DNA of 64,000 bases from Patescibacteria group bacterium (GTDB lineage: Bacteria > Patescibacteriota > Minisyncoccia > Minisyncoccales > JAHCRE01), in contig JAHCRF010000002.1 in the NCBI GenBank assembly GCA_020148055.1, positions 28,138 to 92,137 on the forward strand, given 5' to 3'. The position numbers were made by a program, and so were the translations under genes. This document shows positions 1-64,000 of the stretch, piece by piece. The notes under the pieces were generated by a model. It was not told where the DNA came from. It was given only the letters and a program-made list of their open reading frames with translations, and made no database searches. Within the stretch, counting starts at the first letter, position 1. The number at the start of each line of letters is the position of its first letter.

Positions 1-208
1 AAAGTAAGGGCTTCATAATGAGCCGATGAATAGAATCACCATGGTCAAATAACCTCAAAACCCTTGCTTCCATTTCTTCTCTGGGAGCCTTCTTGAATTT
101 AAAAAATATTGCTCGGGAGCATTTTCCGGCATCAGTAATATAAAAATGATGCTGCTCTCTGTCTTTTCGTTGATCCAAATAAAATTTATTAATAAGTTCT
201 TTTAACAT
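1..208 (-). CDS. PD-(D/E)xK (Cas4/RecB-like) nuclease family protein, N-terminal fragment; gene continues beyond window start
   Basis: Own translation from ATG at 208 (absent from ORF track, no stop in window): MLKELINKFYLDQRKDREQHHFYITDAGKCSRAIFFKFKKAPREEMEARVLRLFDHGDSIHRLIMKPLL. The x-K-C-x-R ... G-x-x-IH layout resembles N-termini of PD-(D/E)xK nucleases. Confidence 0.35.
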   Translation of the reverse strand, partial: MLKELINKFYLDQRKDREQHHFYITDAGKCSRAIFFKFKKAPREEMEARVLRLFDHGDSIHRLIMKPLL

Positions 209-209
209 A

Positions 210-716
210 TTAACGTTTCTGCCACTGAGGAGCTCTTCTCGCGCGCTTTAATCCAAATTTTTTTCTTTCTCTCATTCGAGGATCTCGAGTTAAGAAACCG
301 GCTCTTCGAAGACGTTTTCGATAATCGGGATTAAAGAGAATTAAAGCCCGAGCTATCCCATGTTTTATGGCTTCAGCTTGAGCATGAAGACCTCCACCTT
401 TTACTCTAACTGAAACTCTAAATCGATTAAGAGATTTCATTTTTTTTAATGAGGATTGGGCAACCTGCTGAAGTTCTAAAGTAGAAAAATAAATATTGAG
501 AGGTTTTTCATTAATCAAAACAGTTTTTTCTCCACGGGTAAAAAGACGAATCCTGGCCACTGCCGTTTTTCTTCGGCCAACTGCCTCAAAATACCTTTCC
601 TGAATTATCTTGGGTTTTTTAACTTTTTCTTTTGAAACTGCTTTTTTAACTTTGATTTTTTTTGTTTTTACCCTTTTTTGGGTTTTGGTTTTTTTTATTT
701 TTTTAGGTCTTGGCAT
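210..716 (-). CDS. rpsI: 30S ribosomal protein S9 with ~35-aa Lys-rich N-terminal extension
   Basis: [17 protein letters not shown]...[19 protein letters not shown]...[27 protein letters not shown]; follows rplM as in the canonical L13-S9 operon. Confidence 0.95.
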
Positions 717-1062
717 ACACTATTTTTAATCTTTTAATTTGTTTTTTCTGTAATTTATTTTTAGGTAACATTCCAAAGACAGCCATTTTAAGAACCTTAG
801 CTGGATTTTTAGCAAAAAGTTTTTTGAGAGAAATTTCTTTTAAGCCTCCGGGGAAACCAGAATGACGATAATATTTTTTTTTCTCCATTTTTTTACCAGT
901 AAATCTAATTTGATTGACATTCTTAACAGTGACAAAATCGCCCATATCCTTATTGGGCTGGAAATCGGGTTTGTTTTTACCACGCAATAAGATAGCAATC
1001 TTAGTTGCCAATCTTCCTAGTACTTTGCCTGAAGCATCAATTGTATGAGTCTCTCTCTTCAT
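703..1062 (-). CDS. rplM: 50S ribosomal protein L13
   Basis: [26 protein letters not shown]...[12 protein letters not shown]; 14-nt overlap with rpsI. Confidence 0.95.
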
Positions 1063-1065
1063 AAC

Positions 1066-1416
1066 TTATTTTACTAATTCTATTATGGCCATTTTAGCCC
1101 CATTCGATTTCCTTGACCCGAGCTTAATAATCCTGGTATAGCCACCGCTTCTTTCTTTGTATCTTAGTCCAATTTCATCAATCAACTTTTTAACTATTTG
1201 AGGAGAAAAAAATTTTGCTAATAAACGCCTTGAAGCTAAATTTCCCCTTTTTGCTCGGGTGATAAATTTTTCTACAAAAGGACGTAATTCTTTTGCCTTA
1301 GCCTCAGTTGTCCTTATCTTTTCATTTAAAATCAGGGCGGAAGCCAACGATTTTAAAAGAGCTTTGCGTTGATTTAGTTTACGGGAAAGTTTTCTACCAC
1401 GTTTACGTTTTCTCAT
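1066..1416 (-). CDS. rplQ: 50S ribosomal protein L17
   Basis: RKLSRKLNQRKALLKSLASALILNEKIRTTEAKAKELRPFVEKFIT...GGYTRIIKLGSRKSNGAKMAIIELV; directly after rpoA. Confidence 0.95.
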   Translation of the reverse strand: MRKRKRGRKLSRKLNQRKALLKSLASALILNEKIRTTEAKAKELRPFVEKFITRAKRGNLASRRLLAKFFSPQIVKKLIDEIGLRYKERSGGYTRIIKLGSRKSNGAKMAIIELVK

Positions 1417-1423
1417 ATGATTC

Positions 1424-2341
1424 TTACTTTAATTCCAATTTTAGTTTCTTTAATGCTCTTTTAATCTCCTTTACTCCCGCCTGTCCCATCCCCTCTAATT
1501 TCAATAGGCTCTTTTCGCTTTTCCTTAAGATTCCAGCAACAGTTTTAATATTATTTTTTAGTAAAGCATTTAGAGTTCGAGTAGAAATCTTTAAATCCTC
1601 AACCCCAATTTTATTAAATTCTTCTTCAACTTTCTCTTTTTTAACTGGTATTTCCTTGGGTTTATATTTCTCGCCCAAGAAAGCGAAATGTTGAGTCAAA
1701 ATTTCTAAAGCTTTGAAGAATGCTTCCTCAGGAGTAATTGTTCCATCGGTTTCTATTTTCAGGATTAATCGGTCAAAATCAGTTCTTTCTCCCACTCTCA
1801 TATTTTCCACCCGACAGGCTACTTTTTTTACCGGAGTAAAGATGGCGTCTAAAGCAATTACTCCTACTTCCAATTTCCCTCTTTTCCTTCTTTCAACTGG
1901 AAGATAACCTATTCCCTTTTCAATTTGAATTTCCATTTCAAGCTCAGCTTTTCTATTAGTTAAAGTAGCAATAGGGGCATTTTTGTTTATCAATTCAGCT
2001 TGGGAAGGCAATTTGAAATCGGCTCCTTTGACTTGTTTTTCACCTTTAATTTTAAGGACTGCTTTTTGGGGCTCATCGGTATAAATCTTAAATCTCAATT
2101 GCTTCAAGTTTAGAAGAACTGAAATTACATCCTCCATCACCCCTGGAAGAGTTGAAAATTCGTGTTGAGCACCCTTAATTTTCACTTGAGTAACTGCTGC
2201 TCCTGGCAAAGAAGAAAGTAAAACCCTCCGGAGAGAATTGCCAATAGTTACTCCATAACCAGGATATAGAGCCTCAATCTTAAAGGAAGCTCGGTTTCCT
2301 TTTTTTTCAATAATTTTAGGTGGAAGAGGAAGAGGAATCAT
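1424..2341 (-). CDS. rpoA: DNA-directed RNA polymerase subunit alpha
   Basis: N-terminal domain FKIEALYPGYGVTIGNSLRRVLLSSLPGAAVT and C-terminal helix-hairpin-helix LKISTRTLNALLKNNIKTVAGIL; rpsD-rpoA-rplQ order. Confidence 0.95.
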   Translation of the reverse strand: MIPLPLPPKIIEKKGNRASFKIEALYPGYGVTIGNSLRRVLLSSLPGAAVTQVKIKGAQHEFSTLPGVMEDVISVLLNLKQLRFKIYTDEPQKAVLKIKGEKQVKGADFKLPSQAELINKNAPIATLTNRKAELEMEIQIEKGIGYLPVERRKRGKLEVGVIALDAIFTPVKKVACRVENMRVGERTDFDRLILKIETDGTITPEEAFFKALEILTQHFAFLGEKYKPKEIPVKKEKVEEEFNKIGVEDLKISTRTLNALLKNNIKTVAGILRKSEKSLLKLEGMGQAGVKEIKRALKKLKLELK

Positions 2342-2355
2342 ATGTTCATTAAATG

Positions 2356-2985
2356 TTATCGTGAGTAAAATTCAAAAATGGTTGGGATTTCAACTGGGGG
2401 CACAGCTTCTTCTAAGGAAGGTACAGCTGTAACCTTTCCTGTTAAGGTTTTAATATTTAAGGAAAGCCAAGAAGGAGGCTGATATTTTTTCAACTTGGCT
2501 CGAAGATTTTTAAATGTAAGTCTCTTTCGAGAAGTTTGGCGAAGAGTAATCTTATCTCCTTTTTTTAGTTGGAAACTGGGAATATTAACCGGTTTCCCAT
2601 TAATTAAAAAATGACTATGACTAACTAATTGGCGAGCCTGAGCCCGAGAGGAAGCGAATCCCAATCGAAAAATTACATTATCTAAACGACTTTCTAATTT
2701 CTGAATCAGGAATGTTGCAGCGTCTTCAATTTTCCCTCGAGATTCTAAGGTTTCCTTTATATATCTCTTAAATTGACGCTCCTCTAAATTATACCAATTT
2801 TTTAATCTTTGTTTCTCCCTTAATTCCTTTCCATATTCAGAAAGAGCCCTTAATCTTCTTTTTCTTTTCTGTCCCGGCGGATAAGGCCTTCTTACCATTG
2901 GACATTTTGGAGACAAACATTTTTCCCCCTTTAAAAAAAGCTTTACTCCTAATCTTCGACAGATTCTACATTTTGAGTCTTGCAT
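2356..2985 (-). CDS. rpsD: 30S ribosomal protein S4
   Basis: CRICRRLGVKLFLKGEKC zinc-type N-terminus, S4 RNA-binding domain RLDNVIFRLGFASSRAQARQLVSHSHFLINGKPVNIPS. Confidence 0.95.
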   Translation of the reverse strand: MQDSKCRICRRLGVKLFLKGEKCLSPKCPMVRRPYPPGQKRKRRLRALSEYGKELREKQRLKNWYNLEERQFKRYIKETLESRGKIEDAATFLIQKLESRLDNVIFRLGFASSRAQARQLVSHSHFLINGKPVNIPSFQLKKGDKITLRQTSRKRLTFKNLRAKLKKYQPPSWLSLNIKTLTGKVTAVPSLEEAVPPVEIPTIFEFYSR

Positions 2986-2986
2986 A

Positions 2987-3439
2987 TTATACTCGTCTTA
3001 CTTTTGGCGGTCGACAGCCATTGTGAGGAATAGGGGTAACATCTTGAATTGAAATAATATCCAAACCTCGATTAGCCAAAGATCTAATGGCTGATTCTCG
3101 ACCAGAACCTATACCCTTTACTAAAATTTCGACCCTATCTATCCCTAATTTTTTGGCTCGCTGAACCAAAACCTCAGCTACTTTAGAAGCAGCAAAAGGA
3201 GTGCCTTTCTTTGTCCCCTTAAATCCGACATTGCCGGCACTAGCCCAGGTAAGGGTATTCCCCTGGGAATCAGTCAAGGTCATTATTGTATTATTATAAG
3301 AAGAAAAAATAAAAACCTTCCCTTCTTTAATTTTCTGAGGAACCTTAATTTTAATCTCTTTTTTTACGGCTGCTTCTACTCTTTCTCTTTCTTTCAAAAG
3401 TTCTTCTTCAGTTTTTTTAATAATTCTTTTTTTACCCAC
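2987..3439 (-). CDS. rpsK: 30S ribosomal protein S11 (GTG start, N-terminal extension)
   Basis: [42 protein letters not shown]...[13 protein letters not shown]. Confidence 0.95.
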
Positions 3440-3440
3440 G

Positions 3441-3522
3441 ATTTAAGTGAACCAAGTTAATTAAGAGATTAAGTTAATTTTTAAATTACCTTTCCTTAAC
3501 TTAATCTTAATCGCTTAATCTT
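3441..3522. repeat. period-7 repeat hairpin filling the rpsM-rpsK spacer
   Basis: Left arm gatttaa/gtgaacc/aagttaa/ttaagag/attaagt. Right arm ccttaac/ttaatct/taatcgc/ttaatct. The arms share a 12-nt exact complement (agattaagttaa). Confidence 0.6.
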
Positions 3523-3524
3523 CT

Positions 3525-3914
3525 TTATTTTGGTGATGGCGGTGGCTTTCTTCCCGAGCCTACAGTCTTTCTTACATTTCCTCTAACTGTCCGGGTATTA
3601 GTTCGAGTTCTTTGACCCCTAACTGGTAATCCTTTAATATGACGAATCCCCCGAAAGGTTCCTATGTCTTTTACTCTTTTAATATTCATCATTATCTCTC
3701 TTCTAAGTCCTCCCTCAATTTTATATTTTTTTTCGATATTTCCTTTAAGTCGAGAAATCTCTTCGGGCGTCAAATCTTTAGCCCGGCGCCGACCTTCAAT
3801 TCCAACTTCAGCTAAAATCCTTCTACTTAAAGAAAGACCTATTCCATAAATATAGGTTAAAGCAATCTCTATTTGTTTTTGTTCTGGAATATTAATTCCG
3901 GCGATCCTTGGCAT
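3525..3914 (-). CDS. rpsM: 30S ribosomal protein S13
   Basis: [26 protein letters not shown]...[17 protein letters not shown]. Confidence 0.95.
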
Positions 3915-3917
3915 TAT

Positions 3918-4024
3918 TCGTAGAATTCAGGATTTAGAATTTAGGGTTCAGGTTTTTAGTTTGTAATAATTTTTTACTAAGCTTCAGAACCTAGGCGCTA
4001 TATTCTAAATTCTATATCCTAAAA
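3918..4024. repeat. period-7 repeat hairpin filling the rpmJ-rpsM spacer
   Basis: 3921-3962 reads tagaatt/caggatt/tagaatt/tagggtt/caggttt/ttagttt. 3981-4024 carries the imperfect complement (..tattcta/aattcta/tatccta..). Confidence 0.55.
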
Positions 4025-4138
4025 CTATCCCTGACGTTGCTTGTGTTTAGGATTTTTACATATTACATATATCCTTCCTTTGCGCCTCACAATTTTACAT
4101 TTTTTACAAATTTTTTTAACTGACGATCTAACCTTCAT
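4025..4138 (-). CDS. rpmJ: 50S ribosomal protein L36
   Basis: Own translation, too short for the ORF track: [37 protein letters not shown]; canonical infA-rpmJ-rpsM position. Confidence 0.9.
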
Positions 4139-4141
4139 GCT

Positions 4142-4363
4142 TTATTTACCCCGGTAAACAATTCTCCCTCTTTTTTTATCATAGGGACTAATCTCCACTG
4201 TCACTCGATCTCCTGGTAAAACTTTAATTCGATAAATCCTCAATTTACCAGCCAGATGGGCAATTATTTCTTTTCCGTCATCTAACATAACCCGAAAATG
4301 GGTACTAGGTAAAGCCTCTATCACCTTACCTTTTTTTCGTAAAATTTTTTTCCGGGGATTCAT
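4142..4363 (-). CDS. infA: translation initiation factor IF-1
   Basis: KGKVIEALPSTHFRVMLDDGKEIIAHLAGKLRIYRIKVLPGDRVTVEISPYDKKRGRIVYR. Confidence 0.95.
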   Translation of the reverse strand: MNPRKKILRKKGKVIEALPSTHFRVMLDDGKEIIAHLAGKLRIYRIKVLPGDRVTVEISPYDKKRGRIVYRGK

Positions 4364-4397
4364 CTTGTAATTATTAAAAATAGCAAAAATTTATAAT

Positions 4398-5597
4398 TTA
4401 GTCAACCCTTATTCTTAACTTGATTTTTTCAATATTTTGAGGAACTTTTTTCACCCAAAATGGCCAGGCACTTATTTGAGCTTTAATAATACCTGCTTGA
4501 TTTTCTAAAAGAACCTTAGTCTCTTCCAAAGATTTCCCTTTTAAGTTTTCTCTCAGAAGAGAAAGATCAATATCTAAGTAAATTTTAGCTGAGAACTTCA
4601 AATTTAAGATAATTTTTCCTGATTTAAGGTCGATTGATTCTGGCTGAAAGTCAACTTTTAAACTTTCAGTCTGAAATTTCTTATTTTGGGGAATTTGGGC
4701 CAAAATGAATTCTTTGGCAAAACTTTCAAGATCAGATTTTTTAAAAACTAGAGCTTTAGACTTTGCTTTTACCTGTAAGTTAAAGAATTGAACTTCAGCG
4801 CCTGGCTCAACCCCTGGAGAAGTTTCTAAAATCTCTTCTTTTATTGCCTCCTCCAAGAGAATGAAATCAGTCAAAATTTCGTTCTTTAAAGATTCATTTA
4901 GTCGAGCAAATAGCATTTCAGTTAAAATATTTTTTGCTGTTTCTAAATCGTCTTCAGTAACTCTTTGGATTTTTCCGCCACCTCCCATTGGTTCAAAAGA
5001 TTCTCCATGAATATAAAAGAACAAATCGGTACCACTTAGTCCGGGAACAGAAAATTTAGAAGGCCCAATGTTATATTTTTCACCTTCACCAGGACGACAA
5101 GCTTCTACTTTAATATCGATATAACTTTTAGCAGGAATAACTATTTTTTTTGATGAACAAAAATAGAGCACCTCTTCAAAAGGAGGTTGAAATCGGGTTC
5201 CTGACCTTAAAGTAACTAAGAGATGATAATTATTATAAACTCGAATTGTACCCTCAGCTTTCTTTTCAATTTCACCAGAAGAGGGAAATTCCTGAGAAAG
5301 GGCCTCTGTAATTTCAAAAATCCTTGCCGGGATAATCCCCTCGAGGGAATCTACTTGAAAAATTTTAGTGTTAGCAATAATCTTTTCCTCAAAATTTAAA
5401 ATCTCAGTTTCTGGCCAAATCTCAATTTCTACTTTAGCTAAGGTGAAATAACTAATAATTCCGAATAGAATCAAAAATAAAAAGGCAAAAACCAAACCTT
5501 TTCTAAATACTCTAGAAGAAGGTGTCTTCTGTTTCTTAATTTTCTTTTCAGCTAATTTTTTTGGTGGTAAAACATCAAAAAATTTTTTCCTAGTCAT
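4398..5597 (-). CDS. single-pass membrane protein of unknown function, translationally coupled to the upstream actin-fold ATPase
   Basis: Basic N-terminal tail (MTRKKFFDVLPPKK...) then one hydrophobic helix GLVFAFLFLILFGIISYFTLA and a ~340-aa extracytoplasmic part; 8-nt overlap with 5590..6795. Confidence 0.6.
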   Translation of the reverse strand: MTRKKFFDVLPPKKLAEKKIKKQKTPSSRVFRKGLVFAFLFLILFGIISYFTLAKVEIEIWPETEILNFEEKIIANTKIFQVDSLEGIIPARIFEITEALSQEFPSSGEIEKKAEGTIRVYNNYHLLVTLRSGTRFQPPFEEVLYFCSSKKIVIPAKSYIDIKVEACRPGEGEKYNIGPSKFSVPGLSGTDLFFYIHGESFEPMGGGGKIQRVTEDDLETAKNILTEMLFARLNESLKNEILTDFILLEEAIKEEILETSPGVEPGAEVQFFNLQVKAKSKALVFKKSDLESFAKEFILAQIPQNKKFQTESLKVDFQPESIDLKSGKIILNLKFSAKIYLDIDLSLLRENLKGKSLEETKVLLENQAGIIKAQISAWPFWVKKVPQNIEKIKLRIRVD

Positions 5598-6795
5598 AAG
5601 AAATCAAAAGGAGGGGAATTTCTTGAGGGCTGTTGAGGCCCTGAGTTTTATCTCCAATGTTTTTTAAATCTTTAGGATAGACAAGACTCACCTTCGGTTT
5701 AAAAACAAAAGGAAAGTCAGTCCAATCGCCTTTTTCTAAAATTTCTGGAATTTCTGGCAATAAACTCCCCCCACCAAAAAGAAAAATATTGGAAGGCAAT
5801 AATTTTTTGGAAAATTTCTTTAAAGTTTTTTTAAAATTTTTAAACCAATCTTGAACATTATCGGAAAAAATTTCTCTAACCTTTTTTCTTGTTTTCTCTG
5901 ATAAAAGTAACTGGGAATAATTGTGTTTTAAAACTCTTGCATCTTGAAAACTTAACCCTAAAACTTGGGAAAGCTTTCGGGTAAAATCAACTCCTCCCTT
6001 TTTAAATTCAGAAATTCCTTTTGGTTTCCCCTTTTCCATTAAAAAAATGTTTGAAAATTGGCCACCGATATCAAGGAAAATAGCATTTATCTTCTTTTTT
6101 TGGAAAAGAAGGGGCAGATTTTCAATCTGATGGACTGTTTTAGAAATTTTTAAATCTAAATCTTGGCAAATTTTCTTGATCTTTTTTAAATAATATTTTG
6201 ATAAAAAAACAGTTAAAACTCTAAAATCAAGATTTTTACCATTCAATCCTTGGAGTGAAGGGACTTCATAACCATCAATTTTTATTTCCAGAATTTTTAG
6301 ATTAGAAAAAAAGAAATCTTCGGGTAAGAGGCCCACTTCTCGAGCGAATTCTTGAGAAAGTTTTTCTTTAACCGAATCTGAAACCTCTTTATAAATTTGA
6401 TTTTTTTCAATCTCACTAATAATTTTTTTCTGATTTTTTCTTTTAAAATTTTGAGATACCACCCTTCCTCTTAAAACATTAGCTGGTAGTCCAAGAAAAA
6501 GAGTATCTGTCTTTACTTTGGTCTTCTTCTGAATCTCTTCAATTACTTTTGAGATTGCTTTTTTAAGAATTTCTTCCTCAAAATCTTTAGTATCAAAAAC
6601 TCCAAATTGCTCAAAATATTGCAATGCGCTTCCTAAAATTATGAGTTTTTTATTTTCATTTTTAAAAATTAAGGTCTTTACTGTTTCAGTTCCGATATCT
6701 AAGGCTAAAAAACATTCCGGCTTAGGGGCCCGCCAAAAGCGGGAGGGAGGTGGAGGGGTTGTAGTCTTTTTTAAAAAAGGCGATTTAAACTTCAT
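5590..6795 (-). CDS. actin-fold ATPase, FtsA/PilM-like (second paralogue in window)
   Basis: Phosphate-1 LALDIGTETVKTLIF, phosphate-2 IFLDIGGQFSNIFL, adenosine motif IFLFGGGSLLPEI. Distinct from the canonical ftsA at 26411..27619. Confidence 0.6.
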   Translation of the reverse strand: MKFKSPFLKKTTTPPPPSRFWRAPKPECFLALDIGTETVKTLIFKNENKKLIILGSALQYFEQFGVFDTKDFEEEILKKAISKVIEEIQKKTKVKTDTLFLGLPANVLRGRVVSQNFKRKNQKKIISEIEKNQIYKEVSDSVKEKLSQEFAREVGLLPEDFFFSNLKILEIKIDGYEVPSLQGLNGKNLDFRVLTVFLSKYYLKKIKKICQDLDLKISKTVHQIENLPLLFQKKKINAIFLDIGGQFSNIFLMEKGKPKGISEFKKGGVDFTRKLSQVLGLSFQDARVLKHNYSQLLLSEKTRKKVREIFSDNVQDWFKNFKKTLKKFSKKLLPSNIFLFGGGSLLPEIPEILEKGDWTDFPFVFKPKVSLVYPKDLKNIGDKTQGLNSPQEIPLLLISYD

Positions 6796-6823
6796 CTTTT
6801 GATTATACCACAGAATATGAATT

Positions 6824-8599
6824 TTATTCCAAGATTGCTCTGATCCGCCTTACCCCCGCGCCCGATGAGTCTTCTCTAATGATTTTAAATCTACCTAATT
6901 CTGAAGTTCTTTTGATATGGGGGCCAGCGCAAATTTCTTTTGAAAAAACTTGGCCTGAGGGATCCGAAGGGTCACCTATTGAATAAACACTGACAATTTT
7001 AGGATATTTTTCTTTGAAAAAAGCGAGAGCGCCTGATTTTAAGGCCCGCTCATAAGACATTTCTTCTTTCTTTATCTTCAAATCTTTTTTTATTTTTTGA
7101 TTAACTAAATCTTCAACTTTTTTAATCTCCTCAGTTGTTATTTTTTGGGGATGGGAAAAATCAAAACGAAGTCTTTGAGGACTAATGTCTGAACCCATTT
7201 GTTTAACATGAGATCCTAGAATTTTTCTTAAAGCGGCGTGGAGTAAATGGGTTGCGCTATGGAGTTTAGTAGCTTCATAAGTTGCTTCTCTTCCCACTCC
7301 TCCAAATTTTTTCTCTACTCCTGCCCGAGAAATTTCCCGATGTTTTTCAAGGGCTTTTTTAAATCCTTCAATATCAATTTCCAATTTTCTTTCTTTAGCT
7401 AATTCTTGAGTCAGTTCTAAAGGAAATCCATAAGTATCGAAAAGATGAAAGGCGTCAATTCCTGAAATCTTTCCTTTCGCTGAAATCTTTTCAAACTGTT
7501 TCAGGCCTCGTTTGAGAGTCTTTCCAAATTTCTCTTCTTCATTTTGAATAATGGTTAAAATATCAGCTTGTCGTGATCGGAGTTCAGGATAAATATCTCT
7601 GTAAATTTCAATAACTTTTTGAGCTAAAGAAATTAAAAAATTTTTAGGCAAATTTAATAATCTCCCAAATCTAATTGCCCTTCTTAAAATTCTTCGCAAA
7701 ACATATCCCCTTTCTACATTTGAAGGGAGAATTCCTTCTGACGCTAAGAAAACCGAACCTCTGGTGTGATCAGTAATAATTCTATAAGGGATAGGATTAA
7801 GAGAATAGGGTTTAGAAGAATTTTTTGAAATTTCCTTAATAACTGGCTCGAATAAATCGGTCTCATAGACTGAGGGTTTTTTCTGACAAATCATAGCTAA
7901 TCTTTCCAATCCCATACCAGTATCAACTCCCTTTGGTTTTAAAGGACTTAATTTTCCATTCTTATTCTGATAATATTCATTAAAAACTAAGTTCCAGAGT
8001 TCAATAAATCTACCACAGTCACAATTTGGAATACAATTTTTTCCTTTCTGACATGATTCGCCAATTAAATCATAGTGAATCTCAATTGTTGGGCCACAGG
8101 GTCCTTCTTGACCAGTTGGTCCCCAGAAATTTTCTTTAATACCGAACTTGTAAATTCTGTTTTTTGAAACCCCTATTTTTTTCAAAATTTCTAAAGATTC
8201 TTTATCTTCTGGAATATTTTCCTCACCTTTAAAGTAGGTAAACCATAATTTTGAGAGAGGGATTTTAAAATTTTTGGTTAAAAGTTCAAAAGCCAATTCA
8301 GTTGTCTCTTTCTTAAAATAATCTCCGAAGCTAAAATTTCCTAACATTTCAAGAAAAATTAAATGTTTAGTATCACCGACTTCTTCAATATCAGAAGTTC
8401 TGAAGCATTTCTGACAGGAAGTAACTTTATTTCCATAAGGAGAGGATTTTCCTAAGAAATATTCTTTAAACTGCTGCATCCCGGCGGTGGTAAATAGAAC
8501 AGTAGGATCTGATGGCAAAAGCGAAGAAGACGGTACAATTTTATGTCCTCTTTTTTCAAAAAAACCCAAAAATTTTTTTCGAATTTCCAAGGATTTCAT
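6824..8599 (-). CDS. alaS: alanine--tRNA ligase, short form (591 aa; catalytic, tRNA-recognition and editing domains, no C-Ala domain)
   Basis: MKSLEIRKKFLGFFEKRGHKIVPSSSLLPSDPTVLFTTAGMQQFK, FEMLGNFSFGDYFK, editing-domain HSATHLLHAALRKILG...CAGPH; protein ends right after the editing domain. Confidence 0.9.
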   Translation of the reverse strand: MKSLEIRKKFLGFFEKRGHKIVPSSSLLPSDPTVLFTTAGMQQFKEYFLGKSSPYGNKVTSCQKCFRTSDIEEVGDTKHLIFLEMLGNFSFGDYFKKETTELAFELLTKNFKIPLSKLWFTYFKGEENIPEDKESLEILKKIGVSKNRIYKFGIKENFWGPTGQEGPCGPTIEIHYDLIGESCQKGKNCIPNCDCGRFIELWNLVFNEYYQNKNGKLSPLKPKGVDTGMGLERLAMICQKKPSVYETDLFEPVIKEISKNSSKPYSLNPIPYRIITDHTRGSVFLASEGILPSNVERGYVLRRILRRAIRFGRLLNLPKNFLISLAQKVIEIYRDIYPELRSRQADILTIIQNEEEKFGKTLKRGLKQFEKISAKGKISGIDAFHLFDTYGFPLELTQELAKERKLEIDIEGFKKALEKHREISRAGVEKKFGGVGREATYEATKLHSATHLLHAALRKILGSHVKQMGSDISPQRLRFDFSHPQKITTEEIKKVEDLVNQKIKKDLKIKKEEMSYERALKSGALAFFKEKYPKIVSVYSIGDPSDPSGQVFSKEICAGPHIKRTSELGRFKIIREDSSGAGVRRIRAILE

Positions 8600-8628
8600 A
8601 ATCTAATTTATATTTTACAATTTTAAAG

Positions 8629-8778
8629 GCCACTTTAAAAGTGGCACTTTTAGAGAGCTCGAGAACCTTTTATTAAAAGGTTCTCGAATATATGCCTTCG
8701 GCTACGGGTATAAGGTCCCGAGCCGAAGGTAACCTCTAATTTTTGGCGGCTGGACACCTTTTTCTGAAAAAGGGGTCC
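8629..8778. other. four consecutive stable hairpins in the ykuK-like / alaS spacer (possible leader, regulatory element or small RNA)
   Basis: H1 8629-8645 GCCACTTT/AAAGTGGC. H2 8660-8686 CGAGAACCTTTT-att-AAAAGGTTCTCG. H3 8695-8729 CCTTCGGCT..CGGG..CCCG..AGCCGAAGG. H4 8752-8778 GGACACCTTTTT-ctg-AAAAAGGGGTCC. Confidence 0.4.
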
Positions 8779-8785
8779 ACTTTTG

Positions 8786-9304
8786 TTAGGAATATCGATC
8801 AGCCACCGTTGAAGCTACATAAGACTCTGGTTTAATTTTTGGCTCAAAGCCATTTCCTCGAATTAAACCAGTAACTTCTTTTATCATATCTCTTGTCTGA
8901 CCGTGCTCTCCAATATCAGCATGAATATAGCGAAGCTGATAATTAAAGACATCAGGTTCGTTTTCCATTTTTTTCTCAAAGTTCTCTCTTAAAAATAGAG
9001 CTAATTGACAAGATAATAAAACTTCTTCTAAAACTCGCATTTTCCAATTGGAAAATTTTTTTCTTATAGATGAAGGATAATTTATTTTCTTAAGAAAAAA
9101 TCTCCCTCCTTCTCCTACTCTTAAAATAACCACTGCCACCGGAAAATTGAATTTCTCTCCAGAAGAAGAATCACAGCCAACAATAATATCGTAGAATTTC
9201 TCCGGTTTCTCTTTTATGTAGCTCAGCATTTCTTCCATCACTTCTTCAATTTTCAGATTTCCCCGGCTGGGATTATAAAAATAGCCTTTTAAGAATTTTT
9301 CCAT
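8786..9304 (-). CDS. YkuK/DUF458-like RNase H-fold protein
   Basis: 172 aa; IVGCDSSSGEKFNFPVAVVILRVGEGGRFF ... IHADIGEHGQTRDMIKEVTGLIRGNGFEPKIKPESYVASTVADRYS recalled as the YkuK family pattern; not verified by search. Confidence 0.45.
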   Translation of the reverse strand: MEKFLKGYFYNPSRGNLKIEEVMEEMLSYIKEKPEKFYDIIVGCDSSSGEKFNFPVAVVILRVGEGGRFFLKKINYPSSIRKKFSNWKMRVLEEVLLSCQLALFLRENFEKKMENEPDVFNYQLRYIHADIGEHGQTRDMIKEVTGLIRGNGFEPKIKPESYVASTVADRYS

Positions 9305-9352
9305 ATTATTATATTAAAATAGCAAAAAGCACAAAAAAGTCAAGCTTTTAAA

Positions 9353-10114
9353 TCAAGATTTAACTCTACTGACACTTCTGAGGATTTTAATAAACTCTCG
9401 TGGATTCAAAGAAGCCCCTCCAACTAGAAGTCCCTGGAAATTAGCTTCCCTTACATAATCTGTAGCATTTTTAGAATTCACGCTACCCCCATAAATTATC
9501 CTGAGATTTTCAGCGATACCACGTGAATATTTTTTGACTATCATTTTTCTAATGAGCAAACCCATTTTTTGAGCTTCTTCCACATTGCAAGGTTTTCCAG
9601 TTCCAATCGCCCAGACAGGTTCATAGGCGATTGTAATTTTTTTGATTTCCTTTTTTGAAATTTTTGGGAGGCCTTTTTCAATCTGAGATTTTAAAATACT
9701 CTGGGTCTGACCTTTTTCTCGTTCCTCTTTGGTCTCCCCAATACAAAAAATTGGATTTAATTTAACTGATATCGCAGCTTTTATTTTTCTATTTATTATT
9801 TCATCGGTCTCACCAAAATATCTTCTCCTCTCAGAATGACCTAAGATTGCATATTTGCAGCCAAGATTTAAGAGCTGTTTTGGCGAAACTTCACCAGTAA
9901 ATGGTCCTGCTTCCTTCCAAAAACAGTTCTGTCCGCCTAGTTTGATACTTGATACTTGATACTGGACACTTGATAAATAGGTAAATGGCGGGCAAATTAC
10001 TACCTCAACATTTCTTATTTTTTTTATTCCTCTTTTGGCCGAGTTAAAAAGCCGCTTAGCTTCAGCTGAACTTTGAGGATTCATCTTCCAGTTTGCGACA
10101 ATTAATGATTTCAT
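9353..10114 (-). CDS. tpiA: triosephosphate isomerase
   Basis: IVANWKMN, AILGHSERR, IAYEPVWAIGTGK, IIYGGSV. Confidence 0.92.
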   Translation of the reverse strand: MKSLIVANWKMNPQSSAEAKRLFNSAKRGIKKIRNVEVVICPPFTYLSSVQYQVSSIKLGGQNCFWKEAGPFTGEVSPKQLLNLGCKYAILGHSERRRYFGETDEIINRKIKAAISVKLNPIFCIGETKEEREKGQTQSILKSQIEKGLPKISKKEIKKITIAYEPVWAIGTGKPCNVEEAQKMGLLIRKMIVKKYSRGIAENLRIIYGGSVNSKNATDYVREANFQGLLVGGASLNPREFIKILRSVSRVKS

Positions 10115-10172
10115 AGTCTATTTAAAATAAAAAAATAGAATTGACACTTTTTGGCTCACAATTAGATAACTT

Positions 10173-11237
10173 TTATTGTTTTCTCAAATATGCGGCAGCC
10201 CTTTCTGGTTCAATCGTTGAAATCTCCATTCTTGTTCCAATTTCAAATCCTGCCCAAACTGATGTTTTTGGTAAAATCGTCCAATGCCAGTGATAATGAT
10301 CATATTTTTTTCTATCACAAGGGGCGGTATGTAAATAAAAATTGTAGGCCGGATCATTTAGGGCTTTGTAAAGTTTATTCAAAGCCGTCTTAAAAGCCTC
10401 AGCTAAAGTCCTTTTTTCTTTTTCAGTTATTTTTTCAAAATAGGCTGAGTGTCTTTTTGGAGAGATTATAATTTGGAAGGCAGCCTTTGAGGCAAAAGGG
10501 CACAAAACTAAAAAATCTCTATTTTCAAAAACAATTCTTTTCTTGCTTTTTCTCTCCCAATTATTCATTTGGCAATAGATGCATTTTTTATGGGCTTTGA
10601 AGTATCTCCTCGAATTTGAAAGAGCTCTTCTCAAATCAACATCGATGAGGGGGGTGGTAATAATTTGAGAATGGGGATGAAAGATTGAGGCCCCTGCTTC
10701 AGTTCCATGATTGTGAAATATAGAAACATAATTTACAAATGGTTTTTTCATCAATTTTAAATATCTTTCATGATAGGCATCAATCACCTCTTTTACCTCC
10801 TCTATCTTAAATTGGCCTATTGACCTTTTGTGATCTTTAGTAATCGCTACTTCATGAAAACCCACTGCATTCATTGTTTGATAAAGATTACCTTCAATCC
10901 TTTTGTTTAATTGAAGGTGAGGAAAAAAGGCGGGGAATTTATTTGGAACAACAATTGTTGTCCAATTCTTAGGAATTTTTTGGCCGGGGATTTTTTTATT
11001 CTGAGCAAAAATAAGTAGAGGATTTTTTAGCTCTTCAATCTGACAAAAAGGGCAGAGTTTCTTAGGGGGTACTTTTTTTAATCTTCTTTCTTTTCTGAAA
11101 GTTTCGGGTCTTCTGGCTCTGCCAGTTGCAATGACAACCCAATCCTTTGAAACCAAATCAAATCGAAGCTCGGATGGAAATTTTATTCGACCAGATGCCT
11201 TCTGACCGTAGGTTATTTTTTTAGGCTGTTTAGTCAT
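10173..11237 (-). CDS. galT: galactose-1-phosphate uridylyltransferase-like (GalT branch of HIT superfamily)
   Basis: CPFCQ zinc motif, VVPNKFPAF, FHNHGTEAGASIFHPHSQIITTP (HxHxQ active site). Confidence 0.7.
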   Translation of the reverse strand: MTKQPKKITYGQKASGRIKFPSELRFDLVSKDWVVIATGRARRPETFRKERRLKKVPPKKLCPFCQIEELKNPLLIFAQNKKIPGQKIPKNWTTIVVPNKFPAFFPHLQLNKRIEGNLYQTMNAVGFHEVAITKDHKRSIGQFKIEEVKEVIDAYHERYLKLMKKPFVNYVSIFHNHGTEAGASIFHPHSQIITTPLIDVDLRRALSNSRRYFKAHKKCIYCQMNNWERKSKKRIVFENRDFLVLCPFASKAAFQIIISPKRHSAYFEKITEKEKRTLAEAFKTALNKLYKALNDPAYNFYLHTAPCDRKKYDHYHWHWTILPKTSVWAGFEIGTRMEISTIEPERAAAYLRKQ

Positions 11238-11949
11238 AAAGCTTTTTTATTAAGTTTAATCTTATTTTAAATACATCGATTAACATCTCTACCATTGATT
11301 TGAATTTTACTTTGCTTTCTGGGTCATTTATCCAGACTACTGGAATTTCCTTGAATCTATATCCAAGTTTCTTTGCTAGAATTAGAACCTCAACATCAAA
11401 GGCAAAACGATTAATCACTGTTTTTGGAAAAATATCCTCTGCAGCTTTTTTAATAAAGCCCTTAAAACCGCATTGAGTGTCCCAGATTCCCCACAGACCA
11501 GAAATTACTTGAACAATTAGATTAAAAATATCACCAAGTCTTCTTCTAAACCAGGACTGAGGAACGGCAATTACAGCTCCTTTTATATCTCTTGAACCAA
11601 TGATAATATCGAAACCTACTTCAAATTCCGGCCACATTTTCTCAACCTGATCAATCGAGGTTGAATTATCAGCATCAGTAAAAACTCGATATTCTCCCGA
11701 AGCTCTTAACATCCCTTGACGAACTCCAAAACCTTTTCCCCTCTTCTTTTCAAATTCAACTAATTTCAGGTTTTTAATTTCATTCATCAAATTTTTAACA
11801 ATCTCAACTGTTCTATCAGTCGAACCATCAGAAACAACAATAATTTCAGATTCATAATTCTGCTTCCTTAAATATTCATCAATCTCTCTCAAAGTCTTTG
11901 GTAATCTCTCTTCTTCATTATAAGCAGGAATAATAACAGAAAGATGCAT
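11230..11949 (-). CDS. family 2 glycosyltransferase (dolichyl/polyprenyl-phosphate glycosyltransferase-like)
   Basis: LSVIIPAYNEEERLPKTL, VVSDGSTDRT, FTDADNS (DxD). Confidence 0.8.
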   Translation of the reverse strand: MHLSVIIPAYNEEERLPKTLREIDEYLRKQNYESEIIVVSDGSTDRTVEIVKNLMNEIKNLKLVEFEKKRGKGFGVRQGMLRASGEYRVFTDADNSTSIDQVEKMWPEFEVGFDIIIGSRDIKGAVIAVPQSWFRRRLGDIFNLIVQVISGLWGIWDTQCGFKGFIKKAAEDIFPKTVINRFAFDVEVLILAKKLGYRFKEIPVVWINDPESKVKFKSMVEMLIDVFKIRLNLIKKLYD

Positions 11950-12051
11950 AAATTAAGTTAAAAATTAAAAGTGAAAAATTTAAAATTATAATTTAAAATA
12001 TCAACTTTCGATTATTATAACAAAAACAAGGAATAATGAATAGTGAATAAC

Positions 12052-12083
12052 AAAAAAACGGGCGAATCTTTGTTGAAACGCCC
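12052..12083 (-). terminator. candidate intrinsic terminator after map
   Basis: Minus strand GGGCG-14 nt loop-CCCGC followed by g + U7 (plus-strand a12052-12058); begins 9 nt after the map stop codon. The stem is only 5 bp. Confidence 0.4.
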
Positions 12084-12091
12084 TTTTATAG

Positions 12092-12841
12092 TTATTTCTT
12101 TAAATTTGTCAGGATATGACAGCTATTTTTTGTTACCGCAACCGTGTGTTCAAAATGAGCTGATAAAGAGCCATCCGCAGTTTTGAAACCTGAACCATCT
12201 CTTGTTTTTTTTATTTTGAAATCCCTTATTGATACCATGGGCTCTATGCAAAATGTCATTCCTTCTTTAATTTTTGGGCCTGATTTTCTTTTCCCAAAAT
12301 TTAAAACTTGGGGATCTTCATGTAGATTTTTACCAATACCATGACCACAAAGTTCTCTGATTACATTAAATCCTTGAGCCTCAACATATCTTTGGATTGC
12401 ATTTGAAATATCACCAAAAGTATTTCCGGGTCGAACTTTTCTCAAGGCTATTTTTAAAGCTTTTTTTGTCACTTTGATTAATCTCAATCTCTCAGGTTTT
12501 ACTTTTCCGATAGGTAAAGTGACTGCCATATCAGAATGAAATCCTTTATAAAAAATTCCAATATCGAGAGAAATAATATCCCCTTCTTTTAAGATTCTAT
12601 TGGATGGGACACCGTGAACAATTTCTTCATTTATTGAAGTACAGAGACAAGCTGGGAAACCATCATGACCTTTAAATGAACATTTTCCGTATTTTAAAAC
12701 AAGGCTCTCAGCGAGCCTATCTAATTCGCAGGTTTTAATCCCTGGCCTAACCTGCTTTTTCAATCGTTGCATAATTCTTGCCAGAATCTTACCGCCCTCT
12801 CTCATTATTCGAATTTCTTTTTGAGATTTAATGCTAATCAT
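12092..12841 (-). CDS. map: type I methionine aminopeptidase
   Basis: VHGVPS, DIGIFYKGFHSDMA, LCGHGIG, FCIEPM, HFEHTV metal-ligand blocks. Confidence 0.95.
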   Translation of the reverse strand: MISIKSQKEIRIMREGGKILARIMQRLKKQVRPGIKTCELDRLAESLVLKYGKCSFKGHDGFPACLCTSINEEIVHGVPSNRILKEGDIISLDIGIFYKGFHSDMAVTLPIGKVKPERLRLIKVTKKALKIALRKVRPGNTFGDISNAIQRYVEAQGFNVIRELCGHGIGKNLHEDPQVLNFGKRKSGPKIKEGMTFCIEPMVSIRDFKIKKTRDGSGFKTADGSLSAHFEHTVAVTKNSCHILTNLKK

Positions 12842-12880
12842 TCGTAAGATAGTACGTTTTCTACGGCCGTGGAAATTGTA

Positions 12881-13591
12881 CTATAACTGTTTTATCGCTT
12901 TTAGAGTGTCTTTAAAAACTTTCTCAACTGATTGTTCGCCATTTATTTTCTTTACTTTTAAACCCTTCTTTTTGAAATAATTGATTATGGGACAGGTCCT
13001 TTCCTTATATTCTTTTAATCTAACTTTAATAGTTTCTGGACTATCATCTTTGCGAATCACTAATTTCGAGCCATCAAGAGGGCATTCTGTAAGTTTAGCA
13101 GTTTCTCTTGTGTACAAAATTGGATGGCGTATCAGTTCGCATTCCCGTCTGTGAGAATTTCTCCAAATTGACTCTTTTTCGCTCAGTCTAATTAAAATTA
13201 CTTTAATATTTTTAGATCCATATAGTTTTTTTAAAAAAGGAGTAATTCTTTCTGCCTCATATAAGGTTCGGGGAGAGCCAATTAGTACGATTCCTTTTCC
13301 TTCTTTAGCTAAATCTTTAAGTTTTTTCTTTACAAAATAAACTAAAAAAGGGGGGTCCCATAATTTTCCCTCTTTTCGCAATTTTTTTTCTTTTTCAAAA
13401 TAATATCTTTTGCCCTCTATCGTAACATATTCTCCCTTTCTCGCATTTTCTATCACTCTTCCAACAATCTTGCTAGTTTCCCAATGATACAGATCAAATT
13501 TCTCAGTTAATAAACTCGCCTGGGTTCCTTTTCCTGCCCCAGGTGGTCCAAGAATAATCACCACTAATTTTTTGTTTTGTTTGCTGTTCAT
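12881..13591 (-). CDS. adk: adenylate kinase (long variant)
   Basis: P-loop IILGPPGAGKGTQASLL; secY-adk-map order. Confidence 0.85.
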   Translation of the reverse strand: MNSKQNKKLVVIILGPPGAGKGTQASLLTEKFDLYHWETSKIVGRVIENARKGEYVTIEGKRYYFEKEKKLRKEGKLWDPPFLVYFVKKKLKDLAKEGKGIVLIGSPRTLYEAERITPFLKKLYGSKNIKVILIRLSEKESIWRNSHRRECELIRHPILYTRETAKLTECPLDGSKLVIRKDDSPETIKVRLKEYKERTCPIINYFKKKGLKVKKINGEQSVEKVFKDTLKAIKQL

Positions 13592-13608
13592 TGTTTACCG
13601 CCTACTGA

Positions 13609-14892
13609 CTAAATAGTTTCATATTCCCTCATCTGAAGCTGAGCATTTATCTGACGTATAGTTTCCAAAACTACTGAAACCACAATTAACAAAGAGGTTC
13701 CTCCGATTAAAAATCGAAAAACCATTACCTTAGTTATTCCACCAATAATTGAGGGCATAATTGCGATTACTCCTAAGAATAAAGCTCCGATAAGTAAAAC
13801 CCGGTTTAGAATATAAGATAAATAATTGGCTGTTGAAGTTCCTGGTCTTATTCCTGGAACAAATCCTCCCGTTTTTTGGAGATTTTCAGAAATAGCTTTG
13901 GGATCAAAGGTTACGGCGGTATAAAAATAAACAAAGATAACAACTAATAAAAAGTATAAAATTCCATAAACCCAAGGGTTTTGAAGAGAATTGCTTATGC
14001 TCTGGGCAATATTGCCAATAGTACCACCAAAACCTACTAAAAAATTAGCAATCATTCCAGGAAAAGTTAAAATAGATAGGGCAAAAATTATTGGCATCAC
14101 TCCAGCTGGATTAACATTCAAAGGTAAGAAGGTCGAAACTCCCCCATACACTTTCGTTCCTCGAACTCTTTTAGCATAAGAAACCGGAATATTTCGTCTA
14201 GCCTCATTGATTAAAACGACTCCGGTAATAATCAATAAAGCCATGCTAAAAAAGAGTAAATAGCCTGAGATTTTTAAAGGACTCGTCTGAAGATCAAAAT
14301 AAACCTGACGAACACTCACCGGAACAGAGGAAACTATACCAGCGAAAATCAAAAGAGAAACACCATCGCCAATTCCTTTTTCAGAAATTAATTCCCCAAG
14401 CCACATTAAAAATAAGGCTCCAGCTGTAATCGTCAAAATTGAAGTGAAAAGCAAGATAGGAGAAAGAGGCCTAATTACTCCTTGGCGTTGAAATAAAGCC
14501 AGCATTGCATATCCCTGAAGCATTGCCAGAGGAACGGTTAGGATTCTTCCATATCGATTAAATTTCTGACGTCCCGCCTCTCCTTCTTCTCGATAAAGTC
14601 GCTCCAGTTGAGGAAAAATCATTGTTAAAAGTTGCAAAATAATGACAGCGGTAATATAAGGTCCCAATCCTAACATAATAATCGAAACTTTATCCAGAGA
14701 TCCACCAGTAAAAATATTTAAAAGGCCGAACATCTGAAATTGCTCAAAAAAAACTTTTAAGTCCTCGGCACTAATGCCGGGAATAGGGACATTAGCCATT
14801 AGCCGGAAAATAGCCAAAATTCCCAAAACAAAAAGAATTCTGTTTCTTAAATCTCTAATCTTAAAAATCTGAATAATTTTTTGAAGCCACAT
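13609..14892 (-). CDS. secY: preprotein translocase subunit SecY
   Basis: 427 aa polytopic; GLGPYITAVIILQLL, WLGELISEKGIGDGVSLLIFAGI. Confidence 0.95.
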   Translation of the reverse strand: MWLQKIIQIFKIRDLRNRILFVLGILAIFRLMANVPIPGISAEDLKVFFEQFQMFGLLNIFTGGSLDKVSIIMLGLGPYITAVIILQLLTMIFPQLERLYREEGEAGRQKFNRYGRILTVPLAMLQGYAMLALFQRQGVIRPLSPILLFTSILTITAGALFLMWLGELISEKGIGDGVSLLIFAGIVSSVPVSVRQVYFDLQTSPLKISGYLLFFSMALLIITGVVLINEARRNIPVSYAKRVRGTKVYGGVSTFLPLNVNPAGVMPIIFALSILTFPGMIANFLVGFGGTIGNIAQSISNSLQNPWVYGILYFLLVVIFVYFYTAVTFDPKAISENLQKTGGFVPGIRPGTSTANYLSYILNRVLLIGALFLGVIAIMPSIIGGITKVMVFRFLIGGTSLLIVVSVVLETIRQINAQLQMREYETI

Positions 14893-14894
14893 AG

Positions 14895-15329
14895 TTAGAT
14901 TTTTATTGTGCCGCCGGCTTTTTCGATTTTCTCTTTAGCACTTTTTGATACTTCGCATCCCTCAACAGCTAATTTTTTTGCTATTTTCCCCCTTCCTAAA
15001 ATTTTTACTTTTGGTATCTTTCCTTTTATTCTACGGATTAATCTAAGTTTAAGCAAGATTTGGGGATTGATCACCGAACCTGCTTTAAATTTTTTCTCAA
15101 GAGTCTCAATATTAATTACCGCCTTCTTTTCTTCCAAAGGTTTGAATTTATATCCTCTTAGCTTTGGGTATCTTTTTATTAACTCTCGAATTGCAGGTTT
15201 CAGCTTCCGACCAGCTCGAGCTTTCTGGCCCTTTATCCCACGACCAGAGTAAGTACCCCTTTTACCTCCCCTACCCACACGCTTTCTCTTTTTTAATTTA
15301 TGTTTTGGACGTAATTGATGTAGTTGCAT
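14895..15329 (-). CDS. rplO: 50S ribosomal protein L15
   Basis: MQLHQLRPKHKLKKRKRVGRGGKRGTYSGRGIKGQKAR. I start at the internal ATG 15329: the 15 upstream codons of the track ORF lie in the spacer hairpin. Confidence 0.9.
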   Translation of the reverse strand: MQLHQLRPKHKLKKRKRVGRGGKRGTYSGRGIKGQKARAGRKLKPAIRELIKRYPKLRGYKFKPLEEKKAVINIETLEKKFKAGSVINPQILLKLRLIRRIKGKIPKVKILGRGKIAKKLAVEGCEVSKSAKEKIEKAGGTIKI

Positions 15330-15334
15330 ATTCC

Positions 15335-15404
15335 GTGAAACATATGACCTGAAACATGAAACATTTTTTAACAATAGGTTTTAAGTTTCGAGTTTCAAGT
15401 TTCA
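15335..15404. repeat. period-7 repeat hairpin occupying the rpsE-rplO spacer (the usual rpmD position)
   Basis: gtgaaac/atatgac/ctgaaac/atgaaac versus gtttcga/gtttcaa/gtttcat (tgaaacatgaaac vs tgaaacttgaaac, 12 of 13). Confidence 0.6.
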
Positions 15405-15869
15405 TGACTTTTGTTTCAGTTCCTTTAGTGCTTTAATTGTTGCTCTGGCGTTATTGATTTTGTTTTTCGTGGCTCCTAAGACTTTTGAAGAAATATTTTT
15501 TATCCCAGCTAAAGTGCAAATAACTCTGACCGTACCGCCTGCCACCAGTCCTCTTCCTTTTCTTTGGGGTTTAAGTAAAACCTTGGCTGCCCCAAATTTT
15601 GCGAAAACTTCGTGCGCAATTGTATCATTGATAATTGGTACTTCAATCAAATTTTTCTTAGCTGATCTAGTCGCTTTTTCTACTGCCTGGGCAACATCTA
15701 AACCCTTAGCCACTCCCACCCCAATTTTTCCATTCTTATTGCCAATAATCATCAATGCCCGAAATCGAAAATGTTTACCTCCTGCGGTAACTCGAGTAAC
15801 TCGAGCTAAGTCAAGTAATTTAGACTCAAATTCCTCTTTTGGTTTCTCATTAATGGTTTTTTTGAACAT
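15402..15869 (-). CDS. rpsE: 30S ribosomal protein S5
   Basis: LLDLARVTRVTAGGKHFRFRALMIIGNKNGKIGVGVAKG...GRGLVAGGTVR. Confidence 0.95.
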   Translation of the reverse strand: MFKKTINEKPKEEFESKLLDLARVTRVTAGGKHFRFRALMIIGNKNGKIGVGVAKGLDVAQAVEKATRSAKKNLIEVPIINDTIAHEVFAKFGAAKVLLKPQRKGRGLVAGGTVRVICTLAGIKNISSKVLGATKNKINNARATIKALKELKQKS

Positions 15870-15873
15870 AAAT

Positions 15874-16281
15874 TTAGAATTTTAAACCCCCTTTCCTTGC
15901 TCCCTCAGCCAGGGCTTTTACACGTCCATGGTACTTGTAACCTCCTCGATCAAAAACTGCTTTTTCAATTTTTTGCTTTAAAGCTTTTTTGGCAATTAGT
16001 TTTCCAACTTCAAAAGCTGTTTCAATCTTACCGGAAAGTTTTTTTTCTACTTTTTTATCTTTAGTTTGTCTTTTTTGCTGTGTGTGAACGGTGGGCTTTT
16101 TAAATTCCAAGTCAGAGGCTTCTGCTAAAGTATAACTTTTTTCATCGTCGATTAGTTGGGCATATATATGTTTACTTGATCGAAAAACACAAAGCCGCGG
16201 CCGACCTTTCGTGCCAAATATCTTTGCCCTTACGCGTTCATGTCGTCTTAATTGTTTTTCGCGCTTAATCTTAATTTTCAT
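15874..16281 (-). CDS. rplR: 50S ribosomal protein L18
   Basis: [20 protein letters not shown]...[26 protein letters not shown]. Confidence 0.95.
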
Positions 16282-16285
16282 TATA

Positions 16286-16828
16286 CTAGCCAGCGGTTAC
16301 TACTTTCTTTCCTGGCTTTCTTTTAATTACTTCCCCAAGATATTTAATTCCTTTTCCCTTATAGGGTTCAGGGGGACGAACTTTTCTTATTTTTGCAGTA
16401 ATCTGGCCAACTAATTCTTTATTAATTCCCGAAACTGTAATAACATTTTTATCAACCGAGAATTTTATCCCTTTGGGAGTTTTTATTTTTACCGGATGAG
16501 TAAAACCAACTCGCAAAACTAATTCCTCACCTTCAAGGACGGCTTTAAACCCTAAACCCTCGATTACCAATTTTTTTTCGTACCCTGTGATTACCCCTTT
16601 AACGTTATTGGCCAAAAGGGATCGAGTCAAACCCCAAAAAGCCCTGGTCTTCTTAGTTTCAATTTGAGGAGAAACAAAAATCTTTCCCTCCTTTATTTCA
16701 ACTTTAATTTCCGGTCGAATTTTCAGGCATTGCTCCCCTTTAGGACCTTTAATAGTCACCAGATTTCCACTAATTTTTACTTCTACCTCTTTCGGTATTT
16801 CAATTGGTTTTTTACCTATTCTAGACAT
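16286..16828 (-). CDS. rplF: 50S ribosomal protein L6
   Basis: [31 protein letters not shown]...[11 protein letters not shown]. Confidence 0.95.
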
Positions 16829-16854
16829 ATGAATTTAGAATTATGAATTATGAA

Positions 16855-16988
16855 GCGAGGGAAACAATTTTTATGGACCATCCGCAGCGAGTTGGCATGG
16901 TCTCGCCGAAGGCGAGCAACTCGCGAGGAAAGGAGCTTGCTTCTCGCTGGGAAGCAGAGCGTGTCCTAAAAATTGTGTTCCCGAGCGG
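16855..16988 (-). repeat. ~135-nt structured intergenic element, copy A (rpsH-rplF spacer)
   Basis: Shares conserved blocks and hairpin architecture with 23615-23753 and 28704-28838; see findings. Strand assigned from the host operon only. Confidence 0.75.
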
Positions 16989-16989
16989 C

Positions 16990-17409
16990 CTACCAAATTT
17001 CGCATATCACCTCTCCTCCCAATTTTTGTTTTCTTATCTCCCTATCAGTCATTAAGCCTTCGGGAGTTGAAACTATAACCATCCCATATCCTCCCCGAAC
17101 TTTTTTAATTTTTTTATAGGAAAGGTAAATTCTTTGACCAGGTTTTGAAATCCTCTTCAGATTAGAAATAGCAGGCCGCCTTTGGCGAGCCTCGCCTTCG
17201 GCGGAAGTTTTTTCGATATATTTTAAGGTGATTCTAATAATTTTTTTTGCTTTCTTCCCTTTTTTTTCAAATTTTTCAATAAATCCCTCCTTTGCTAGAA
17301 TTTGAATAATCCTGTATTTAATTTGAGAAAAAGGAATGTCAACCGTGGGATGAAAAACGGCCTGGGCATTTCTTATTCGATTGAGAAGGTCGGTAATAGG
17401 ATCAGTCAT
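16990..17409 (-). CDS. rpsH: 30S ribosomal protein S8
   Basis: MTDPITDLLNRIRNAQ...ISKPGQRIY...GGYGMVIVSTPEGLMTDREIRKQKLGGEVICEIW. Confidence 0.95.
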   Translation of the reverse strand: MTDPITDLLNRIRNAQAVFHPTVDIPFSQIKYRIIQILAKEGFIEKFEKKGKKAKKIIRITLKYIEKTSAEGEARQRRPAISNLKRISKPGQRIYLSYKKIKKVRGGYGMVIVSTPEGLMTDREIRKQKLGGEVICEIW

Positions 17410-17420
17410 AATTTCATTTT

Positions 17421-17606
17421 TTACCAGCTACTTTTTTTTGCTCCTGGAATTAATCCTTTGTTTACTAATTCTCTGAAACAAATCCTACATAATCCAAATT
17501 TTCTCATGTATCCTCTTTTTCGACCACAACGAAAACAACGGCGAACCATTCGCGTTGAAAACTTTGGTTTTTTTTGTGATTTAATAATTTGAGCCTTTGT
17601 AGCCAT
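17421..17606 (-). CDS. rpsN: 30S ribosomal protein S14, zinc-binding type Z (61 aa)
   Basis: [25 protein letters not shown] (CxxC..CxxC). Confidence 0.95.
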
Positions 17607-17607
17607 C

Positions 17608-18162
17608 TTACTCTTTAATTGGGAAGCCTAATAATCTTAATAATTCTATTCCCTCTTCTTTATTTTTTGCTGTTGTCACTACTGTAATTTCAAAACCAAA
17701 AATATTTTTTACTTTTTCAGGAGATATCTCAGGAAAGGCAATATGTTCTTTTATGGCAATGGTTAAATTTCCTTCCCGATCAAAAGATTTAGGATCAATT
17801 CCTCGGAAATCTCGAGATCTTGGAAGAGCAATGTGAATTAATCTCTCTAAAAAATCAAACATTCTTTTTCCTCTTAAAGTACCTTGAGCACCAACCGGCA
17901 TCCCTTGGCGAATTTTGAAGCCGGAAATTGATTTTTTTGCCCTGGTTAAAACTGGTTTCTGACCAGTGATTAGGACTAAGTCATTTAAAATGGCTTCGTA
18001 AATTTTCTTTTGTTCATCAGAAGTTTTTCCAGTAATCAGCCTACCAAAACCAGTATTCACCATCACTTTCTCAATTTTAGGAACAGCCATAATATTTGGA
18101 TAGCCAAACTTTTTTTGCATGGCAGGAATAACCTCTTTTTTATACTTCTCTGGTAATCGCAT
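17608..18162 (-). CDS. rplE: 50S ribosomal protein L5
   Basis: [16 protein letters not shown]...[23 protein letters not shown]. Confidence 0.95.
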
Positions 18163-18165
18163 TGT

Positions 18166-18255
18166 CTTTTAAGTATTTAGTATTAAGTAGTTAATATTTA
18201 GGATTTAGATTTTTAAAAACTATACTCGATACTTAATACTTCATACTATATACTA
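18166..18255. repeat. period-7 repeat hairpin filling the rplX-rplE spacer
   Basis: 18171-18212 aagtatt/tagtatt/aagtagt/taatatt/taggatt/tagattt. 18221-18255 tatactc/gatactt/aatactt/catacta/tatacta. The arms are complementary over ~20 nt (agtattaagta core). Confidence 0.6.
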
Positions 18256-18603
18256 AATCTTTTGTCCGCACTTCTTGCATATTCTAACTTTTGATTTTTG
18301 ATCTTTGCTGGAGCCTTTTGCTCCTCCCCGTAGGGTCCTTTTTGATATAACTTTATATCCTACCTTAGTTGCTTTTTTGCATTTCGGACAAATAAGCTTG
18401 ACATTGGAAATATGAATGGGAGCAGGCAATTCAACGATTTGACCCTTTTCTCCCTCCCTTTTCGGTCTGATATGCTTTTTTCTTAGATTAACTCCTTCAA
18501 TTAAAAGTCTTTGCTCTTTTGGAAAGGCCTTTAAAACTTTACCTTTTTTGCCACGATACTTTCCAGAGATTATAAGAACCTGGTCACCTTTTTTTATTTT
18601 CAT
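18253..18603 (-). CDS. rplX: 50S ribosomal protein L24 with CxxC..CxxC C-terminal extension
   Basis: MKIKKGDQVLIISGKYRGKKGKVLK (KOW) ... IHISNVKLICPKCKKATKVGYKV...RICKKCGQKI. Confidence 0.93.
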   Translation of the reverse strand: MKIKKGDQVLIISGKYRGKKGKVLKAFPKEQRLLIEGVNLRKKHIRPKREGEKGQIVELPAPIHISNVKLICPKCKKATKVGYKVISKRTLRGGAKGSSKDQKSKVRICKKCGQKI

Positions 18604-18605
18604 AA

Positions 18606-18977
18606 TTAAACTAATTCTTCAGCTAATCCCGCTATTTTGTCAAATCCTTTCTCTTTTAATTCCCTGGGTACCGGCCCGAGGACTCTTCCTCCTTTTGGAT
18701 CTTTTGTTTTCCCTTCTAAAATTACAATAGCATTATCGTCAAATCGAATATAGCTCCTATCTGACCTCCGATAAGATTTTTTTTGACGAACTATTACTGC
18801 TCTTACAATATCGTGTTTTTTTACCAGCCTTCTCGGTTCAGCCTCTTTTACAGTACCAACAATAATATCGCCGATCCGGGCATATCTTCTACGAGTTCCG
18901 CCTAAAATTCTAAAACATTGGACGATTTTAGCACCGGTATTGTCAGCTACTTTTAACATTGTTCTTGGTTGTATCAT
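18606..18977 (-). CDS. rplN: 50S ribosomal protein L14
   Basis: MIQPRTMLKVADNTGAKIVQCFRILGG. Confidence 0.95.
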   Translation of the reverse strand: MIQPRTMLKVADNTGAKIVQCFRILGGTRRRYARIGDIIVGTVKEAEPRRLVKKHDIVRAVIVRQKKSYRRSDRSYIRFDDNAIVILEGKTKDPKGGRVLGPVPRELKEKGFDKIAGLAEELV

Positions 18978-18982
18978 AAAAA

Positions 18983-19079
18983 CTGAGAATTACGAATTAG
19001 GAATAAAGAATAAGGATATATCGTTCTCATAATTCATAATTCATTATTCATTATTCATTATTCATTATTCATTATTCTA
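18983..19079. repeat. period-7 repeat hairpin filling the rpsQ-rplN spacer
   Basis: ctgagaa/ttacgaa/ttaggaa/taaagaa/taaggat versus ttctcat/aattcat/aattcat followed by tattcat x4 and tattcta. Confidence 0.6.
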
Positions 19080-19308
19080 ATTTTCTTATTACTCTCCACT
19101 TTTTCTCTTTACTGATGGGTCTAGATTCCTCAATTATCACTTTGTCCCCAACTTTATATTTACCACTTTCATCATGAGCTTTATATCTTTTATGGGCTTT
19201 ATATCTCCTCTTATATTTTGGATGTTCTTTAATTCGTTCAACTTCAACCACCACCGTTTTTTCCATTTTATCTGATACTACTATTCCTTTTAATCTTTTT
19301 TTAGGCAT
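19072..19308 (-). CDS. rpsQ: 30S ribosomal protein S17
   Basis: [43 protein letters not shown]. Confidence 0.95.
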
Positions 19309-19314
19309 ACTCCA

Positions 19315-19390
19315 GTGAACAAAAAACAGTAAACAGAGAACAATAACTTTATTAAGAACTAATTTGTTTATCGTTCTTTGTTCTTTGTTT
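19315..19390. repeat. period-7 repeat hairpin across the rpmC-rpsQ junction
   Basis: gtgaaca/aaaaaca/gtaaaca/gagaaca versus tttgttt/atcgttc/tttgttc/tttgttt. The right arm encodes the last residues of L29 (..[10 protein letters not shown]). Confidence 0.55.
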
Positions 19391-19564
19391 ATTTAGTAGA
19401 GTTAATATTCTGGCAATATCTTTTTTTAATTCTTTGATTTCCCGAACGTTTTTAATCTTTCCGGAAGCCAAATTAAAACAAATATCTCCTAATTTTTCTC
19501 GTTTATCCCGAAGAATCTTTTGAAGTTTAGCTTTTGGTTTTTTGCGTAATTCTTTAGCTTTCAT
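19352..19564 (-). CDS. rpmC: 50S ribosomal protein L29
   Basis: [25 protein letters not shown]...; position between rplP and rpsQ. Confidence 0.9.
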
Positions 19565-19574
19565 AATTAGTAAG

Positions 19575-19979
19575 CTATCTTTTAATAAACTTTGTTTTTA
19601 TTGGCAACTTATCACTAGCTTTTCTTAAGGCTTCCCGGGCTTCTTTTTCAGTTATTCCCTCGATCTCAAAAATAACCCGGCCAGGCTTTATGGGAAAAAC
19701 ATAATGGGAGACTTTTCCTTTTCCTCCACCCATAGGAACCTCGGTTCCTTTAGTTGTTACCGGTTTTTGAGGAAAAATTCTAATCCAAAGTTTTCCTCCT
19801 TTTTTCAAATATCTAATAATTGCTCTTCTGGCTGCTTCAATTTGACGAGAAGTAATCCAGCGAGTTTCCAATGATTTTAAACCAAAGGCACCAAAAACCA
19901 ACTCAGTGCCCCGAGTTTCAATTCCTTTACTGCGGCCTTTCATCCATTTTCTATGCTTTACTTTTTTTGGATATAACAT
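19575..19979 (-). CDS. rplP: 50S ribosomal protein L16
   Basis: [16 protein letters not shown]...[10 protein letters not shown]...[13 protein letters not shown]. Confidence 0.95.
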
Positions 19980-19982
19980 ATT

Positions 19983-20624
19983 TTAAAATTTTTCTCCTTT
20001 ATAAATCCAAACTTTCACCCCCACTACTCCATATCTACAATAGGCTCTGGCCTGAGAATAATCAATATCAGCTCTGATAGTCTGGCGAGGTAATCTTCCT
20101 TTCTTTAGCCATTCGGTTCGAGCAATCTCCACCCCATCCAATCTCCCAGATACCTCTACCCTTGCACCTTTAACTTCCTTACGAGATATAATTCTATCTA
20201 AAGCTCGTTTTAAAACTCTTCGGTAACGAACCCGTTTTTCAATTTGTTGGGCAATCCACTGAGCAGAAAGACTAGCGGAAAGCCAGGGATCTCTAATCCC
20301 CTTGATTTCTATTTTTAATTCTTTTTTCTTATCATTTTTTAGAATTTTTCTCTTCAATCTTCCTCTTAATGCCTCAATTCCTTCCCCTCGCCGACCAATA
20401 ACTAAACCTGGTCTGGCGGTAAAAATAATCACATTTATCTTGGTTGGGAATCTTTCAATTTCAATTCGATCAACTGCACATTTTGCCAATTTCTTTTTTA
20501 AAAATTCTCTAATTTCAAAATCTTCTTTCAAATGTTCTGAAAATTTTTTTTCATAAAAACCCCGAGAATGCCAATCAGTTATTTCTTTTATCCGAAAAAT
20601 TTTAGGATGAACTTTATGAGTCAT
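19983..20624 (-). CDS. rpsC: 30S ribosomal protein S3
   Basis: KVHPKIFRIKEITDWHSR...GRRGEGIEAL...GRLDGVEIARTEW. Confidence 0.95.
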   Translation of the reverse strand: MTHKVHPKIFRIKEITDWHSRGFYEKKFSEHLKEDFEIREFLKKKLAKCAVDRIEIERFPTKINVIIFTARPGLVIGRRGEGIEALRGRLKRKILKNDKKKELKIEIKGIRDPWLSASLSAQWIAQQIEKRVRYRRVLKRALDRIISRKEVKGARVEVSGRLDGVEIARTEWLKKGRLPRQTIRADIDYSQARAYCRYGVVGVKVWIYKGEKF

Positions 20625-20626
20625 AA

Positions 20627-21121
20627 TTAGAAGGCTTTTCGCCTAAAGATTCTTCTAAATCCTCTTTCAATCTTTGGTTTAGGTGTTTCCAATCCTGGTC
20701 TTAATTTTGGTTTTTTCACTTTTGGAACCTTTTTAATTTTTTTTGCTTTCTCAACTTTCTTTACTTTTTTAATTTCCTTTGGTTTTTTCTCAATCTTATC
20801 TAAAATAAGGGTTATATGGGAAGTTTTTTTCTGGATTTCAAAGGCCTGACCGCGAGCTCTTGGTCTCCACCTTTTTAGTTTTGGTCCTTCATCAACAAAA
20901 ATTTTATAAACATAAAGATTTGATTCAGGTAATTGAAAGTTATGAGTGGCGTTAGCAATAGCCTGTTTTAAAAGTTTAGTCAAAACAGGGGCAGCTTTTT
21001 TGGGTAAAAATTTAAGTAAAGTTAAAGCTTCAGAAACTCTTTTTCCTCGAATTAAATCAGCCACTAATCTTACTTTTCGGGGAGCAATCCGTAAATAGCG
21101 ACGTTTGGCAGTGATTTTCAT
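20627..21121 (-). CDS. rplV: 50S ribosomal protein L22 with Lys-rich C-terminal extension
   Basis: [29 protein letters not shown]...[20 protein letters not shown], then the [28 protein letters not shown] tail. Confidence 0.95.
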
Positions 21122-21123
21122 TT

Positions 21124-21209
21124 TAGCATTTAGTATTAAGTATTTAGTGTCAAGTATAAAATCGAAATTAAAAATTGCTTAATACTTAATACTCGATACT
21201 TTATACTTA
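21124..21209. repeat. period-7 repeat hairpin filling the rpsS-rplV spacer
   Basis: tagcatt/tagtatt/aagtatt/tagtgtc/aagtata versus ttgctta/atactta/atactcg/atacttt/atactta. Confidence 0.6.
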
Positions 21210-21521
21210 CTTTTTAATTTTTTCGGCTTCTTTTTGACCCACTTTTTTCTCAAGTTCCCTCTGTATTCTTCCTCCATGTTTGAAGAATTTAGTAGTTGGG
21301 GCAAATTCGCCAAGTCGATGACCAACCATTCCCTCGGTTACATACACCTGCACATGTTCCTTGCCATTATGAACTCCAAAAGTAAAACCAACCATTTCAG
21401 GGGTAATGACTGAAGCCCGAGACCAGGTCTTGATAATTTCCTTAGTTCTCGGTTTCAGATTTTTCATTTTCTTAAGTAGTTTTTGGTCAACAAAAGGGCC
21501 TTTTTTAAGTGATCTAGCCAT
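21207..21521 (-). CDS. rpsS: 30S ribosomal protein S19
   Basis: [18 protein letters not shown]...[27 protein letters not shown]. Confidence 0.95.
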
Positions 21522-21526
21522 AAAAT

Positions 21527-21596
21527 TAAGCTAACTAAGCGACTAAGCGGTTAAGTTAATTAAGTTAAAAAAGTCTCTTAATCACTTAATCTCTTA
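21527..21596. repeat. period-7 repeat hairpin filling the rplB-rpsS spacer
   Basis: taagcta/actaagc/gactaag/cggttaa/gttaatt/aagttaa versus tctctta/atcactt/aatctct (ttaagttaattaag vs ttaagtgattaag). Confidence 0.5.
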
Positions 21597-22394
21597 TTTT
21601 CGCTTTTTCTTTCTTCGCTGAATAATGTATTTATCTGTCTGTTTCCTTTTTCTCGTTTTTACTCCCCTGGCCGGTTTTCCCCAGGGAGTCTTTGGATGTT
21701 TTAATCCAATCGGTCTCTTTCCTCCTCCTGCTCCACCATGAGGATGGTCATAAGGATTCATTGCTGCTCCTCGAACCACTGGTCGCCGTCTTAAGTGACG
21801 AACTCTGCCGGCCTTTCCTAAGATTCTAAACCGATGCTCTGGCCGAGAAACACTACCAATGGAGGCAAAACATTCTTCAGAAATCTTTCTAATTTCTTTC
21901 GACGGCATCTCGAGATGAGTATATCCACCCTCATTAGCTAAAACTTTTGCTGCCGTCCCGGCACCTCTAACCAATTTTCCTCCTTTGTCAGGTACAATCT
22001 CAATATTATAAATCAGGGTACCTGGTGGAATATTTTTTAATTTCATTCGATTCCCCGGTTTGATCTCGGCTTTCTCCGAAATAATAACTGGGTCTCCCAC
22101 TTTTAAATTTTGAGGAGCTAAAATGTATCTTTTCTCTCCGTCAGCATATTCTAAAAGGCAGATATCAGCTGTCCGATAGGGATCGTATTCTAAAGCAATA
22201 ACTTTTGCCGAAATATCAATTTTTTCCTGGCTGAAATCGATTATTCGATAAAGTCTTTTTGCTCCCCTTCCTCGATGACGAACGGTTATTCGACCCGACT
22301 TTGCTCTTCCTGCCCTTTTCTTTAATGCTAAAAGCAACCTTTTTTCAGGTTTTTTTTTACTTAATTTTTTCTTGGAAGTAATAGTCTTTTTCAT
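21594..22394 (-). CDS. rplB: 50S ribosomal protein L2
   Basis: GRITVRHRGRGAKRLYRIIDF...RGAAMNPYDHPHGGAGGGKRPIG. Confidence 0.95.
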   Translation of the reverse strand: MKKTITSKKKLSKKKPEKRLLLALKKRAGRAKSGRITVRHRGRGAKRLYRIIDFSQEKIDISAKVIALEYDPYRTADICLLEYADGEKRYILAPQNLKVGDPVIISEKAEIKPGNRMKLKNIPPGTLIYNIEIVPDKGGKLVRGAGTAAKVLANEGGYTHLEMPSKEIRKISEECFASIGSVSRPEHRFRILGKAGRVRHLRRRPVVRGAAMNPYDHPHGGAGGGKRPIGLKHPKTPWGKPARGVKTRKRKQTDKYIIQRRKKKRK

Positions 22395-22439
22395 TTGATT
22401 TTACCGAGCACATAATTTGTTATATGATTCGGTTAATTT

Positions 22440-22820
22440 TTATTTCGGGAAAAGCTCAATCTTCTGACCTTCTTTTACCTTAACAATTGCCTTTTTATAC
22501 CCTTTTTTCCAGCCTGAAATTCTACCAAGTCTTCTTCTTTTTGGTGGAACTTTGATAATTTTCACATCGATTACCTTAACTTTATAAATATCTTCAATCG
22601 CCTTCTTTACCTCAACCTTGTTTACCCCTTCCCAAATTCTAAAAACATATTGATTTTTCCTTGCTAAATCAGTGGCTTTCTCAGTGATATGAGGCTCTTT
22701 CAAAACTCGGTAAGTCTCACTTATTTTAGAAACCCGTTTTGGGGGCTCTGCTCTGGGAGTTGGAATTTTTTCAACCGGCTTTTCTTTTGGCTTTTTTTTG
22801 AAAATATTACGTATAGCCAT
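22440..22820 (-). CDS. rplW: 50S ribosomal protein L23 with N-terminal extension
   Basis: VLKEPHITEKATDLARKNQYVFRIWEGVNKVEVKKAIEDIYKVKVIDV. Confidence 0.93.
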   Translation of the reverse strand: MAIRNIFKKKPKEKPVEKIPTPRAEPPKRVSKISETYRVLKEPHITEKATDLARKNQYVFRIWEGVNKVEVKKAIEDIYKVKVIDVKIIKVPPKRRRLGRISGWKKGYKKAIVKVKEGQKIELFPK

Positions 22821-22847
22821 GCTTTAAGATATCTAATTCTTAATAAC

Positions 22848-22920
22848 GAATGTTTAATTAATGTCTAATACTGGAATGTCTAAGTTAAATTTAGTCATTT
22901 GTCATTAGAAATTAGTCATT
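22848..22920. repeat. period-7 repeat hairpin in the rplD-rplW spacer
   Basis: gaatgtttaattaatgtctaatactggaatgtctaag versus ttagtca/tttgtca/ttagaaa/ttagtca (aatgtctaa pairs with ttagtcatt with one G-U). Confidence 0.45.
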
Positions 22921-23560
22921 TCATAAAAGTCTCTTTTATTACTTTTAGTGCTTCTTTTGGTATCAGTAAATATTTAAAAGAAAGTAAATCTAAAACATTA
23001 AGATTGCGAGCTTCAATGGTTTGGAGATTTGGAATATTTCTAGCAGCCAAAATTACATTTTCATCCTTTTGAGGAAGGGCAACAAGAACACTTCCTTTTT
23101 TAAAATCTTTGATTTTTGACCTTAAATTTTCTATTATTTCAGCCATTAATTTTGTTTTTGGCTTTTCGATTTTCAAGAAATCTAAAGAAATAAGTAATTT
23201 CTCTTTTGCCTTAGCCGACAAAACCATAAACAAAGCCTTTCTTCTCATTTTTTTAGGAATTTTCTTTTTAAAAACTCGTTCTTTTGTTGGCCCAAAAGTT
23301 ACCCCGCCGCCTCGCCAAATGGGTGAGCGAATTGAACCATGTCTGGCTCTTCCTGTTCCTTTTTGTCGCCAAGGTTTTCTACCTCCTCCTCTCGCTTCAG
23401 CCCTTGTTTTAGTATGAGCAATAACTTTCCTTCTATTTGCCATCTGAGAGACAGCAATCTGATGAACTAAATCAGGATTTGCTGGAAGCTCAAAAATTTC
23501 CTTAGGTAATCTCGTTTGTCCAATTTTTTCTCCTTTTTGATTATAAGTATTGATGAGCAT
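22916..23560 (-). CDS. rplD: 50S ribosomal protein L4
   Basis: RGGGRKPWRQKGTGRARHGSIRSPIWRGGGVTFGP. Confidence 0.95.
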   Translation of the reverse strand: MLINTYNQKGEKIGQTRLPKEIFELPANPDLVHQIAVSQMANRRKVIAHTKTRAEARGGGRKPWRQKGTGRARHGSIRSPIWRGGGVTFGPTKERVFKKKIPKKMRRKALFMVLSAKAKEKLLISLDFLKIEKPKTKLMAEIIENLRSKIKDFKKGSVLVALPQKDENVILAARNIPNLQTIEARNLNVLDLLSFKYLLIPKEALKVIKETFMK

Positions 23561-23614
23561 AATTTAATTTGTTATCGGGCGGACGCTAAATGTCCGTTTT
23601 TTATTTCTCCTTAA

Positions 23615-23753
23615 GCGAGGGAAGTAATTTTTAGGAGCATCCGCAGGCAAATTTGCTTGGTGTTTCGACGAAGTCGAAACAAATTTGCCGAGGACCTGAG
23701 TGAGCTCATCGCTGGAATGAGCGAGAGTATCCTAAAAATTAGCTTCCTGAGCG
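23615..23753 (-). repeat. ~135-nt structured intergenic element, copy B (rplC-rplD spacer; overlaps the rplC 3' end)
   Basis: Same conserved blocks as copies A and C. The inner helices have different sequence but keep pairing (GGCAAATTTG/CAAATTTGCC, TTTCGAC-gaa-GTCGAAA, GCTCAT-cgctgga-ATGAGC). Confidence 0.75.
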
Positions 23754-24335
23754 AATCTCTAATAATGTTCCTCTTCTTCCAGGGATGGCTCCTTTTACAG
23801 CCATTAGATTCTTCTCTTTATCAATTTTAATTATTTCTAAATTTTTGACCGTTATTCTCCGATAACCCATTCTTCCAGGCATTTTTTTTCCCTTAATTAC
23901 TCTTTGGGGCCAACGCGATCCAATTGAACCAGGAGTTCTCAGTTCATGCTTTACTCCATGGCTAGCCGGTCCGCCGGCGAAATGCCATCTTTTAACTACA
24001 CCGGCAAAACCTTTTCCCTTACTGAGGCCTGAAACCGAGACTTTCCCTCCCTCTTGAAAAGATGAAACATCAATTTCTTGTCCTATTTTATATTTTGAAA
24101 TGTCCTCTTTGAATTCTCGTAAATATCTAAAGGGTTTTTCTTTTTGTGGTTTTTTTATTTTTTTCGCTTTTAATTTTTTAAACCCAATTTGAATAGCTTC
24201 GTAACCATCTTTCTCTTTTGTCCTTATCTGGGTAATATAACAAGGACCGGTCTCAATTAAAGTTATCGGAATTACTTTTCCTTTTTCGTCAAAAATCTGA
24301 CTCATTTCCAATTTTAATCCAAGAATAAATTTCAT
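23739..24335 (-). CDS. rplC: 50S ribosomal protein L3
   Basis: GKGFAGVVKRWHFAGGPASHG...GSIGSRWPQRVIKGKKMPGRMG. Confidence 0.95.
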   Translation of the reverse strand: MKFILGLKLEMSQIFDEKGKVIPITLIETGPCYITQIRTKEKDGYEAIQIGFKKLKAKKIKKPQKEKPFRYLREFKEDISKYKIGQEIDVSSFQEGGKVSVSGLSKGKGFAGVVKRWHFAGGPASHGVKHELRTPGSIGSRWPQRVIKGKKMPGRMGYRRITVKNLEIIKIDKEKNLMAVKGAIPGRRGTLLEIRSGS

Positions 24336-24341
24336 AAATCA

Positions 24342-24513
24342 GCGAAAAACGAATCTAGTACGAATCTACGAATAGGAAATAAAAATGTCGGGGTAACCCG
24401 ACATTCTCAGGTTATTTCCCTAGTTAATATTATCAGTTTGTAAATGATTTGAAAAGAAAAATCATAATTATAATAAAAATATTCGTTTATTCGTAAAAAA
24501 TTCGCTATTCGTT
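24342..24513. repeat. composite spacer (rpsJ-rplC): period-7 arms flanking an AT-rich core and a GC hairpin
   Basis: Left arm 24342-24375 gcgaaaaacgaatctagtacgaatctacgaatagg. Right arm 24481-24513 attcgtttattcgtaaaaaattcgctattcgtt (complementary acgaat/attcgt words). Confidence 0.5.
24375..24404 (-). terminator. intrinsic terminator-like hairpin between rpsJ and rplC
   Basis: Minus strand AUGUCGGG-uuac-CCCGACAU (8 bp) followed directly by UUUUUAUUU. Confidence 0.5.
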
Positions 24514-24518
24514 GATGG

Positions 24519-24863
24519 CTACATTTTTATTTCAATATCCACTCCGGCAGGCAGGTTTAAAGTCATTAAAGCATCAATCACTTTAGGCTTAGGATTTAAA
24601 ATATCAATTAATCTTTTATGAATCCTAATTTCAAATTGTTCCCGAGCATCTTTATGAATAAAAGTGGAGCGATTTACAGTATATTTGTGAATCTCAGTTG
24701 GTAAAGGCACGGGACCTAAAACCTCTGTCCCATAACGTAAAGCGGTCTCGACAATCTGGCGAGCACTATTATCAAGCACTTTATGATCATAAGCTCTCAA
24801 TTTAATCCGAATCTTTTGCTTAATTTCTTCTTCAACTTCAGTAGTTTTCTTCCGGGCCATCAT
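24519..24863 (-). CDS. rpsJ: 30S ribosomal protein S10
   Basis: [16 protein letters not shown]...[35 protein letters not shown]. The track ORF starts at a TTG (24878); ATG at 24863 or 24860 is more likely. Confidence 0.93.
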
Positions 24864-24885
24864 CTTAAAAGAACACAAAAAAACT

Positions 24886-24959
24886 GAATAATGAATTATG
24901 AATCACGAATCACGAGAAAAAATATTCATTCTTAATTCATAATTCTTGATTCGTAATTC
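24886..24959. repeat. period-7 repeat hairpin filling the tuf-rpsJ spacer
   Basis: gaataat/gaattat/gaatcac/gaatcac versus attcatt/cttaatt/cataatt/cttgatt/cgtaatt (GAATTATGAATCACGAATCA vs GAATTACGAATCAAGAATTA, 17 of 20). Confidence 0.6.
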
Positions 24960-24962
24960 TTT

Positions 24963-26162
24963 TTATTTAACTATCTTGGTCACCACTCCTGCCCCAACCG
25001 TTTTTCCTCCTTCCCTAATGGCAAATCTCTGTTTTTCTTCTAGGGCAATTGGAGCAATTAGTTTAATTTTCAAATTAACCGTATCACCAGGCATAACCAT
25101 TTCAGTACCCTCTGCCAATGTTACATCACCTGTTACATCAGTAGTCCTAAAATAAAACTGAGGCTTGTAACCGGAAAAGAAAGGAGTGTGACGACCGCCT
25201 TCTTCTTTAGTTAAAACATAAATCTCGCCTTCAAATTCTGTATGGGGAGTAATTGAACCTGGTTTAGCTAGTACCTGACCCCTCTCTATTTCCTCTTTTT
25301 TAAGACCTCTAAGGAGTATTCCCACATTATCTCCAGCTCTTCCTTCATCAAGAATTTTATTAAACATCTCAATACTGACCGCCACCGTCTTTTTGGTTGG
25401 TCGAAAACCAACTAATTCAACCTCATCGTTTGGTTTAATTATTCCTCTCTCAATTCTTCCAGTAGGTACGGTACCTCTTCCAGCAATTGAGAAGACATCT
25501 TCAATTGCCATCAAAAATGGTTTATCTGTTTCTCGAGTAGGTGTAGGAATATGGTCATCTACAGCCTTAATTAAGTCTAAAATTGGTTTAGCTGCCTCGT
25601 CATCTGGAGATTTTACCTCCAAAGCTTTTAAGGCTGACCCTCGAATTATCGGGATTTTACCTCCAGGATAATTATATTTTTTGAGAAGTTCTCGAATCTC
25701 AGACTCAACTAAATCAATAATCTCTGGATCATCCACAGCATCGCATTTGTTCAAAAAAACTACTAAGGCTGGTAAGCCAACCTGACGAGCGAGTAAAATA
25801 TGTTCTCTGGTCTGAGGCATTGGACCGTCGGGAGCCGAAACAACTAAAACTGCTCCATCCATTTGAGCCGCTCCAGTTATCATATTCTTGATATAGTCGG
25901 CATGGCCAGGACAATCGATGTGGGCGTAGTGGCGCTTTTCAGTCTCATATTCAAGATGGGAAATTGAAATAGTTAAGCCACGGGCTTTTTCCTCGGGAGC
26001 AGCATCAATTTGATCTACTGATTTTTTGACTATCTTCGGATTTTTAAAATGTAAAACGTGTAAGATAGCCGATACTAAAGTAGTTTTTCCATGGTCAACA
26101 TGACCAATGGTACCGATGTTAACATGGGGTTTTGCCCTAACAAATTTTTCTTTTTCTGCCAT
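24963..26162 (-). CDS. tuf: elongation factor Tu
   Basis: [28 protein letters not shown]; 399 aa. Confidence 0.97.
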
Positions 26163-26167
26163 AAGTT

Positions 26168-26266
26168 TAGAATTATGAATAATGAATGAAGAATAATGAA
26201 TCGTTAAACCTATAATAACCAGAGGCGATGTATTCTTAATTCATAATTCTCAATCCATAATTCAAG
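26168..26266. repeat. period-7 repeat hairpin immediately upstream of tuf
   Basis: tagaattatgaataatgaatgaagaataatgaatcg versus cgatgtattcttaattcataattctcaatccataattcaag; 12-nt exact complement agaattatgaat. Confidence 0.6.
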
Positions 26267-26285
26267 TTTAAATAATTATATTTTT

Positions 26286-26364
26286 ATTCTATTAAAATTG
26301 GAAAGATAGTCAACTTTTAAGAGAATACTTTAATTATTTTAAGATTTTATTCTTCAAAAGTCAA
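26286..26364 (-). promoter_or_regulatory. two candidate sigma70-type promoters for tuf (and the downstream r-protein genes)
   Basis: Minus strand TTGACT (26364-26359) -17 nt- TAAAAT (26341-26336), and TTGACT (26313-26308) -16 nt- TAGAAT (26291-26286). Confidence 0.35.
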
Positions 26365-26410
26365 CAACTCAAATTTATTCTAACATTTATTTTAAAAAAA
26401 GAAAAGAGAT

Positions 26411-27619
26411 CTAAGGTAGAAAGATTCTAAATATCTTTTTTAATCGAGAGGTGATTTTTTTCCCAAAGGCAGGAAAAGTTCTTTCAGTCTCAAGATCGGT
26501 TCCTAAAAGAACTAAACCACAAACAGTTGATAGTTCTGGATCTTCTAAAGGAGAAGAAAATCCCTGAGGAGTTCCGATTCGACAGGGCAACCTTAGTTCT
26601 TTTTTAGCTAAATCTTTGATTTTTGGCAACTTTGCTCCCCCACCAGTTAAAACTACACCTCCGGGAAGTAAAGCTCGACGGGAAATTTTCTTTAATTCTC
26701 TATTAATTTCTCCAAAAATCTCGGAAACTCTAGCTTCAATAATTCGACTCAACATCTTTTGAGAAAAAATCAAAGTCTCTCCAGAAACGGTCTCAACTCT
26801 TTTCTTCTTATCAGCTCCTTTAAAAATACAAACGCCTGACTCTAATTTTACTTTTTCAGCCGTATCAATATCACATCTAAGACCAATGGCAATATCACTG
26901 GTAATGTGGGTGGAACCAATTGGTAAAATAGTCGTCTGGATTAAACCACCCTCTTCAAATACAGCTAACCCAGTAGTCCCCGCCCCAATATCCAAAAGAG
27001 CCACCCCCAGTTCTTTTTCTCGAGGAGTTAAAACTGCTCTTGAACTAGCTAAGGGAGTTAAAATTAAATCATCAATCTGAAAGCCGGCATCTAAAACAGC
27101 CTGAGTCAAATTTTTTAAATAAGGAGAAAAACCTCCGAGAACCAAAACTTCCACCTCCAACCTCACTCCTTTCATTCCTAAAGGTTCTTTTATCCTTTTT
27201 TCACCATCAACAGTAAATTCTTTTGGGAAAACCGATAAAATTTCTTTATTTGAAGGAAGAGAAAAGGTCTGGGCAGCCTGAAGCACCCTCTCAATATCCT
27301 CCTGAGAGATCTTCTGATCAGCTCTAGAAACTGAGATTAGGCCATGGGAAGTGGTAGAAAAAATGTGAGCTCCCCCAACATTAGTAAAAACTGATTTGAT
27401 TTTTTTATTAGAAATTTCTTGGACTTTATCAAGAGAAGATTTGATGATATCAGCCACCTCTTCAGTATTAATCACTACACCTTTTCTCACACCCGAGGAA
27501 ATCTCTTTACTTTGACCTAAAACCTCAAGATCCAATTCACTTGATTTTTTTTGGCAAAGTAAAGTTTTTATAGTTCTTGTTCCAATATCTAAACCGGTTA
27601 TGATATGAGTTTTAGCCAT
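26411..27619 (-). CDS. ftsA: cell division protein FtsA
   Basis: ITGLDIGTRTIKTLL, ALLDIGAGTTGLAVF, VVLTGGGAKLPKIKDLAKKEL. Confidence 0.85.
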   Translation of the reverse strand: MAKTHIITGLDIGTRTIKTLLCQKKSSELDLEVLGQSKEISSGVRKGVVINTEEVADIIKSSLDKVQEISNKKIKSVFTNVGGAHIFSTTSHGLISVSRADQKISQEDIERVLQAAQTFSLPSNKEILSVFPKEFTVDGEKRIKEPLGMKGVRLEVEVLVLGGFSPYLKNLTQAVLDAGFQIDDLILTPLASSRAVLTPREKELGVALLDIGAGTTGLAVFEEGGLIQTTILPIGSTHITSDIAIGLRCDIDTAEKVKLESGVCIFKGADKKKRVETVSGETLIFSQKMLSRIIEARVSEIFGEINRELKKISRRALLPGGVVLTGGGAKLPKIKDLAKKELRLPCRIGTPQGFSSPLEDPELSTVCGLVLLGTDLETERTFPAFGKKITSRLKKIFRIFLP

Positions 27620-27655
27620 TGCTACATTGCTAAAAATTAAATTACAACATCAAAA

Positions 27656-28135
27656 TTAAAAAACTTTTGAAAGGTAATATTTCTGCTTTTTTCCCATCTC
27701 TTTTGCTTTTTCTTCAGAAATTTCATGGTCGTATCCTAAAAGATGCAAAATTCCGTGGATTAAACAGGTGGCTAATTCTTTCTTAAAAGTTGATTCAAAT
27801 CTTTTAGCATTTTTTTTCACCTCTCTTAAACAAATAACTATTTCGCCTAATCCTCTAAGAGATTTTGGAATTTGGAATTTGGACTCCAACCCACCCGCCA
27901 CCCTCCCGCTTCCGCGGGCCCCATTTGGAATTTTGTTTTCGCTGAAGGCAAGCACATCGGTCACCCGATTTTTCCCCCGATATCTCTTATTCAACTTTCT
28001 CATTCTTCCTTGGCCAATCAAGGCAATAGATAATCCTGATTTTTCTTTTCCTTCACCCTTTAAAACTTTTTGAGCGAGTTTTTTAAAAGAATTTTCATCA
28101 ACCAGATTAGCAGTTAAATTATTAATTTCAATCAT
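27656..28135 (-). CDS. ybeY: rRNA maturation endoribonuclease YbeY
   Basis: TDVLAF...GEIVIC...HGILHLLGYDH (HxxxHxxxxxH zinc site). Confidence 0.9.
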   Translation of the reverse strand: MIEINNLTANLVDENSFKKLAQKVLKGEGKEKSGLSIALIGQGRMRKLNKRYRGKNRVTDVLAFSENKIPNGARGSGRVAGGLESKFQIPKSLRGLGEIVICLREVKKNAKRFESTFKKELATCLIHGILHLLGYDHEISEEKAKEMGKKQKYYLSKVF

Positions 28136-28191
28136 AACACATTAAAAAACTTATTTCGCAATAGCAAATTTAGCTATTCAATATATTTCAA

Positions 28192-28692
28192 TTAAGGGCC
28201 TAATAATTCTTTTACTATTTTACTTACCAAGCCCCCTTCTGCCTTACCTTTTACTTTTGGCATCAAAACTCCCATTACCCTGCCTATATCTTTAATATTA
28301 ATAGCCCCAATTTCCTCAATTATTTCTTCTGCCAGTCTTTTAATCTCCTCTTCAGAAAGAAGTCCTGGTAAATATTTCTTTAAAATTTCCATTTCCCTTT
28401 TTTCTTTTTCTACCAGATCCATCCTTTCCCCTTTTTTAAATTCTACTATTGCCTCTTTTCTCTTTTTTACTTCAGAAAAGATTACTTCGATTATCTCTTC
28501 ATCTGTTAATTGACTTTCTTTTTCCAAATCTTTTTCTTTTAAATTCGGTTTCTCCTTACTTAATTTATATCTTTTCTTTTTTTCCCGATTTAAGATAGCG
28601 GCATTTAACATCCTTAAGGTTGAAATTTCAATTTCTTTTTTTTCCTTTAAGATTTTTTTAAAATCTTTTCGAATTTTTTCTTTTAAGGTCAT
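28192..28692 (-). CDS. GatB/YqeY domain protein
   Basis: ISTLRMLNAAILNREK...LTDEEIIEVIFSEVKKRKEAIVEFKKGERMDLVEKEKREMEILKKYLP...DIGRVMGVLMPKVKGKAEGGLVSKIVKELL. Confidence 0.8.
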   Translation of the reverse strand: MTLKEKIRKDFKKILKEKKEIEISTLRMLNAAILNREKKKRYKLSKEKPNLKEKDLEKESQLTDEEIIEVIFSEVKKRKEAIVEFKKGERMDLVEKEKREMEILKKYLPGLLSEEEIKRLAEEIIEEIGAINIKDIGRVMGVLMPKVKGKAEGGLVSKIVKELLGP

Positions 28693-28703
28693 TTACCGTT
28701 AGA

Positions 28704-28838
28704 GCAAAGGAAATAATTTTTAGGAGCATCTGGAGCCGAGCGGGCACGGTGTCGCCGAAGGCGACGAGCGAGGCGAGGAAAGGAACGAGCGAGCGCGCTG
28801 GGCGAGTGAGCGTATCCTAAAAATTAGCTTCCCGAGCA
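28704..28838 (-). repeat. ~135-nt structured intergenic element, copy C (rpsU / yqeY-like spacer)
   Basis: gcaaaggaaataatttttaggagcatctggag...gtcgccgaaggcgac...cgaggaaaggaac...gcgctgggcga...gcgtatcctaaaaattagcttcccgagca; fills 135 of the 147 spacer nt. Confidence 0.75.
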
Positions 28839-28839
28839 C

Positions 28840-29061
28840 TCATTTTTTAAGTTTTCCTAATTTTCTCAATTTTTCGTATTCTTTTTTTAACTCCTCTCTT
28901 CTGAGAGCTGCTCTTCTTTTAGCTTCCCCGGATTTTTTTCTTTGTTTAAATCTTATTTTTCTTTTCCGGACCAAAATCCCGCTTTCTTTAATACTTCTTG
29001 TAAAGCGGCGAACTAAACTATGAGAGCTCTCTTTTCCTCGACGATGAATTTTCAAAGCCAT
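28840..29061 (-). CDS. rpsU: 30S ribosomal protein S21
   Basis: MALKIHRRGKESSHSLVRRFTRSIKESGILVRKRKIRFKQRKKSGEAKR. The internal ATG 29061 is chosen because the track ORF start overlaps the HIT gene. Confidence 0.85.
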   Translation of the reverse strand: MALKIHRRGKESSHSLVRRFTRSIKESGILVRKRKIRFKQRKKSGEAKRRAALRREELKKEYEKLRKLGKLKK

Positions 29062-29068
29062 GTTAAAA

Positions 29069-29407
29069 TTAAATATTGTGCATTGGAATTTTATCCTTCC
29101 AGCCACCTAAGAGATGCAAATGGATATGGGTAATGTGTCCGGTTTTACCTACATTGAAGATGAGTTTATAAGCTTCGTCAATCTTTTGTTGAACAGCAAT
29201 TTTCTTAGCAACAGAGATAAGTCTGGCCAACAGCTGTAAATCTTTTTGATCAAACTCACCTTTCCATTCAACGTGTCTTTTTGGTATAAAAAGTAAATGA
29301 ACAGGAGCTTCTGGCTGGATATTCTCGAGACCTAAAATTTCTTCATCTTCATAAACAATATCTGAAGGGGTTTCTTTCTTAATAATTTTACAGAATAAGC
29401 AATCCAT
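29069..29407 (-). CDS. HIT (histidine triad) family protein
   Basis: CLFCKII...PEAPVHLLFIPKRH...GHITHIHLHLLGG. Confidence 0.9.
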   Translation of the reverse strand: MDCLFCKIIKKETPSDIVYEDEEILGLENIQPEAPVHLLFIPKRHVEWKGEFDQKDLQLLARLISVAKKIAVQQKIDEAYKLIFNVGKTGHITHIHLHLLGGWKDKIPMHNI

Positions 29408-29415
29408 AAAGTTTT

Positions 29416-29506
29416 AATGTCAAATGTCAAAGCTCAAATGTCAAAAATCGTTTCGGATTTTGGATTTTGACATTAATTTGAAATTTGGATTTTGTCATTT
29501 GGATTT
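29416..29506. repeat. period-7 repeat hairpin filling the hisS / HIT spacer
   Basis: aatgtca/aatgtca/aagctca/aatgtca/aaaatcg versus tttcgga/ttttgga/ttttgac/attaatt/tgaaatt/tggattt/tgtcatt/tggattt. Confidence 0.55.
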
Positions 29507-30805
29507 AAGACGACGCTTCATCACCTTAACTATCTTGTCTAACTTTACTAATTCCTGGCTTCCGGTTTTCATATTTCGAATCATTATTGTTCCTTCCAGG
29601 GTTTCTTTTTGTCCTAAAATTAGAGTGAATTTTACTCCCATCCGATTCGCTCTGTTTAACTGAGCCTTTAAAGAATCTCGGCCAAAAGATTCAGTAACTT
29701 CAATTTTCGCTTTTCTAAATTCTTCAATAATTTTTAAACTCTTACGCTTGGCCAGATTACCAATCTGAGCTAAAAATATTTTAGGTTTAGGAAATGAACT
29801 AAGTCTTATCTTTTTCCCCTTCATTAAATTTATGATTCTTTCAATCCCAGCCGATCCTCCACAAGCAGGAACATCTTTTCTACCCAAAAGTTTAACTAAA
29901 GTATCATATCTCCCTCCTCCAACTAATACTCCCTGTTTTCGGCCCTCTTCAGTATCTTCAAAAATTTCAAAGACCGTTTTAGTATAATAATCTAATCCGC
30001 GAACTAAATAGGGATTTAATCGATAGGGAAGCTCCAGTGTATCTAAAAACTCCAAAACTTCCTTAAAATGCCAATGACATTCCTTGCAAAGATGATCAAT
30101 TAGCTGGGGAGCCTGAGCTTTAATTGGCTGACATTTTTCTTCTTTACAATCTAAAACTCTTAAAGGATTTTCTCTTAACCTTCTCCGGCAATTAGCACAT
30201 AAACTGGCTTCTCTCGATCTAAAATAGCTTGTCAAAAGTTTTTTATAATAAGGCCTACACTGAGAATCTCCAATGCTATTTATTTCAATAATTAAATTTT
30301 TAAATTTGAGAGTTTTTAAAATTTGGAAAAAAATTTGAATAATCTGAGCATCAACTATCGGACTCTTTTCTCCCAAAGTTTCAAAGCCAAATTGATGGAA
30401 TTGGCGATATCTACCGGCCTGAGGACGTTCATAGCGAAAAAAGGGACCAAAATACCAAAGTTTTACTGGTTGAGGAAGATTGAACATTCCATTTTCAATG
30501 AAAGATCTGACTATTGGAGCTGTCCCTTCCGGTCTTAAAGTCAAGAAATCCCCGCCTCTACTTTTGAAACTATACATTTGTTTTTGGACAATATCAGTGG
30601 AAAGACCAATTCCTCTTGAAAATAGCTCAGTTTCCTCTAAAATTGGGGTATCAATTTTTTCAAATCGATAGAAATTGGCAATTTCTTCCACGACATTATA
30701 AATTTTTTTAAAATAGCGTTGATTTTCAAATAAGATATCGTGCATTCCAGCAGGTTTCTGAAATTTTGATCTTTTTGTTTGTTTAAATTCTTTTTCCATA
30801 ATCAA
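29495..30805 (-). CDS. hisS: histidine--tRNA ligase
   Basis: GMHDILF, LRPEGTAPIVR, FRYERPQAGRYRQFHQFGFE, GGGRYD, C-terminal anticodon-binding domain. Confidence 0.93.
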   Translation of the reverse strand: MIMEKEFKQTKRSKFQKPAGMHDILFENQRYFKKIYNVVEEIANFYRFEKIDTPILEETELFSRGIGLSTDIVQKQMYSFKSRGGDFLTLRPEGTAPIVRSFIENGMFNLPQPVKLWYFGPFFRYERPQAGRYRQFHQFGFETLGEKSPIVDAQIIQIFFQILKTLKFKNLIIEINSIGDSQCRPYYKKLLTSYFRSREASLCANCRRRLRENPLRVLDCKEEKCQPIKAQAPQLIDHLCKECHWHFKEVLEFLDTLELPYRLNPYLVRGLDYYTKTVFEIFEDTEEGRKQGVLVGGGRYDTLVKLLGRKDVPACGGSAGIERIINLMKGKKIRLSSFPKPKIFLAQIGNLAKRKSLKIIEEFRKAKIEVTESFGRDSLKAQLNRANRMGVKFTLILGQKETLEGTIMIRNMKTGSQELVKLDKIVKVMKRRLKSK

Positions 30806-31362
30806 GGAGTTTCATAATTGGGTTCCTCAATTAAAGCTAAAGCTGTAATTGGCCAAGCCCTGAAGAATACCCGGCCAATAATATTTTCCCTAGACAATGG
30901 TCCCCAGCTCCTGGAATCAGCTGAAAGTCGCCGGTTATCTCCTAAGACAAAAAATCCATTTTCGGCCAAGGTGATCCGGAGATTGCCGGGAGTCTTTAAA
31001 GACTCTAGAAGATAGCTGGATTCATCTAATATTTGAGTTTTATCATCTTTAGTTATTGTTACTTCACCGCCCTTTATCTCCACCGTTTCCCCAGGCAAAC
31101 CAATAATTCTTTTAATGAAGCGCTGGGAAGGGTTTTGAGGGTATTTAAAAACTACCACCTCTCCTCTTTCAGGTTCTCTAAACCGGTAAGAAATTTCATC
31201 AATAATTAAATAATCGCTGTTTTGAAAAGTAGGTTCCATTGATTGACCTTTAACTAAAAAAGGTTGAAACAAAAAATAGCGAATTGGAACAACTATCACT
31301 AAGGCCAGGAGAATAATTTTAAATATCTCCCAGATGAATATGAAAAAATTCTTCAATTTCAT
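30802..31362 (-). CDS. lepB: signal peptidase I
   Basis: VKGQSMEPTF (catalytic Ser), IKRIIGLPGE (Lys box), VLGDNRRLSADSR. Confidence 0.9.
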   Translation of the reverse strand: MKLKNFFIFIWEIFKIILLALVIVVPIRYFLFQPFLVKGQSMEPTFQNSDYLIIDEISYRFREPERGEVVVFKYPQNPSQRFIKRIIGLPGETVEIKGGEVTITKDDKTQILDESSYLLESLKTPGNLRITLAENGFFVLGDNRRLSADSRSWGPLSRENIIGRVFFRAWPITALALIEEPNYETP

Positions 31363-31416
31363 ATTTCTAATTATAGCAAAATTTTTTAGTTTTACAAGAT
31401 TAAACTATAATTAAAT

Positions 31417-31992
31417 ATGATACTTATTATCGGTCTTGGCAATCCCGGGGAAGAATTTAAGAAAACCCGACATAATCTTGGTTTTCGAGTTGTTAATCAA
31501 TTCGTGAAAGAAAAGAAATTCTTGAAATTTAAATTTTCAAAAAAATTCAATTCTTTAATTTCTGAAGGATTTTTAGATAAGAAAAAAACAGCTTTAGCTA
31601 AACCTCAAACTTTTATGAATGAATCAGGAAAAGCAGTAAAAAAATTGTTTACTGTTTACTGTTCACTATTGACTGATTTGTGGGTGATTCATGATGATGT
31701 TGACTTGCTTTTAGGAAAAATAAAAATTGTCAAAAATCGTGGAGCAGCTGGCCACAAAGGAGTTAAATCGATAATTAACGAACTAGGGACAAAAAACTTT
31801 GTGAGATTTAGAGTTGGAATTAAACCACAGAGAACAGAGAACAGAAAACAGAAAACAGAAAAGTTTGTTCTTCAAAAATTTACAAAAGAAGAAGAAAAAA
31901 TTATAAAGAAAGTTATTAAAAAAGGCTGTCTGGCAATTAAGATAGCGATAACCGAAGGAATTGAAAAAGCAATGAATCGGTTTAATAAATAA
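31417..31992 (+). CDS. pth: peptidyl-tRNA hydrolase
   Basis: LIIGLGNPGEEFKKTRHNLGF...PQTFMNESG...VIHDDVDL...GAAGHKGVKS. Confidence 0.93.
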   Translation: MILIIGLGNPGEEFKKTRHNLGFRVVNQFVKEKKFLKFKFSKKFNSLISEGFLDKKKTALAKPQTFMNESGKAVKKLFTVYCSLLTDLWVIHDDVDLLLGKIKIVKNRGAAGHKGVKSIINELGTKNFVRFRVGIKPQRTENRKQKTEKFVLQKFTKEEEKIIKKVIKKGCLAIKIAITEGIEKAMNRFNK

Positions 31993-32060
31993 AAAATCGA
32001 GTAAGATTTTCTTTTACTCGACAGAAAATGGGGAAAGAGAACAAATAAAACTTTATATCC

Positions 32061-32305
32061 AATCCCGCCCTCCGGTCTATCTGCGAGCCCCGTAATGAAA
32101 ATACATTAGTATTTTACCACGAGCTTCACCCTTTAGTAAAAATTTACTACGGGCGAGCGCTATAATTAAAGGAAGATTACTTCCTAACCGTAGCTAGGGC
32201 TCGATAAGGTTTTCAGGAGGGATAACCCTATTCTTTTCATTTATTAAAACTTCAAAGAAATTTTAATAAGCGGAGCCACTCGCAGATAGGCTGGAAGGTG
32301 GAATC
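32061..32305. ncRNA. candidate structured RNA (or MITE-like inverted-repeat element), family unknown
   Basis: 32061-32087 pairs with 32279-32305 (22 Watson-Crick, 3 G-U on the plus strand, 2 C-A). Internal hairpins include TTATTAAAA-10 nt-TTTTAATAA, GGAAG-atta-CTTCC, AGGG-ataa-CCCT and AAAATAC-atta-GTATTTT. By eye it is G+C-richer than its surroundings. Confidence 0.4.
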
Positions 32306-32382
32306 TTATTCAATTTATATTATAAAAAATAAAAGTTAATTTGTCAAGCCCCCTTCTGCCGGTTTCATTGGTGGGGGTTAAG

Positions 32383-34335
32383 ATGATAAAAGAAAAAAAT
32401 CTAAATCGAGTTTTAATTGTTAGTATAATCCCCTATTTTTTAGAAAAGGGAAGTTTTTGGTTTGAAGAAAATTTTGAAAAAATTTTACAAATAAGAAAAG
32501 TTCAAAGCTGGTGGCAAGATAATACTTTAATTCCAGAAGAAAATCAAATTTTTAATTTTTCTCAATTTTTAAGAAAATTAGATGAATTAGGTTATGAAAA
32601 AGTTTATAAAGTCGGGGGTATTGGTGAATTTTCTCAAAGAGGAGGAATCATTGAGGTCTTTCCAATAAATTTGAATTTTCCTTTAAGATTTGAATTTTTA
32701 GGAAATAAAATTTTAGAAATCGAGAGATTAAAAATTGAAGTTAAAAATGAGAAGGAGGTAAAAGAAAGATTAAAGAAAAAATTAAAATATCAAAAAATTT
32801 ATTCTCAGTTAGATCATTTAAAAACAGGGGATTTTTTGGTCCACTTAGATCACGGAATTGGAATTTACAATCAGCAATTAACAATTAATAATCAACAATA
32901 TCACCAACTCGAATACGCGGAAGGTGACAGACTATATGTCCCAGTAGGATTGGAGAGAAAATTATCAAGATACATAGGCTTTACTCAGCCAAAAATTTCT
33001 AGATTAGGCAGTCCTCTTTGGCAGAGAACAAAGAAAAAAATTAAGGAAGAAGCTGAAAAACTGGCTAAAGAACTTTTAGAGATCGCAACCATTAGAGAAA
33101 TTGCCACCCGCCCCCCTTATTTGCCTTCTAATGAAATTGATTTTCAATTGGCATCGGGCTTTCAATATACCGAAACTCCAGACCAAATCCAAGTAATTGA
33201 AGAAATAGAAAAAGATTTAGAAAAAAATCGACCAATCGATAGATTGATTTGTGGTGACGTTGGTTTTGGAAAAACTGAAATTGCTTTAAGAACAATGATA
33301 AGAGTGGTGAACTCAGGCTATCAGGCAGTGATGATTTGCCCGACGACAATCTTAGCCAATCAACATTTCCAAAATTTTAAAGAAAGGTTAAAAAATCTCC
33401 CAGTGAAAATCAATTTACTTTCAAGATTACAATTGAAAAGAGAACAAAAGGAAATAATCAAAAAATTAAGAGAAGGAAAAATTGACATTATAATTGGCAC
33501 TCACCGAATTTTATCAAAAGATGTAGCATTTAAAAATTTAGGGATCTTAATTATTGATGACGAGCAAAGGTTTGGAGTCAGACAAAAAGAGAAATTGAGA
33601 AAGATACGTTCATCTCTTGATGTTCTTTCACTTTCTGCCACTCCAATCCCCAGAACCTTATATTTAGCCCTATCTTCTTTAAAGAAAATTTCTTTAATCC
33701 AAACTCCACCAGTAGGCCGATTACCGGTTAAAACTTTTATTTTACCCTGGTCAGAAAAAGTTATTAAAGAGGCAATTGAAAACGAAATTTCAAGAGGAGG
33801 TCAGATTTATTATTTACACAATAGAATTGAAACAATTGGGGTAGTCAAAAATCTTTTGGAAAATTTAGTTCCCGGGGCAAGAATTGGCATCGCCCATGGT
33901 AGGTTAAGGGAAAAAGAACTGATAAAAGTAATGACTAAATTTCAAAATAAAATTATTAATGTTTTAGTTGCTACCACTATAATTGAAAATGGTCTTGATT
34001 TTCCTAATGTTAATACCTTAATTGTTGCTGATGGAACGAGATTAGGTTTAGCTGAGGCATATCAAATAAGAGGAAGAGTTGGTAGGTCTCATATCAAGGC
34101 TTTTGCCTATTTTCTCTATGGCAGAAATCTTTCAGAGAAAGCAAAAATGAGATTAAAAGCCCTAAAGGAAGCTGAAGCCCTGGGTTCCGGTTATAGAATT
34201 GCCTTAAAAGATTTGGAAATTCGAGGAGCTGGAAATATTTTGGGAAGGGAACAATCTGGAAATATAAATCAGGTGGGATTAAATTTATATTGCCAAATGT
34301 TATCTGAAGCTATCGAAAAATTAAAACCGAAATAA
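32383..34335 (+). CDS. mfd: transcription-repair coupling factor, short form (650 aa; lacks N-terminal UvrB-homology module and C-terminal domain)
   Basis: RNAP-interaction/CarD-like GDFLVHLDHGIGIY, helicase motifs GDVGFGKTE, DDEQRFG, SATPIPRTL, QIRGRVGR. ATG 32383 is preferred over TTG 32341 (purine-rich GGTGGGGG 6 nt upstream). Confidence 0.85.
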   Translation: MIKEKNLNRVLIVSIIPYFLEKGSFWFEENFEKILQIRKVQSWWQDNTLIPEENQIFNFSQFLRKLDELGYEKVYKVGGIGEFSQRGGIIEVFPINLNFPLRFEFLGNKILEIERLKIEVKNEKEVKERLKKKLKYQKIYSQLDHLKTGDFLVHLDHGIGIYNQQLTINNQQYHQLEYAEGDRLYVPVGLERKLSRYIGFTQPKISRLGSPLWQRTKKKIKEEAEKLAKELLEIATIREIATRPPYLPSNEIDFQLASGFQYTETPDQIQVIEEIEKDLEKNRPIDRLICGDVGFGKTEIALRTMIRVVNSGYQAVMICPTTILANQHFQNFKERLKNLPVKINLLSRLQLKREQKEIIKKLREGKIDIIIGTHRILSKDVAFKNLGILIIDDEQRFGVRQKEKLRKIRSSLDVLSLSATPIPRTLYLALSSLKKISLIQTPPVGRLPVKTFILPWSEKVIKEAIENEISRGGQIYYLHNRIETIGVVKNLLENLVPGARIGIAHGRLREKELIKVMTKFQNKIINVLVATTIIENGLDFPNVNTLIVADGTRLGLAEAYQIRGRVGRSHIKAFAYFLYGRNLSEKAKMRLKALKEAEALGSGYRIALKDLEIRGAGNILGREQSGNINQVGLNLYCQMLSEAIEKLKPK

Positions 34336-34391
34336 AAAAGAGCCAAGTTTCAAGATTTGTAAACTTTAAATTTAATGATAGACTTGTTCTA

Positions 34392-35261
34392 ATGGAGGAA
34401 ATAAAAAAAATTTCAATTGAGGATAACAATTATCCAAAACTTTTAAAGAAGATTAAAAATCCACCAAAAATTCTTTATTATTTAGGTGAGATGAAAGCTG
34501 AAGAACCATGTTTTGCAATTGTTGGCACTAGAAGATTTTCTCCTTATGGAAAAAGAATTGCTTTAGAAATTGCTGGAGACTTAGCCGAAGCCGGACTAAC
34601 TATTGTTTCAGGTTTAGCTCCTGGAATTGATACCTTTGTTCACCAGGCAACAATTGAAGAGGAGAAAAGAACAATTGCTATTTTGGGCACTGGGCTTGAT
34701 GAAAAAAGTATTTATCCTCAATCTAACTTAAAACTAGCTAAAAAAATTTTGGAATTAGGAGGTTGTCTAATTTCTGAATACCCCCCGGGAACTCGGGGAA
34801 CCCAATTTACTTTCCCTCAAAGAAATAGAATAATTTCAGGAATTTCTTTGGGCGTATTAGTAGTTGAAGCAAAAGAGAGAAGTGGGGCCTTAATTACTGC
34901 TAATTGGGCAAAGACACAGAATCGGAAGGTTTTTGCCATTCCTGGCTCAATTCATTCTTCAAATTCAAAGGGCTGTCATCTCCTGATTAAAAAAGGAGCT
35001 AAATTGGTAGAAAATGCTAACAACATCATAAAAGAACTAAATCTCCCTCATTTGAAGCGGAAGTTTAAACAGGAATTTGAGGGAGAAAATATTGAGGAAA
35101 ATTTAATTTTAGAGGCCCTAAAAGAAGACGCCTTGTATATTGACAAAATTATTGAGAAAACAAAACTTGAAGCTTCAACAGTGGCGAGCACCCTTGCAAT
35201 AATGGAAATAAAAGGTACAGTAAGAAACTTAGGAGGTAATAATTATGCGTTGGCGCGCTAA
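34392..35261 (+). CDS. dprA: DNA processing protein DprA
   Basis: AIVGTRRFSPYG, SGLAPGIDTFVHQA, FPQRNRIISGISLGVLVVEAKERSGALITA, VFAIPGS. Confidence 0.9.
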   Translation: MEEIKKISIEDNNYPKLLKKIKNPPKILYYLGEMKAEEPCFAIVGTRRFSPYGKRIALEIAGDLAEAGLTIVSGLAPGIDTFVHQATIEEEKRTIAILGTGLDEKSIYPQSNLKLAKKILELGGCLISEYPPGTRGTQFTFPQRNRIISGISLGVLVVEAKERSGALITANWAKTQNRKVFAIPGSIHSSNSKGCHLLIKKGAKLVENANNIIKELNLPHLKRKFKQEFEGENIEENLILEALKEDALYIDKIIEKTKLEASTVASTLAIMEIKGTVRNLGGNNYALAR

Positions 35262-35280
35262 AATCTGTTAAATATTAAAT

Positions 35281-37344
35281 ATGAACTTAATTTTAGTAGA
35301 AAGTCCTACAAAATCTAAAACTCTAAAAAAATTTTTAGGCAAAGATTATCAAATTGCCGCAACTTTTGGGCATATTCGCGATTTACCAGAAAAAAAATTC
35401 GGAGTAGATATTAAAAATGATTTTAAGCCAAAGTATATCATTGTCTCTAAATCTAAAAAGATAATTCAATTCTTAAAAAAACTTACTGAAAAATCAAAAT
35501 TAACAATTTTAGCTACTGATAGTGACAGAGAAGGAGAGGCTATTGCCTGGCACTTAACTCAGGCTTTGAATTTGGACGGGAAAAATCCTTATCAAAGAAT
35601 TGTCTTCCATGAAATTACCAAATCGGCAATTAAGGAAGCTTTAGAAAATCCAAGAAAAATTGATATGAACTTAGTTGGTGCCCAACAGGCCAGAAGGATT
35701 TTAGATAGAATTGTTGGTTATAGATTATCTCCTTTTTTATGGAAAAAAGTAGCCAGAGGATTGTCAGCGGGAAGAGTCCAATCAGTGGTAGTAAGGTTGG
35801 TAGTTGAAAGAGAAAGAGAAATTAAAAACTTTGTTCCTCAGGAATACTGGAAAATTACTGCCATGCTAAAAAAACAGAACGAGAACATTTCTCGCTCTGG
35901 TGAATTTGAGGCGGTTTTAATTAAAAAAGATGGAAAAATTATTCCGAAATTAGGAATTAAAACACAAAAAGAAGCAGATAAAATTTTAAAAGATTTAAAA
36001 GGAGCCAAATACAAAGTAATCAACGTTGAGAAAAAAGAAATAAAGCGAAATCCTCTCCCTCCTTTTACTACCAGCACCCTTCAGCAAGAAGCCTGGAAAA
36101 GATTTCACTGGCCAGCCAAATTAACAATGAGAGTCGCTCAGAATCTTTATGAAAAAGGACATATCACCTATCATAGAACCGATTCTTTAAATCTTTCTGA
36201 TCAATCTTTATTTGCAGCTAAAAAATTTATCATTAAGAATTATGGTAAAGAATATTGGGCTGGTTTTTTAAGAAAATATAAAGCCAAAGGAAAAGTCCAG
36301 GAGGCTCACGAGGCCATAAGACCTACCTATCCTAGCAAAATCCTCGAGAAACTAAAATTGGATGAGAACAGTTCCCGGCTCTATGACTTAATCTGGCGAA
36401 GATTCATTGGCTGCCAGATGGCCCAAGCTATTTTTGATTCAACAACAGTTGATGTATTAACGACAAACGACAAGCGACAAGTGACAAGTTATACTTTTCG
36501 GGCCACGGGGCAAATTTTAAAATTCGATGGATTCCTAAAGGTCTATCCTATTAAATTTGAGGAAAAAGAATTGCCACCACTTGAAATTGATGAAATTTTA
36601 GAACTTATCAAATTAATTCCTTCTCAGCATTTTACCCAGCCTCCGTCAAGATACACTGAGGCCACTTTAATTAAAGCCCTAGAAAAAAATGGAATTGGCC
36701 GGCCCTCAACTTATGCTCCAATATTATCTAAAATTCAAGGAAGAAATTATGTTGAAAAAGATGAAAAAAAACGTTTCAAACCAGCTGAAATCGGAACAGT
36801 GGTTAATGATCTTTTGGTAAATCATTTCCCAAAAATTGTTGATGTCAAATTTACAGCCGGGATGGAAGAAAATTTAGACAAAATTGCCCAGGGAAAAGAA
36901 AAATGGACCAAGATTTTAGGGAGATTTTATGAACCTTTTGAAGAAAATCTAAAACAAAAAGATAAAGAAATCTCAAAAAAGGACTTAATTGAAAAAACTG
37001 AAAAAGTCTGTCCCAGGTGTGGTTCGCTGCTTTTAATTAGGCTTGGAAAATTTGGAAGATTTTATGCCTGCCCAAAATTCCCTAAATGCAAATATACTGA
37101 ACCTCTTGAAGAGAAAACTCTGGGAATAAAATGTCCGAAATGTAAAAAAGGTGAATTGGTTGAAAAAAGAACTAAAAAAGGAAAAATTTTTTATGGCTGC
37201 TCAAATTGGCCGGAATGTGATTTTGCCTTATGGGATAGACCGACTGGCGAGTTTTGTCCAAAATGTAAATCGCTTTTAGTCAAAACAAAAAGAGGGCAAA
37301 TAAAATGCTCGAAGAAAGAATGTGATTTTAAAATTGACAGATGA
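35281..37344 (+). CDS. topA: DNA topoisomerase I with C-terminal zinc ribbons
   Basis: LVESPTKSKTL (Toprim), ATDSDREGEAI, ITYHRTDS (catalytic Tyr), three CxxC..CxxC ribbons at the C-terminus. Confidence 0.95.
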   Translation: MNLILVESPTKSKTLKKFLGKDYQIAATFGHIRDLPEKKFGVDIKNDFKPKYIIVSKSKKIIQFLKKLTEKSKLTILATDSDREGEAIAWHLTQALNLDGKNPYQRIVFHEITKSAIKEALENPRKIDMNLVGAQQARRILDRIVGYRLSPFLWKKVARGLSAGRVQSVVVRLVVEREREIKNFVPQEYWKITAMLKKQNENISRSGEFEAVLIKKDGKIIPKLGIKTQKEADKILKDLKGAKYKVINVEKKEIKRNPLPPFTTSTLQQEAWKRFHWPAKLTMRVAQNLYEKGHITYHRTDSLNLSDQSLFAAKKFIIKNYGKEYWAGFLRKYKAKGKVQEAHEAIRPTYPSKILEKLKLDENSSRLYDLIWRRFIGCQMAQAIFDSTTVDVLTTNDKRQVTSYTFRATGQILKFDGFLKVYPIKFEEKELPPLEIDEILELIKLIPSQHFTQPPSRYTEATLIKALEKNGIGRPSTYAPILSKIQGRNYVEKDEKKRFKPAEIGTVVNDLLVNHFPKIVDVKFTAGMEENLDKIAQGKEKWTKILGRFYEPFEENLKQKDKEISKKDLIEKTEKVCPRCGSLLLIRLGKFGRFYACPKFPKCKYTEPLEEKTLGIKCPKCKKGELVEKRTKKGKIFYGCSNWPECDFALWDRPTGEFCPKCKSLLVKTKRGQIKCSKKECDFKIDR

Positions 37345-37369
37345 ATAATTTTTGGTAAGCTAAAATTAA

Positions 37370-37457
37370 GCCGCGGTGCTGGAACTGGAAGACAGGATGG
37401 ACTCAAAATCCATTGTCCCAAAAGGACGTGTGGGTTCAATTCCCACCCGCGGCACCA
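37370..37457 (+). tRNA. tRNA-Leu (anticodon CAA), long variable arm, genomically encoded CCA
   Basis: Acceptor GCCGCGG/CCGCGGC, anticodon stem-loop ATGGA-CTCAAAA-TCCAT, variable arm TGTCCCAAAAGGACG, T arm GTGGG-TTCAATT-CCCAC, discriminator A + CCA. Confidence 0.9.
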
Positions 37458-37461
37458 ATAC

Positions 37462-37484
37462 AAAAAGCCCTTAAAGGGCTTTTT
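37462..37484. terminator. bidirectional intrinsic terminator after tRNA-Leu
   Basis: AAAAAGCCC-ttaaa-GGGCTTTTT (A-tract / stem / T-tract symmetric). Confidence 0.75.
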
Positions 37485-37489
37485 GTAAT

Positions 37490-37519
37490 ATCACAAATAA
37501 TACCGAGAAGGGTTCTCGG
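37490..37519 (-). terminator. candidate terminator after the BadF-type kinase gene
   Basis: Minus strand CCGAGAA-ccc-TTCTCGG followed by UAUUAUUUGUG; 8 nt after the stop codon. Confidence 0.4.
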
Positions 37520-37526
37520 ACTAATT

Positions 37527-38504
37527 TTATTTTAGATTTTCAATAGCTAGTTTTATTGCTCCTATTACTGGTTCAGCTTTAGGTTTTAAAAACTTAACTT
37601 TTGAAGCAAATTTTTTGATTTCTTTCTTTGCTGTATTTAAAAGAATTTTTGATTTAAACATTTTACCAACCAAGACTAAAGAAAATTTTTGATTTTGAAA
37701 ATTTAATTTTTTAATTACTGAAATCGCAGCTAAAGCTAATTCTTTCCCGGCTTTTTCCATAATTGAAATAGCGATTTTATCTCCCGTTTTAGAGGCCTTA
37801 TCAATAATTCTTGAAATTAAAGAGGTCCGCAAGATTGAATCTTTCGAATAAGCTTTTTTTAATAAATCTTCTTTTCGTTTTAACTTCCATTCTTTAAAAA
37901 TTAATTTTGTGATTTTAGTTTTAGGACTTCTTCCATCTAATTCTTTAAAAATTGCCTGAAAACCCTTTAGGCCGGCCCAAAATCCAGAACCCTCATCATC
38001 TAACCAACCCCAACCACCAACTTTTGCCTCTTTTTTGCCACGCCAGCCATGGGCTACACAACCGGTGCCTGAAATTAAAACAACGCCTTCTTTCTCATCA
38101 GTTCCTGCTCTAAAAGCTATAATCTGATCTGAACCAATTTCTATTTTTCCTTTTAAAATTTTAGAAATTCCCTTTTCCTTCAGAATCTCTTTTTTAATTT
38201 TGTCTTTTTTAAATTTATATTCTTCCTCAACTGCTGCCAAAGCTATGAAAGCTGATAAAATTTTTCCTTTCTTTGGTAAAACTTTTTTGATTGCTAAAGC
38301 AATATTTTGAGCTGCTTCTTTTATTCCAACATTCCTCAAATTTGAAGGGCCAGTCTTTGCCAATCTCAGAATTTTTCCTTTTAAATTGCCTAAAGCAGCA
38401 ATTGTCTTTGTCCCTCCCCCATCAACTCCGATTACATACCCGCCTGCCATCGGCCTGAGCCGAAGGCTCTGGGGGGCAAGTTGCTTCTTATTTTCTTTTT
38501 TCAT
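37527..38504 (-). CDS. BadF/BadG/BcrA/BcrD-type ATPase (N-acetylglucosamine kinase-like)
   Basis: YVIGVDGGGTKT, LISGTGCVAHG, GGWGWLDDEGSGFW. The true start may be Met19 (38450): the first 18 codons cover a GAGCC-gaa-GGCTC hairpin and lie 15 nt from a terminator. Confidence 0.8.
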   Translation of the reverse strand: MKKENKKQLAPQSLRLRPMAGGYVIGVDGGGTKTIAALGNLKGKILRLAKTGPSNLRNVGIKEAAQNIALAIKKVLPKKGKILSAFIALAAVEEEYKFKKDKIKKEILKEKGISKILKGKIEIGSDQIIAFRAGTDEKEGVVLISGTGCVAHGWRGKKEAKVGGWGWLDDEGSGFWAGLKGFQAIFKELDGRSPKTKITKLIFKEWKLKRKEDLLKKAYSKDSILRTSLISRIIDKASKTGDKIAISIMEKAGKELALAAISVIKKLNFQNQKFSLVLVGKMFKSKILLNTAKKEIKKFASKVKFLKPKAEPVIGAIKLAIENLK

Positions 38505-38518
38505 TTTTTAATTTTAAC

Positions 38519-38554
38519 AAAAAAATGGGCGTTAAGCCAATTTTGACTAACGCC
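38519..38554 (-). terminator. intrinsic terminator downstream of the 68-aa ORF
   Basis: Minus strand GGCGUUA-13 nt-UAACGCC followed by CAUUUUUUUG. Confidence 0.5.
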
Positions 38555-38652
38555 ATGGATTAAAATAAGGTTTTTAAAGAGCAATTCTGTTGTCGGAAGA
38601 AAAAAGGGAAAAAAGGGGGGGAGAGAAATTGGTTGATTAATTGGTGAGAGAA

Positions 38653-38859
38653 TTATGTAGTCTCGTATGTTGCCAGACGCGTTCGGGACCCTGGTTCTTT
38701 TATAAACAGTTGTCCTCCTAGAGATACTAAATTGGGGAATTTTTTCTGTGTTTCTTTATCAATGATTACTATCGTATTAAGAACTGCTTTTTTTTCAATT
38801 GTTATCTTTTTGGTTGCTGTACTTTTTACTCCTCTGTCCTTCATCTTTCTTCCAGTCAT
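38653..38859 (-). CDS. small hypothetical protein (68 aa)
   Basis: Own promoter, purine-rich GAAGGGG before the ATG and a downstream terminator; no family recognised. Confidence 0.5.
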   Translation of the reverse strand: MTGRKMKDRGVKSTATKKITIEKKAVLNTIVIIDKETQKKFPNLVSLGGQLFIKEPGSRTRLATYETT

Positions 38860-38940
38860 TCGTTCCCCTTCTTTCTTTGCTTCAATATTTCTTTCGGCGT
38901 TATGAAACGCTATAGTCCTTGGTCTTTCAAAGACATTTCA

Positions 38941-38969
38941 ATTATAACAAATTAAGTTATCCCCATCAA
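38941..38969 (-). promoter_or_regulatory. sigma70-type promoter for the 68-aa ORF
   Basis: Minus strand TTGATG (38969-38964) -17 nt- TATAAT (38946-38941); ~80-nt leader with hairpins GTCTT-tga-AAGAC and GCGTT-tcat-AACGC. Confidence 0.45.
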
Positions 38970-38997
38970 GTCTTTTACTTCAACAATCCTTTAAATT

Positions 38998-39120
38998 TTA
39001 CTTCCGCTTGAGTTTCTTAAAATTTTGAGAAGTGTAGTAAATAGTATTATCTTCGATATTTTTAAATACTAAAGAACCGGGTCCGATTTGACAATCAGAC
39101 CCTACTAAAATTCCAGGCAT
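38998..39120 (-). pseudogene. C-terminal remnant of a second GlmU-like hexapeptide-repeat transferase gene
   Basis: Own translation MPGILVGSDCQIGPGSLVFKNIEDNTIYYTSQNFKKLKRK aligns with the C-terminus of 40756..42006 ([32 protein letters not shown]), about 70% identity over ~30 aa. No upstream coding continuation. Confidence 0.6.
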
Positions 39121-39194
39121 TAAAAAAAGATTATAGCAAATTTTGTATTTTCACCAATAATAAGCCTTAAGGAATTAAGCCCTGTTTTACTTTG

Positions 39195-39827
39195 TTATTT
39201 TATATTGTATATTATTTTTTTCAATTCTCTTAGATTTTTTACTAAAAAATCAATGTTCTTATTATTTTTTTCTTTAGAACATTTCCCCTCCCCTCGATTA
39301 ATTCTTATAGTAGTGATATTTAGGAAATTTTTTTTAATCTCAGAAAGCGCCGCAGGGCTATCATCAACAAATACCGCTTTTTCGTTGTCCTTCAAAAATT
39401 TTTTAAAAATAGAAACTTTATTAATATCTTTGCTTATGAAAAATTTTTTGAAATAATCAGCGACTTCTGATTTTTTAATTTTTTCACTCTGAAATTTCTC
39501 TTCTCCATAAGACACAATAATCAAGTCAAAATCCTTTTTTATCTTTCTCAAAAAAGGTAGAACATCAGAATATAAAAATTGTTTAGATTGATTTAAAACT
39601 TTCTTGAATGATTTTTCCAATTCTTTAAGAGAAATTTCTGGTTTTTCCTTAATAATTAATTCAAATTGTCGAGAAGGTCTATAGTTTTTGCCTTCGCTTT
39701 TTGATTCTTGGTAAGTTTTTTGAAACGATTTCTTATCTACCTTTAACTTTAAAAGGGAATATTTAAGGGTTTCGTAGAATTTTTTAGCTGAAAATAAGGT
39801 GTGGTCAAAATCAAAAATTATTTTCAT
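39195..39827 (-). CDS. HAD-superfamily hydrolase
   Basis: MKIIFDFDHTLF (DxDxT), IIVSYGEE, VFVDDS. Confidence 0.75.
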   Translation of the reverse strand: MKIIFDFDHTLFSAKKFYETLKYSLLKLKVDKKSFQKTYQESKSEGKNYRPSRQFELIIKEKPEISLKELEKSFKKVLNQSKQFLYSDVLPFLRKIKKDFDLIIVSYGEEKFQSEKIKKSEVADYFKKFFISKDINKVSIFKKFLKDNEKAVFVDDSPAALSEIKKNFLNITTIRINRGEGKCSKEKNNKNIDFLVKNLRELKKIIYNIK

Positions 39828-39829
39828 AT

Positions 39830-40597
39830 TTAGCCTTGGATTTTTTTAAATTTTCGGCCGTGGAAAATTTTTGTTACATCTCCTACTTCTTCCAAATCTT
39901 TAACAAATAATTCATAATTTTTATTAACTTTATGAACCGCCAATACTTCAACTTTATTACAGGTTTTTTTTCGATAGGGGGAATAAATTAATGAGAAATA
40001 AACATTAAGCCCTTCCACTAATTGAGAATATCCTCCTTCTTTTTCTTGAGAAGTATGCAACCTAATTGTCCTTCTTTTTTTCTTCCATTGTTTATCAATT
40101 GGGATTCTTAATACTTTTTCAATAGCACCGGGATCTTGTTTTAAAAAAGGAAAAAACCAGGCACAATAATATACTTCCAATGGTTTTATTTTACTTCTTT
40201 TGATTGCCTCTCTTCCTATTTGATAAGTTGCTCTATGATCTATATGGGCTTCTGTTTTTCCAGGTAAAAAGACAATATTTGGTTTAAGATCCTCTATTAA
40301 TTTAATTAATTTTTCTATAATTTTATCTCGTTTTTTCCTATTTATTTTTCCCAAAGTTCCGTCCTCAATATCAAAATTATAAAATTTATCTATACCTAGA
40401 AATTCTCTTTCTTCTTTAGCTTCTTTTGCTCTAATTATTCTTAATTTATTCGGAGAAATTTTATTACTCCCGTGCCTCCCATCAGTCATTTGAATATACA
40501 TAATTCTCCAACCCTTCTCTAAAAGTTGAATTAATGTTCCGCCCATCCCTATTATTCCATCGTCATCATGATAATTTATAATAATAGCTTTTGGCAT
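39830..40597 (-). CDS. PIG-L / LmbE family deacetylase
   Basis: IINYHDDDGIIGMGGTL and EAHIDHRATY resemble the AHPDDE and HxDH zinc motifs. Confidence 0.65.
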   Translation of the reverse strand: MPKAIIINYHDDDGIIGMGGTLIQLLEKGWRIMYIQMTDGRHGSNKISPNKLRIIRAKEAKEEREFLGIDKFYNFDIEDGTLGKINRKKRDKIIEKLIKLIEDLKPNIVFLPGKTEAHIDHRATYQIGREAIKRSKIKPLEVYYCAWFFPFLKQDPGAIEKVLRIPIDKQWKKKRRTIRLHTSQEKEGGYSQLVEGLNVYFSLIYSPYRKKTCNKVEVLAVHKVNKNYELFVKDLEEVGDVTKIFHGRKFKKIQG

Positions 40598-40755
40598 ATT
40601 TTGATTGAGATTAACAAAGTTAACTTGTTCTCGCTTATAGTTTTCCCTCCTAATCTCTTAGAAATCCAAGTCTGCGGCCGAGACTTCTATTCCCTCTTGA
40701 CATATCCACTCAGAATTCACTCAGAAATCTTTTCTTTTCAAGTCTCAGAAAAGCT

Positions 40756-42006
40756 TTATCGGGAGGATTTTTTAATTCCTTTAAATTCAGTATAAAAAGT
40801 GGTGTTGTCTTCAATATTTTCGAAAACAACTGAATTAGGACTGATATTACAATTAGCACCAATTAAAATTCCTGGCATTAGAGAGACGTTGATTCCGGTT
40901 TTTGAATTTTCTCCCATAATAACACCCAGAGAATCAAGTCCCGTTCTAATTTTCTCACCCTTAACTACTGATTTTATCTCCCTCCTATCAATTCTAACAT
41001 TGGCGGTTATTGTCCCTGCTCCAATCCGACAGCCTTTACCAAATATTGAATCACCAAAGAAACCAGAATGAGTATGAACCTTTTCTTGACAAATAGATCT
41101 GGTAACCTCAGCCATTGCCCCAATTAAGACATTATCTTCTAAATTAGTATATTCTCGAATTAAAGAATTATTTCCTATAATACAATTTTTGCCAATATAA
41201 CAAGGTCCTCTAATTGTAGCTCCCTCAAAAATTCTTGTATAACCTCCAATAAAAACTTTACCTTTAATGGTTGCCTTTTTTGAAATCTTAGAAGTTTTGC
41301 TTATTTTTGAATTTAAATGGTTCTCGAATAAATATTTACAAATTCTAAACAAATGCCAGGGATATTTTAAAGAAGGGGTTTCAACTTCGCTCTTTTTTAA
41401 AATTACCACTCTAACATCATTTTTTTTCATATATTCTGATAAAGCATCTTCGAAATCATAGAGATGTTTTTTAACTTTTTGATAAATTTTGAAAAATCCA
41501 GACTCTAAAAGATAAACCCCTATTACTCTTATATTTGATGGCTCTTTTCCTTTTTTGGGTTTCTCAATGATTTCCAAAACTCTATCTCCCTTAAGCCTCA
41601 TCGTTCCATAAAGTTGAGGATATTTTGTTTTTTGGCCAAACAAAATATTTCTGGATTTTGATTTTATATTCTGAACTATCTCATCTACATCTACCCTCTC
41701 GGCATTCAGAACTAAAAACCTACTTTTCACTAACTTTCTTGCCTGCCAAAGGGCATTTCCCATCCCCTTAGATGTTGATTGAACAAGATATTTTATATTT
41801 ATTCCGAATTTATATTTTTTTAATTCTCTCTCAATATCTCTTTTGGATCCCTGAACAATTATGATTTCTTTAGATCCTGCCCTTTTTAAGCCTTTCAAAG
41901 TATAAAAAATCAAGGGCTTTCCCATGATTTTAATTAGGGATTTATGTCTCTTATTCAACGGCCAAAAACGAGAGGATTGACCAGCAGCCAAAATTACAGC
42001 TTGCAT
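40756..42006 (-). CDS. sugar-1-phosphate nucleotidylyltransferase with C-terminal left-handed beta-helix acetyltransferase-like domain (GlmU-like)
   Basis: [18 protein letters not shown] (NTP-transferase G-loop); hexapeptide repeats from ~aa 240 ([13 protein letters not shown].., [10 protein letters not shown]..). Confidence 0.8.
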
Positions 42007-42938
42007 AATTTAATAATTACTTTAGTTATTTTTTGGGGATCGTGCTCAATTGCTTCCTTTAATAAAAGATTCCTGCCGATAAATTTTGCCTTCGGTAAAT
42101 TTTCATTCACCTCTACTAACTTCAATAACTCTGGATGTTTCTTTTTATATTTTTTAACTATCTCTTTTCTTGGAACAAAATTATTATAAATAACATAATC
42201 TAATTTGTCTTTTAAATATCTTTCTATTTGGTTTACAAAATCTAAAACAGTAAAATCATTAGTTTCACCATATTTTGTCATCAAATTGCAGAGATAAACT
42301 TTTTTGGCTTTGCTTTTTTTGATTGCCTCTGGTATTCCTTGAGTTAATAAAATTTGAGAAAGAGTAGAATACAAATCACCTGGCCCTATAACTATCAAGT
42401 TGGCTTTATTTATTGCCTTTAAAGCCTCAGGGTAGGCCTTAGCTTTTGGTTTCAAAAAAACTTTTTTAATTTTTAAATTCGCATTGTGTTTTGGTTTATC
42501 AATATTTGTCTCACCTGAAATTATCTTTCCATTTTCCAAAATGGCATAGAGGTTTGCCTTATCAAGGGTTGAGGGTATTACCTGGTGGGAAATATTTAAA
42601 AGCCTTTTTACTTCTTTAATAGTTTTTTCGTAATCTCCGGTGGCGAGTTCCAAAGCGGTAATTAAAAGATTGGCAAAATTTTGCCCTTTTAGTTCGCCTG
42701 CCTGAAAACGATAATTAAAAAGGTCTTGAATTATCGGAGAGGTGTTGGCAAGGGCGATAAATGATCTCCGGATATCACCAGGGGATAAAATCTTGTAATC
42801 TTTTCTCAATCTGCCAGCTGACCCTCCCGAATCTAACATGGCGCAAATTGCCGATATTTTGACTGGATATTTTTTAAGCCCTTGCAAGACTGTCTTCGGC
42901 ATAGCATTTCCTCCACCAAGACACACAATTTTTTTCAT
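41994..42938 (-). CDS. YvcK/CofD-family protein (UPF0052, gluconeogenesis-factor-like)
   Basis: [22 protein letters not shown]...[30 protein letters not shown]. Confidence 0.75.
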
Positions 42939-42946
42939 ATTTTAAA

Positions 42947-43516
42947 TTACTTAGCTAATTTGAAGGTTTTTAAATTTAAATCTAAATATTTTTTAGGAAT
43001 TACTTTTTTGATTGCCTTTGAAATTGCATGCGGTTTCAGGGGTATTAAATTGTTAACAGAAGCATAGCTCAAAAGAAAAATTCCAGCTGTAATCTTGGCG
43101 CCCACTCCTTTTTGACAGATTTCTGAAGCTGGAATGAAAATTATTTTTTGGGAAAACTTTTTAATCTCTTTTAAAATTTCTTTTTTATCCTTGATTTTTC
43201 GATTTGGAATAGGAATAAAAAAATCATTAACCAGGAAAATAGTCTCTTTTGAAGCGAAATGGCATCCTCTTAAAGATTCCTGAGCTTCTAGAGAAATTAT
43301 TAAATCGGCTCCTCCTTGGCTAACCAGGGGAGAATAAATAGTCTTGCCAAATCTAAGATGAACCTCTACCGATCCCCCTCGCTGGGAAAGTCCATGGAGT
43401 TCAGAAGTTTTCACATCATATCTTTCCATTAAAGCCGCTTCGGCAATAATCTGCAAAAGAGTCAATATTCCCTGTCCTCCAACACCATTAATGAAAAGAT
43501 TAAAGTTTTTTTCCAT
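42947..43516 (-). CDS. iorB: indolepyruvate/2-oxoacid:ferredoxin oxidoreductase, beta (gamma-domain) subunit
   Basis: INGVGGQGILTLLQIIAEAAL...SELHGLSQRGGSVEVHLRFG. Confidence 0.75.
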   Translation of the reverse strand: MEKNFNLFINGVGGQGILTLLQIIAEAALMERYDVKTSELHGLSQRGGSVEVHLRFGKTIYSPLVSQGGADLIISLEAQESLRGCHFASKETIFLVNDFFIPIPNRKIKDKKEILKEIKKFSQKIIFIPASEICQKGVGAKITAGIFLLSYASVNNLIPLKPHAISKAIKKVIPKKYLDLNLKTFKLAK

Positions 43517-43523
43517 TTTTGAA

Positions 43524-45212
43524 TTATTTATTTTTCACGAATAAACAAGGTCTTTTACTAACAATGACCGAAACTTCCTTTTTCTTCAGGAAGTCCTTTA
43601 TTGTTTTGATAAATTCTTTCTGATTGATTGGGTCAATAACTTTAAAATATTTAACTCCACAGGCCTGAACAATATCCTCAATTTTTATTGCCCGGGTTTT
43701 CTCACCCATTCCAGTCTTTCCAACCCCCGGATGAGGCTGATGTCCAGTCATAGCAGTTGTTCGATTATCTAAAATTATAATTAAAGGATTAGATTTATTA
43801 ACAACTGCATTAATCAAGGCTGGGATTCCGGCATGAAAGAAAGAGGAGTCGCCAATAAAAGTGATTAATTTTTGGCCACTGGCTTTTTTAATTCCATGGG
43901 CGATTCCGATTGAAGAACCCATACACGACAAATAATCTTGCATCTCAATTGGTGGGAGACGGAAAATCATATAACAACCAATACCACCTCCAAAAATTAC
44001 TTTTTTAGGATCAACCACTTTATTCACGGCTGAAAGGACTAACCAATAAGGGCAACCAGGGCAAAGTTGAGGAGGTCTTTTCTGGAAAACTGAATCAGGT
44101 GTGGAAATTTTATATTTTGAGCGATAGCGAAAAATATCCCCAGAGGCATACTTTCTCCCGACAAATCTCGCCAAGGCAAAAGTAACATCTTCAGGATGTA
44201 ATTCACCAATCTCAGATAACAAGTTTTTACCGAAAACCTGAAGCTTTGGATTAATATCTTTGGCAAAAGCTTTTATTTCTTTTTCCAAATACCCTTCTAA
44301 TTCCTCAATAATTAAAACTTTTTTAAGATTTTTTATAAATTTTTTTATTTTTTTCTCAGGCAAAGGATGAAAAAATGCAAGTTTCAAAACCGGCAACTTT
44401 AAATTAAGCTCCTTTTGAGCCTCCATAATATATTGATAGGAAATCCCTGAGGTTACAATACCTCCCTCTTGTCTCTTGTTGCTTGTTGCTAGTTGCTCAA
44501 TTAAATTTATCTCACTTTTTTCCGAAAATTCTTTAATTTTTTCAATTTTTTCTAAAAGCTCTCTTTTCATTTCCAAAACCCGGGGAGGCATAGTTGAGAA
44601 TTTCTCTGGATTTTTAATAAACTTTCCCAATTTTCTTTTAATTTTTGGGAGTTTATCAAGCTTAACCGGACACTTCTGATGAGAAACCCTGGTGGTCACT
44701 CTAATCATTATTGGTATTTTAAATTTTTTAGAAAGTTTGAAGGCCAATTTTGTAAAATCTTTACATTCCTGAGGATTTGATGGTTCTAAAATTGGAATGT
44801 GGGCTAAATAGGCAAAGGCTCTTGTGTTCTCTTCGGATTGGGCTGAGCTCCAACAAGAGGGATCATCGGCAACTAAAATAACCATTTCTCCCTCAACACC
44901 AATATAACAGAGAGGCATTAAAGCATCAGAGGCCACATTCAATCCAAAATGCTTCATAGCTACCAAAGATTTTAGACCGGAAAAACTAGCCCCAGCTCCT
45001 GCTTCCAAAGCCACTTTTTCATTGGTTGAAAATTCAAAATAAACACCGGCAGCCTTGGCAATTTTTGAAAAAACATTCCCAATTTCTGAAGCTGGTGTAC
45101 CTGGATAAGTAGAGACAAAATTGACCCCTGACTCTAAAGCTCCTCTGATAATTGCTTCATTACCAAGAAGGATTATTTTTTTACCTGGTCTGTTTAAAAG
45201 AATTTCTCTCAT
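43524..45212 (-). CDS. iorA: indolepyruvate/2-oxoacid:ferredoxin oxidoreductase, alpha subunit (no C-terminal ferredoxin domain)
   Basis: GNEAIIRGALESGVNFVSTYPGTPASEI, CPGCPYW, TPP-binding GDSSFFHAG...LDNRTTAMTGHQ. Confidence 0.75.
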   Translation of the reverse strand: MREILLNRPGKKIILLGNEAIIRGALESGVNFVSTYPGTPASEIGNVFSKIAKAAGVYFEFSTNEKVALEAGAGASFSGLKSLVAMKHFGLNVASDALMPLCYIGVEGEMVILVADDPSCWSSAQSEENTRAFAYLAHIPILEPSNPQECKDFTKLAFKLSKKFKIPIMIRVTTRVSHQKCPVKLDKLPKIKRKLGKFIKNPEKFSTMPPRVLEMKRELLEKIEKIKEFSEKSEINLIEQLATSNKRQEGGIVTSGISYQYIMEAQKELNLKLPVLKLAFFHPLPEKKIKKFIKNLKKVLIIEELEGYLEKEIKAFAKDINPKLQVFGKNLLSEIGELHPEDVTFALARFVGRKYASGDIFRYRSKYKISTPDSVFQKRPPQLCPGCPYWLVLSAVNKVVDPKKVIFGGGIGCYMIFRLPPIEMQDYLSCMGSSIGIAHGIKKASGQKLITFIGDSSFFHAGIPALINAVVNKSNPLIIILDNRTTAMTGHQPHPGVGKTGMGEKTRAIKIEDIVQACGVKYFKVIDPINQKEFIKTIKDFLKKKEVSVIVSKRPCLFVKNK

Positions 45213-45265
45213 AAAAATAAAAAATAATTTGCATTGCCAAATAATAAATCTTCTAAAATTTAATT

Positions 45266-47086
45266 TTACTCTACAGTAACTGATTTAGCAAGATTCCTGG
45301 GCTTGTCAACATCGCATCCTTTTAATACTCCAATGTAGTAGGCGAAAAGTTGTAAGGGTGTAACACTTAAAATCGGAGTTAACATCTCCAGGGTTTTTGG
45401 AATATAAATCACACTATCTACTAATTCTTCAATTTTTTTATTTCCTTCTGTTGTTAAGACAATAACTCTACCTTTTCTTGCTCTTATTTCTTCGATATTA
45501 GAAATCATTTTATCATAGACTGAATCTTTAGGACAAATAGCAAAGATAGGGAAATTTTCATCAATTAAGGCAATGGGTCCGTGTTTCATTTCTCCAGCTC
45601 CATAACCTTCGGCATGGATATAAGAAATTTCTTTTAATTTTAAGGCACCCTCTAAAGCAATCGGGAAATTGTATTTTCTACCAAGAAACAAAAAGTTATT
45701 ATAATTTTTATACTTTTCTGCTAATTTTTTAATCTGAGAAGAACTTTTCAAAACCTCTTTTACCAAATCGGGAATTTTTAAAATTTCTTTAGCAATCCTT
45801 TGGCCAATTACCAAAGACATTTCCCTTTGTCTTCCCAAAAACAAAGTCAAAAGGGCCAAAACTTCAAGTTGAGAAGTGAGAGCTTTAGTTGAAGCTACTC
45901 CAATTTCAGGACCAGCGTGATTATAAACGCCCGCTATAGTTTCTCTGGCAATTGAAGAACCAACAACATTCACAATCCCCAAAGTTAATATCCCCTTTTC
46001 TTTTGCTTCTCTAATTGCTGCCAATGTATCAGCTGTTTCGCCACTTTGGGAGATTGCTAAAACTGCTGTGTTTTTATCTAAAATTGGTTTTTTATAACGA
46101 AACTCAGATGCAATCTCAACCTCTACTGGGATTCTGGCATATTCCTCTAACATATATTCACCAACTAAGGCAGCGTGATAGGCAGTTCCACAGGCAACAA
46201 TAATTAACCTTTTAATTTTTCTTAATTTTTCTTTTACACTTTCTAATCCTCCTAATTTTGCCCGACCCGTTTCTAAAATTATCCTTCCTCTTTGAGAATT
46301 TTCTAAACTTTCAGGCTGTTCCATTATTTCTTTCAGCATGAAATGAGGGTAGCCTCCTTTCTCAGCTTCTTCAAGAGTAAATTCTATTTCTTCTGGAACT
46401 TTTTCTTTGAGAATGAAAAACTTTTCTTGAGTAATTACCGCTGTTTCATAATCATCGAGATTTATTATCTTTCTTGTAAAAGGAACAATTGCTGCTGGAT
46501 CAGAAGCTATAATATACTCCCTTTCATTCAATCCGATTAAAAGAGGGGAGGATAATCTAGCAGCAACAATTTTTCGAGGATCCTGACGAGAAATTACACA
46601 AATTGCATAAGTTCCCTTAACTAACCTCAAAGCTTTTCTAACGGCTTCTTCTAAATTTCCTTGAAAAAGCTTCTCAATCAAATGGCACAAAACTTCAGTA
46701 TCTGTTTCAGATGAAAATTTATGACCTTCTTTTATCAATTGCTCTTTTAATTCTTTGTAATTTTCAATTATTCCATTATGAACTAAAAAAAGATTTTTTT
46801 GACAGTCCCAGTGAGGGTGAGCGTTTTCGTCAGTTACCTCTCCATGAGTTGCCCATCTTGTATGGAAAATCGAGGGGTTTCCGCTCAAATCAAATTTAGA
46901 CTCTTCGAGTTTCTTTTCTAATAAATTTATTCTTCCTGCACTTTTCAAACAAAAAATTTCTTTTTTTTCTGAATTAAAAAAAGCTAGGCCAGCTGAATCG
47001 TATCCTCTATACTCTAATCTCTTTAAAGCATCAAGGCCTGTTTTTATATTATTATTTTTTCCGATTAAGCCGATTATTCCGCACAT
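45266..47086 (-). CDS. glmS: glutamine--fructose-6-phosphate aminotransferase
   Basis: MCGIIG (Ntn Cys), HTRWATHG, two SIS domains, C-terminal ..KPRNLAKSVTVE. Confidence 0.95.
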   Translation of the reverse strand: MCGIIGLIGKNNNIKTGLDALKRLEYRGYDSAGLAFFNSEKKEIFCLKSAGRINLLEKKLEESKFDLSGNPSIFHTRWATHGEVTDENAHPHWDCQKNLFLVHNGIIENYKELKEQLIKEGHKFSSETDTEVLCHLIEKLFQGNLEEAVRKALRLVKGTYAICVISRQDPRKIVAARLSSPLLIGLNEREYIIASDPAAIVPFTRKIINLDDYETAVITQEKFFILKEKVPEEIEFTLEEAEKGGYPHFMLKEIMEQPESLENSQRGRIILETGRAKLGGLESVKEKLRKIKRLIIVACGTAYHAALVGEYMLEEYARIPVEVEIASEFRYKKPILDKNTAVLAISQSGETADTLAAIREAKEKGILTLGIVNVVGSSIARETIAGVYNHAGPEIGVASTKALTSQLEVLALLTLFLGRQREMSLVIGQRIAKEILKIPDLVKEVLKSSSQIKKLAEKYKNYNNFLFLGRKYNFPIALEGALKLKEISYIHAEGYGAGEMKHGPIALIDENFPIFAICPKDSVYDKMISNIEEIRARKGRVIVLTTEGNKKIEELVDSVIYIPKTLEMLTPILSVTPLQLFAYYIGVLKGCDVDKPRNLAKSVTVE

Positions 47087-47135
47087 AAATTTGATTTTTT
47101 ATTTTAACATTTAATTTTAAAAAAGAATAGGAGAG

Positions 47136-47169
47136 ATAAAAAATAGGCGTTAAAGCAATTTTTAACGCC
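47136..47169 (-). terminator. intrinsic terminator upstream of glmS / after the 99-aa ORF
   Basis: Minus strand GGCGUUAAA-aauugc-UUUAACGCC followed by UAUUUUUAU; the hairpin overlaps the ORF stop codon. Confidence 0.6.
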
Positions 47170-47461
47170 TTCTGGAAACTAACTTGCTGGCTGTTGTGCT
47201 CAGTAAGACCTCGACATCTTTTGCCCATTCTGCATCTTCTGTTTTTTTCTTCCCAGATGTAGATTTTGGACACAGCTTACAAAGTTTGTGTCCGGAATAC
47301 TCTCTAAAACATTTGCTATCTTTGTATTTTTCATAGCAAATCATTATCCATTCTTCATCAGATAGTCCCTTTTCTTTTTTTTCTTTCAGGGTTGGGACAA
47401 TTATCTCCTTTTTAGGTTCCTCTAATTCCCACCTCCATCCAACAATTTCTCTCCTTTTCAA
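47162..47461 (-). CDS. hypothetical Cys-containing protein (99 aa)
   Basis: ORF ending in a terminator; CYEKYKDSKCFREYSGHKLCKLCP; no family recognised. Confidence 0.4.
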   Translation of the reverse strand: MKRREIVGWRWELEEPKKEIIVPTLKEKKEKGLSDEEWIMICYEKYKDSKCFREYSGHKLCKLCPKSTSGKKKTEDAEWAKDVEVLLSTTASKLVSRRR

Positions 47462-47601
47462 TTTTTTTCACTTTTGAAGATTCTAATTTTATATTAGCAA
47501 ATTATCATTCTCTGTCAAAAACTAAGATTTTTTAAATATCACAATCTTTGTCCAGTCTGGCTTTAAAAATTGTTTTAAATTCATATTCCTATTCCCAATA
47601 A

Positions 47602-47796
47602 TTATTTTTTTCCTTTTACTTCTTTAAAACACTTGTTGCAAAAATGAATCTCTAATTTAAATCCTCCCTTATTTAACCAAACATGCCAAGCTTTTCTTAT
47701 TTTTCTTTGACATTTCGCACATCTAAATTCTCTATACTCGGGAGTTTTCTTTATCTTCCAGGTTTTAACGATTTTAAATATTTTATTTTCATTCAT
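47602..47796 (-). CDS. small zinc-ribbon protein (64 aa from Met12)
   Basis: CAKCQRK...HFCNKCFKE (CxxC-23-CxxC). ATG 47796 avoids a long overlap with the Nudix gene. Confidence 0.45.
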   Translation of the reverse strand: MNENKIFKIVKTWKIKKTPEYREFRCAKCQRKIRKAWHVWLNKGGFKLEIHFCNKCFKEVKGKK

Positions 47797-47797
47797 C

Positions 47798-48232
47798 TTA
47801 TATACCAAGTTTTTTAAAAGCATCTTCAATCATTTCTCTATGATCCCATCCTATGTCTATATTTTTCAATTCTTGTTTAGAGAAAAATTTCACATCTTGT
47901 ATATTTTCTCCAGGCTTTAAATCCCCTCCAACTAATTTGCACAAAAAAACTAGTGCAACAAAATGTCCCCTTCTGTCTCTTTTAGGATTAGTATAGGCGC
48001 TAACTAAAGACCCTTTTTCAAAAGGATAATAAAAATCGATTTTTAATCCAGTTTTTCTTAGGGTATGTCTTTTCAATTCATCTAAAATAGTGTCGCTATA
48101 CAAAACCTGCCCTCCGGGCAAATGCCATTTACCACCCTCTTCTATGCCTTCTGTTCTTAGGGCCAAAACAACTCTATAATCTTTAGTAATAATTACTGGG
48201 TCTACATGAACAGTTGGATATTTTGCATTCAT
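47798..48232 (-). CDS. NUDIX-fold protein with degenerate Nudix box
   Basis: WHLPGGQVLYSDTILDELKRHTLRKTGL occupies the GX5EX7REUXEEXGU position, but the REXXEE glutamates are replaced (RHTLRK). Confidence 0.65.
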   Translation of the reverse strand: MNAKYPTVHVDPVIITKDYRVVLALRTEGIEEGGKWHLPGGQVLYSDTILDELKRHTLRKTGLKIDFYYPFEKGSLVSAYTNPKRDRRGHFVALVFLCKLVGGDLKPGENIQDVKFFSKQELKNIDIGWDHREMIEDAFKKLGI

Positions 48233-48235
48233 AAT

Positions 48236-50725
48236 TTACACAACTATATTAATTAATTTCCCGGGAACAAAAATGACTTTTTTAATTTCTTTTCCTTTTA
48301 TCCATTTTTTGATTTTTTCACAAGAAAGAGCTAATTTTTTGGCTTTTTTTTCAGAAATACCAGCTTCAACTTTTGCTCTATCTCTAACTTTTCCATTCAC
48401 CTGGATAACCAGAGTAATCATTTCTTCTTTTACCAATTTCGGATCATATTTTGGCCAGGGCTGATTGTGAATTGAATTTTTAGCTTTGAATTCTGAACTT
48501 TCAATAAAATATTTTTGCCAAATTTCCTCAGTTAGATGAGGCGCAAAAGGAGCTAAAAGTAAAAGTAATGTCTTTATATGCTGTGGGCTGTAGTCCCTAG
48601 ACTGTAGATTATTTACTAAAATCATTAGTTGAGAAATAGCTGTATTGAATTTAAAGTTTTCAATGTCTTCGGTAACTTTCTTTATTGTCTGATGAATTAA
48701 TTTCTCGAGTCTTACGTCTTGTCGCTTGTCGCTTGTCCCTTGTCGCTCAACCTTTTCTTGAAGTCTCCAGGCTTTCTCTAAAAATCTCCTCGTCCCGATT
48801 ATTCCTTTGATATTCCAATTTATTGCCTCATCAAAAGGACCCATAAACATCTCATATAATCTAAAAGCATCGGCTCCATATTTTTCAATTATTTCATCAG
48901 GTAAAATCACATTTCCTCTTGATTTTGACATTTTTTGACCATCTGGAGCCAAAATCAAACCCAAAGTTTTAAGTTTTAAAAATGGTTCTTTAAACTTTAT
49001 TAAGCCAGCATCATATAAAACTTTTGTCCAGAATCTAGCATAAAGTAAGTGTAAAACTGCATGCTCAGCCCCCCCAACATATAAATCTACCGGCAGCCAA
49101 TAATTTATCTTCTTTCTATTCCAGCTAAATTCTTTATTCTTATGTAAGAGATAAGCAATGAAGTACCAACAAGATCCTGCCCACTGAGGCATTGTATTTG
49201 TTTCTCTCTTAGCTGAACCCCCACATTTTGGGCAAATAGTTTGTACCCATTTTTTAATTGCTGCTAAAGGAGATTCTCCAGTTCCAGTAGGCAGATATTT
49301 TTTAATTCTTGGAAGCTTCAAAGGCAGATCTTTCTTTCTTAAGGGAACTACCCCACATTTTTGACAATGAACTATTGGGACGGGTTCTCCCCAATATCTC
49401 TGTCTTGAAAAAATCCAGTCTCTCAGTTTAAAATATACGGCTTTTTTGGCTAAATTTTTCTTAGTCAACCATTCCCCTATTCTTTCTCTAGCTTCCCTTG
49501 ATTTCATTCCAGTAAAACGATCAGAATTAATTAAAATTCCTTCTTTCTCATAAGCCCGGTCAAATCTTCCATCAGACACTATTAAAGGAGCTTCTTTCTT
49601 TGATTCTTTTTTTTCATAATAGGGCTTAATGACTTCGATTACTGGCAAATTATATTTTCTGGCAAAATCAAAGTCCCTTTGGTCGTGAGCAGGGACAGCC
49701 ATAATAGCCCCTGTTCCATAATGAATCAAAACATAATCAGCCACGAAAATAGGAATAGCTCGGCCATTTACCGGATTAATTGCTTTAATTCCCCTAATTT
49801 CTATCCCAGTTTTCTCTTTTACCTCGCTTATTCTTTCTCTCTCAGTTTTTTTCTTTGACTCTTTAATATATCTTTCGACAGATTTGAAATTTGAGATTTG
49901 AGATTTAAGCTTTGAAATAATTTGATGCTCTGGTGCTAATACCAAATAAGTGCAACCAAAAAGAGTATCTGTCCTTGTAGTAAAAACTGGAATTTTATTT
50001 TTGATTTTTGAGATTTGAGATTTGAGATTAAATACTATTTCCCATCCCTCTGATTTTCCAATCCAATTTCTCTGCATTTCCTTTATTTGCTCTGGCCAAT
50101 CAAGTAAATCCAAATCTTTCAATAATCTATTAGCATAGGCAGTGATCTTTAAAACCCACTGTCTTAGATCTTTTTTTGTTACCTCAGTGCCACACCTTTC
50201 ACATTTCCCTTCAATCACTTCCTCGTTAGCTAATCCTGTTTTACAAGAAGGACACCAATTAATCGGCAAGGTTGCTTTGTAAGCCAAACCCATTTTATAA
50301 AGTAAAAGGAAGATGAATTGAGTCCATTTGTAATATTCAGGATCGGTTGTGTTTATTTCTCTTGACCAATCATAGCTTAAACCAATCATCTGAAGTTGTT
50401 TTTTCATTCGCTTTATATTTCTCCTGGTAATAATTTCTGGATGAATTCCGGTTTTTATGGCATAGTTTTCAGTTGGCAGGCCAAAAGCATCCCAACCCAT
50501 TGGATGCAAAAGATTAAAACCCTTCCTTCTCATAAAATGGGCGAAAACATCAGTAGCAATATAACCTCTTGGATGACCAACATGCAAACCTTCGGCTGAT
50601 GGATAGGGAAACATATCCAAAATATAAAATTTTGGCTTTTTCGAAAAATCTTTTGCCTTGAAAATCCCGAGTTCTTCCCAAATCTTTTGCCACCTCTTTT
50701 CAATTTTGCACGGATTATATTCCAT
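48236..50725 (-). CDS. leuS: leucine--tRNA ligase
   Basis: PYPSAEGLHVGH (HIGH), TTRTDTLFG (editing domain), KMSKSRGN. Confidence 0.95.
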   Translation of the reverse strand: MEYNPCKIEKRWQKIWEELGIFKAKDFSKKPKFYILDMFPYPSAEGLHVGHPRGYIATDVFAHFMRRKGFNLLHPMGWDAFGLPTENYAIKTGIHPEIITRRNIKRMKKQLQMIGLSYDWSREINTTDPEYYKWTQFIFLLLYKMGLAYKATLPINWCPSCKTGLANEEVIEGKCERCGTEVTKKDLRQWVLKITAYANRLLKDLDLLDWPEQIKEMQRNWIGKSEGWEIVFNLKSQISKIKNKIPVFTTRTDTLFGCTYLVLAPEHQIISKLKSQISNFKSVERYIKESKKKTERERISEVKEKTGIEIRGIKAINPVNGRAIPIFVADYVLIHYGTGAIMAVPAHDQRDFDFARKYNLPVIEVIKPYYEKKESKKEAPLIVSDGRFDRAYEKEGILINSDRFTGMKSREARERIGEWLTKKNLAKKAVYFKLRDWIFSRQRYWGEPVPIVHCQKCGVVPLRKKDLPLKLPRIKKYLPTGTGESPLAAIKKWVQTICPKCGGSAKRETNTMPQWAGSCWYFIAYLLHKNKEFSWNRKKINYWLPVDLYVGGAEHAVLHLLYARFWTKVLYDAGLIKFKEPFLKLKTLGLILAPDGQKMSKSRGNVILPDEIIEKYGADAFRLYEMFMGPFDEAINWNIKGIIGTRRFLEKAWRLQEKVERQGTSDKRQDVRLEKLIHQTIKKVTEDIENFKFNTAISQLMILVNNLQSRDYSPQHIKTLLLLLAPFAPHLTEEIWQKYFIESSEFKAKNSIHNQPWPKYDPKLVKEEMITLVIQVNGKVRDRAKVEAGISEKKAKKLALSCEKIKKWIKGKEIKKVIFVPGKLINIVV

Positions 50726-50817
50726 ATTTTTTATTTTATCACATAAAAAAGAAAATAAGCTTTTTTATATTGTTAATAAAGCAATTGATAACGATCTTGA
50801 TAGAGAACGATTATAAT

Positions 50818-51777
50818 TTAGAGACTTATTGGGCTAATATAATGATTTGGTTTATCCAATGTAATATACTCTCTCCTACCATCTTTTCTATAATTGCCGA
50901 AAATTTCTACCACGTCTCCTTCATAAACACAAGAAAAGAATAACCAATAATAAGTTATTATATCAAACACTTTATCATCAATCTTTACCTTTGCTATTCT
51001 GGGACAAAAATGAGTTCCAGTAGAGTCTAAGACTTCTCCTTTGGTTTTTATTTCTTTAATTGGTGGGGTTGTGATGGGATTGGGGGGTATTTCATTCTTC
51101 TTATATACAAATCTGATACACATAGTTTCTTCTCCATAAATGTTTACTCTACTCCATTTTCTTTTTTCTATTTTAAATATTCGATTTACATCAATGGGAC
51201 AATATTCAGACCAACCTTCACTTTTAAGTAGACGCTGTTCATCTGTAGCTTTTTTTATTTTCGCGTTTTTTAAAATTAAATCGAATTTTTTTCTTAATTT
51301 GCTTAAATTCTCTCTTCCGTATATAACTAAATCTATATCACTAGTTTCTCTGCCCAAACCAACAAGAAAAGAGCCATAAATTCCTATATCTTCTATAGGT
51401 ACTTGACCAATTTCATTAATGGAAAGAATCAAATTCTCCCATTTTGTGCCTTTAAAAATTTCACCATCCCAACATTCTTTCATTTTACTTTGGGGAGTAT
51501 AGTGAGTAATAATATCTTGAGTGAGGACTAATACACCATATCTATGTAAATCTGATGCTTCAGGCAAATAATCTGGATGTAATTTTGAGATTAATTTACT
51601 GGAATGCTCTTCTACTCGTCGCCTAAATCTTTTCCCAGTTGCTCTTTCAATTCGATCCCCATTCTTGTCCGGAAAAAACACAGGGACTACTCTAACTTTC
51701 TCTGGGGGATGATAATAACCTTTTACGATAAAAATTATATCATCAAAAGTTTTGATATAATCACAATCTCTGGACAT
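50818..51777 (-). CDS. Pol-beta-superfamily nucleotidyltransferase with a C-terminal region guessed to be OB-like
   Basis: IGIYGSFLVGLGRETSDIDLVIYG (GS..DxD NTase motif). The OB-like idea for the C-terminus (VFDIITYYWLFFSCVYEGDVVEIFGNYRKDGR) and a resemblance to archaeal uncharacterised NTases are from memory only. Confidence 0.5.
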   Translation of the reverse strand: MSRDCDYIKTFDDIIFIVKGYYHPPEKVRVVPVFFPDKNGDRIERATGKRFRRRVEEHSSKLISKLHPDYLPEASDLHRYGVLVLTQDIITHYTPQSKMKECWDGEIFKGTKWENLILSINEIGQVPIEDIGIYGSFLVGLGRETSDIDLVIYGRENLSKLRKKFDLILKNAKIKKATDEQRLLKSEGWSEYCPIDVNRIFKIEKRKWSRVNIYGEETMCIRFVYKKNEIPPNPITTPPIKEIKTKGEVLDSTGTHFCPRIAKVKIDDKVFDIITYYWLFFSCVYEGDVVEIFGNYRKDGRREYITLDKPNHYISPISL

Positions 51778-51854
51778 AATTAAGTCAAAGTTATCAAAAA
51801 TTTAAATTATCTTAATTTTTCATTTTATCATAAAAATTAGATTTTTAAACTAAA

Positions 51855-51883
51855 TTGAGTGAAAAATTTATTTAAAATATAAT
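51855..51883 (+). promoter_or_regulatory. sigma70-type promoter predicting a leaderless deacetylase mRNA
   Basis: TTGAGT (51855-51860) -17 nt- TATAAT (51878-51883), with the ATG at 51890, 7 nt after the -10 hexamer. Confidence 0.45.
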
Positions 51884-51889
51884 GGAAAA

Positions 51890-52993
51890 ATGGAACAAAG
51901 AACTGCTCTAATTTATAATCCAGAAATAAAAAAATATAGTTTTGGAAAATATCATCCTTTTACCAGTAAAAGATTTGAAAATTTTTTAGATTTTATAAAA
52001 AAATTATCAAATTTTGAAGAATATTTTGAGGAAATAACACCTAAACCTGCAACTGAAAAAGATTTAAAACTATTTCACAGTCAAGAATATATTGAGGCAA
52101 TGAGAAAAGCATCTAAAGGGGTAATTTTGCCAAATATTTTAAAGTATGCAACTGTAGATAATTTTGATCCCTCAACCGGTTATTTACCGAGAGGAATTGA
52201 AAAAGCCACAAGAATAGCTGTTGGAACTTCTTTGTTGGCCGGGGAATTAGTTTTTGAAGGAAAATTTAAAAAAGCAATTGCAATTGGTGGCGGTCTTCAT
52301 CATGCAAAAAAAGAAAGGGGAGAAGGGTTTTGTGTCTATAATGACGTTGTAATTTGTGCCAAAAATTTATTCAGAAGGGGTTTGAAAAGAATTTTAATTT
52401 TAGATACTGATGCCCATGCTGGCAATGGAACGGCAGAAGCATTTTATACCGAGGATCAGGTTTTATTTATAGATATTCATCAGAATCCAAGAACAATCTA
52501 TCCTGGCACCGGATTTTTAAATGAAGTAGGTGCAGAAAAAGGAGAAGGATTTACGGTAAACATTCCTTTACTTCCTGGAACAGGTGATAATGCTTATCAA
52601 TTCATTTTTGAAAAAATAATTTTCCCTTTAGCTCAAGAGTTTAAACCAGAAATGATAATAAGATATGGGGGCTCTGATCCTTATTTCGCCGACGGTTTAA
52701 CTAATCTTGGCTTAACCTTAGAAGGATTTAAAATGATTGGAGGAAGTGTAAAAATTTTAGCAGATAAAGTTTGCCAAGGTAAAGAAGTTGACCTTATTGC
52801 CTCAGGTTATAACCAAGAAATTTTACCTTTGGCTTGGACAGCTTTGATTTCTGGTCTATTGAATTTAAAAATAAAATTAAAAGACCCAAGAGCAAAATTA
52901 GCTCCACCAAAAAATTCAAAGCTCGAAGAAACAAAAGAAATAATAAAAGAACTTAAAAAAATTCTCAAAAAATATTGGAAGTGTTTTAAATAA
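51890..52993 (+). CDS. histone deacetylase / acetoin-utilisation (AcuC) / acetylpolyamine amidohydrolase family
   Basis: GGGLHHAKKERGEGFCVYNDV, ILDTDAHAGNGT. Confidence 0.85.
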   Translation: MEQRTALIYNPEIKKYSFGKYHPFTSKRFENFLDFIKKLSNFEEYFEEITPKPATEKDLKLFHSQEYIEAMRKASKGVILPNILKYATVDNFDPSTGYLPRGIEKATRIAVGTSLLAGELVFEGKFKKAIAIGGGLHHAKKERGEGFCVYNDVVICAKNLFRRGLKRILILDTDAHAGNGTAEAFYTEDQVLFIDIHQNPRTIYPGTGFLNEVGAEKGEGFTVNIPLLPGTGDNAYQFIFEKIIFPLAQEFKPEMIIRYGGSDPYFADGLTNLGLTLEGFKMIGGSVKILADKVCQGKEVDLIASGYNQEILPLAWTALISGLLNLKIKLKDPRAKLAPPKNSKLEETKEIIKELKKILKKYWKCFK

Positions 52994-53045
52994 AAAAGCC
53001 TGTTTTGTCCCGGCTTTCTTAGAATTTAGCTTACCTTTTTGCAAC

Positions 53046-54299
53046 TTAATATCTTTTAACTAATTCTTTCGCCCTTTGAGTTGCCTTTTTAATAATTTCT
53101 CTTTCCCCTTTAACCTTTCTTTCCCTCATTAATATTTTTCCATTACAAATGACATCGGAAACGCAATTTCCTGTGGTTGAATAAACAATATCCGAGATAA
53201 AATTGTGGCCAGGTTTAAAACAAATTTGATTTAAATCAATTAAAATTAAATCTGCCAATTTTCCTTCTTTAATCTCTCCTATATTTACTTTCAAAGCTTT
53301 AGCGCCATTTTTAGTTGCTATCTTTATTACTTCTTTTGCCGGCAAAATTGTCGGATTTTTTTCTTTGTGTTTTTGCAATAAAGAGGCAATTTTCATTTCC
53401 AAAAACATATCTAATGAATTATTTGAAGCTGGCCCATCGGTTCCCAAACACACATTCACTTTATTTTCTTTAAATTTTTTGTAAGGAAAAATATTTCCGA
53501 CTGCTAATTTCAAATTAGAGGTAGGGTTGTAAACTACGCTACATTTTCTTTTGGCCAAAATTTTTATTTCTTTATCATTTAGCCAAACTGAATGAGCTAA
53601 AATACAATCCTCTCCCAGAAAACTAATTTTTTCCAAATATTCAACAGGTCTTAAATCATATTTTTTAAGACAATCTTTTACTTCTTTTTTAGTTTCCGAA
53701 ATATGAATATGTAAGGGCAAATTATATTTTCTAGCAAAATTTTTTGCCCAAATTAAATTTTTTCTGGAGACAGCATAGATTGAGTGAGGAGCAATAGATA
53801 GGGAAATAGGTTCTAGGTTTTTAGCATCTAGTCTTTTATATAATTTCTCAACATTCTCTTTACTTCCTTTGGAATCAAAATCAATTAATACTAGTCCAAT
53901 CATTGCCCTTAAACCAATTTCTTTCACAGCCTCAATTGCCGCTTTTGGATGCCAATACATATCATTAAAGAAAGTTGTTCCAGTTTTAATCATTTCAAGA
54001 CAAGCTAATTTTGTCCCCCAGTAAATATCATCTTCGGTCAATTTTGCTTCCAAGGGCCAAATCTTTTTTTCCAGCCATTCTTTCAAGAGTAAATCATCGC
54101 CATACCCTCGAAAAAGGGTCATAGCTGCATGAGTGTGGCAATTAATTAAACCAGGTAAAACTGCATTTTCCCCCTTACCATCGATTTTTTCTTTAGCTTT
54201 GGAATCTAAATTTTTGCCAATCTTTTTGATTTTATTTCCTTCAATTAAAATATCTTTCTTTTCCCCGTCTAAAATAATGTTTTTAATTAAAATGCTCAT
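53046..54299 (-). CDS. mtaD: amidohydrolase, 5-methylthioadenosine/S-adenosylhomocysteine deaminase-like
   Basis: PGLINCHTHAAMTLFRGYGDDLLLKEWL, HISET, LGTDGPASNN. Confidence 0.75.
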   Translation of the reverse strand: MSILIKNIILDGEKKDILIEGNKIKKIGKNLDSKAKEKIDGKGENAVLPGLINCHTHAAMTLFRGYGDDLLLKEWLEKKIWPLEAKLTEDDIYWGTKLACLEMIKTGTTFFNDMYWHPKAAIEAVKEIGLRAMIGLVLIDFDSKGSKENVEKLYKRLDAKNLEPISLSIAPHSIYAVSRKNLIWAKNFARKYNLPLHIHISETKKEVKDCLKKYDLRPVEYLEKISFLGEDCILAHSVWLNDKEIKILAKRKCSVVYNPTSNLKLAVGNIFPYKKFKENKVNVCLGTDGPASNNSLDMFLEMKIASLLQKHKEKNPTILPAKEVIKIATKNGAKALKVNIGEIKEGKLADLILIDLNQICFKPGHNFISDIVYSTTGNCVSDVICNGKILMRERKVKGEREIIKKATQRAKELVKRY

Positions 54300-54300
54300 T

Positions 54301-55134
54301 TTATTCTAATTTAAATAATTCTTTTGCATTTTTTGTGGTAATCTCAGCCAATTCTTCAAAACTTATGTTTTTTATTTTAGCAATTTCCTGGGCAATATAT
54401 TTAACATATAAAGGTTCATTTCTCTGATTCTCAAATTGTGGTGGAGGTAAATAGGGACAATCGGTTTCAATTAAAATTTTTTCCAGTGGAGTGTTTTTGA
54501 TTATTTTACCAAGATCTAATTTAAAAATTATTCCATTAAAACCTAAGTAGAGTCCCGTCTCCAAAAATTTTTGAGCCTGATCCCAGTTTCCGGTAAAACA
54601 ATGAATCACCCCTCTAATTTTTGATTTTTGAGATTTGATATTTGATTTCAAGATTTCGATAAGATCTTGATGGGCCATCCGACAATGAAAAATTATTGGC
54701 AAATTCAATTCTTGAGCTAATTTTATTTCCTCTAAAAATAAATTTTTTTGTTTTTCTTTAAAAAGTTCTAATTTTTTTTTCGTTTTTGGCTTCCAATAAT
54801 AATCCAAGCCAATTTCACCAATAGCCACTACCTTTTCGGACTGGGCTAATCTTTTGTATTCTTCAAAATCAAATTCTTTTTCAAAATGACTTCCTTCTTT
54901 TTCATCAACTTTTATTTTTACTAATCCTGTATCTAAATTTATTGGATGAAGACCAACAGTAGCATAAACTCCTTTTTGACATTTTTTTGCAATTTCAACT
55001 GCTCTTTTTGAAGTTTCAAAATTTGTTCCAATATTTATCATCCAGATATCATTTTCTAAAGACCGACGAATGATTTCGTCGGCATCTTCTTGAAAGGCAT
55101 TAAAATTTAAATGGGCATGGGTATCAATGAACAT
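54301..55134 (-). CDS. tatD: TatD-family metal-dependent hydrolase
   Basis: MFIDTHAHLN, AIGEIGLDY, IIFHCR, IHCFTG, LIETDCPYL. Confidence 0.9.
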   Translation of the reverse strand: MFIDTHAHLNFNAFQEDADEIIRRSLENDIWMINIGTNFETSKRAVEIAKKCQKGVYATVGLHPINLDTGLVKIKVDEKEGSHFEKEFDFEEYKRLAQSEKVVAIGEIGLDYYWKPKTKKKLELFKEKQKNLFLEEIKLAQELNLPIIFHCRMAHQDLIEILKSNIKSQKSKIRGVIHCFTGNWDQAQKFLETGLYLGFNGIIFKLDLGKIIKNTPLEKILIETDCPYLPPPQFENQRNEPLYVKYIAQEIAKIKNISFEELAEITTKNAKELFKLE

Positions 55135-55137
55135 GAT

Positions 55138-56694
55138 TCATATTCTTGGGAATAATGGCTCAATCTTTTTAATCTTAGTTCCAGGTTTAATATTGGTCCA
55201 ACTATCTTTATAGTTTGGATTTTCCACTAATATTTTTTCTAATTCTAAAGCTTTGGCAATTTTTAAAGCAGTATCCGGCAAAAAGATAAAAATTTGCCAA
55301 GCAATTTGATGAATAGCATCTAACAAACCATATAATATCCAGTTCAATTCTTTTTTCTTCCTCTTCTGAGCTAGATCCCAGGGTCTATTTTCTTCAATAT
55401 ATCTATCAGCTTCAGTAATGAATTTCCAGATAGAAGAAAGTGCTTCATTGAATTGATAAGTAACGGTTAAAGAATTATCTACATCCTGCCAAGCTTTTTT
55501 CCAGTTATGAATCTTTTTATCAATCCTTAATGGGTGACTATCTGGATCTTTGTCAATCTCGGGTACTCTCCCATTGCAATATTTCTCTACCATTGTAAAA
55601 GTTCTGGCTACTAAGTTTCCGAGGCCTTTTGCCAAATCTGAATTATATCTTTGTTCAAATTTATCATAAGTAAAGTCTCCATCTTCAGTTGAAGGAATTT
55701 CTCGCAAAAGAAAATATCTCACCGGATCTGTTCCGTATTTTTTAACTAACTCAAAGGGATCAACGATATTCCCCAAACTCTTTGACATTTTTTGACCGCC
55801 AATAGTAAGATATCCGTGTACAAAAATTTTATTTGGCGAGGGCAACCCCGCCGAAAGCAAAAAAGCAGGCCAATATAGAGCATGAAAGCGAATAATCCCT
55901 TTACCTATGACGTGCAATTTATTTTCATTTCTCTGCCAAAATTTTTGAAAATTTTCGCCATTTTCTCCATATCCTAAAGCATTGATATAGTTACTTAAGG
56001 CCTCTAGCCATACCCAGACTTTTTGACTCGGATCTCCAGGAACATTAATTCCCCATCCATGAGCTCTCTTCGCTGAACGAGAAATACAGATATCTTCTAA
56101 ACCTTGATTTATAAAACTTAAAACTTCATTTTTTCGAGTTTCTGGAATTATTTCTACTTCATCATCCTCAATGATCTTTTTAAGTTGATTTTGATATTCA
56201 GAAAGTCTAAAAAAATGATTTTCTTCCTCTACTAATTCAGGTTTTGTTTTGTGTTCAGGACAAAGACCATCTTCAAGTTCGCTCTCTTGATAAAATTCCT
56301 CACATCCTAAGCAATAAAGCCCTCTATAAGTTTTTTTATAAATATCTTTTTTGCAAGCTAACCAAAGTTTTTGAGCTCCTTTAATATGCCGTTCCTCGGT
56401 AGTTCTTATAAAATCATTAAAAGATAAATTTAAAGCTTTTTTTAATTCATAAAATCTTTTGGCATTTCTATCTACCAGTTTTTTAACTGGAATTCCTTCT
56501 TCTTTTGCAGCTTGAACATTTTTAAGAGAGTTCTCATCTGTGCCGGTTAAGAAAAAAACTTCCTCGCCTAAAAGTCGATGATAACGAGCAATCACATCAG
56601 CTTGAATTTTCTCCAGAGCATGCCCACAATGTGGTGGCGCATTTATATAATCAATAGCAGTAGTTAAATAAAATTTTTTCTTTTTTCTTAGCAT
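55138..56694 (-). CDS. metG: methionine--tRNA ligase
   Basis: APPHCGH (HIGH-like), CPEH zinc knuckle, KMSKSLGN. Confidence 0.93.
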   Translation of the reverse strand: MLRKKKKFYLTTAIDYINAPPHCGHALEKIQADVIARYHRLLGEEVFFLTGTDENSLKNVQAAKEEGIPVKKLVDRNAKRFYELKKALNLSFNDFIRTTEERHIKGAQKLWLACKKDIYKKTYRGLYCLGCEEFYQESELEDGLCPEHKTKPELVEEENHFFRLSEYQNQLKKIIEDDEVEIIPETRKNEVLSFINQGLEDICISRSAKRAHGWGINVPGDPSQKVWVWLEALSNYINALGYGENGENFQKFWQRNENKLHVIGKGIIRFHALYWPAFLLSAGLPSPNKIFVHGYLTIGGQKMSKSLGNIVDPFELVKKYGTDPVRYFLLREIPSTEDGDFTYDKFEQRYNSDLAKGLGNLVARTFTMVEKYCNGRVPEIDKDPDSHPLRIDKKIHNWKKAWQDVDNSLTVTYQFNEALSSIWKFITEADRYIEENRPWDLAQKRKKKELNWILYGLLDAIHQIAWQIFIFLPDTALKIAKALELEKILVENPNYKDSWTNIKPGTKIKKIEPLFPRI

Positions 56695-56724
56695 AATTTG
56701 GACTAATAATAATTTTCGCTTTTT

Positions 56725-57393
56725 TTATCTTCCAACTATCACTACAAACTCTCCTTTTATTTTCTCTTTTTTGATTTTTTTTATCACTTCATTAATTTTT
56801 CCTCGATAAATTGTCTCAAACTTTTTTGTTAACTCTCTGGCTACAACCATTCTCAATCCATAATTCATACTGCGTAATTCATTTAAAGTCTTTAAAATTC
56901 GATATGGTGATTCGTAAAATATAACCGGATATTCTGACTCTAAAACTTTTTTAAAAAAATTTTTCCTTTTTCTTTTTGTGGGTGGAAATCCTAAAAATAA
57001 AAATTTATTCATCGGAAATCCTGAAATCGAAGCTACACAAGTAACTGCTGAAGGACCAGGAATCGGAACTATTGTTAAATTGTTACATTGTTTCATTGCC
57101 GCACTGATTAATTTATTGCCCGGGTCAGAGATCCCAGGAGTTCCAGCATCAGAAACCAGAGCTAAATTTTTTCCCTTTTTTAAGAGATCTAAAATATAAT
57201 TTATCTTCTTTAACCTACTATGTTGATGATAACTTAAAGTTTTTGTCTTTGTATTATAATAATTCAATAATTTCTTTGTCACCCTTGTGTCTTCGCATAA
57301 AATTAAATCAACCTCCTTTAAAATTCGGAGGGCGCGAGATGAAAGATCTTCTAAATTTCCAATTGGAGTGGCAACAATATATAAAATAGCCAT
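56725..57393 (-). CDS. rsmI: 16S rRNA (cytidine1402-2'-O)-methyltransferase
   Basis: LYIVATPIGNLEDLSSRALRILKEVDLILCEDTR. Confidence 0.9.
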   Translation of the reverse strand: MAILYIVATPIGNLEDLSSRALRILKEVDLILCEDTRVTKKLLNYYNTKTKTLSYHQHSRLKKINYILDLLKKGKNLALVSDAGTPGISDPGNKLISAAMKQCNNLTIVPIPGPSAVTCVASISGFPMNKFLFLGFPPTKRKRKNFFKKVLESEYPVIFYESPYRILKTLNELRSMNYGLRMVVARELTKKFETIYRGKINEVIKKIKKEKIKGEFVVIVGR

Positions 57394-57401
57394 TTTAAAT
57401 T

Positions 57402-58427
57402 CTAAAGGACTAAGGCTTTCTCTTTTCTCTTTTGTAAAAACTCTTTAAAAAACTCAAATACAATCCCAAAAAATGGAATAGCTAAAATTGCCCCCCAAAT
57501 TCCCCATAAAATTCCTCCAACTGTTAGAGCTAGCAATACTACAACTGGTGGCAAACCAATAAATTTTTTTGTTAAGGCCGGTAACAGGATATTATTTTCA
57601 ATCTGCTGAATTAAGATGAAGACAATTAATACAAAAATTGCCTGGAAAAAATTATCTAAACAAACTATCACAAAAATGATAATTCCAGTAATAATCGGCC
57701 CAACTATTGGCACAAAATTAAGGATACCCGCTAAAATTCCCAAGGAAAAAGGATATTTTGTATTAAAAAGAGAAAAAGCAACGAAGCTTGAAATTCCAAC
57801 AAAAAGACAACCAAAAATTCTTGATAAAAACCAACCGGAAACCCTGATTTTACATCTTGACCAAAGATCTAACAAAGAGGCTTCATATTTTTTGGGAAAA
57901 ATAAGGCTCAGAGCTTTTTGGATTGGTTTTTCTTCTAAAGAAAGAAAGAGGGAAATCGAAAAAATTGAAAGAGTTGCCAGAATTCCTCCAAAAATAGCAG
58001 CTATAGCACTAAAAACAGTGTCAGCCATTCTTTCCAGGTTTTTACTTAATAAATCTGTAAACTCTTCTATATTCTCAAAAGCTCGCAAACCAAGCGCTTT
58101 AAAAGGAGGAGAAATCTTTTCAAAATATTGGGGTAAAGCTTTTGTAAATTGACGAATCTCAGAAGTAAATATGGAAACAGTAAAATAAATCGAGAGAGCA
58201 ATTAATCCAAAGATAATGAAATAGACGAAAACAACCGAGATTAGTCTGGGGATTTTTCGTTTTGTTAAAAAATCAATTAAGGGTTCAAATAAGACCGAGA
58301 TTATTACAGCAAAGATAAACCAGATAAGAACATTTCTGATTAAATAAAGAAAATAAAGGCAAATAACAGCAAAAAGAATTTTAAAAATCGTCTCCCAGGA
58401 AATATCTAATAATTTTTCATTGTTCAT
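57402..58427 (-). CDS. AI-2E (PerM) family transporter
   Basis: 341 aa polytopic; ...IENNILLPALTKKFIGLPPVVVLLAL.. Confidence 0.8.
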   Translation of the reverse strand: MNNEKLLDISWETIFKILFAVICLYFLYLIRNVLIWFIFAVIISVLFEPLIDFLTKRKIPRLISVVFVYFIIFGLIALSIYFTVSIFTSEIRQFTKALPQYFEKISPPFKALGLRAFENIEEFTDLLSKNLERMADTVFSAIAAIFGGILATLSIFSISLFLSLEEKPIQKALSLIFPKKYEASLLDLWSRCKIRVSGWFLSRIFGCLFVGISSFVAFSLFNTKYPFSLGILAGILNFVPIVGPIITGIIIFVIVCLDNFFQAIFVLIVFILIQQIENNILLPALTKKFIGLPPVVVLLALTVGGILWGIWGAILAIPFFGIVFEFFKEFLQKRKEKALVL

Positions 58428-59689
58428 ATTCTTAAAAGTTTTTTGAATTTATTTTTATTTTTAAATGGGCCAATTAAACTTAAATTTAATTTTTGGGGCT
58501 GGAAGATATCTTTTGCTACCTTCAAAATATCAATCTGGCTAACTTTATCAATTTTTTTACATTCCTGCTCAGGAGTTGAAATTTTTCTTTTTAAAATCTC
58601 TTGACTTCCCAAAAAAGTTGCCCAGACATCAGAAGTTTCCAGGTTTAAATAAAGACGGCCCTTAATATTTTCCTTTGCTTTTTTAAGTTCTCTTTTGGAA
58701 ACTTTTTTTGTTTTAAGATTATTATATTCATTTAGAATAATTTTTATTGCCTCCTCAATTCTTTTATTATCTATCCCGGTATGAGTGACTAGGAAACCTG
58801 TATCAGTGTAATGTTCAGGAAGTGTTCTAATATAATAAGCTAAACTTCTTTTTTCCCGAACTTTTATAAAAAGCCGAGAACTCATAATTCCTCCTAAGAT
58901 TACTGACATCACAGCCAGGGGATATTTTTCTGGTTGAAATAAATCAAAAGTTCTAACTCCGAGACACAAATGAGTCTGATCAGTTTCTTTAAAATTAAGT
59001 AGAACTTGCGGCGAATTTTGAAGCTCTTTTGTTGGTTTTTTGGAAAATGGTTTGATTTTTTTAAATTTTCCAAAAAATCTTTTAATTTTTAAAATAGCTT
59101 CCTTTTCTTTAAAATTTCCAGCTAAAGAAATAATAATATTAGTTGGTATAAATTGTTTTTTAAAATAGTCCAGAATATTTTTTCTGGAAATTTTCTTAAC
59201 GGTTTCTTTTTCTCCGGAAATCAGCCAGCCAGCTGGTTGATCGCCATAAAGAAGTTTTTCCCAGAGATCTAAAACATATTTTGAGGGATTATCTTTCATC
59301 ATATTAATCTCCTCAAAAATCACTTTCTTTTCTTTTTTAATTTCTTCTTCTTTAAATAAAGAATTAAAAATCATATCTGATAAAACATCAGCCGCTAAAT
59401 CAAAATGGGATGCATCAACCTTAACCCAAAATCCCATCAATTCTTTGCCAGTGAAGGCGTTATAAATACCACCAACTCTATCTAATTCTTTGGCAATATC
59501 TATTGTTTGAGGCCTCTTTTTTGTTCCTTTGAAAGCCATATGTTCCAATAAATGGGAAAGGCCGGAGATTTCTTTTTTTTCATACTTTGAGCCAGTTGCG
59601 ACCAGAAGCAAAAGAGTCAAGGCTCTAGTGTTTTCCATAGGAAAAGTAATAATCCTCAGACCGTTTTTGAGAATGGTTTTTTTAAACAT
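58424..59689 (-). CDS. M16-family zinc peptidase
   Basis: GLSHLLEHMAFKGT (HxxEH). Met28 (59689) is preferred: the upstream 27 track codons (to 59770) cover a 10-bp GC hairpin. Confidence 0.85.
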   Translation of the reverse strand: MFKKTILKNGLRIITFPMENTRALTLLLLVATGSKYEKKEISGLSHLLEHMAFKGTKKRPQTIDIAKELDRVGGIYNAFTGKELMGFWVKVDASHFDLAADVLSDMIFNSLFKEEEIKKEKKVIFEEINMMKDNPSKYVLDLWEKLLYGDQPAGWLISGEKETVKKISRKNILDYFKKQFIPTNIIISLAGNFKEKEAILKIKRFFGKFKKIKPFSKKPTKELQNSPQVLLNFKETDQTHLCLGVRTFDLFQPEKYPLAVMSVILGGIMSSRLFIKVREKRSLAYYIRTLPEHYTDTGFLVTHTGIDNKRIEEAIKIILNEYNNLKTKKVSKRELKKAKENIKGRLYLNLETSDVWATFLGSQEILKRKISTPEQECKKIDKVSQIDILKVAKDIFQPQKLNLSLIGPFKNKNKFKKLLRI

Positions 59690-59726
59690 AGCTAATTTAA
59701 TTATAGTCGAAAATTTTCGAAATAGG

Positions 59727-59749
59727 AAGCGCCGCCGGGGGCGGCGCTT
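59727..59749. other. strong GC hairpin in the 5' region of the M16 peptidase gene
   Basis: AAGCGCCGCC-ggg-GGCGGCGCTT, 10 bp (8 G-C). It is preceded on the minus strand by U6, not followed by a U-tract. Confidence 0.5.
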
Positions 59750-59920
59750 AAAAAACCAAAAAGTATTCAAAACTTCAATTAAACAATGGATTTACTCTAT
59801 CATGGTCCATTAAATTTTAGAAAAGTCTCGGTCTTTCTATAAAGATCCAAATCTTGCTAAAAATCCTTAAATCATTTAATATAATATTAGCAATCTTAAC
59901 AACATAAGAGGTGATAGAAG

Positions 59921-60526
59921 GTGAGGAGATTAAAGAAGTTTGGATTAATTATGGCAGTGATTCTCTGTTGCTCTTTCGGTGTAATAATAGCCACTTATCC
60001 GGCCGAAATCCAGATAGCATTCAGTGATTCTTGGGAGACAGCTCGGAGTCTGGCAGAGAGAATAGCTAATCTAGGAAGAAAAACAGGTATTATTGAGAGA
60101 CTTACGAACGTAGTCACTGAAGATGAGACAAAAGAACATTCTTATCTGGCCACTTTACCCCATGAATTAGCCGAGAAGATCAAAGTAAGCTACAACTACC
60201 AAAAAGTCTATAGTGCAGAATGGGATGAGATTCAAGAAGAATACAAACCAAAAGTATTAACAGATATCCGATATGGAGGTTGGATAAAAAATCTTTCCAA
60301 TCAGACCATCGTAAAGATCCAATATGAAGTCATTATAAAAGACGTCAACGGGAACATCCTTACTTCTTCGGAAGAAGAAATTTGGACCGACACTTTGCCT
60401 GGACAGAAATGTTCTATTACGGGCGAGATATGGATAAAAGACGCCCTTGAGAAAGCCGGTATCAGTGCAACCGAGGACCCAACGCTCAAGATAGAAATGG
60501 TCGTAATATCAGTAAAGTTTGATTAA
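59921..60526 (+). CDS. hypothetical exported/membrane-anchored protein (201 aa, GTG start)
   Basis: Strong SD AAGAGGTGA 6 nt before the GTG; N-terminal hydrophobic segment FGLIMAVILCCSFGVIIA; terminator follows. Confidence 0.6.
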   Translation: MRRLKKFGLIMAVILCCSFGVIIATYPAEIQIAFSDSWETARSLAERIANLGRKTGIIERLTNVVTEDETKEHSYLATLPHELAEKIKVSYNYQKVYSAEWDEIQEEYKPKVLTDIRYGGWIKNLSNQTIVKIQYEVIIKDVNGNILTSSEEEIWTDTLPGQKCSITGEIWIKDALEKAGISATEDPTLKIEMVVISVKFD

Positions 60527-60532
60527 AATCAA

Positions 60533-60561
60533 ACCCTGCTAAAAGGCAGGGTCTTTATTTT
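60533..60561 (+). terminator. intrinsic terminator
   Basis: ACCCTGC-taaaag-GCAGGGT followed by CTTTATTTT. Confidence 0.7.
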
Positions 60562-60596
60562 AAAACACGCTTCTCATTTTCTACTTAGCTTATTTT

Positions 60597-61403
60597 CTAG
60601 TTACAGTTTTTATTTTCTTGAGCAATAGCCCATAATGCTAGGGATGTCGTATGAGGGCTATCAAACCAGCTTCCATTTTCTGCCTGGCAACGGAGAATAT
60701 TTTCAACCCAGGTTTCTTTTATTGAGTCACCAGCGTAACCGATAATTGCTGCTCGCTCAGCATAAATATCAAGATAGGAGGGATTGCAGAGATAAGGGAG
60801 GTTTTCTGATTCCCCTTCCTTATCCTGGATTATTGTTAAATCCTCGACTAACTCGTCTATCAAGGCATTTAAGATAATCTGATCATAACAACCCTTTTCT
60901 TTTATTATTGCCAGAGCTAAAAGAAGGTGAGCAGAACTATAGCTATCATCCCTCTCAATCTGATTTATATCTTCAAGAACATCTTTATAAGAAAACTTTT
61001 CACAATAGGTTGCCTTGGCAATCAGCCGAGTATTCAAATCAGGAATATTTTCCAGACCAGAAATGTCCTGATATTGATGAGTAGGGTAATAAAGCCGGTA
61101 TAAAAATTCTTGATCGCCAATATCTTCATCGATTTTTCTCTTCCATAAATCCTCTAATCTTTCATCTCTACATATTTCATTTAATTTCTTAATCAAGAAA
61201 GTTGTACCGCCAATAAATTTTTCATTTGTTGTTAAAAGAAAATTTATTCCTTTTTGAATAGGGGTTTCCTTTTCTGGCTGGGTTATTTTACCAAGGCTTT
61301 CAACCCGCCTCTCTAAATAATTCAATCCCAAAACAAACAAAACTCCAACTATTACAATACTTAATAGTAGAACAAAGATGAATTGTTTTTTATCCAATTT
61401 CAT
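60597..61403 (-). CDS. membrane-anchored hypothetical protein with one QW-type (QxxxGxW) repeat
   Basis: N-terminal helix FIFVLLLSIVIVGVLFVLGL; C-terminal ILRCQAENGSWFDSPHTTSLALWAI matches the QxxxGxW motif of alpha/alpha-toroid prenyltransferase/terpene-cyclase repeats (weak). Confidence 0.5.
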   Translation of the reverse strand: MKLDKKQFIFVLLLSIVIVGVLFVLGLNYLERRVESLGKITQPEKETPIQKGINFLLTTNEKFIGGTTFLIKKLNEICRDERLEDLWKRKIDEDIGDQEFLYRLYYPTHQYQDISGLENIPDLNTRLIAKATYCEKFSYKDVLEDINQIERDDSYSSAHLLLALAIIKEKGCYDQIILNALIDELVEDLTIIQDKEGESENLPYLCNPSYLDIYAERAAIIGYAGDSIKETWVENILRCQAENGSWFDSPHTTSLALWAIAQENKNCN

Positions 61404-61415
61404 TTTGAAGGGCCT

Positions 61416-63377
61416 TTATTGATTAACAGCAATTATGACAAGATTTCTTTGTCCAAGGACTGCTCTTGCTGAACCATCTCCTGTTCTATCAGAACCCTGA
61501 ATACGTATAGTATAGGTTCCCGGGCTAACTGCATAAGTACACATTGTCTGAAAATTATCTGCCCAGCGACCTCCTCCACCAGCAGCAGTTGGAGATTCGT
61601 GTTGTCGGACACTTCCAGAACAGGCAGTTCCACCTACAGTTATTCTATAGTAACCCCAACTATGAGGCTCGGCGAATTGGATGAATGGAACACTATCGTC
61701 GCGGTAATTAATTTGACCTGAAGCCCATATCATTAAGAGACTATTTTGAGTAACGGTTATACTTTTCCATAAATTCGGATCATTATAATAAGTCCCGGCA
61801 CCGTCGCTTTCTGGTATATCCCAGCCGCCTGTTTCTACATCGTATGCATATGGGGGTTTAAGACTAGTTATCCCATCTATCCTTGTCCCACCTTCAAAAT
61901 CTCCTGCATAGTTTACTACTAAAACATCACTGTTATCATGTACTAATGCCCTCTGATTTGGTTTTGAACCAATACTTCTGCCATCATTAAGACCCATTTT
62001 AAAATCTGAACCATCCATATATATCCAACCACCTAACTTGACATCACTATTAACTCTTATATTACCCGCAACTTGTAGTTTTTCTCCTGGACTCTCCGTC
62101 CCGATGCCAACGTTGCCGTTATCTCCAAAAATTAAACTACCATCTGAACCTAATCTGATTCCAGCTCGGTCGCTATTTTGCATTCCGTATATTCCAAGAG
62201 TATTGGCTACATCTATGTCCGTTAAATAACTATCGTCTCCGATGATGAGATTCTGGCCTCCAGCTGCGAATATATCCATTGCTCTTATTGTGCCAGAAAC
62301 ATCTAACTTATAGGTTGGACTGATTGTTCCAATGCCAACTTTCCAGGCAGTATTATTGGGATAGAGGTTTAAACCAGATTGGGTCCAATAACCTACTCCA
62401 CCAGAAGGCCAGGTATCCCGACAATCATCTTTCATACAAAGATAATTGGCTCTGATACTATTGTTTCCCCAGGTACCATCAGATTCTAAAACTCTAATTC
62501 CTGTTGAACCTCTAAAATCAATGTAGCCATTGTTGTAATCATAAAATCCACCATCATCTGAAATCCAGATACCACCGCCTCCAGTATTCCTTCTATTGGC
62601 ATAGAGCATGTCAGCATTTGAGCCTACCATTTCATAACCATCTACTTGAAATCCATTATCAGCTCGAACCATTTTATTAACATATATATCTTTATTACCG
62701 TATGAACGAATCCAAGTAGTATCTATCATATACCATCCACCACCATAAGTCTGTGAGTACCAACCTGTATTACCATAAGTTCTGACCCAACCGCCTCCAT
62801 CATCACGAAGAGTTCCTTCAGGAGCCACAATTGCTCCATCAACTCTCAAATTACCAGCTACATGCAATTTTTGAGCAGGACTAGTCGTCCCGATGCCGAC
62901 ATTCCAGGCAGTATTATTGGGATAGAGACGATCAGGAGCTGTAAAGTCCCAATAACCTGCTGCTGCTCCACTTTGATCTACTCCACAGATAATATCACCG
63001 GAAGCATTAGCATAGAGCTTACTGGTGATTGGATCTGAACAAGCATTAAGACCTGTAACCCGAACATTTCCAACCACATGAAGCCTTTGAGCTGGAGTGG
63101 TTGTTCCGATGCCAACCTTGCCTTGAAAGAGGGCAGAATAACCCCCAGCTCCACCAGCTGGATCAACCCACCAACTATTATCATTTGAGTCATAAAATGT
63201 TGGGAAAGAAAGCGTGCCAGTTTTAGTCTGGGCACCTCCACCAACATTTAAAGGAGCTGGAACATTCCCTCCTGGTGGACCGACTGCTGGCTCAGTCCAG
63301 GCAAGAACTAAGTAGCCAACCAAAAAACTCATTATTAAAACCCCTAAGATTAGGGCGAATGATTTTAGTTTAGACAT
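61416..63377 (-). CDS. large secreted repeat protein (tail-fibre-like VGIGT repeats)
   Basis: Signal/anchor FALILGVLIMSFLVGYLVLA|WTEP. Four copies of the (G/W)(K/N)VGIGTxxPxxxLxVxGNxRV motif. Gly/Asn/Trp/Tyr-rich beta-type sequence. Confidence 0.7.
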   Translation of the reverse strand: MSKLKSFALILGVLIMSFLVGYLVLAWTEPAVGPPGGNVPAPLNVGGGAQTKTGTLSFPTFYDSNDNSWWVDPAGGAGGYSALFQGKVGIGTTTPAQRLHVVGNVRVTGLNACSDPITSKLYANASGDIICGVDQSGAAAGYWDFTAPDRLYPNNTAWNVGIGTTSPAQKLHVAGNLRVDGAIVAPEGTLRDDGGGWVRTYGNTGWYSQTYGGGWYMIDTTWIRSYGNKDIYVNKMVRADNGFQVDGYEMVGSNADMLYANRRNTGGGGIWISDDGGFYDYNNGYIDFRGSTGIRVLESDGTWGNNSIRANYLCMKDDCRDTWPSGGVGYWTQSGLNLYPNNTAWKVGIGTISPTYKLDVSGTIRAMDIFAAGGQNLIIGDDSYLTDIDVANTLGIYGMQNSDRAGIRLGSDGSLIFGDNGNVGIGTESPGEKLQVAGNIRVNSDVKLGGWIYMDGSDFKMGLNDGRSIGSKPNQRALVHDNSDVLVVNYAGDFEGGTRIDGITSLKPPYAYDVETGGWDIPESDGAGTYYNDPNLWKSITVTQNSLLMIWASGQINYRDDSVPFIQFAEPHSWGYYRITVGGTACSGSVRQHESPTAAGGGGRWADNFQTMCTYAVSPGTYTIRIQGSDRTGDGSARAVLGQRNLVIIAVNQ

Positions 63378-63380
63378 ATT

Positions 63381-63464
63381 ATTAGATGTTAGATATTGGA
63401 TATTAGATGTTAGATGTAAAAGATAATATCAAACACCCAAGTATCAAATATCTAAGATTATTTG
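63381..63464. repeat. period-7 repeat hairpin upstream of the large secreted protein gene
   Basis: attagat/gttagat/attggat/attagat/gttagat versus ataatat/caaacac/ccaagta/tcaaata/tctaaga (gttagatattggatat vs cttagatatttgatac, 13 of 16). Confidence 0.55.
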
Positions 63465-63517
63465 ATTATATTTAGTTTACCATTTTTATTATAACACATT
63501 TAAAAAACAATGAAGCT

Positions 63518-63542
63518 AAAAAATCCCGCAAAATAGGCGGGG
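63518..63542 (-). terminator. intrinsic terminator after glyQS
   Basis: Minus strand CCCGC-cuauuuu-GCGGG followed by AUUUUUU. Confidence 0.6.
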
Positions 63543-63596
63543 AAAGGCTGTAAAATTTTAATCTTTTGTAATTGTTCCCTTGAACTTTTTCCAATT

Positions 63597-64000
63597 TTAG
63601 GAAGACAATTTTTCTTTTAAGACATCGATTAAATTTTCAACTTTTACTCTCTCCTGAGCCATTGTATCGCGATCACGGATTGTTAAATCGTCTTGTTTTA
63701 AACTCTCGAAATCAACAGTAAGAGCAAAAGGAACTCCTATTTCATCGATTCTGCGATATCTTCTCCCAATTGAACCAAGCTCATCGTATTGGCAGACAAA
63801 ATGGGGTTTTAATAATCGATAAACTTCTTTTGCTTTTTTCACTATTTTTGGTTTGTTTCTAACCAAAGGTAAAACTGCTACTTTAACTGGTGCTAATTTT
63901 TTGTGAATTTTCAATAAGATTTCTATTTCTTTTGCTGCCTTTGTTGTTTTTGTTCGACCTCCCTTTATTTCTTGGTAAGCGTCTGTTAGAAAAACAAAGA
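63597..64000 (-). CDS. glyQS: glycine--tRNA ligase (dimeric class II type), C-terminal anticodon-binding part; gene continues past window end
   Basis: APVKVAVLPL...DELGSIGRRYRRIDEIGVPFALTVDFES. The frame stays open upstream of the track start (TTG 63914) to position 64000 (..FVFLTDAYQEIKGGRTKTTKAAKEIEILL). Confidence 0.85.
   Translation of the reverse strand, partial: FVFLTDAYQEIKGGRTKTTKAAKEIEILLKIHKKLAPVKVAVLPLVRNKPKIVKKAKEVYRLLKPHFVCQYDELGSIGRRYRRIDEIGVPFALTVDFESLKQDDLTIRDRDTMAQERVKVENLIDVLKEKLSS

Follow-up and report, generated by a model that had tools for sequence, protein, structure and literature searches.

CPR bacteria (Patescibacteria) harbor a family of imperfect palindromes of about 130 nt (111-250 nt) that fold as three-way junctions, lie between co-directional housekeeping genes and turn over among related genomes by gain, loss, replacement, nesting and duplication. 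We favor the view that the family is a non-autonomous, structure-dependent mobile repeat like REPIN, ERIC and RPE elements and that a folded single strand is probably the form in which it is handled, and we give this reading a probability of about one half; the mechanism of mobility we infer. A pattern scan and a covariance model together yield about 85 family copies in CPR genomes and metagenomes. Three of them lie in the window, i.e. the whole 64-kb (64,000 nt) stretch of DNA that was analysed. A preceding sequence-only reading had described a three-copy element; this count holds for the window alone and not for the family with its ~85 sampled members. The mobility and turnover of the family were not foreseen there. 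The window copies and the genes that flank them are the following:

16854..16987, plus strand: copy A, whole element, type I, subfamily with P2 = CGAGUUG, at the rpsH (S8) / rplF (L6) junction (R2 match, fold)
16990..17409, minus strand: rpsH (S8), stop codon 2 nt from the edge of copy A (Pfam Ribosomal_S8, E 4e-43)
16286..16828, minus strand: rplF (L6), start codon 25 nt past copy A (Pfam Ribosomal_L6)
23614..23753, plus strand: copy B, whole element, at the rplC (L3) / rplD (L4) junction (R2 match, ORF translation)
23739..24335, minus strand: rplC (L3), final five codons and stop supplied by copy B (Pfam Ribosomal_L3; native end in relatives ..EIRG-stop)
22916..23560, minus strand: rplD (L4), downstream of copy B (Pfam Ribosomal_L4)
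28703..28838, plus strand: copy C, whole element, GA-rich subfamily, at the junction of an 88-aa ORF and yqeY (R2 match, flanking genes)
28840..29106, minus strand: 88-aa ORF upstream of copy C, stop codon 2 nt from the element (translation)
28192..28692, minus strand: yqeY-family gene downstream of copy C, start codon 11 nt past the element (Pfam YqeY)

The covariance model, R2, was run on the window and on CPR loci, and in the latter it returned many further copies. It places the three window copies within 1 nt of the positions given earlier and confirms their common orientation on the plus strand, with scores of 153.2 bits (E 1e-37) for copy A, 103.2 bits for copy B and 93.5 bits for copy C. 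Each copy folds as a closing helix of ~22 bp with two hairpins, with folding z-scores of -3.0 to -6.6 (copy A: -62.1 kcal/mol, z -4.5), and the claimed G+C-richness is evident (0.47-0.57 in the copies versus 0.31-0.36 in the window). The location in ribosomal-protein operons applies to copies A (S8-L6) and B (L3-L4) in the S10/spc operon, but not to copy C. The 88-aa ORF upstream of copy C may resemble S21, as judged by eye only, and an HMM search gave no Pfam or NCBIfam match for it. At copy B, the L3 reading frame extends 15 nt into the element and acquires the C-terminus ..EIRSGS-stop. A filters-off scan of all 64 kb with R2 revealed no fourth copy; a candidate from a repeat search at 47145-47194 (60% identity) is a chance match according to alignment and model. 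Likewise, a 70-aa plus-strand ORF running through copy A (16843-17055) was rejected as coding, because its ATG is unconserved and its indels do not come in multiples of three.

Three functionless copies that arose by chance similarity or by recent local duplication would be in line with the low copy number in the window and with nothing more. This explanation can practically be dismissed: the 22-nt 3' block occurs three times in the window versus 0.34 occurrences expected by chance, about 85 copies are found in other genomes, and copies A, B and C are only ~74% identical to each other, yet copy A is 98.5% identical to its ortholog in locus L035. Given the low mutual identity of A, B and C, the copies within one genome are old, a point against the mobile-repeat reading.

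The family is apparently confined to CPR bacteria. CPR copies account for 15 of 24 genome matches and ~70 of 94 metagenome matches to the exact 3'-arm pattern, and the non-CPR matches come without the remainder of the element. Model R2 recovers 75 copies in 86 loci and 11 in eight syntenic operon loci. Concerning a viral origin, the exact pattern has no match in IMG/VR, R2 finds zero copies in 0.91 Mb of unrelated viral loci, and none of 120 chance viral loci collected with a loose core pattern matches the model. That the family belongs to no recognized class was well judged, as there is no Rfam match even at permissive E-values. Rfam 15 at gathering thresholds reports a single tRNA in the whole window (37370-37454) and nothing on the elements; copy A at E<=10 has a single 11-bit lncRNA chance match, located in the flank, and at E<=1 nothing matches the elements in copy B, in copy C or in five loci that hold type I and type II copies. 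ARAGORN detects no tRNA on the element, and in the full-text literature, searched also with sequence strings, we found no description of the family. Short likenesses, some of them raised by the literature string search, to the tRNA-Tyr D-arm (UUCCCGAGCGG), 5S rRNA (CCAUGCC.AACUC), lambda boxA (CGCUCU) and the Ec86 retron (UUAGCGAGAGG) are without support from Rfam or ARAGORN and were discarded.

The features reported earlier are all visible in the sequence itself: conserved blocks, an inverted repeat that closes the element, two inner hairpins, a GAA tip and an asymmetric bulge of 7 nt. The parts of copy A, all on the plus strand, are:

16855..16878, plus strand: P1 5' arm, with a terminal GC pair step, tandem G.A/A.G (CGAG opposite CGAG), GGGAA, AAUUUUUA, a bulged U and GGAC (folds, pair counts)
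16879..16886, plus strand: junction J1/2 CAUCCGCA, conserved family-wide (YnUC-GSAG in types I and II; alignments)
16887..16924, plus strand: hairpin P2, with the 7-nt asymmetric bulge GCAUGGU (16895-16901) and a GAA triloop (16908-16910) (fold, alignment)
16925..16934, plus strand: junction J2/3 GAGGAAAGGA, family consensus CGAGRA..GA (alignments)
16935..16960, plus strand: hairpin P3, with a conserved U.G pair, a bulged A and the near-invariant loop YCGCUGG (16944-16950) (fold, alignment, pair counts)
16963..16986, plus strand: P1 3' arm, GUCC UAAAAAUU GU, a bulged G, UUCCC GA GC (fold, pair counts)

This architecture is shared by the family. P1 is a closing helix of ~22 bp, corresponding to two helical turns in type I and type II alike, and has a tandem sheared G.A motif at its end; P2 is marked by the bulge GCAYGGU and its GNA triloop, and P3 by the U.G pair, the bulged A and the loop YCGCUGG. 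According to the alignment, about 30 junction, loop and bulge nucleotides are kept across both types, although the P1 sequences are entirely different. The covariation between copies that had been noticed is strong: helix cells are paired in 94.8-95.1% of cases compared to 25-51% in slid controls, double-sided changes occur in 19 of 41 pairs in alignment A2 and in 38 of 41 in alignment A3, and all eight basal pairs of the P2 hairpin covary. Together with the conserved unpaired nucleotides, this supports the earlier view of selection on a folded single strand (RNA or ssDNA) rather than a recent duplication. In long quasi-palindromes, replication template-switch correction can also yield apparently compensatory changes, and hence covariation alone is no proof of selection at the RNA level. 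The better evidence of constraint is the conservation of mismatches, bulges and junction nucleotides. Several alternative structural assignments were rejected. A cUUCGg tetraloop on the gene-sense strand is at odds with the stem register, which permits only a 3- or 5-nt loop, and extended stems (L018, L099) keep the GAA triloop, with no UUCG forms. A pseudoknot of the GCAUGGU bulge with ACCAU in J1/2 shows no covariation, and its AC is part of P1. Instead of the CGC/GCG pairing proposed by RNAalifold (columns 32-34 with 152-154), an extension of P3 is preferred, which covaries in the L099/L111 subfamily.

Position and orientation of the elements relative to genes are regular. They lie 0-5 nt past the upstream stop codon, or supply or overlap it, and the next start codon is often just 3-26 nt past the element. 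The flanking genes are syntenic housekeeping genes (S8/L6, L3/L4, S9, L36, tuf, rpoB/rpoC and others), and in ~45% of the sampled copies the preceding gene encodes a ribosomal protein or EF-Tu. One upstream gene, ending in ..AAEYLRKQ-stop, had been considered as Pgk and is a GalT/HIT-like enzyme according to Pfam. Of 77 informative copies, 76 have the element strand antisense to their flanking genes, among them all 40 clean cases in which both flanks are informative and, for the upstream flank, ~65 of 66; the syntenic copies are antisense throughout (11/11). One intact inverted copy, in L077, occupies a site that is usually filled in the normal orientation. Boundary logos read R/AGCGAGGGAA and TTCCCGAGCG/ (slash, element edge), and apart from the stop codon itself no fixed target word stands beside either end.

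Such regularity speaks for the main rival of the mobile-repeat reading, namely that the element is a host cis-acting RNA in the polycistronic mRNA, with mobility merely its mode of arrival. It could act in RNase III-like intercistronic processing, as a 3'-end stabilizer of the upstream cistron, or by bringing stop and start codons together so that termination leads to reinitiation. The orientation is tied to the direction of transcription, the tight fit between stop and start codon leaves no room for an unstructured leader, and the frequent position behind ribosomal-protein or EF-Tu genes as well as the two-turn P1 of both types are in line with this explanation. In addition, relatives that lack the element at the S8-L6 site carry an ordinary spacer with a GGAGGG Shine-Dalgarno sequence. 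Orthologous copies are also often more conserved than their coding flanks, themselves highly conserved (98.5% versus 90% identity between window and L035, and 93-96% versus 71-77% at the S9 site), and purifying selection in situ, and hence a host function, fits this observation at least as well as mobility. The strand asymmetry points the other way. The plus sense, i.e. the element strand, folds on average 5.9 kcal/mol better and is the better folder in 61 of 64 copies, also with DNA parameters, so that the mRNA strand is the one that folds worse, by ~6 kcal/mol. On the gene-sense strand, the tandem G.A would become U.C/C.U, the U.G with its bulged A would become C.A with a bulged U, and the GNA triloop UUC; these motif features thus favor the opposite strand. 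A counterpoint to this strand preference is that, outside the conserved U.G pair, the excess of G.U over A.C is modest (52 versus 37). Further points against a host RNA are the sporadic presence at every site in close relatives, the interchangeable element type, the intact inverted copy in L077 and the existence of tandem, nested, truncated and arms-only forms, which a tuned regulator would not be expected to show. Taken together, we consider a primary role as host RNA less likely than the mobile repeat.

The purine-rich, better-folding strand is the one antisense to the genes, and its GC skew is +0.13 (positive in 64 of 65 copies) compared to -0.16 for the surrounding plus strand. An alternative is that the gene-antisense strand is itself a functional RNA. 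It would be an antisense or small RNA, transcribed from every copy or from one master copy, or else a new self-cleaving or ligating ribozyme behind the spread. A G-rich strand as in structured RNA genes, the ~30 unpaired nucleotides kept despite different P1 helices, the purine-rich single-stranded regions with tandem G.A motifs and conserved U.G pair, and the lack of a linked protein gene among the copies examined would suit this idea. However, every copy is squeezed antisense into a narrow spacer within an operon, and none is found by itself in a long intergenic region. There is no conserved promoter or terminator at the flanks: a search for outward-facing or upstream sigma-70 promoters found no conserved boxes, and P1 is not conserved between types. 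Known ribozyme and sRNA families do not match, and the hairpin tips are often perfect palindromes (e.g. CCGCCAGCTGGCGG) rather than typical RNA tetraloops, pointing to evolution at the DNA level. We regard a functional antisense RNA as improbable.

Support for the mobile-repeat reading comes from the turnover among relatives. Occupancy is patchy among syntenic relatives, in which S8 is 67-84% identical. At the S8-L6 site, the window, L035, L242 and L245 carry an element, and L239, L241, L243, L244 and L246 are without an R2-type copy; L240 has a different G+C-rich insert there that is unmatched by R2. At the L3-L4 site, five loci carry an element and L241 and L244 have none, and further occupied sites are L23-L2, SecY-Adk, L14-L24 and GalT-TIM. 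The same junction, 2 nt past the S8 stop codon, is used by type I and type II elements. Between the close relatives L239 and L240, both the position of the junction (within the 3' end of L3 versus behind the native stop codon) and the type of the element differ, and the first 13 nt of the element in L239 equal those of window copy B, with a different core. The sequence CGCTCA/CTTA in L246 is a possible excision footprint. Nested, tandem, truncated and arms-only forms were found, and two copies in L005 have a derived P2 insertion in common, which points to an intragenomic duplication.

Mobility of this kind calls to mind a classical MITE, a deletion derivative of a DDE-transposase IS that moves as dsDNA via its terminal inverted repeats. 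P1 indeed resembles terminal inverted repeats of ~25 bp, and size, copy number and the interspersed, patchy distribution would fit. The sequence-only reading had named a MITE with target-site duplications as an observation that would speak against it; we found no such duplication at 65 distinct insertion sites, with k = 3-8 and boundary shifts of +/-3 nt, the counts not exceeding those of shuffled pairings. The near-absolute orientation bias, the covarying internal stems with conserved junctions, the retention of the core between types with entirely different P1, and the consistently unlike termini (GA versus TC) are further arguments against a MITE. A full-length parent IS with matching ends was seen neither among ~130 loci nor in the 64-kb window. 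The MITE explanation is largely refuted and in our view very improbable.

As a non-autonomous mobile repeat, the element would be mobilized in trans as a folded single strand, supposedly the gene-antisense strand, in the form of ssDNA or cDNA. The mobilizing enzyme would recognize the element by its conserved junction nucleotides and its termini (R/AGCGAGG ... CCGAGCG/) in the manner of REP/REPIN-RAYT or IS200/IS605 systems, and copies would survive only at sites and in the orientation where the operon still works. The closing helix may set the upstream stop codon beside the downstream start region, and the transcribed complement would be a large intercistronic hairpin that may secondarily serve as an RNase III-type processing or stability site. 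A point against this reading is that no mobilizing enzyme was found. The 59 ORFs of the window that were compared with Pfam, 49 of them with 150 aa or more, include no transposase, HUH or RT domain, and the same holds for the genes predicted in eight syntenic loci of 20 kb; a Y1_Tnp domain was likewise not seen in the 64-kb window and loci of up to 20 kb, and no reverse-transcriptase domain adjoins any copy examined. The strand choice also speaks against a ssDNA transposon of the IS200/IS605 kind, because the active strand of such a transposon should lie on the template of the lagging strand, and for co-directional genes this is the gene-sense strand.

A bolder version, to which we attach only a small likelihood, is a mobile unit without a protein gene that has a catalytic core or is the substrate of an undescribed copy-out mechanism. 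In the copy-out version, abundant operon mRNA containing the element would be reverse-transcribed into ssDNA of antisense sense, which would adopt the three-way junction fold, with its GNA triloop and tandem sheared G.A, and join the nascent lagging strand. Reverse transcription of mRNA and incorporation into the lagging strand would by itself produce the orientation lock. Alternatively, the antisense strand may be a new self-cleaving or ligating nucleic acid.

Several known systems come close to the CPR element. REP and REPIN sequences are short non-autonomous hairpin repeats that usually lie just 3' of genes within transcription units and are recognized as a folded single strand and not via terminal inverted repeats; a REP is a simple 20-40-nt hairpin behind a conserved GTAG, a REPIN is a pair of REPs, typically inverted, and the RAYT enzymes are Y1/HUH transposases of proteobacteria whose genes often have REPs at their flanks. 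The CPR element shares with them the non-autonomous, hairpin-forming nature, the position just 3' of genes, the lack of target duplication, long persistence and, as we infer, recognition as a folded single strand. In contrast to REP/REPIN, its unit is a ~130-nt three-way junction with ~30 conserved unpaired nucleotides, AGCGAGG/CCGAGCG termini and no GTAG. It is bound to one orientation relative to the genes, it has no similarity to REP/REPIN in sequence, and no RAYT-like gene was seen in the 64-kb window and loci of up to 20 kb. The ERIC (IRU) elements, known from enterobacteria and vibrios, are ~127 bp long, occur in both orientations and have documented effects on mRNA stability. Compared by properties only, both are imperfect palindromes confined to transcribed operon spacers, highly conserved across genera and with indel length variants; the CPR element differs in its branched core, its stop-codon-bound position and its phylum, and the ERIC sequence is unrelated. 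Rickettsia palindromic elements (RPE) insert in frame within ORFs and RNA genes. Here, the common features are palindromic repeats of 100-150 bp in reduced genomes that add residues to the ends of essential proteins (in our case the L3 end ..RSGS-stop), but orientation lock and stop-codon preference are not reported for RPE and the sequences are unrelated.

Integron attC sites, 57-141 nt long, function when their bottom strand folds; this strand is antisense to the ORFs and has extrahelical bases and a variable center. Like them, the CPR element stands directly after or overlaps the upstream stop codon, in a fixed orientation to ORFs and at comparable size. However, its boundaries lack the R''/R' core sites (RYYYAAC / GTTRRRY), there is no integrase or attI, and the neighbors are essential syntenic housekeeping genes instead of cassettes. 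The large imperfect intercistronic hairpin with internal loops and a helix of about two turns recalls the RNase III sites of phage T7 early mRNA (R1.1-R1.3), which, in contrast, are not interspersed repeats; the structural features of the CPR element favor the antisense strand. Unlike IS200/IS605-derived elements, it has no fixed tetra- or pentanucleotide target, and its ends pair with each other as one long helix and not as dissimilar subterminal hairpins. Unlike a retron msr-msd, it has no reverse-transcriptase gene beside any copy examined.

CPR genomes are among the smallest and most streamlined of bacteria, yet they carry many 130-nt G+C-rich copies of this element in their most essential operons, those for ribosomal proteins, EF-Tu, rpoB-rpoC and glycolysis. 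Either a selfish element lives a few nucleotides from stop codons without breaking translational coupling, or a shared structured module processes or balances core operons. The covariance model can be used as a marker for the element. For annotation, it matters that the element creates spurious ORFs and altered gene ends, and assembly breaks and rearrangement in CPR MAGs may cluster at it. The strict orientation provides a handle on transcription- or replication-coupled insertion. If a catalytic core or a single-strand transposition substrate of an unknown kind were true, the family would represent a new class of mobile elements, particular to the ultra-small genomes of CPR bacteria.

Three copies of a structured element of about 135 nt lie in the window and are real. 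Covariance modelling and folding agree with the coordinates, the fold, the plus orientation and the G+C richness that the sequence-only reading had given for them.

16286-16828: L6 gene (Pfam), flanking copy A
16854-16987, plus strand: copy A, 153 bits with the covariance model
16990-17409: S8 gene (Pfam), other flank of copy A
22916-23560: L4 gene (Pfam), flanking copy B
23614-23753, plus strand: copy B, 103 bits with the covariance model
23739-24335: L3 gene (Pfam), other flank of copy B
28703-28838, plus strand: copy C, 93.5 bits with the covariance model, between an 88-aa ORF and a YqeY-family gene (Pfam)

With filters off, the 64-kb window gives no score above 23 bits apart from A, B and C and their reverse strands, and a candidate fourth copy at 47145 was rejected as a chance match. 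CCTAAAAATTNNNTTCCNGAGC, the conserved 3' block, is present three times where chance predicts 0.34. On folding, all copies are closed by a long A+T-rich helix (P1) and contain a hairpin with a GAA tip and a 7-nt asymmetric bulge (P2) and a second hairpin with a 7-nt loop (P3). Folding z-scores range from -3.0 to -6.6, and the G+C content is 0.47-0.57 compared with 0.31-0.36 around the copies. The ribosomal-protein operon setting first assigned to all three holds for A and B, which lie inside the classical operon, but not for C. The 88-aa ORF beside C is S21-like by eye only and has no HMM match; YbeY and a HIT protein are encoded nearby. At copy B the L3 frame extends 15 nt into the element, which supplies the last residues and the stop codon (..EIRSGS*, window 23739-23753); relatives without that junction have the native end ..EIRG* (L005, L240, L243, L245). 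A 70-aa plus-strand ORF through copy A (16843-17055), with a Shine-Dalgarno-like GAGGG in front of it, lacks conservation among the other copies and was discarded as a false gene call.

At gathering thresholds, Rfam 15 returns one tRNA only for the whole window, and permissive searches give no match on the elements (copy A at E<=10; copies B and C and five other member loci at E<=1). ARAGORN detects no tRNA or tmRNA-like gene in them, and full-text searches, including the conserved sequence strings, found no description of the family within the literature collection covered. Thus the family, which had not been recognised from the window, seems undescribed within that collection. A scan for the exact 3' block yielded 24 stretches from genomes sampled one per species and 94 from metagenomes. 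All matches with the remaining element parts come from Patescibacteria/CPR bins (Nealsonbacteria, Wildermuthbacteria, Gribaldobacteria, Parcubacteria and Saccharibacteria-labelled bins), and at least one Saccharibacteria-labelled bin has the same operon synteny as the window, whose S8 protein is deposited as 'Patescibacteria group bacterium'. Matches in Firmicutes, Bacteroidota, Proteobacteria and Cyanobacteria consist of the 22-mer alone and were dismissed as chance. We aligned 48 distinct copies (A2) and built from them the covariance model R2. It recovers many further copies among CPR relatives, namely 75 in 86 loci, many without the search pattern, and 11 additional ones in eight syntenic operon loci, with none in 0.91 Mb of unrelated viral loci as negative control. 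The family is apparently specific to CPR. At one S9 junction (L008, CAYJUL010000004.1), a run of N of about 100 nt, immediately upstream of the pattern match 7659-7680 (minus strand), coincides almost exactly with the element core; it is masked sequence of the genome collection, and only the 3' arm is legible.

With the structure curated by hand, standard pairs account for 94.8% of helix cells, compared with 25-51% when partners are slid by 1-3 columns. Double-sided changes occur at 19 of 41 pairs (200 cells), and none of 500 shuffles reached the observed values. A larger, model-guided alignment, biased to the structure of the model, gives 95.1% paired cells and such changes at 38 of 41 pairs (475 cells). 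Compensatory changes are weaker evidence, because template switching at the replication of long quasi-palindromes can be another source of them. The conserved imperfections are better evidence of constraint. In the type I subfamily the P1 sequence is fixed by the search pattern. Type II has a wholly different P1 (AGCGAGGCAACAAAUCCUCAAAGUA ... UACUUUGAGaCUUUGUUGCCGAGCG) of equal length, about 22 bp, and retains the termini AGCGAGG / CCGAGCG, the junction YnUC-GSAG between P1 and P2, the bulge GCAYGGU, the junction CGAGRA between P2 and P3, the P3 loop YCGCUGG and the bulged A beside a U.G pair in P3. The proposal of selection on a folded strand, made from the three copies, was correct as far as it went. 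Extensions of the hairpin tips are perfectly palindromic, for example CCGCCAGCTGGCGG in L033, which suggests that DNA-level processes shape the elements.

Helix pairing is equal on both strands, while the non-canonical features are not.

Features of the element plus sense, which is antisense to the flanking genes, and of the gene-sense strand
P1 terminus and P2 base: tandem G.A/A.G in CGAG/CGAG on the plus sense; U.C/C.U on the gene-sense strand
P3: conserved U.G and bulged A on the plus sense; C.A and bulged U on the gene-sense strand
P2 tip: GNA triloop (GAA, GGA, AAA), retained when the stem lengthens, on the plus sense; UUC on the gene-sense strand
Junctions: purine-rich on the plus sense; pyrimidine-rich on the gene-sense strand

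With RNA parameters the plus sense gives the more stable fold in 61 of 64 copies and is ahead by a mean of 5.9 kcal/mol; with DNA parameters it is again the better one. Its GC skew is +0.13 (positive in 64 of 65 copies) compared with -0.16 in the surrounding plus strand. At variable positions, the conserved U.G pair excluded, G.U exceeds A.C modestly (52 to 37). Since non-canonical features, folding energy and GC skew agree, we conclude with moderate confidence that constraint acts on the single strand antisense to the genes, whether as RNA or DNA. This asymmetry fits poorly with the main rival explanation, in which the gene-sense RNA is an intercistronic processing, stabilising or coupling module and which we regard as rather unlikely. 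An antisense functional RNA or new ribozyme is improbable, as none of the copies is free-standing with expression signals of its own.

The orientation lock, in contrast, fits a gene-sense module well. Among 40 copies flanked on either side by clean ORFs, all 40 have both neighbours running opposite to the element plus sense; the upstream neighbour does so in about 65 of 66 copies, and 11 of 11 copies in the syntenic loci obey the same rule. The single intact inverted copy (L077:3484-3677) has A+T-rich pairs in place of the GC-rich termini; it lies at a GalT-TIM junction that elsewhere carries copies in normal orientation. The upstream stop codon ends -5 to +1 nt from the element edge or, in about ten copies, lies 14 nt inside it and yields a C-terminal ..RSGS* or ..RSGR*, a tail also carried by a Lys/Asn-tRNA synthetase and other proteins in other genomes. 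The next start codon usually follows 3-26 nt past the far edge. Copies follow the ribosomal-protein or translation genes S9, L36, EF-Tu, L3, S8, S7, L23 and L14, and occupy the junctions RNase III to S16, GalT-like to TIM, glutaredoxin to GAPDH, Lys/Asn-tRNA synthetase to SerRS, RpoB to RpoC and SecY to Adk. A ribosomal-protein or EF-Tu gene precedes about 45% of the sampled copies; by a rough estimate, such genes make up about 8% of a CPR gene set. The closing helix of about 22 bp is a plausible RNase III substrate. That an RNase III gene (Ribonuclease_3 and dsrm domains) lies directly upstream of the element, followed by rpsP (S16), in five loci (L047, L061, L064, L066, L088) is a curiosity and not evidence for a processing role.

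Occupancy is patchy among relatives. Eight syntenic 20-kb operon loci were fetched with the S8 of the window, to which their S8 proteins are 67-84% identical.

Occupancy of two operon spacers
S8-L6, filled: window, L035, L242 (type II copy), L245
S8-L6, without an R2-type copy: L239, L241, L243, L244, L246
L3-L4, filled: window, L239, L240, L242, L245
L3-L4, empty: L241 (5 nt), L244 (28 nt)

The S8-L6 spacer is 90 nt and A+T-rich in L239, the closest relative, 45 nt with a plain GGAGGG Shine-Dalgarno sequence in L241, and 5 nt in L246, where CGCTCA in ..GAGATT CGCTCA CTTA.. could be the footprint of a hairpin loss; L240 has a different G+C-rich structured insert there, unmatched by R2. Additional sites in other genomes are L23-L2, SecY-Adk, L14-L24 and GalT-TIM. 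Types I and II alike start 2 nt past the S8 stop codon. L239 and L240 have nearly identical spacers downstream of the L3-L4 element; L239, like the window, carries it in place of the last L3 codons, while L240 has a different element type after the native stop (..EIRG*). The first 13 nt in L239 are those of copy B (CGCTCGGGAAGCT) and the core differs thereafter; content appears to have been exchanged inside a retained arm. Elements also occur nested, with type II within type I arms (L104, L083, L015), as type II with a lone type I 3' arm behind it (L013, L037, L065), in tandem (L069), truncated (L009) and reduced to the arms alone, 54-63 nt in size (L080, L103). In L005 a derived P2 insertion is common to both copies, which implies duplication within one genome. 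Gain, loss, swapping and nesting of elements are shown by these comparisons. Subfamilies are common to different genomes and sites: copy A shares 93.5% identity with one located after tuf in a Nealsonbacteria genome, while A, B and C are mutually only about 74% identical. Such sporadic, interchangeable occupancy fits poorly with a gene-sense RNA module.

Conservation in place suits that module well. At orthologous sites the element is often better conserved than the adjoining, itself highly conserved, coding sequence: 98.5% versus 90% for the window and L035, 100% versus 84% for L062 and L063, 99% versus 80% for L110 and L025, and 93-96% versus 71-77% for several pairs at the S9 site. This fits purifying selection in place and also frequent re-seeding from element lineages that evolve slowly. 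In other orthologous pairs the two element types differ (63% versus 81%), which favours replacement. From S8 through S3, L035 and the window are 88-92% identical; downstream of its copy of element A, L035 has a DnaJ-like gene where the window has L6 (L035:1-1258 against window 16286-16987), reflecting either rearrangement beside the element or a chimeric assembly.

Other repeats and inserts share these spacers. GAAT every 7 nt (GAATnnnGAATnnnGAAT) occurs 27 times in the window against 1.8 expected (blocks at 3923-4019, 12031-12048, 16831-16855, 18987-19077, 24886-24959, 26170-26263 and 56849-56866), mostly as a plus block followed by a minus block, giving long A+T-rich hairpins in the spacers upstream of L14, S10, EF-Tu and others; beside copy A there is a plus half-block only. 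Relatives have analogous heptads between element and next start codon: AUUCGUA (L239, L240, L242, L062, L072), AAUGUUn (L239) and AUGCnAA (L244). The GAAT heptads may represent a motif of 5'-UTRs or promoters, or else a second family of palindromic repeats. The spacer from copy B to the L4 start codon contains a small hairpin (23577-23605, plus strand; gene-sense ACGGACAUUUAGCGUCCGCCCGAUAAC) with a flanking A/T run. This hairpin is nearly the same in L239, L240 and L245, although the element next to it has turned over. It is a possible leader or regulatory hairpin of L4 (rplD) and on the plus strand resembles a weak intrinsic terminator. G+C-rich structured inserts unmatched by R2 occur at L240:10391-10575 (S8-L6), L243:3388-3611 (L3-L4), L029/L034 and L075/L100/L102 (L3-L4). 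On their gene-sense strand, some (L240) show motifs rich in GA and hairpins with GAA tips, which suggests more element families, related or not, at the same junctions, possibly in reversed orientation. Downstream of the L3-L4 element, L239:3419-3588 and L240:3364-3569 hold an L4-start-like remnant (ATGCTTGTTAATAC..), an insert forming a G+C-rich hairpin of about 85 nt (CCCCGATAGTATACCCGCCTTCGGCGGATAACTACGGGG) and then the real L4 start; a second insertion appears to have displaced the rplD start.

Taken with a probability of roughly 0.5, the best-supported reading is a non-autonomous, structure-dependent mobile repeat of the REP/REPIN, ERIC or RPE kind; sequence and architecture of the CPR element are new. 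Copies share no flank motif apart from the stop codon and no target-site duplication (k = 3-8), and Pfam detects no transposase, HUH, RT or integrase domain in 59 window ORFs (49 of them 150 aa or longer) or in the genes that the eight syntenic loci carry. A classical MITE of the DDE type is all but ruled out. The 653-aa protein encoded at 61416-63377 (minus strand), which Shufflon_N matches weakly and which bears four diverged internal repeats of about 66 nt (62049-63119), is unrelated to the element. As a mobile repeat, the element would be the substrate of an enzyme working in trans, which would take up the folded single strand antisense to the genes. An IS200/IS605-like single-stranded DNA mechanism is expected to have its active strand on the lagging-strand template; this would be the gene-sense strand, in tension with the structural features, which suggest the opposite one. 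Exchange may proceed by natural transformation, with which DprA, encoded in the window (34392-35261), is consistent. Position, and perhaps orientation, would reflect what compact operons tolerate, since at other places an insertion would destroy an ORF or the short leader of the gene that follows. The closing helix would hold stop codon and next start region physically adjacent, and the transcribed complement may serve as a site for processing or for stability.

As a general kind, structured palindromic repeats interspersed in transcribed spacers are already known. Unusual in this family are the branched, strongly conserved core, the strict orientation, the modular nesting, the abundance in minimal genomes and the placement a few nucleotides from stop codons of essential genes. 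There is a slim chance that the family hides a truly new mobilisation mechanism or a catalytic nucleic acid.

Follow-up and report, generated by a model that had tools for sequence, protein, structure and literature searches.

The longer spacers of a ribosomal-protein gene cluster in a Patescibacteria lineage fold into imperfect hairpins, many of them built from repeated seven-nucleotide units, which raises the question of whether such hairpins are selected regulatory RNAs, by-products of local mutation, protein-binding arrays, or small repeats able to spread. They were noticed in a sequence-only reading of a 64-kb stretch of DNA (called here the window), which listed fourteen spacers of this kind. 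The source lineage is Nealsonbacteria-like (its nearest genomes are Patescibacteria/Nealsonbacteria), and an SD-like motif was found in 2 of the 75 genes of the window, so that the genome is almost without Shine-Dalgarno sites. We compared the window with three relatives, L082, L085, and L086, the last of which comes from the same sample as the window contig. We lean towards regarding the hairpins as REPIN/MITE-like, non-autonomous palindromic repeats with slippage-prone heptamer arms, mobile or selfish in nature.

Periodicity, folding, and location of the hairpins

Each spacer, within exactly the limits drawn by the sequence-only reading, was compared with 300 dinucleotide-preserving shuffles for lag autocorrelation and minimum free energy (MFE). 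The claim that the spacers form hairpins was borne out, as every one of the fourteen exceeds its shuffles in stability (MFE z between -2.1 and -8.0), with 0 to 7 of the 300 shuffles per spacer as stable as the real sequence. The claim of a seven-nucleotide period stands for 11 of the 14, in which the autocorrelation is maximal at lag 7 (identity 0.48-0.72, z 3.3-8.3), and the link drawn to heptanucleotide tandem repeats of the STRR type is apt. In ten of these spacers no shuffle equalled the lag-7 value, and in the remaining one a single shuffle did (300 each). Window-wide, the intergenic DNA peaks at lags 7, 14, and 21 (0.347, 0.329, and 0.317 against a background of about 0.30), peaks that are absent from the coding DNA of the window, and TRF independently detects period-7 arrays.

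An element typically measures about 70-100 bp and consists of 3-6 tandem 7-bp units, a centre of 10-35 bp, and then the reverse-complement units; in some families the unit is 8 bp instead of 7. In the stem, helices of 5-6 bp alternate with internal loops of 1-3 nt that recur every 7 nt, the unpaired phase coinciding with the variable position of the unit. Two copies of the AAGTATT / AATACTT family occupy the L24-L5 spacer (18166..18255; lag-7 identity 0.67, z = 6.6) and the S19-L22 spacer (21124..21209; 0.68, z = 7.0). The GAATTAN family is found between tuf and S10 (24886..24959; 0.70, z = 7.0; MFE z = -4.5), the cleanest case of 6-bp helices parted by single mismatches, and between ftsA and tuf, immediately before the start codon of tuf (26168..26266; 0.54, z = 5.3). 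The S17-L14 spacer (18983..19079; 0.72, z = 8.3) carries a hairpin of the GAATAAT/GAATTAT family, whose 5' arm on the mRNA side has 5+2 units, and the L29-S17 hairpin (19315..19390; 0.51, z = 3.7) belongs to the AACAGNA / GAACAAA family. Other words build the hairpins at L36-S13 (3918..4024; arms TAGAATT / AATTCTA with a nested inner stem; 0.52, z = 5.6; MFE z = -4.7; also detected by TRF; the L36 reading frame was taken directly from the sequence), at S5-L15 (15335..15404; TGAAACN / NGTTTCA; 0.56, z = 4.7; MFE z = -3.1; gene limits from the source-contig calls), at L4-L23 (22848..22920; AATGACN; 0.48, z = 3.3; MFE z = -2.4), which is the weakest stem of the fourteen, and at hisS-HIT (29416..29506; AATGTCA / TGACATT together with TTTTGGA units; 0.61, z = 5.5). 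The hairpin at 63381..63464 (TTAGATG / CATCTAA; 0.62, z = 6.1; MFE z = -5.0), just upstream of a gene for 653 aa (61416-63377), is the only one of the fourteen outside the translation-gene cluster, and its word also builds the L14-L24 hairpin of L085.

Period 7 had been claimed for three further spacers in which it is not found (lag-7 z = -2.1, -2.6, and 0.0, respectively). The S13-S11 hairpin (3441..3522; flanking genes assigned by Pfam; GATTAAG/CTTAATC word type; MFE z = -3.1) has irregular units of 5-9 nt, with a maximum at lag 5 and a secondary peak at 8-9. The L2-S19 hairpin (21527..21596) has period 8, GATTAAGN / CTTAANNG, with a lag-8 identity of 0.55. The S10-L3 spacer (24342..24513; MFE z = -8.0) is a nested composite without a dominant period, in which outer ACGAATN arms surround two stems, one AT-rich and the other rich in G+C and terminator-like (24380-24409). 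A single ATAATTC-type arm of 3.9 units (16828..16854), which directly precedes the start codon of L6 and adjoins a G+C-rich element, has no partner arm (partner test 11/14).

The description of these hairpins as filling most longer spacers applies to the first 31 kb, where they account for 13 of the 22 spacers that measure 40 nt or more, versus 1 of 15 in the remaining window (Fisher p = 0.0016). They lie between co-directional genes, and their stems leave the start codon free. Arms do run into coding ends, as had been noted: the stop codons of S17, L24, and S19 sit within the first unit, and the L29 reading frame extends 9 codons into its arm, giving 70 aa versus 60-64 aa in relatives. The elements are special neither to ribosomal operons nor to this lineage. 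In intergenic DNA, the density of period-7 arrays is 2.4 per kb for the window, against 1.15 for other CPR loci and 0.10 for loci from outside the CPR.

Arrays of period 7 also occur inside genes. The pth coding sequence contains TGTTTAC x4.3 (31646..31675, plus strand), with protein length unchanged, and ACAGARA x5.1 (31827..31862, plus strand), whose word family is also that of the L29-S17 hairpin; the two arrays are approximate inverted complements, and at the site of the second array L085 has a CCCTANA word of its own. The triose-phosphate isomerase gene carries an array of sense word TATCAAG x4.9 in a surface loop (9942..9975, minus strand), without insertion relative to homologues, and the LeuRS editing domain carries two direct AAATCTC-type arrays (49880..50029, minus strand), whose word recurs in TatD (54617-54648). 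By a strict test, an inverted partner accompanies 0 of 13 and 2 of 29 in-gene arrays and half of the intergenic ones. The idea that in-gene arrays are discrete insertions of 21 nt was rejected, since homologue alignments show little or no length change; these arrays (pth twice, triose-phosphate isomerase, LeuRS, TatD) resemble in-situ mutation or conversion rather than discrete insertion.

The complementarity of the arms is genuine: among 428 GAATTAN unit pairs, 55 departures from consensus are compensated versus 10.8 +/- 2.9 expected. Most variant positions in these pairs are nevertheless mismatched rather than compensated, and no compensatory changes were found within a family alignment, which is uninformative in this respect as its cores are invariant. 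Folding is no better for the sense than for the antisense strand, at 7:7 for the fourteen window hairpins (G-U pairs 39 vs 36) and 24:34 for 58 other hairpins (66 vs 78), and there is thus no sign that the RNA strand is under selection. At the DNA level the palindromes are symmetric, without bias to the transcribed strand.

Turnover among relatives and occurrence in other phyla

The S17-L14 hairpin was found in three independent assemblies, and heptamer hairpins are therefore not an assembly artefact. When orthologous spacers of close relatives are compared, both filled and empty junctions are seen, the counterpart of a hairpin often being 1-4 nt or a different hairpin. Conservation across orthologous sites is partial: the same sequence is not kept at the same place, but the type recurs in the syntenic cluster of relatives, where many longer spacers are hairpins of the heptamer-array type. 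By the refuting condition that the sequence-only reading had set, this counts partly against it. In both L082 and L085, the L24-L5 junction has 23 nt only, the L2-S19 and L4-L23 junctions have 1 nt each, the tuf-S10 junction has a GGGTCTAG/CCCTAAA-type hairpin instead, and the hisS-HIT junction has a period-8 hairpin of the TAACAT family. Judging by these comparisons, the ancestral junction is of the form stop-N(1-4)-start, and the hairpins are inserts of 70-95 nt that fill it.

L082 and L085 are conspecific (96-99% nucleotide identity across nearly all compared genes; S8 91%), and they differ from each other at seven junctions: S19-L22, L22-S3, L14-L24, S14-S8, L15-secY, S17-L14, and L23-L2. 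At S19-L22, for instance, L085 has a GGGTTTAG/CTAGACC hairpin and L082 has 12 nt only, and at S17-L14 L082 carries a different hairpin. This pattern indicates that elements are gained, lost, and replaced within one species. The S17-L14 hairpin of the window, by comparison with L085/L086, is 100% identical over about 150 nt, barring one 14-nt (2-unit) indel, and the coding sequence around it is only 88-90% identical. Elements can thus be exchanged between co-resident lineages, and the number of units per arm varies by slippage. The unique centre of this hairpin has no match in metagenome contigs, and a search through L14 for strain variants with the exact protein returned the source contig alone.

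Dispersed families occur within one genome, such as the TAACAT family of L082, found at four junctions with common loops and termini. The dominant lag is 7 in L085 (0.378) and 8 in its conspecific L082 (0.341), so that the period goes with the family and not with the host. Copies within the window are about 55-72% alike (mean column identity, family alignments), and therefore give no sign of very recent transposition here. Filled and empty sites at L2-S19, L4-L23, L22-S3, L14-L24, and L15-secY revealed no target-site duplication, and no target motif is visible beyond a location just after a stop codon, a siting that could be explained by selection alone.

Forty-three canonical words were counted among 58 arrays, a coexistence that is awkward for sequence-specific transposition. 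If rotation, reverse complement, and one mismatch are tolerated, chance alone would make many pairs of words match; for this reason, our family claims use only full-length similarity, exact words, and pattern-based metagenome matches. On these terms, the GAATTAN family was found in at least 120 metagenome contigs of 31-63% GC. Its hairpins are intergenic in 116 of 120 cases, with the unit consensus GAATTAT/ATAATTC, a mode of 4+4 units, and a modal centre of 16 nt; 22 lie between convergent genes vs 11 between divergent genes. The polarity (GAATTAN)n...(NTAATTC)n is fixed (10 sites vs 0, a test that included the hairpin at 26168..26266). The polarity claim is limited to this family, as a wider rule, by which the arm containing G would precede the other, was rejected, being weak in unbiased sets (28:13, p = 0.03, a value inflated by the non-independence of families).

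One GAATTAN contig was placed in Anaerolineales (Chloroflexota) and one in Bacteroidales, so that by contig placement the family would span three phyla, two of the placements resting on one protein each. Another observation concerns a contig with three GAATTAN copies as insertions in the 16S rRNA gene, at model positions of about 80, 188, and 457, which we take to be the tips of variable helices. A scan of a viral collection returned 2 loci for the GAATTAT word and 1 for a composition-matched control word, too few to judge whether the word is special.

Explanations for the hairpins

Being variable within a species and present in other phyla, the elements behave like tiny mobile or selfish repeats and not like conserved regulatory RNAs. 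Such repeats would spread by a mechanism that recognises structure rather than the word, and the lack of target duplication would fit either templated repair or a single-strand mechanism of the HUH/RAYT kind. The elements would also be carried along with their flanking genes in homologous recombination. Elements within an operon would be co-transcribed, the RNA folding into helices of 5-6 bp interrupted every 7 nt. In a genome nearly free of Shine-Dalgarno sites, the insertions are probably tolerated because they are self-folding, which would keep the stop codon and the next start codon adjacent and hide AUGs within the arms. Effects on the stability or processing of the mRNA, if there are any, would then be by-products. 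A Pfam scan covering about 70 of the 75 called ORFs found no mobilising gene (transposase, RAYT, reverse transcriptase, or other) in the 64-kb window; no insertion sequence was found in the window or the loci examined, and no function encoded by the elements was found.

A more far-reaching form of this idea, which we put forward tentatively, is a cross-phylum class of mobile hairpins, so far unrecognised, that is defined by structure (about 4+4 heptamers and a short centre). An enzyme that sets the period but is indifferent to the word would write or mobilise the arms. One candidate would be an HUH/RAYT-like single-strand transposase reading hairpin geometry, and another a reiterative, telomerase-like repair polymerase extending both 3' ends of a break; repeat addition to both 3' ends would explain the fixed GAATTAN polarity. 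If it exists, such a class would colonise stop-start junctions and rRNA helix tips, and in CPR bacteria, Chloroflexota, and Bacteroidota it would give rise to expansion segments of the rRNA, to new C-termini of proteins, and to operon polymorphism within species.

Alternatively, the hairpins could be selected RNA elements (RNase III/E sites, 3'-exonuclease barriers, or translational insulators or couplers tuning neighbouring r-protein output), which we consider unlikely. All fourteen spacers do fold better than shuffles, the stems leave the start codon unpaired, near which structure should matter in an almost SD-less genome, and regular mismatches at a spacing of 7 nt would keep the RNA from forming long perfect duplexes; yet the sense strand is no better in stability or G-U pairs, and the junctions are equally workable with 1-4 nt, a hairpin, or a hairpin of another word. 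Enrichment in the translation-gene cluster, between co-directional genes, and the excess of convergent over divergent sites in metagenomes also favour selection, against which it must be set that position is not conserved even within a species, that the element type occurs in a 16S rRNA gene and period-7 arrays in coding sequences, and that no Rfam family matches. The arms co-vary, although most variant positions are mismatched and the family alignment lacks compensatory pairs. Arm co-variation and cluster enrichment (p = 0.0016) would, as observations, also fit selection on RNA structure, a model in which the hairpins would act in the manner of intercistronic REP stabilisers or of the RNase III sites in early T7 mRNA. 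The roles originally suggested for the hairpins (processing sites, mRNA stabilisers, translational insulators, a protein-binding code) are accordingly disfavoured, the orthologous spacers being unconserved and the sense strand without advantage.

It is similarly improbable, in our estimation, that the hairpins are a local mutational by-product, formed in place by slippage over 7-8 nt and intrastrand template switching without movement between loci. Two studies describe heptamers as the most abundant class of long simple repeats in most bacterial genomes surveyed and propose polymerase slippage as the cause (PMC4679880, PMC4692102), which would suit such an origin, as would the variation of unit number within the perfect part of an array, the many different words, the DNA-level symmetry, and the absence of target duplication. 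However, conspecific genomes, in which the replication machinery is expected to be the same, differ in period (7 vs 8), and members of a family at different junctions have loops and termini in common beyond the repeated word. The in-gene arrays are length-neutral, and at homologous pth sites the word differs from genome to genome, as would suit slippage in place, but inverted partners are rare in genes and accompany half of the intergenic arrays. Identical hairpin tracts in diverged genomes, and the exact GAATTAN word with its fixed polarity and modal 4+4 units in contigs placed in three phyla at 31-63% GC, likewise speak against it.

The proposal that the heptamers are iterated sites for a DNA- or single-strand-binding protein, such as a cold-shock protein binding one heptamer each, and that the arrays organise the chromosome or modulate transcription would suit the conserved 5-6 nt core with a variable position, the fixed GAATTAN polarity, the modal four units per arm, and the precedent of CspB, reported in PMC4679880 to bind heptamer repeats with one protein per unit, but it is very improbable given dozens of unrelated words in one architecture, elements dispensable at every junction examined, and no candidate protein identified.

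Several known identities were also rejected. Rfam searches of the window and 12 metagenome loci, at gathering and permissive thresholds, returned no family covering the hairpins. A conserved cis-regulatory r-protein RNA (autoregulatory leader) was set aside because position, structure, and covariation are not conserved in relatives and no Rfam match was obtained. Intrinsic terminators are excluded as well: no heptamer hairpin was called by the terminator scan, and a T-rich tail is present in 21 of 120 metagenome hairpins only. Canonical terminators do occur elsewhere in the window (52994-53045, 60527-60596). TIGR arrays are long and made of units of about 36 nt, with two alternating repeats of 8-12 nt and spacers of 9 nt, and they adjoin a tas gene with a Nop domain (PMC12045711); here, single hairpins of 7-nt units are scattered between housekeeping genes, and no Nop-domain protein was found in the window. 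Integron attC sites, considered as structure-recognised elements, were discarded since gene order is conserved and not cassette-like, and most words lack an R-box by inspection.

Relation to known repeats and significance

The sequence-only reading knew of no description of paired, hairpin-forming heptamer arrays, and we found none in the literature. Heptanucleotide simple repeats in general were reportedly treated by Mrazek in 2007. The STRR words of heterocystous cyanobacteria are CCCCAGT, TTGGTCA, and CAACAGT; none of these is among the 43 canonical words, and the host lineage is not cyanobacterial. STRR and related repeats resemble the present elements in their tandem 7-nt units, strongly intergenic location, frequent proximity to start codons, and variability between close strains. 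They differ in being mainly direct arrays of one or few words, whereas the usual form here is the paired hairpin of about 4+4 units; many words take this form, which is found within essential operons in a CPR bacterium and in a 16S rRNA gene. Other heptamer repeats mentioned in two studies are TAACTGA in Beggiatoaceae, GGGAATC in Xanthomonas, and GGGGA(C/T)T in Nostoc, with inverted pairs occasionally noted in the latter two (PMC4679880, PMC4692102).

Like REPs and REPINs, the hairpins are short, imperfect palindromes outside genes, with a paired length of about 70-100 nt; they are found in operons and after genes, in multi-copy families within a genome, without target duplication, and are presumably co-transcribed as hairpins. 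REPs stabilise upstream mRNA, and REPINs are REP doublets that form hairpins and are mobilised by RAYT transposases. Here, by contrast, the arms are internally periodic, several unrelated words coexist per genome, and one word family spans phyla. PMC3733652 gives as a REP hallmark a conserved GTAG or CGTC tetranucleotide at one palindrome end; no such head was read in the GAATTAT/ATAATTC consensus or the other words, nor was a RAYT (Y1 HUH transposase) gene found among the Pfam-scanned ORFs of the window. With MITEs (Correia, ERIC, RUP, Nezha), the elements have in common that they are non-autonomous, intergenic inverted repeats with reverse-complement arms, have filled and empty orthologous sites, may become joined to the ends of reading frames, and form stable folds. 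Unlike MITEs, they have no target-site duplication and no known cognate insertion sequence, are smaller than most, and have tandem arrays as arms instead of unique terminal repeats.

Rickettsia palindromic elements, which are 100-150 bp long, lineage-restricted, and not heptamer arrays, are likewise tolerated in unusual places, among them genes and RNA genes, which keep their function despite the added segments; in the present case, codons are added only by gene-end arms (L29, +9 aa), and in-gene arrays are length-neutral. T7 RNase III sites and intercistronic processing hairpins are also imperfect stems with internal loops between polycistronic cistrons. Those are, however, positionally conserved and sequence-constrained, while the present elements are dispensable and polymorphic; the likeness would lie only in a possible mode of action.

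As the GAATTAN family is present in Bacteroidales relatives, some of which are genetically manipulable, the mechanism and its effects on expression could be tested experimentally. Caution is advisable in structure-based regulatory-RNA scans of CPR genomes, which will return these hairpins as false positives. If the repeats do form an active element class, they would offer a simple marker of very recent genome change in unculturable organisms, a signal for strain typing, and a possible source of rRNA expansion segments and new protein ends. They would also mean that translationally coupled essential operons tolerate self-folding inserts of 70-100 nt.

Heptamer hairpins in a translation-gene supercluster

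The window has a G+C content of 34%, and its source contig is a groundwater-type metagenome scaffold (ENA). In GTDB, Candidatus Nealsonbacteria and other Paceibacteria come closest, at 59-69% L4 identity. The minus strand carries, at 210-31,400, a supercluster of translation genes identified with Pfam, including the S10, spc, and alpha ribosomal-protein operons together with L17, L13, S9, hisS, a HIT-family gene, yqeY, ybeY, ftsA, tuf, secY, adk, map, infA, and rpoA. At tuf (24963-27619), the preceding gene is ftsA and not rpsL-rpsG-fusA, while the order in the relative L089 is the usual S12-S7-EF-G-EF-Tu. The ftsA-tuf spacer contains promoter-like sites at 26275-26364. Shine-Dalgarno (SD) sites are all but absent from the genome: an SD-like motif (GGAG, GAGG, or AGGA between -20 and -4) precedes 2 of 75 window genes. 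The regions upstream of these 75 starts are A-rich at -5 to -3 and have T at -1.

Fourteen spacers, taken exactly as the sequence-only reading had delimited them, were each compared with 300 dinucleotide-preserving shuffles. The period of seven ascribed to all of them was recovered in 11, where autocorrelation is maximal at lag 7 (0.48-0.72; z 3.3-8.3), but not in the S13-S11 spacer at 3441-3522 (irregular), the L2-S19 spacer at 21527-21596 (period 8), or the S10-L3 spacer at 24342-24513 (a nested composite). In every one of the 14, the fold is more stable than in the shuffles (z -2.1 to -8.0). TRF independently finds the same arrays, and the pooled intergenic DNA of the window shows autocorrelation peaks at lags 7, 14, and 21, with none in coding DNA. 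The stems consist of helices of 5-6 bp with internal loops of 1-3 nt between them, repeated with a 7-nt period, and their unpaired phase is the variable position of the heptamer unit. Arms do reach stop codons and gene ends, as had been described, and the statement that most longer spacers are hairpins holds for the first 31 kb: among spacers of 40 nt or more, 13 of the 22 in this part carry one, compared with 1 of the 15 beyond it (p = 0.0016). The original observation was largely correct.

A second, unrelated family of intercistronic inserts, G+C-rich, about 135 nt long, and closed by a AATTTTTAGGA...TCCTAAAAATT stem, is present at 16829-16989, 23561-23738, and 28693-28839, as well as at 11094-11249 of L082, the syntenic cluster of a close relative. 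Its junction differs by genome (L3-L4 in the window, L23-L2 in L082). Rfam has no match for it, and compensatory changes affect 12 of 40 predicted pairs among only four copies; it has the look of a structured RNA element, possibly a mobile one. Very strongly structured non-coding DNA also occurs at 31993-32340 and 8600-8785 (MFE z = -9.9 and -8.7 against shuffles), in both cases with no Rfam match at the gathering score. The former, located between pth and mfd, has none at a permissive threshold (E up to 5) either and could be a divergent housekeeping RNA.

Turnover and exchange at orthologous junctions

The comparison used the syntenic clusters of L082 and L085, whose proteins are about 90% identical to those of the window, and of the more distant L087 and L089 (77-78%) and L001-L004 (59-69%). 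The spacer-length matrix and the spacer sequences of these relatives give stop-N(1-4)-start as the ancestral junction, and the hairpins are inserts of 70-95 nt occupying the entire gap between stop and start. In the window, L082, and L085, respectively, the junction measures 95, 1, and 1 nt at L4-L23; 72, 1, and 1 nt at L2-S19; 90, 23, and 23 nt at L24-L5; 2, 3, and 82 nt at L22-S3; 2, 43, and 81 nt at L14-L24; and 2, 81, and 71 nt at L15-secY. L082 and L085 belong to one species, because they share 96-99% nucleotide identity in nearly all compared genes (S8, 91%). Seven junctions differ between them, either in the presence or absence of a hairpin or in its word. The S19-L22 junction measures 12 nt in L082, while L085 has a GGGTTTAG/CTAGACC hairpin there and the window one of the AAGTATT type. 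This seemingly empty L082 junction (12364-12375 plus the S19 end; AAATCCTAAACACTAAATCCT) is a three-unit CCTAAAN-like array and, instead of being ancestrally empty, may be what the deletion of a hairpin left behind. The comparison of orthologous spacers that the sequence-only reading had called for went against conservation, even within one species: the hairpins are inserts with very fast turnover.

At S17-L14, the window and L085/L086 are 100% identical across about 150 nt, from the last 7 codons of S17 through the hairpin to the first 12 codons of L14, in genes that are otherwise 88-90% identical. The sole difference is a 14-nt (two-unit) indel in a perfect GAATAAT run, and together these features indicate recent lateral exchange followed by slippage. 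L086 and the window contig come from the same sample. The S17-L14 spacers of L085 (~14604-14812) and L082 (~14561-14805) hold a G+C-rich element of about 200 nt. On one side of it is a second copy of the L14 beginning (36 nt) and on the other the true L14 start, and the 3' end of the element is complementary to the duplicated fragment. The pseudo-5' end of L14 in L085 matches the L14 of the window exactly and not its own, which suggests that the inserted DNA brought along or duplicated its target.

With moderate confidence, we regard the hairpins as non-autonomous palindromic repeat elements working like REPINs or MITEs that are dispensable, polymorphic, dispersed, and laterally exchanged. No target-site duplication is visible between filled and empty junctions, and the ORFs of the 64-kb window scanned against Pfam (about 70 of 75 called) include no transposase, reverse transcriptase, RAYT, or Nop-domain genes.

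Selection for intercistronic RNA elements appears improbable as an explanation. The arms are correlated: among 428 unit pairs, 55 departures from consensus have their counterpart in the other arm, where 10.8 ± 2.9 would be expected. Most variant cells, though, are mismatches, and copying of one arm from the other (palindrome formation or correction) fits at least as well as selection for pairing. Folding strength is equal on the two strands: the sense strand is more stable in 7 and the antisense in 7 of the window hairpins (G-U pairs, 39 vs 36), and in 24 and 34 of 58 co-directional metagenome hairpins (p = 0.16; G-U pairs, 66 vs 78). No compensatory pairs were found in a family alignment, in which the cores are invariant. 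The proposed functional-RNA roles of the spacers are unsupported.

Word families within genes and across phyla

A TAACATNN family of period 8, whose members have loops and termini in common beyond the repeated word, occupies four L082 junctions, while L085 has mostly period-7 families. Because intergenic autocorrelation peaks at lag 8 in L082 (0.341) and at lag 7 in the conspecific L085 (0.378), the period belongs to whichever family spread and not to the replication machinery of the host. The distant candidate phyla radiation (CPR) loci L009 (Campbellbacteria), L019 (UBA2135), and L005 carry the same kind of hairpin, with partly shared words (AGTATT, GAATTAN). Period-7 arrays per kb number 2.4 in intergenic DNA and 0.22 inside genes in the window, 1.15 and 0.08 in other CPR loci, and 0.10 and 0.02 in non-CPR loci. 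Besides ordinary period-7 hairpins, L019 has a family with CTAGCTTCA.../GCTAACGAAGC... arms and a G+C-rich centre in six intergenic spacers (11210-11306, 14476-14526, 15373-15417, 16741-16826, 18199-18299, and 18834-18932); the pooled intergenic autocorrelation of this locus has a secondary peak at lag 9.

Coding-sequence arrays of period 7 occur in pth (two), TIM, LeuRS (three), TatD, topA, a TPP-dependent oxidoreductase subunit (43524-45212), and mfd. Alignment with homologues (pth, TIM, LeuRS, TatD) places them in variable loops, where length changes little if at all. A nearby inverted partner accompanies 0 of 13 and 2 of 29 in-gene arrays, versus about half of the intergenic ones by a strict test. 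Two homologous pth sites carry a different word in each genome: the mutually inverted TGTTTAC and ACAGARA in the window, a word common to its L29-S17 hairpin; CCCTANA at both sites in L085, as in its intergenic hairpins; CTAAAAN in L087; and a perfect 10-bp palindrome in L082. This pattern is beyond any simple insertion model, and in-situ conversion or slippage stays a live option. Purely local slippage and template switching are unlikely to account for the hairpins. The word CGACAAG/CAACAAG (sense, about 4 units) lies in frame in three unrelated genes, topA, the oxidoreductase subunit, and leuS (36461-36488, 44475-44497, and 48718-48747), encoding the similar peptides TNDKRQ, TSNKRQ, and TSDKRQ; we estimate that chance is unlikely to place one exact word in three loci.

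The GAATTAN superfamily accounts for 14 of 58 intergenic period-7 arrays in CPR loci. A single metagenome scan with the pattern GAATTATGAATTA-N(8-38)-TAATTCATAATTC found (GAATTAN)n...(NTAATTC)n hairpins on at least 120 contigs. Among the 120 matches listed, contig G+C is 31-63%, 116 are intergenic, the modal arm has 4 units, the median centre is 16 nt, units vary most at position 7, and 21 have a T-rich tail. A 59%-GC contig encodes a RecQ 99% identical to that of an Anaerolineales MAG, and a termite-gut contig encodes a GH2 enzyme for which the nearest relatives with a taxonomic name are from Tannerella and other Bacteroidales (at most 76% identity). At sites not chosen by the search pattern, the polarity (GAATNAN)n...(NTNATTC)n was seen 10 times and its mirror arrangement 0 times. 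In the metagenome contig L209, the 16S rRNA gene (1361-3161; 1,800 nt) has three insertions (85, 115, and 115 nt; model positions ~80, 188, and 457), each with one GAATTAT/ATAATTC hairpin, at sites taken to be the tips of the V1, V2, and V3 helices. A group II intron domain match (RF01998; 969-1082) adjoins this gene, and L209 has a G+C content of 38%.

In the window at 18983-19079 and in the GAATTAT arrays of L090-L209, GAAUUAU arrays can be read as chained 5-codon mini-ORFs (AUG AAU UAU GAA UUA UGA) whose stop overlaps the next AUG (AUGA), and GAAUAAU arrays give UAAUG overlaps. Both overlaps are classic termination-reinitiation motifs; the chains may be a coincidence.

Relation to known elements

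In function, the nearest parallels are REP/REPIN elements and MITEs, but the hairpins lack the GTAG/CGTC head of REP, as read from their sequences, and the target duplication of MITEs. They differ from STRR in words and taxon, from terminators, which have a G+C-rich stem and a U tract, and from TIGR arrays, which have 36-nt units beside a tas gene. That the repeats serve as protein-binding arrays, a role raised by the sequence-only reading, is highly improbable. As palindromic repeat elements, the hairpins would be tolerated wherever a self-folding insert is harmless, and their heptamer arms would slip and be homogenised between arms. Their position suggests transcription as part of the operon, and an SD-less operon with tight coupling may tolerate them because they fold on themselves.

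Passages of earlier papers describe heptamer simple repeats as over-represented in many bacteria and mention inverted heptamer arrays in passing for Xanthomonas and Nostoc (PMC4679880, PMC4692102). Our literature search found no description of paired heptamer hairpins in CPR operons or of the GAATTAT hairpin, and a text search for the sequence strings gave no match. The hairpins add a variant to the small palindromic or simple-repeat elements already known. What is unexpected is that they turn over within one species in operons of essential genes, that one word family with a fixed polarity crosses phyla, and that insertions occur in a 16S rRNA gene.

What the first reader, a model, noticed from the sequence alone, without database searches (positions are those of the whole stretch)
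32061..32305. ~245-nt G+C-enriched structured region between pth and mfd: unknown ncRNA or MITE-like element
27-nt termini pair with each other (32061-87 with 32279-305: 22 Watson-Crick pairs, 3 G-U on the plus strand, 2 C-A). All terminal differences are transitions. The interior holds at least four local hairpins, including a perfect 9-bp TTATTAAAA/TTTTAATAA. I looked for universal motifs of RNase P RNA (GAGGAAAGUCC, ACAGAAnnnGGCUUA), tmRNA (T-arm + CCA), SRP RNA (GGAA-loop helix 8) and common riboswitches, and found none convincingly. A minus-strand stretch AAGGGUGAAGCUCGUGGUAA faintly recalls RNase P CR-IV, but CR-I is absent. The wobble count slightly favours the plus strand, the same as the flanking genes. 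A hairpin right after the pth stop (31998-32020 CGAGTAA..TTACTCG) precedes it.
Basis: seen in the sequence. Interest (0 to 1): 0.55.

Follow-up and report, generated by a model that had tools for sequence, protein, structure and literature searches.

The report
Conserved small RNA gene, opposite strand
The structured stretch between pth and mfd is a real, independently transcribed small RNA gene on the opposite strand from its neighbours, one member of an undescribed RNA family of the tiny "candidate phyla radiation" (CPR) bacteria, whose one invariant loop copies the ribosome's mRNA-docking sequence.

Summary
The element is the core of a roughly 320-nt RNA gene on the minus strand. It follows the only perfect TTGACA-17-TATAAT promoter in the 64 kb (32347→32319) and ends at a hairpin plus U-run (32022→31986).

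I found 88 homologous loci with 52 distinct RNAs (113-271 nt) in Patescibacteria metagenomes and MAGs. Wherever the contig reaches far enough, they lie between a divergent mfd (one exception, L104) and a convergent pth. More distant members lie next to pth in other CPR lineages.

All share a 20-23-bp terminal clamp helix, a hairpin whose loop reads AUCCCUCCU (57 of 59 sequences), and one or more further hairpins. Covariation is strong: 34 of 55 pairs change on both sides. G·U pairs outnumber A·C by 272 to 64, which fixes the strand.

No Rfam family, tRNA or tmRNA matches. Half of the RNAs stand alone with a terminator. The other half are followed by unrelated small ORFs, often GGDEF.

Best reading (inferred): a stable small RNA that displays an anti-Shine-Dalgarno mimic and pairs with ribosome-binding sites. 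Rivals are a protein decoy and a riboswitch.

The parts
32342..32347 (-). -35 hexamer TTGACA of the RNA's promoter
   Evidence: the only 12/12 TTGACA-N17-TATAAT in the 64 kb (0.02 expected). It is invariant in the close relatives, and a near-consensus promoter precedes 46 of 52 unique family members.
32319..32324 (-). -10 hexamer TATAAT. The transcription start is inferred at about 32310-32314.
   Evidence: The start site is inferred from the usual 5-9-nt spacing of sigma-70 promoters; it has not been measured.
31986..32312 (-). Predicted primary transcript, about 320-330 nt
   Evidence: Runs from the promoter to the terminator. The whole-transcript fold is -116 kcal/mol.
32278..32298 (-). P1 clamp helix, 5' strand (CCUUCCAGCCUAUCUGCGAGU). 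In this copy the pairing can extend to 32305.
   Evidence: Family covariation: across distant lineages 12 of 20 P1 pairs change on both sides and 93% of cells are paired, against 36-48% when the partner is slid.
32068..32088 (-). P1 clamp helix, 3' strand (GCUCGCAGAUAGACCGGAGGG). In this copy it extends to 32061.
32273..32277 (-). P2, 5' strand (GGCUC); pairs with 32198-32202
   Evidence: It covaries in the family: GGCUC/GAGCC, GAGCUAC/GUAGCUC, GGUUC/GAACC, GACUC/GAGUC.
32198..32202 (-). P2, 3' strand (GAGCC)
32238..32272 (-). Optional in the family.
   Evidence: Eleven of 12 pairs covary. It is absent from the minimal members L183, L184, L101, L181.
32204..32231 (-). H2, the hairpin that presents the invariant loop
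   Evidence: Four of 6 stem pairs change on both sides.
32215..32223 (-). Loop motif AUCCCUCCU, an anti-Shine-Dalgarno-like sequence
   Evidence: CCCUCCU is identical in 57 of 59 family sequences, including the distant lineages, and the other two read AUCUCUCCU and AUCACUCCU. In other members the loop is left unpaired in the minimum-energy fold. In the window's own fold only CCUCCU is unpaired; AUC pairs in the H2 stem.
32159..32194 (-). H3 hairpin. A hairpin of this type serves as the single 3' hairpin in L087, L113, L120, L134.
32126..32156 (-). H4 hairpin, specific to this lineage. It contains the start of the 'RNase P-like' stretch, which continues into H5.
   Evidence: Present only in the window, L083, L084 and L188.
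32089..32123 (-). H5 hairpin, aligned by the covariance model to the family's P3
   Evidence: All 15 P3 pairs covary in the family.
31986..32022 (-). Intrinsic terminator: GUCGAGUAA-loop-UUACUCGAU followed by UUUUUUAUUUAU. The tail ends 2 nt short of the pth stop codon (31990-31992) and overlaps the last pth sense codon and the codon before it.
   Evidence: Conserved in L084, L086 and L087. The consensus scan missed it because its loop is 9 nt.

Best explanation
What it is (well supported, about 0.9): a single-copy gene for a small structured RNA on the minus strand. A consensus sigma-70 promoter at 32347->32319 drives it, and an intrinsic terminator at 32022->31986 ends it. It belongs to an undescribed RNA family of Patescibacteria (CPR). 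The family has three defining features: (i) a 20-23-bp clamp helix formed by the two ends; (ii) a hairpin whose apical loop reads AUCCCUCCU(U/A)A; (iii) at least one further hairpin. The window copy is an expanded variant with three extra hairpins.

How it works (inferred, about 0.4-0.45): the clamp and the side hairpins make a stable, nuclease-resistant scaffold. It may be cut out of longer transcripts, because relatives tolerate 200-nt insertions ahead of P1 and whole ORFs behind it. The scaffold displays an unpaired C-rich loop that copies the CCUCCU of the 16S rRNA 3' tail. That loop pairs with G-rich Shine-Dalgarno regions of mRNAs and blocks ribosome binding. Targets would include the strongly SD-led ORF that is co-transcribed behind the RNA in half of the relatives, and other mRNAs in trans. 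Where no ORF follows, as in this window, only the trans action remains.
For: Promoter and terminator:
- The promoter is the only perfect consensus in the 64 kb.
- It is invariant in close relatives, and 46 of 52 unique members have a near-consensus promoter 7-50 nt upstream.
- A terminator lies downstream.

Conservation and synteny:
- 83 metagenome contigs and 7 GTDB genomes matched a conserved arm pattern.
- In the 88 loci where the full RNA could be delimited, it lies between a divergent mfd and a convergent pth, apart from loci cut by a contig end and L104, which has no mfd upstream.

Structure:
- 91.6% of cells are paired, against 82% after shuffling and about 44% when the partner is slid. 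Thirty-four of 55 pairs change on both sides.
- P1 covaries across lineages that share no P1 sequence.

Strand:
- G·U:A·C is 272:64.
- The covariance model scores the window at 91 bits on minus and 29.5 bits on plus.

Distant members:
- L015, L077, L050, L023, L053, L036 and L046 (two tandem copies) keep the clamp and the CCUCCU loop.
- L077, L050, L036 and L046 have a terminator directly after the clamp; a near-consensus promoter was seen for L050 and L036.

Loop: CCCUCCU is invariant in 57 of 59 sequences, and the motif is predicted unpaired in the folds of other members (partly paired in the window's own fold).

Downstream ORFs in relatives carry strong AGGAGG SDs 20-55 nt after P1, with no terminator in between.

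From established knowledge: unpaired UCCC or C-rich loops of Firmicute sRNAs (RNAIII, RsaE/RoxS) act by pairing with SD regions.
Against: - No expression data exist, and no target has been identified.
- Any SD is complementary to a CCUCC loop, so complementarity to the downstream ORFs is not specific evidence.
- Extended complements of the loop are not enriched in the window: 19 found against 17.8 expected.
- Strong conservation of the P1 sequence within the Nealsonbacteria-type clade, and A-rich conserved junction strands, would also fit a protein or ligand binding site.
- I did not check the 16S rRNA 3' tail of these organisms.
Confidence: 0.45

Rival explanations
1. Protein decoy or RNP scaffold. 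The loop, and in the Nealsonbacteria-type clade also the outer CCUUCC/GGAGGG part of P1, mimics the 16S rRNA 3' tail or an SD-antiSD duplex. It would bind a factor that normally recognises that part of the 30S subunit, for example bS21, Era's KH domain, or a 3'-end maturation or cleavage enzyme, and so titrate or regulate it.
For: - The loop is invariant well beyond what base pairing with degenerate SDs needs: AUCCCUCCU in 57 of 59. In the commonest class GAUCCCUCCUUA matches 11 of the 12 aligned positions of the E. coli 16S tail GAUCACCUCCUUA, which has one further A (the tail sequence is from established knowledge).
- There is a precedent: OLE RNA P6 carries a perfect CCUCCU mimic that binds bS21 (PMC12054373).
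- The gene is single-copy, syntenic and driven by a consensus promoter, as housekeeping RNP RNAs are.
- L046 has two tandem paralogues, as sponge RNAs often do.
Against: - No partner protein is encoded consistently beside it. The neighbours pth and mfd have no known RNA-decoy link.
- The SD-like strand of P1 is not conserved in distant members.
- Nothing could be tested here.
Confidence: 0.2
2. Ligand-sensing 5' leader (riboswitch), possibly for a signalling nucleotide. It would control the ORF that follows it in many relatives. The window copy would be an orphan that has lost its ORF.
For: - 27 of 52 unique RNAs are followed within 60 nt by an SD-led ORF with no terminator in between.
- The ORFs fall into about 13 unrelated families. 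Two are independent GGDEF diguanylate-cyclase families, 9 of 28 unique ORFs. This is a gene spectrum like that of c-di-GMP riboswitches.
- The junction strands are conserved and A-rich.
Against: - 25 of 52 members, and four of the seven distant-lineage loci, are followed directly by their own terminators.
- There is only one locus per contig, always the same one.
- No expression platform is visible. No terminator or antiterminator overlaps P1, and the real SD lies 15-45 nt beyond P1 across variable, unstructured spacers.
- No c-di-GMP-I or -II, ydaO or other riboswitch model matches at E<=10.
Confidence: 0.13
3. A divergent version of a universal housekeeping RNA: 6S, SRP, RNase P or tmRNA.
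For: It has a consensus promoter, is single-copy and is conserved across CPR lineages. Its long closing helix and occasional co-transcription with a downstream ORF recall ssrS-ygfA (from established knowledge).
Against: - No Rfam 6S, SRP, RNase P or tmRNA hit even at E<=10 on short inputs. ARAGORN is negative.
- The architecture is a branched junction with no central bubble.
- There is no GGAA-loop domain IV, no CR-I or CR-V, and no tRNA-like end.
- The 'RNase P-like' stretch lies at the H4/H5 boundary, and H4 is lineage-specific.
Confidence: 0.05
4. A DNA-level element: a MITE or other inverted-repeat mobile element, or a protein-binding palindrome between divergent promoters.
For: It has 26-nt inverted termini. 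A weak 17-nt direct repeat flanks it (D1, 82%). pth and mfd abut directly in some other CPR lineages.
Against: - One copy in the window, and one fixed syntenic site in 88 loci.
- No hit in viral contigs.
- Compensatory changes occur in every helix, with a 272:64 G·U strand bias that only selection on RNA produces.
- It has its own promoter and terminator.
Confidence: 0.02

Closest known systems
C-rich / UCCC-loop regulatory sRNAs of Firmicutes (RsaE/RoxS, RNAIII hairpins)
   Same: A small RNA with its own promoter and intrinsic terminator. Its most conserved feature is an unpaired C-rich loop complementary to Shine-Dalgarno sequences. This is what I propose it works like.
   Different: - No sequence or structure homology: no Rfam RsaE or other hit at E<=10.
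- A different phylum.
- A clamp-plus-junction architecture.
- One loop with a longer CCCUCCU motif.
- Often transcribed together with a downstream ORF.
- Targets are unknown.
OLE RNA P6 SD/anti-SD mimic bound by ribosomal protein bS21 (PMC12054373)
   Same: A non-coding RNA carrying an exact CCUCCU copy of the 16S 3' tail. In the Nealsonbacteria-type clade the outer part of P1 (CCUUCC/GGAGGG) also looks like an SD-antiSD duplex.
   Different: OLE is about 600 nt, occurs in Bacillota, and holds the mimic in a base-paired stem. Here the mimic sits in an apical loop of a 113-271-nt RNA. There is no OLE homology, and bS21 binding is untested.
c-di-GMP-I (GEMM) and other riboswitch leaders
   Same: A structured 5' leader ahead of a diverse set of small genes, including GGDEF genes, in about half of the members.
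   Different: There is a single syntenic locus. Half of the members stand alone with a terminator. No expression platform is visible and no model matches.
6S RNA (ssrS)
   Same: A presumably abundant housekeeping-type small RNA with a long closing helix, a strong promoter, and sometimes a co-transcribed downstream ORF.
   Different: It has no central bubble or rod shape. It is a branched junction, and no Rfam 6S model hits.
MITEs
   Same: Inverted termini, a size of about 250 bp, and absence from the same site in some related lineages.
   Different: It is single-copy, sits at a fixed locus, is transcribed from its own promoter, and shows RNA-level covariation with a strand bias.

Membership tests
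MITE | Multiple dispersed copies in a genome | tested here: not met
   BLASTN and the covariance model find one copy in the 64 kb. All 88 related loci occupy the same site between mfd and pth. A whole genome was not available.
MITE | Terminal inverted repeats flanked by target-site duplications | tested here: inconclusive
   Inverted termini exist, but they covary as an RNA helix. The only flanking direct repeat is a 17-nt, 82% A+T-rich match, which is not convincing as a target-site duplication.
Any Rfam 15 family | Covariance-model score at or above the gathering threshold | tested here: not met
   There is no hit in the region at gathering score. At E<=10 on 551 nt there is only noise at or below 21 bits. 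The result is the same for six relatives and for a typical 156-nt member.
RNase P RNA | CR-I (GAGGAAAGUCC) and CR-V forming P4, and a size of about 280 nt or more | tested here: not met
   The motifs are absent from the sequence and no RNaseP model hits. The similar stretch lies at the boundary of H4 and H5, and H4 is missing from most members.
tmRNA / tRNA-like | tRNA-like domain and tag reading frame | tested here: not met
   ARAGORN finds nothing in 31800-32500.
Riboswitch (generic) | Sits in the 5' UTR of the regulated gene | tested here: inconclusive
   27 of 52 unique members are followed by an ORF within 60 nt. The other 25, including the window, are not.
Riboswitch (generic) | An expression platform (terminator/antiterminator or SD-sequestering helix) coupled to the aptamer | tested here: not met
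   Spacers between P1 and the ORF's SD are variable, A+U-rich and unstructured, and no competing helix overlaps P1.
Riboswitch (generic) | Specific ligand binding | not testable with these tools
   This needs in-line probing, ITC or reporter assays.
C-rich-loop SD-targeting sRNAs (RsaE/RoxS type) | An unpaired, conserved C-rich motif in a hairpin loop | tested here: met
   CCCUCCU is invariant in 57 of 59 sequences. It is left unpaired in the minimum-energy folds of other members; in the window's own fold part of the surrounding motif pairs in the H2 stem.
C-rich-loop SD-targeting sRNAs (RsaE/RoxS type) | Own promoter and Rho-independent terminator | tested here: met
.
C-rich-loop SD-targeting sRNAs (RsaE/RoxS type) | Homology to the RsaE family model, and demonstrated pairing with target SDs | tested here: not met
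   No RsaE hit, so it is not a member of that family. Target pairing cannot be tested here. The resemblance is functional only.
6S RNA | A rod-like fold with a large central bubble flanked by closing and terminal stems | tested here: not met
   The consensus is a branched junction, and no Rfam 6S model hits.

The most novel reading that the evidence does not exclude
A housekeeping RNA specific to CPR bacteria and conserved across at least two classes of Patescibacteria. It would display a copy of the 16S rRNA anti-Shine-Dalgarno tail on a clamped scaffold and act globally on translation initiation. It could do so either by masking ribosome-binding sites or by capturing a 30S-associated factor such as bS21 or Era. 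That would be a translation-control layer not described in these reduced-genome, episymbiotic bacteria.
Probability: 0.2. Interest if true: 0.8.

Novelty: new variant of a known kind. Interest (0 to 1): 0.6.

Why it matters
CPR/Patescibacteria are a large share of bacterial diversity, yet almost nothing is known about their regulatory RNAs. This study gives a ready-made family:
- 52 distinct sequences plus more distant members;
- a structure supported by covariation;
- a defined promoter and terminator;
- a fixed genomic address;
- one invariant loop that points to translation initiation as the process it touches.

The family can be added to RNA databases, so that annotators stop calling spurious ORFs or "MITEs" at this site. 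It can be searched for in metatranscriptomes. It can also be tested in vitro without cultivating the organisms, by loop-SD pairing, protein binding or ligand probing. Its frequent co-transcription with GGDEF cyclases and unknown small proteins also marks the site as a hotspot for accessory genes.

Tried and rejected
- Rfam at gathering score and at E<=10 on the window region, on six relatives and on a typical member found nothing.
- ARAGORN found nothing.
- The first exact-pattern scan of genome contigs, using both arms of the window copy, gave 0 hits. A 5'-arm pattern found only one genome. The 3'-arm pattern finally opened the family.
- A pattern for the L077/L050-type clamp found only L050's own contig. 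Clamp sequences therefore diverge too fast for exact-pattern surveys.
- The viral contig scan was negative.
- BLASTN and nhmmer of the element against 80 pth loci of more distant bacteria found nothing. The covariance model later found seven of them.
- I looked for loop-complementary sites (AGGAGGGAT) in the window as candidate targets. They are not enriched, and the two exact hits outside the RNA gene itself do not look like ribosome-binding sites; the one at 17283-17291 appears to lie inside coding sequence.
- I considered a pseudoknot between the loop and the J2/3 strand or the 3' tail. The complementarity is not conserved across lineages (by eye).
- I considered a conserved mismatch in P1 (C·A at alignment column 11 of A2). 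It is not universal: it is C-G in L023 and L036.
- I considered a small peptide encoded inside the RNA. An 18-codon frame exists in the window copy but is not conserved.
- Three literature searches found no description of this RNA.
- I wanted the 16S 3' tail of these organisms. No rRNA is present in the window or in the loci.

Full report
**1. The observation**

The window is A+T-rich (34% G+C). It comes from a Patescibacteria (CPR) metagenome scaffold. pth ends at 31992 and an mfd-like helicase gene starts at 32383, both on the plus strand.

- Arms 32062-32087 and 32279-32304 are 26 nt and 81% complementary, and all mismatches are transitions.
- Folding energy lies far below that of shuffled sequence on both strands (z = -7.6 on plus, -8.6 on minus).
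- G+C is about 40-42%.
- No Rfam family matches at gathering score or at E<=10, and ARAGORN finds nothing.
- No second copy exists in the 64 kb.

**2. Strand and transcription unit**

On the minus strand, directly upstream of the element, lies TTGACA-17 nt-TATAAT (32347->32319). It is the only perfect consensus promoter in the window, where 0.02 are expected by chance.

That makes it an intrinsic terminator for the minus strand. The consensus scan missed it only because its loop is 9 nt.

The unit is therefore a minus-strand transcript of about 320 nt. It is convergent with pth and divergent from mfd. The transcript ends are inferred, not measured.

**3. Relatives**

More distant pth loci (at most 61% Pth identity) showed no BLAST match, and pth and mfd often abut there. 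Close relatives were reached through Mfd homologues of 74-88% identity. They keep the promoter and the element at the same place.

A conserved 3'-arm pattern then retrieved 7 GTDB genomes (Nealsonbacteria, Wildermuthbacteria and others) and 83 metagenome contigs. Together these gave 88 loci in which the full RNA could be delimited, with 52 distinct RNAs of 113-271 nt.
- Wherever the contig reaches far enough, the RNA lies between a divergent mfd (one exception, L104) and a convergent pth.
- 46 of 52 have a near-consensus promoter 7-50 nt upstream.

A single fixed locus, together with no hit in viral contigs, rules out a mobile element.

**4. Structure**

An alignment of the 40 shorter members (A2) shows four elements:
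- a 20-bp clamp, P1;
- a short P2;
- inside P2, an optional hairpin H1 and a hairpin H2;
- a 3' hairpin, P3.

With this structure 91.6% of cells are standard pairs, against 82.0 ± 0.5% after shuffling and 32-48% when the partner is slid. Thirty-four of 55 pairs change on both sides (RNAalifold).

G·U pairs outnumber A·C mismatches by 272 to 64, and by 92 to 8 in P1. This fixes the functional strand as the promoter strand, which is the window's minus strand.

A covariance model built from A2 (R1) scores the window at 91 bits (E = 7e-22) on minus and 29.5 bits on plus. It aligns the window's H5 to P3 and treats H3 and H4 as a 74-nt insertion.

The window copy is thus an expanded variant. Its parts are P1 32298-32278 with 32088-32068, P2 32277-32273 with 32202-32198, H1, H2, H3, H4 and H5.

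**5. Breadth**

R1 also finds members beside pth, on the same relative strand, in other CPR lineages:
- L015 at 69 bits;
- L077, L050, L023, L053 and L036 (a Doudnabacteria MAG) at 20-30 bits;
- with filters off, L046, which carries two tandem copies.

Their clamp sequences are unrelated to the window's but still pair. Twelve of 20 P1 pairs change on both sides, and 93% of cells are paired against 36-48% when slid.

They keep the hairpin loop. L077, L050, L036 and L046 have a terminator directly after the clamp; a near-consensus promoter was seen for L050 and L036.

Across 59 sequences CCCUCCU is identical in 57, flanked by AU on the 5' side and (U/A)A on the 3' side. In other members' minimum-energy folds the motif is unpaired; in the window's own fold only CCUCCU is unpaired, with AUC in the H2 stem.

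**6. Context downstream**

In 27 of 52 unique RNAs an ORF with a strong AGGAGG SD starts 20-55 nt after P1, with no terminator in between. In the other 25, including the window, a terminator or the end of pth follows.

The ORFs fall into about 13 unrelated families:
- two GGDEF families (9 of 28 unique ORFs);
- a transglutaminase-like protein;
- small membrane peptides;
- a zinc-ribbon protein;
- several with no Pfam match.

Relatives also tolerate a roughly 200-nt G+C-rich insertion between promoter and P1 (L084, L087) and small palindromic insertions inside P1.

**7. Interpretation**

Shown:
- This is a conserved, single-copy structured RNA gene on the minus strand with its own promoter and terminator.
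- The defining features of its family are the terminal clamp and the CCCUCCU loop.

Inferred:
- The loop copies the CCUCCU of the 16S rRNA 3' tail. In the commonest class GAUCCCUCCUUA matches 11 of the 12 aligned positions of the E. coli tail GAUCACCUCCUUA, which has one further A (the tail sequence is from established knowledge).
- The simplest mechanism is that a stable clamped scaffold displays an anti-SD mimic, which pairs with SD regions and occludes them. It would act in cis on the co-transcribed ORF where one exists, and in trans otherwise. This is how C-rich-loop sRNAs of Firmicutes work. I give this mechanism about 0.4-0.45.

Rivals:
- A decoy for a protein that recognises the 16S tail or an SD-antiSD helix. 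The precedent is bS21 binding to the OLE P6 mimic (PMC12054373).
- A riboswitch. The GGDEF link and the leader position argue for it. The single locus, the many stand-alone members and the lack of an expression platform argue against it.
- A divergent universal RNA, for which no model or motif gives support.
- A DNA-level element, which is effectively refuted.

**8. Comparison and novelty**

It is not a member of any Rfam 15 family. Three full-text searches did not find it described. In kind it is a bacterial small regulatory or scaffold RNA. As a family and an architecture, a clamped junction carrying an anti-SD loop, fixed between pth and mfd and used both alone and as a leader, it appears to be new.

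The MITE alternative, the strand, and the RNase P hint were wrong.

Noticed in passing
L084 2745-2915; L087 about 2455-2620 and about 2800-2975; downstream of the RNA in L183, L136, L110, L015: A G+C-rich repeated element of about 170-200 nt (…AGAAAGGGGGTCGGGGAAAC…GAAACCGAGAGGTGTCTGGGGAGCGGAGCGAAG…GAGCGAC) lies next to the RNA gene in several relatives, in either orientation. L087 has two copies. It is absent from the window, and L087 gives no Rfam hit. It looks like a small mobile or repeated element of these genomes.
   Followed up: partly
L089, L116, L156, L180 (inside P1 of the RNA): Short palindromic hairpins (CCCTCC-AAAATTT…AAATTT-GGGAGGG type) are inserted into both strands of the clamp helix, duplicating the CGAG junction. 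The RNA evidently tolerates them.
   Followed up: no
window 32349-32378 (+): A C5…G5 hairpin (GCCCCCTTCTGCCGGTTTCATTGGTGGGGG) lies directly before the mfd ATG at 32383, between it and the RNA's -35 box. It is conserved as a hairpin in L083 and L084. It could sequester the G-rich mfd ribosome-binding site.
   Followed up: no
window 31827-31862 and 31646-31675 (+), inside pth: Tandem 7-nt repeats lie inside the pth coding sequence: ACAGAAA x5.1 and TGTTTAC x4.3. A repeat period that is not a multiple of three is unusual within an ORF.
   Followed up: no
L046 3846->3735 and 3643->3532 (minus): Two tandem members of the RNA family occur in one Patescibacteria MAG. Each has a long clamp and a CCUCCUU loop, and the downstream copy has a clear terminator.
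   Followed up: partly
Relatives: 20-55 nt downstream of the RNA (e.g. L090, L095, L118, L124, L126, L176): The slot between the RNA and pth is a hotspot for unrelated small genes. These include two families of short GGDEF diguanylate cyclases, one with an N-terminal membrane helix, and 50-65-aa membrane peptides.
   Followed up: partly
window 37370-37454 (+): This is the only Rfam hit in the window, a tRNA of 85 nt, which suggests a long variable arm.
   Followed up: no
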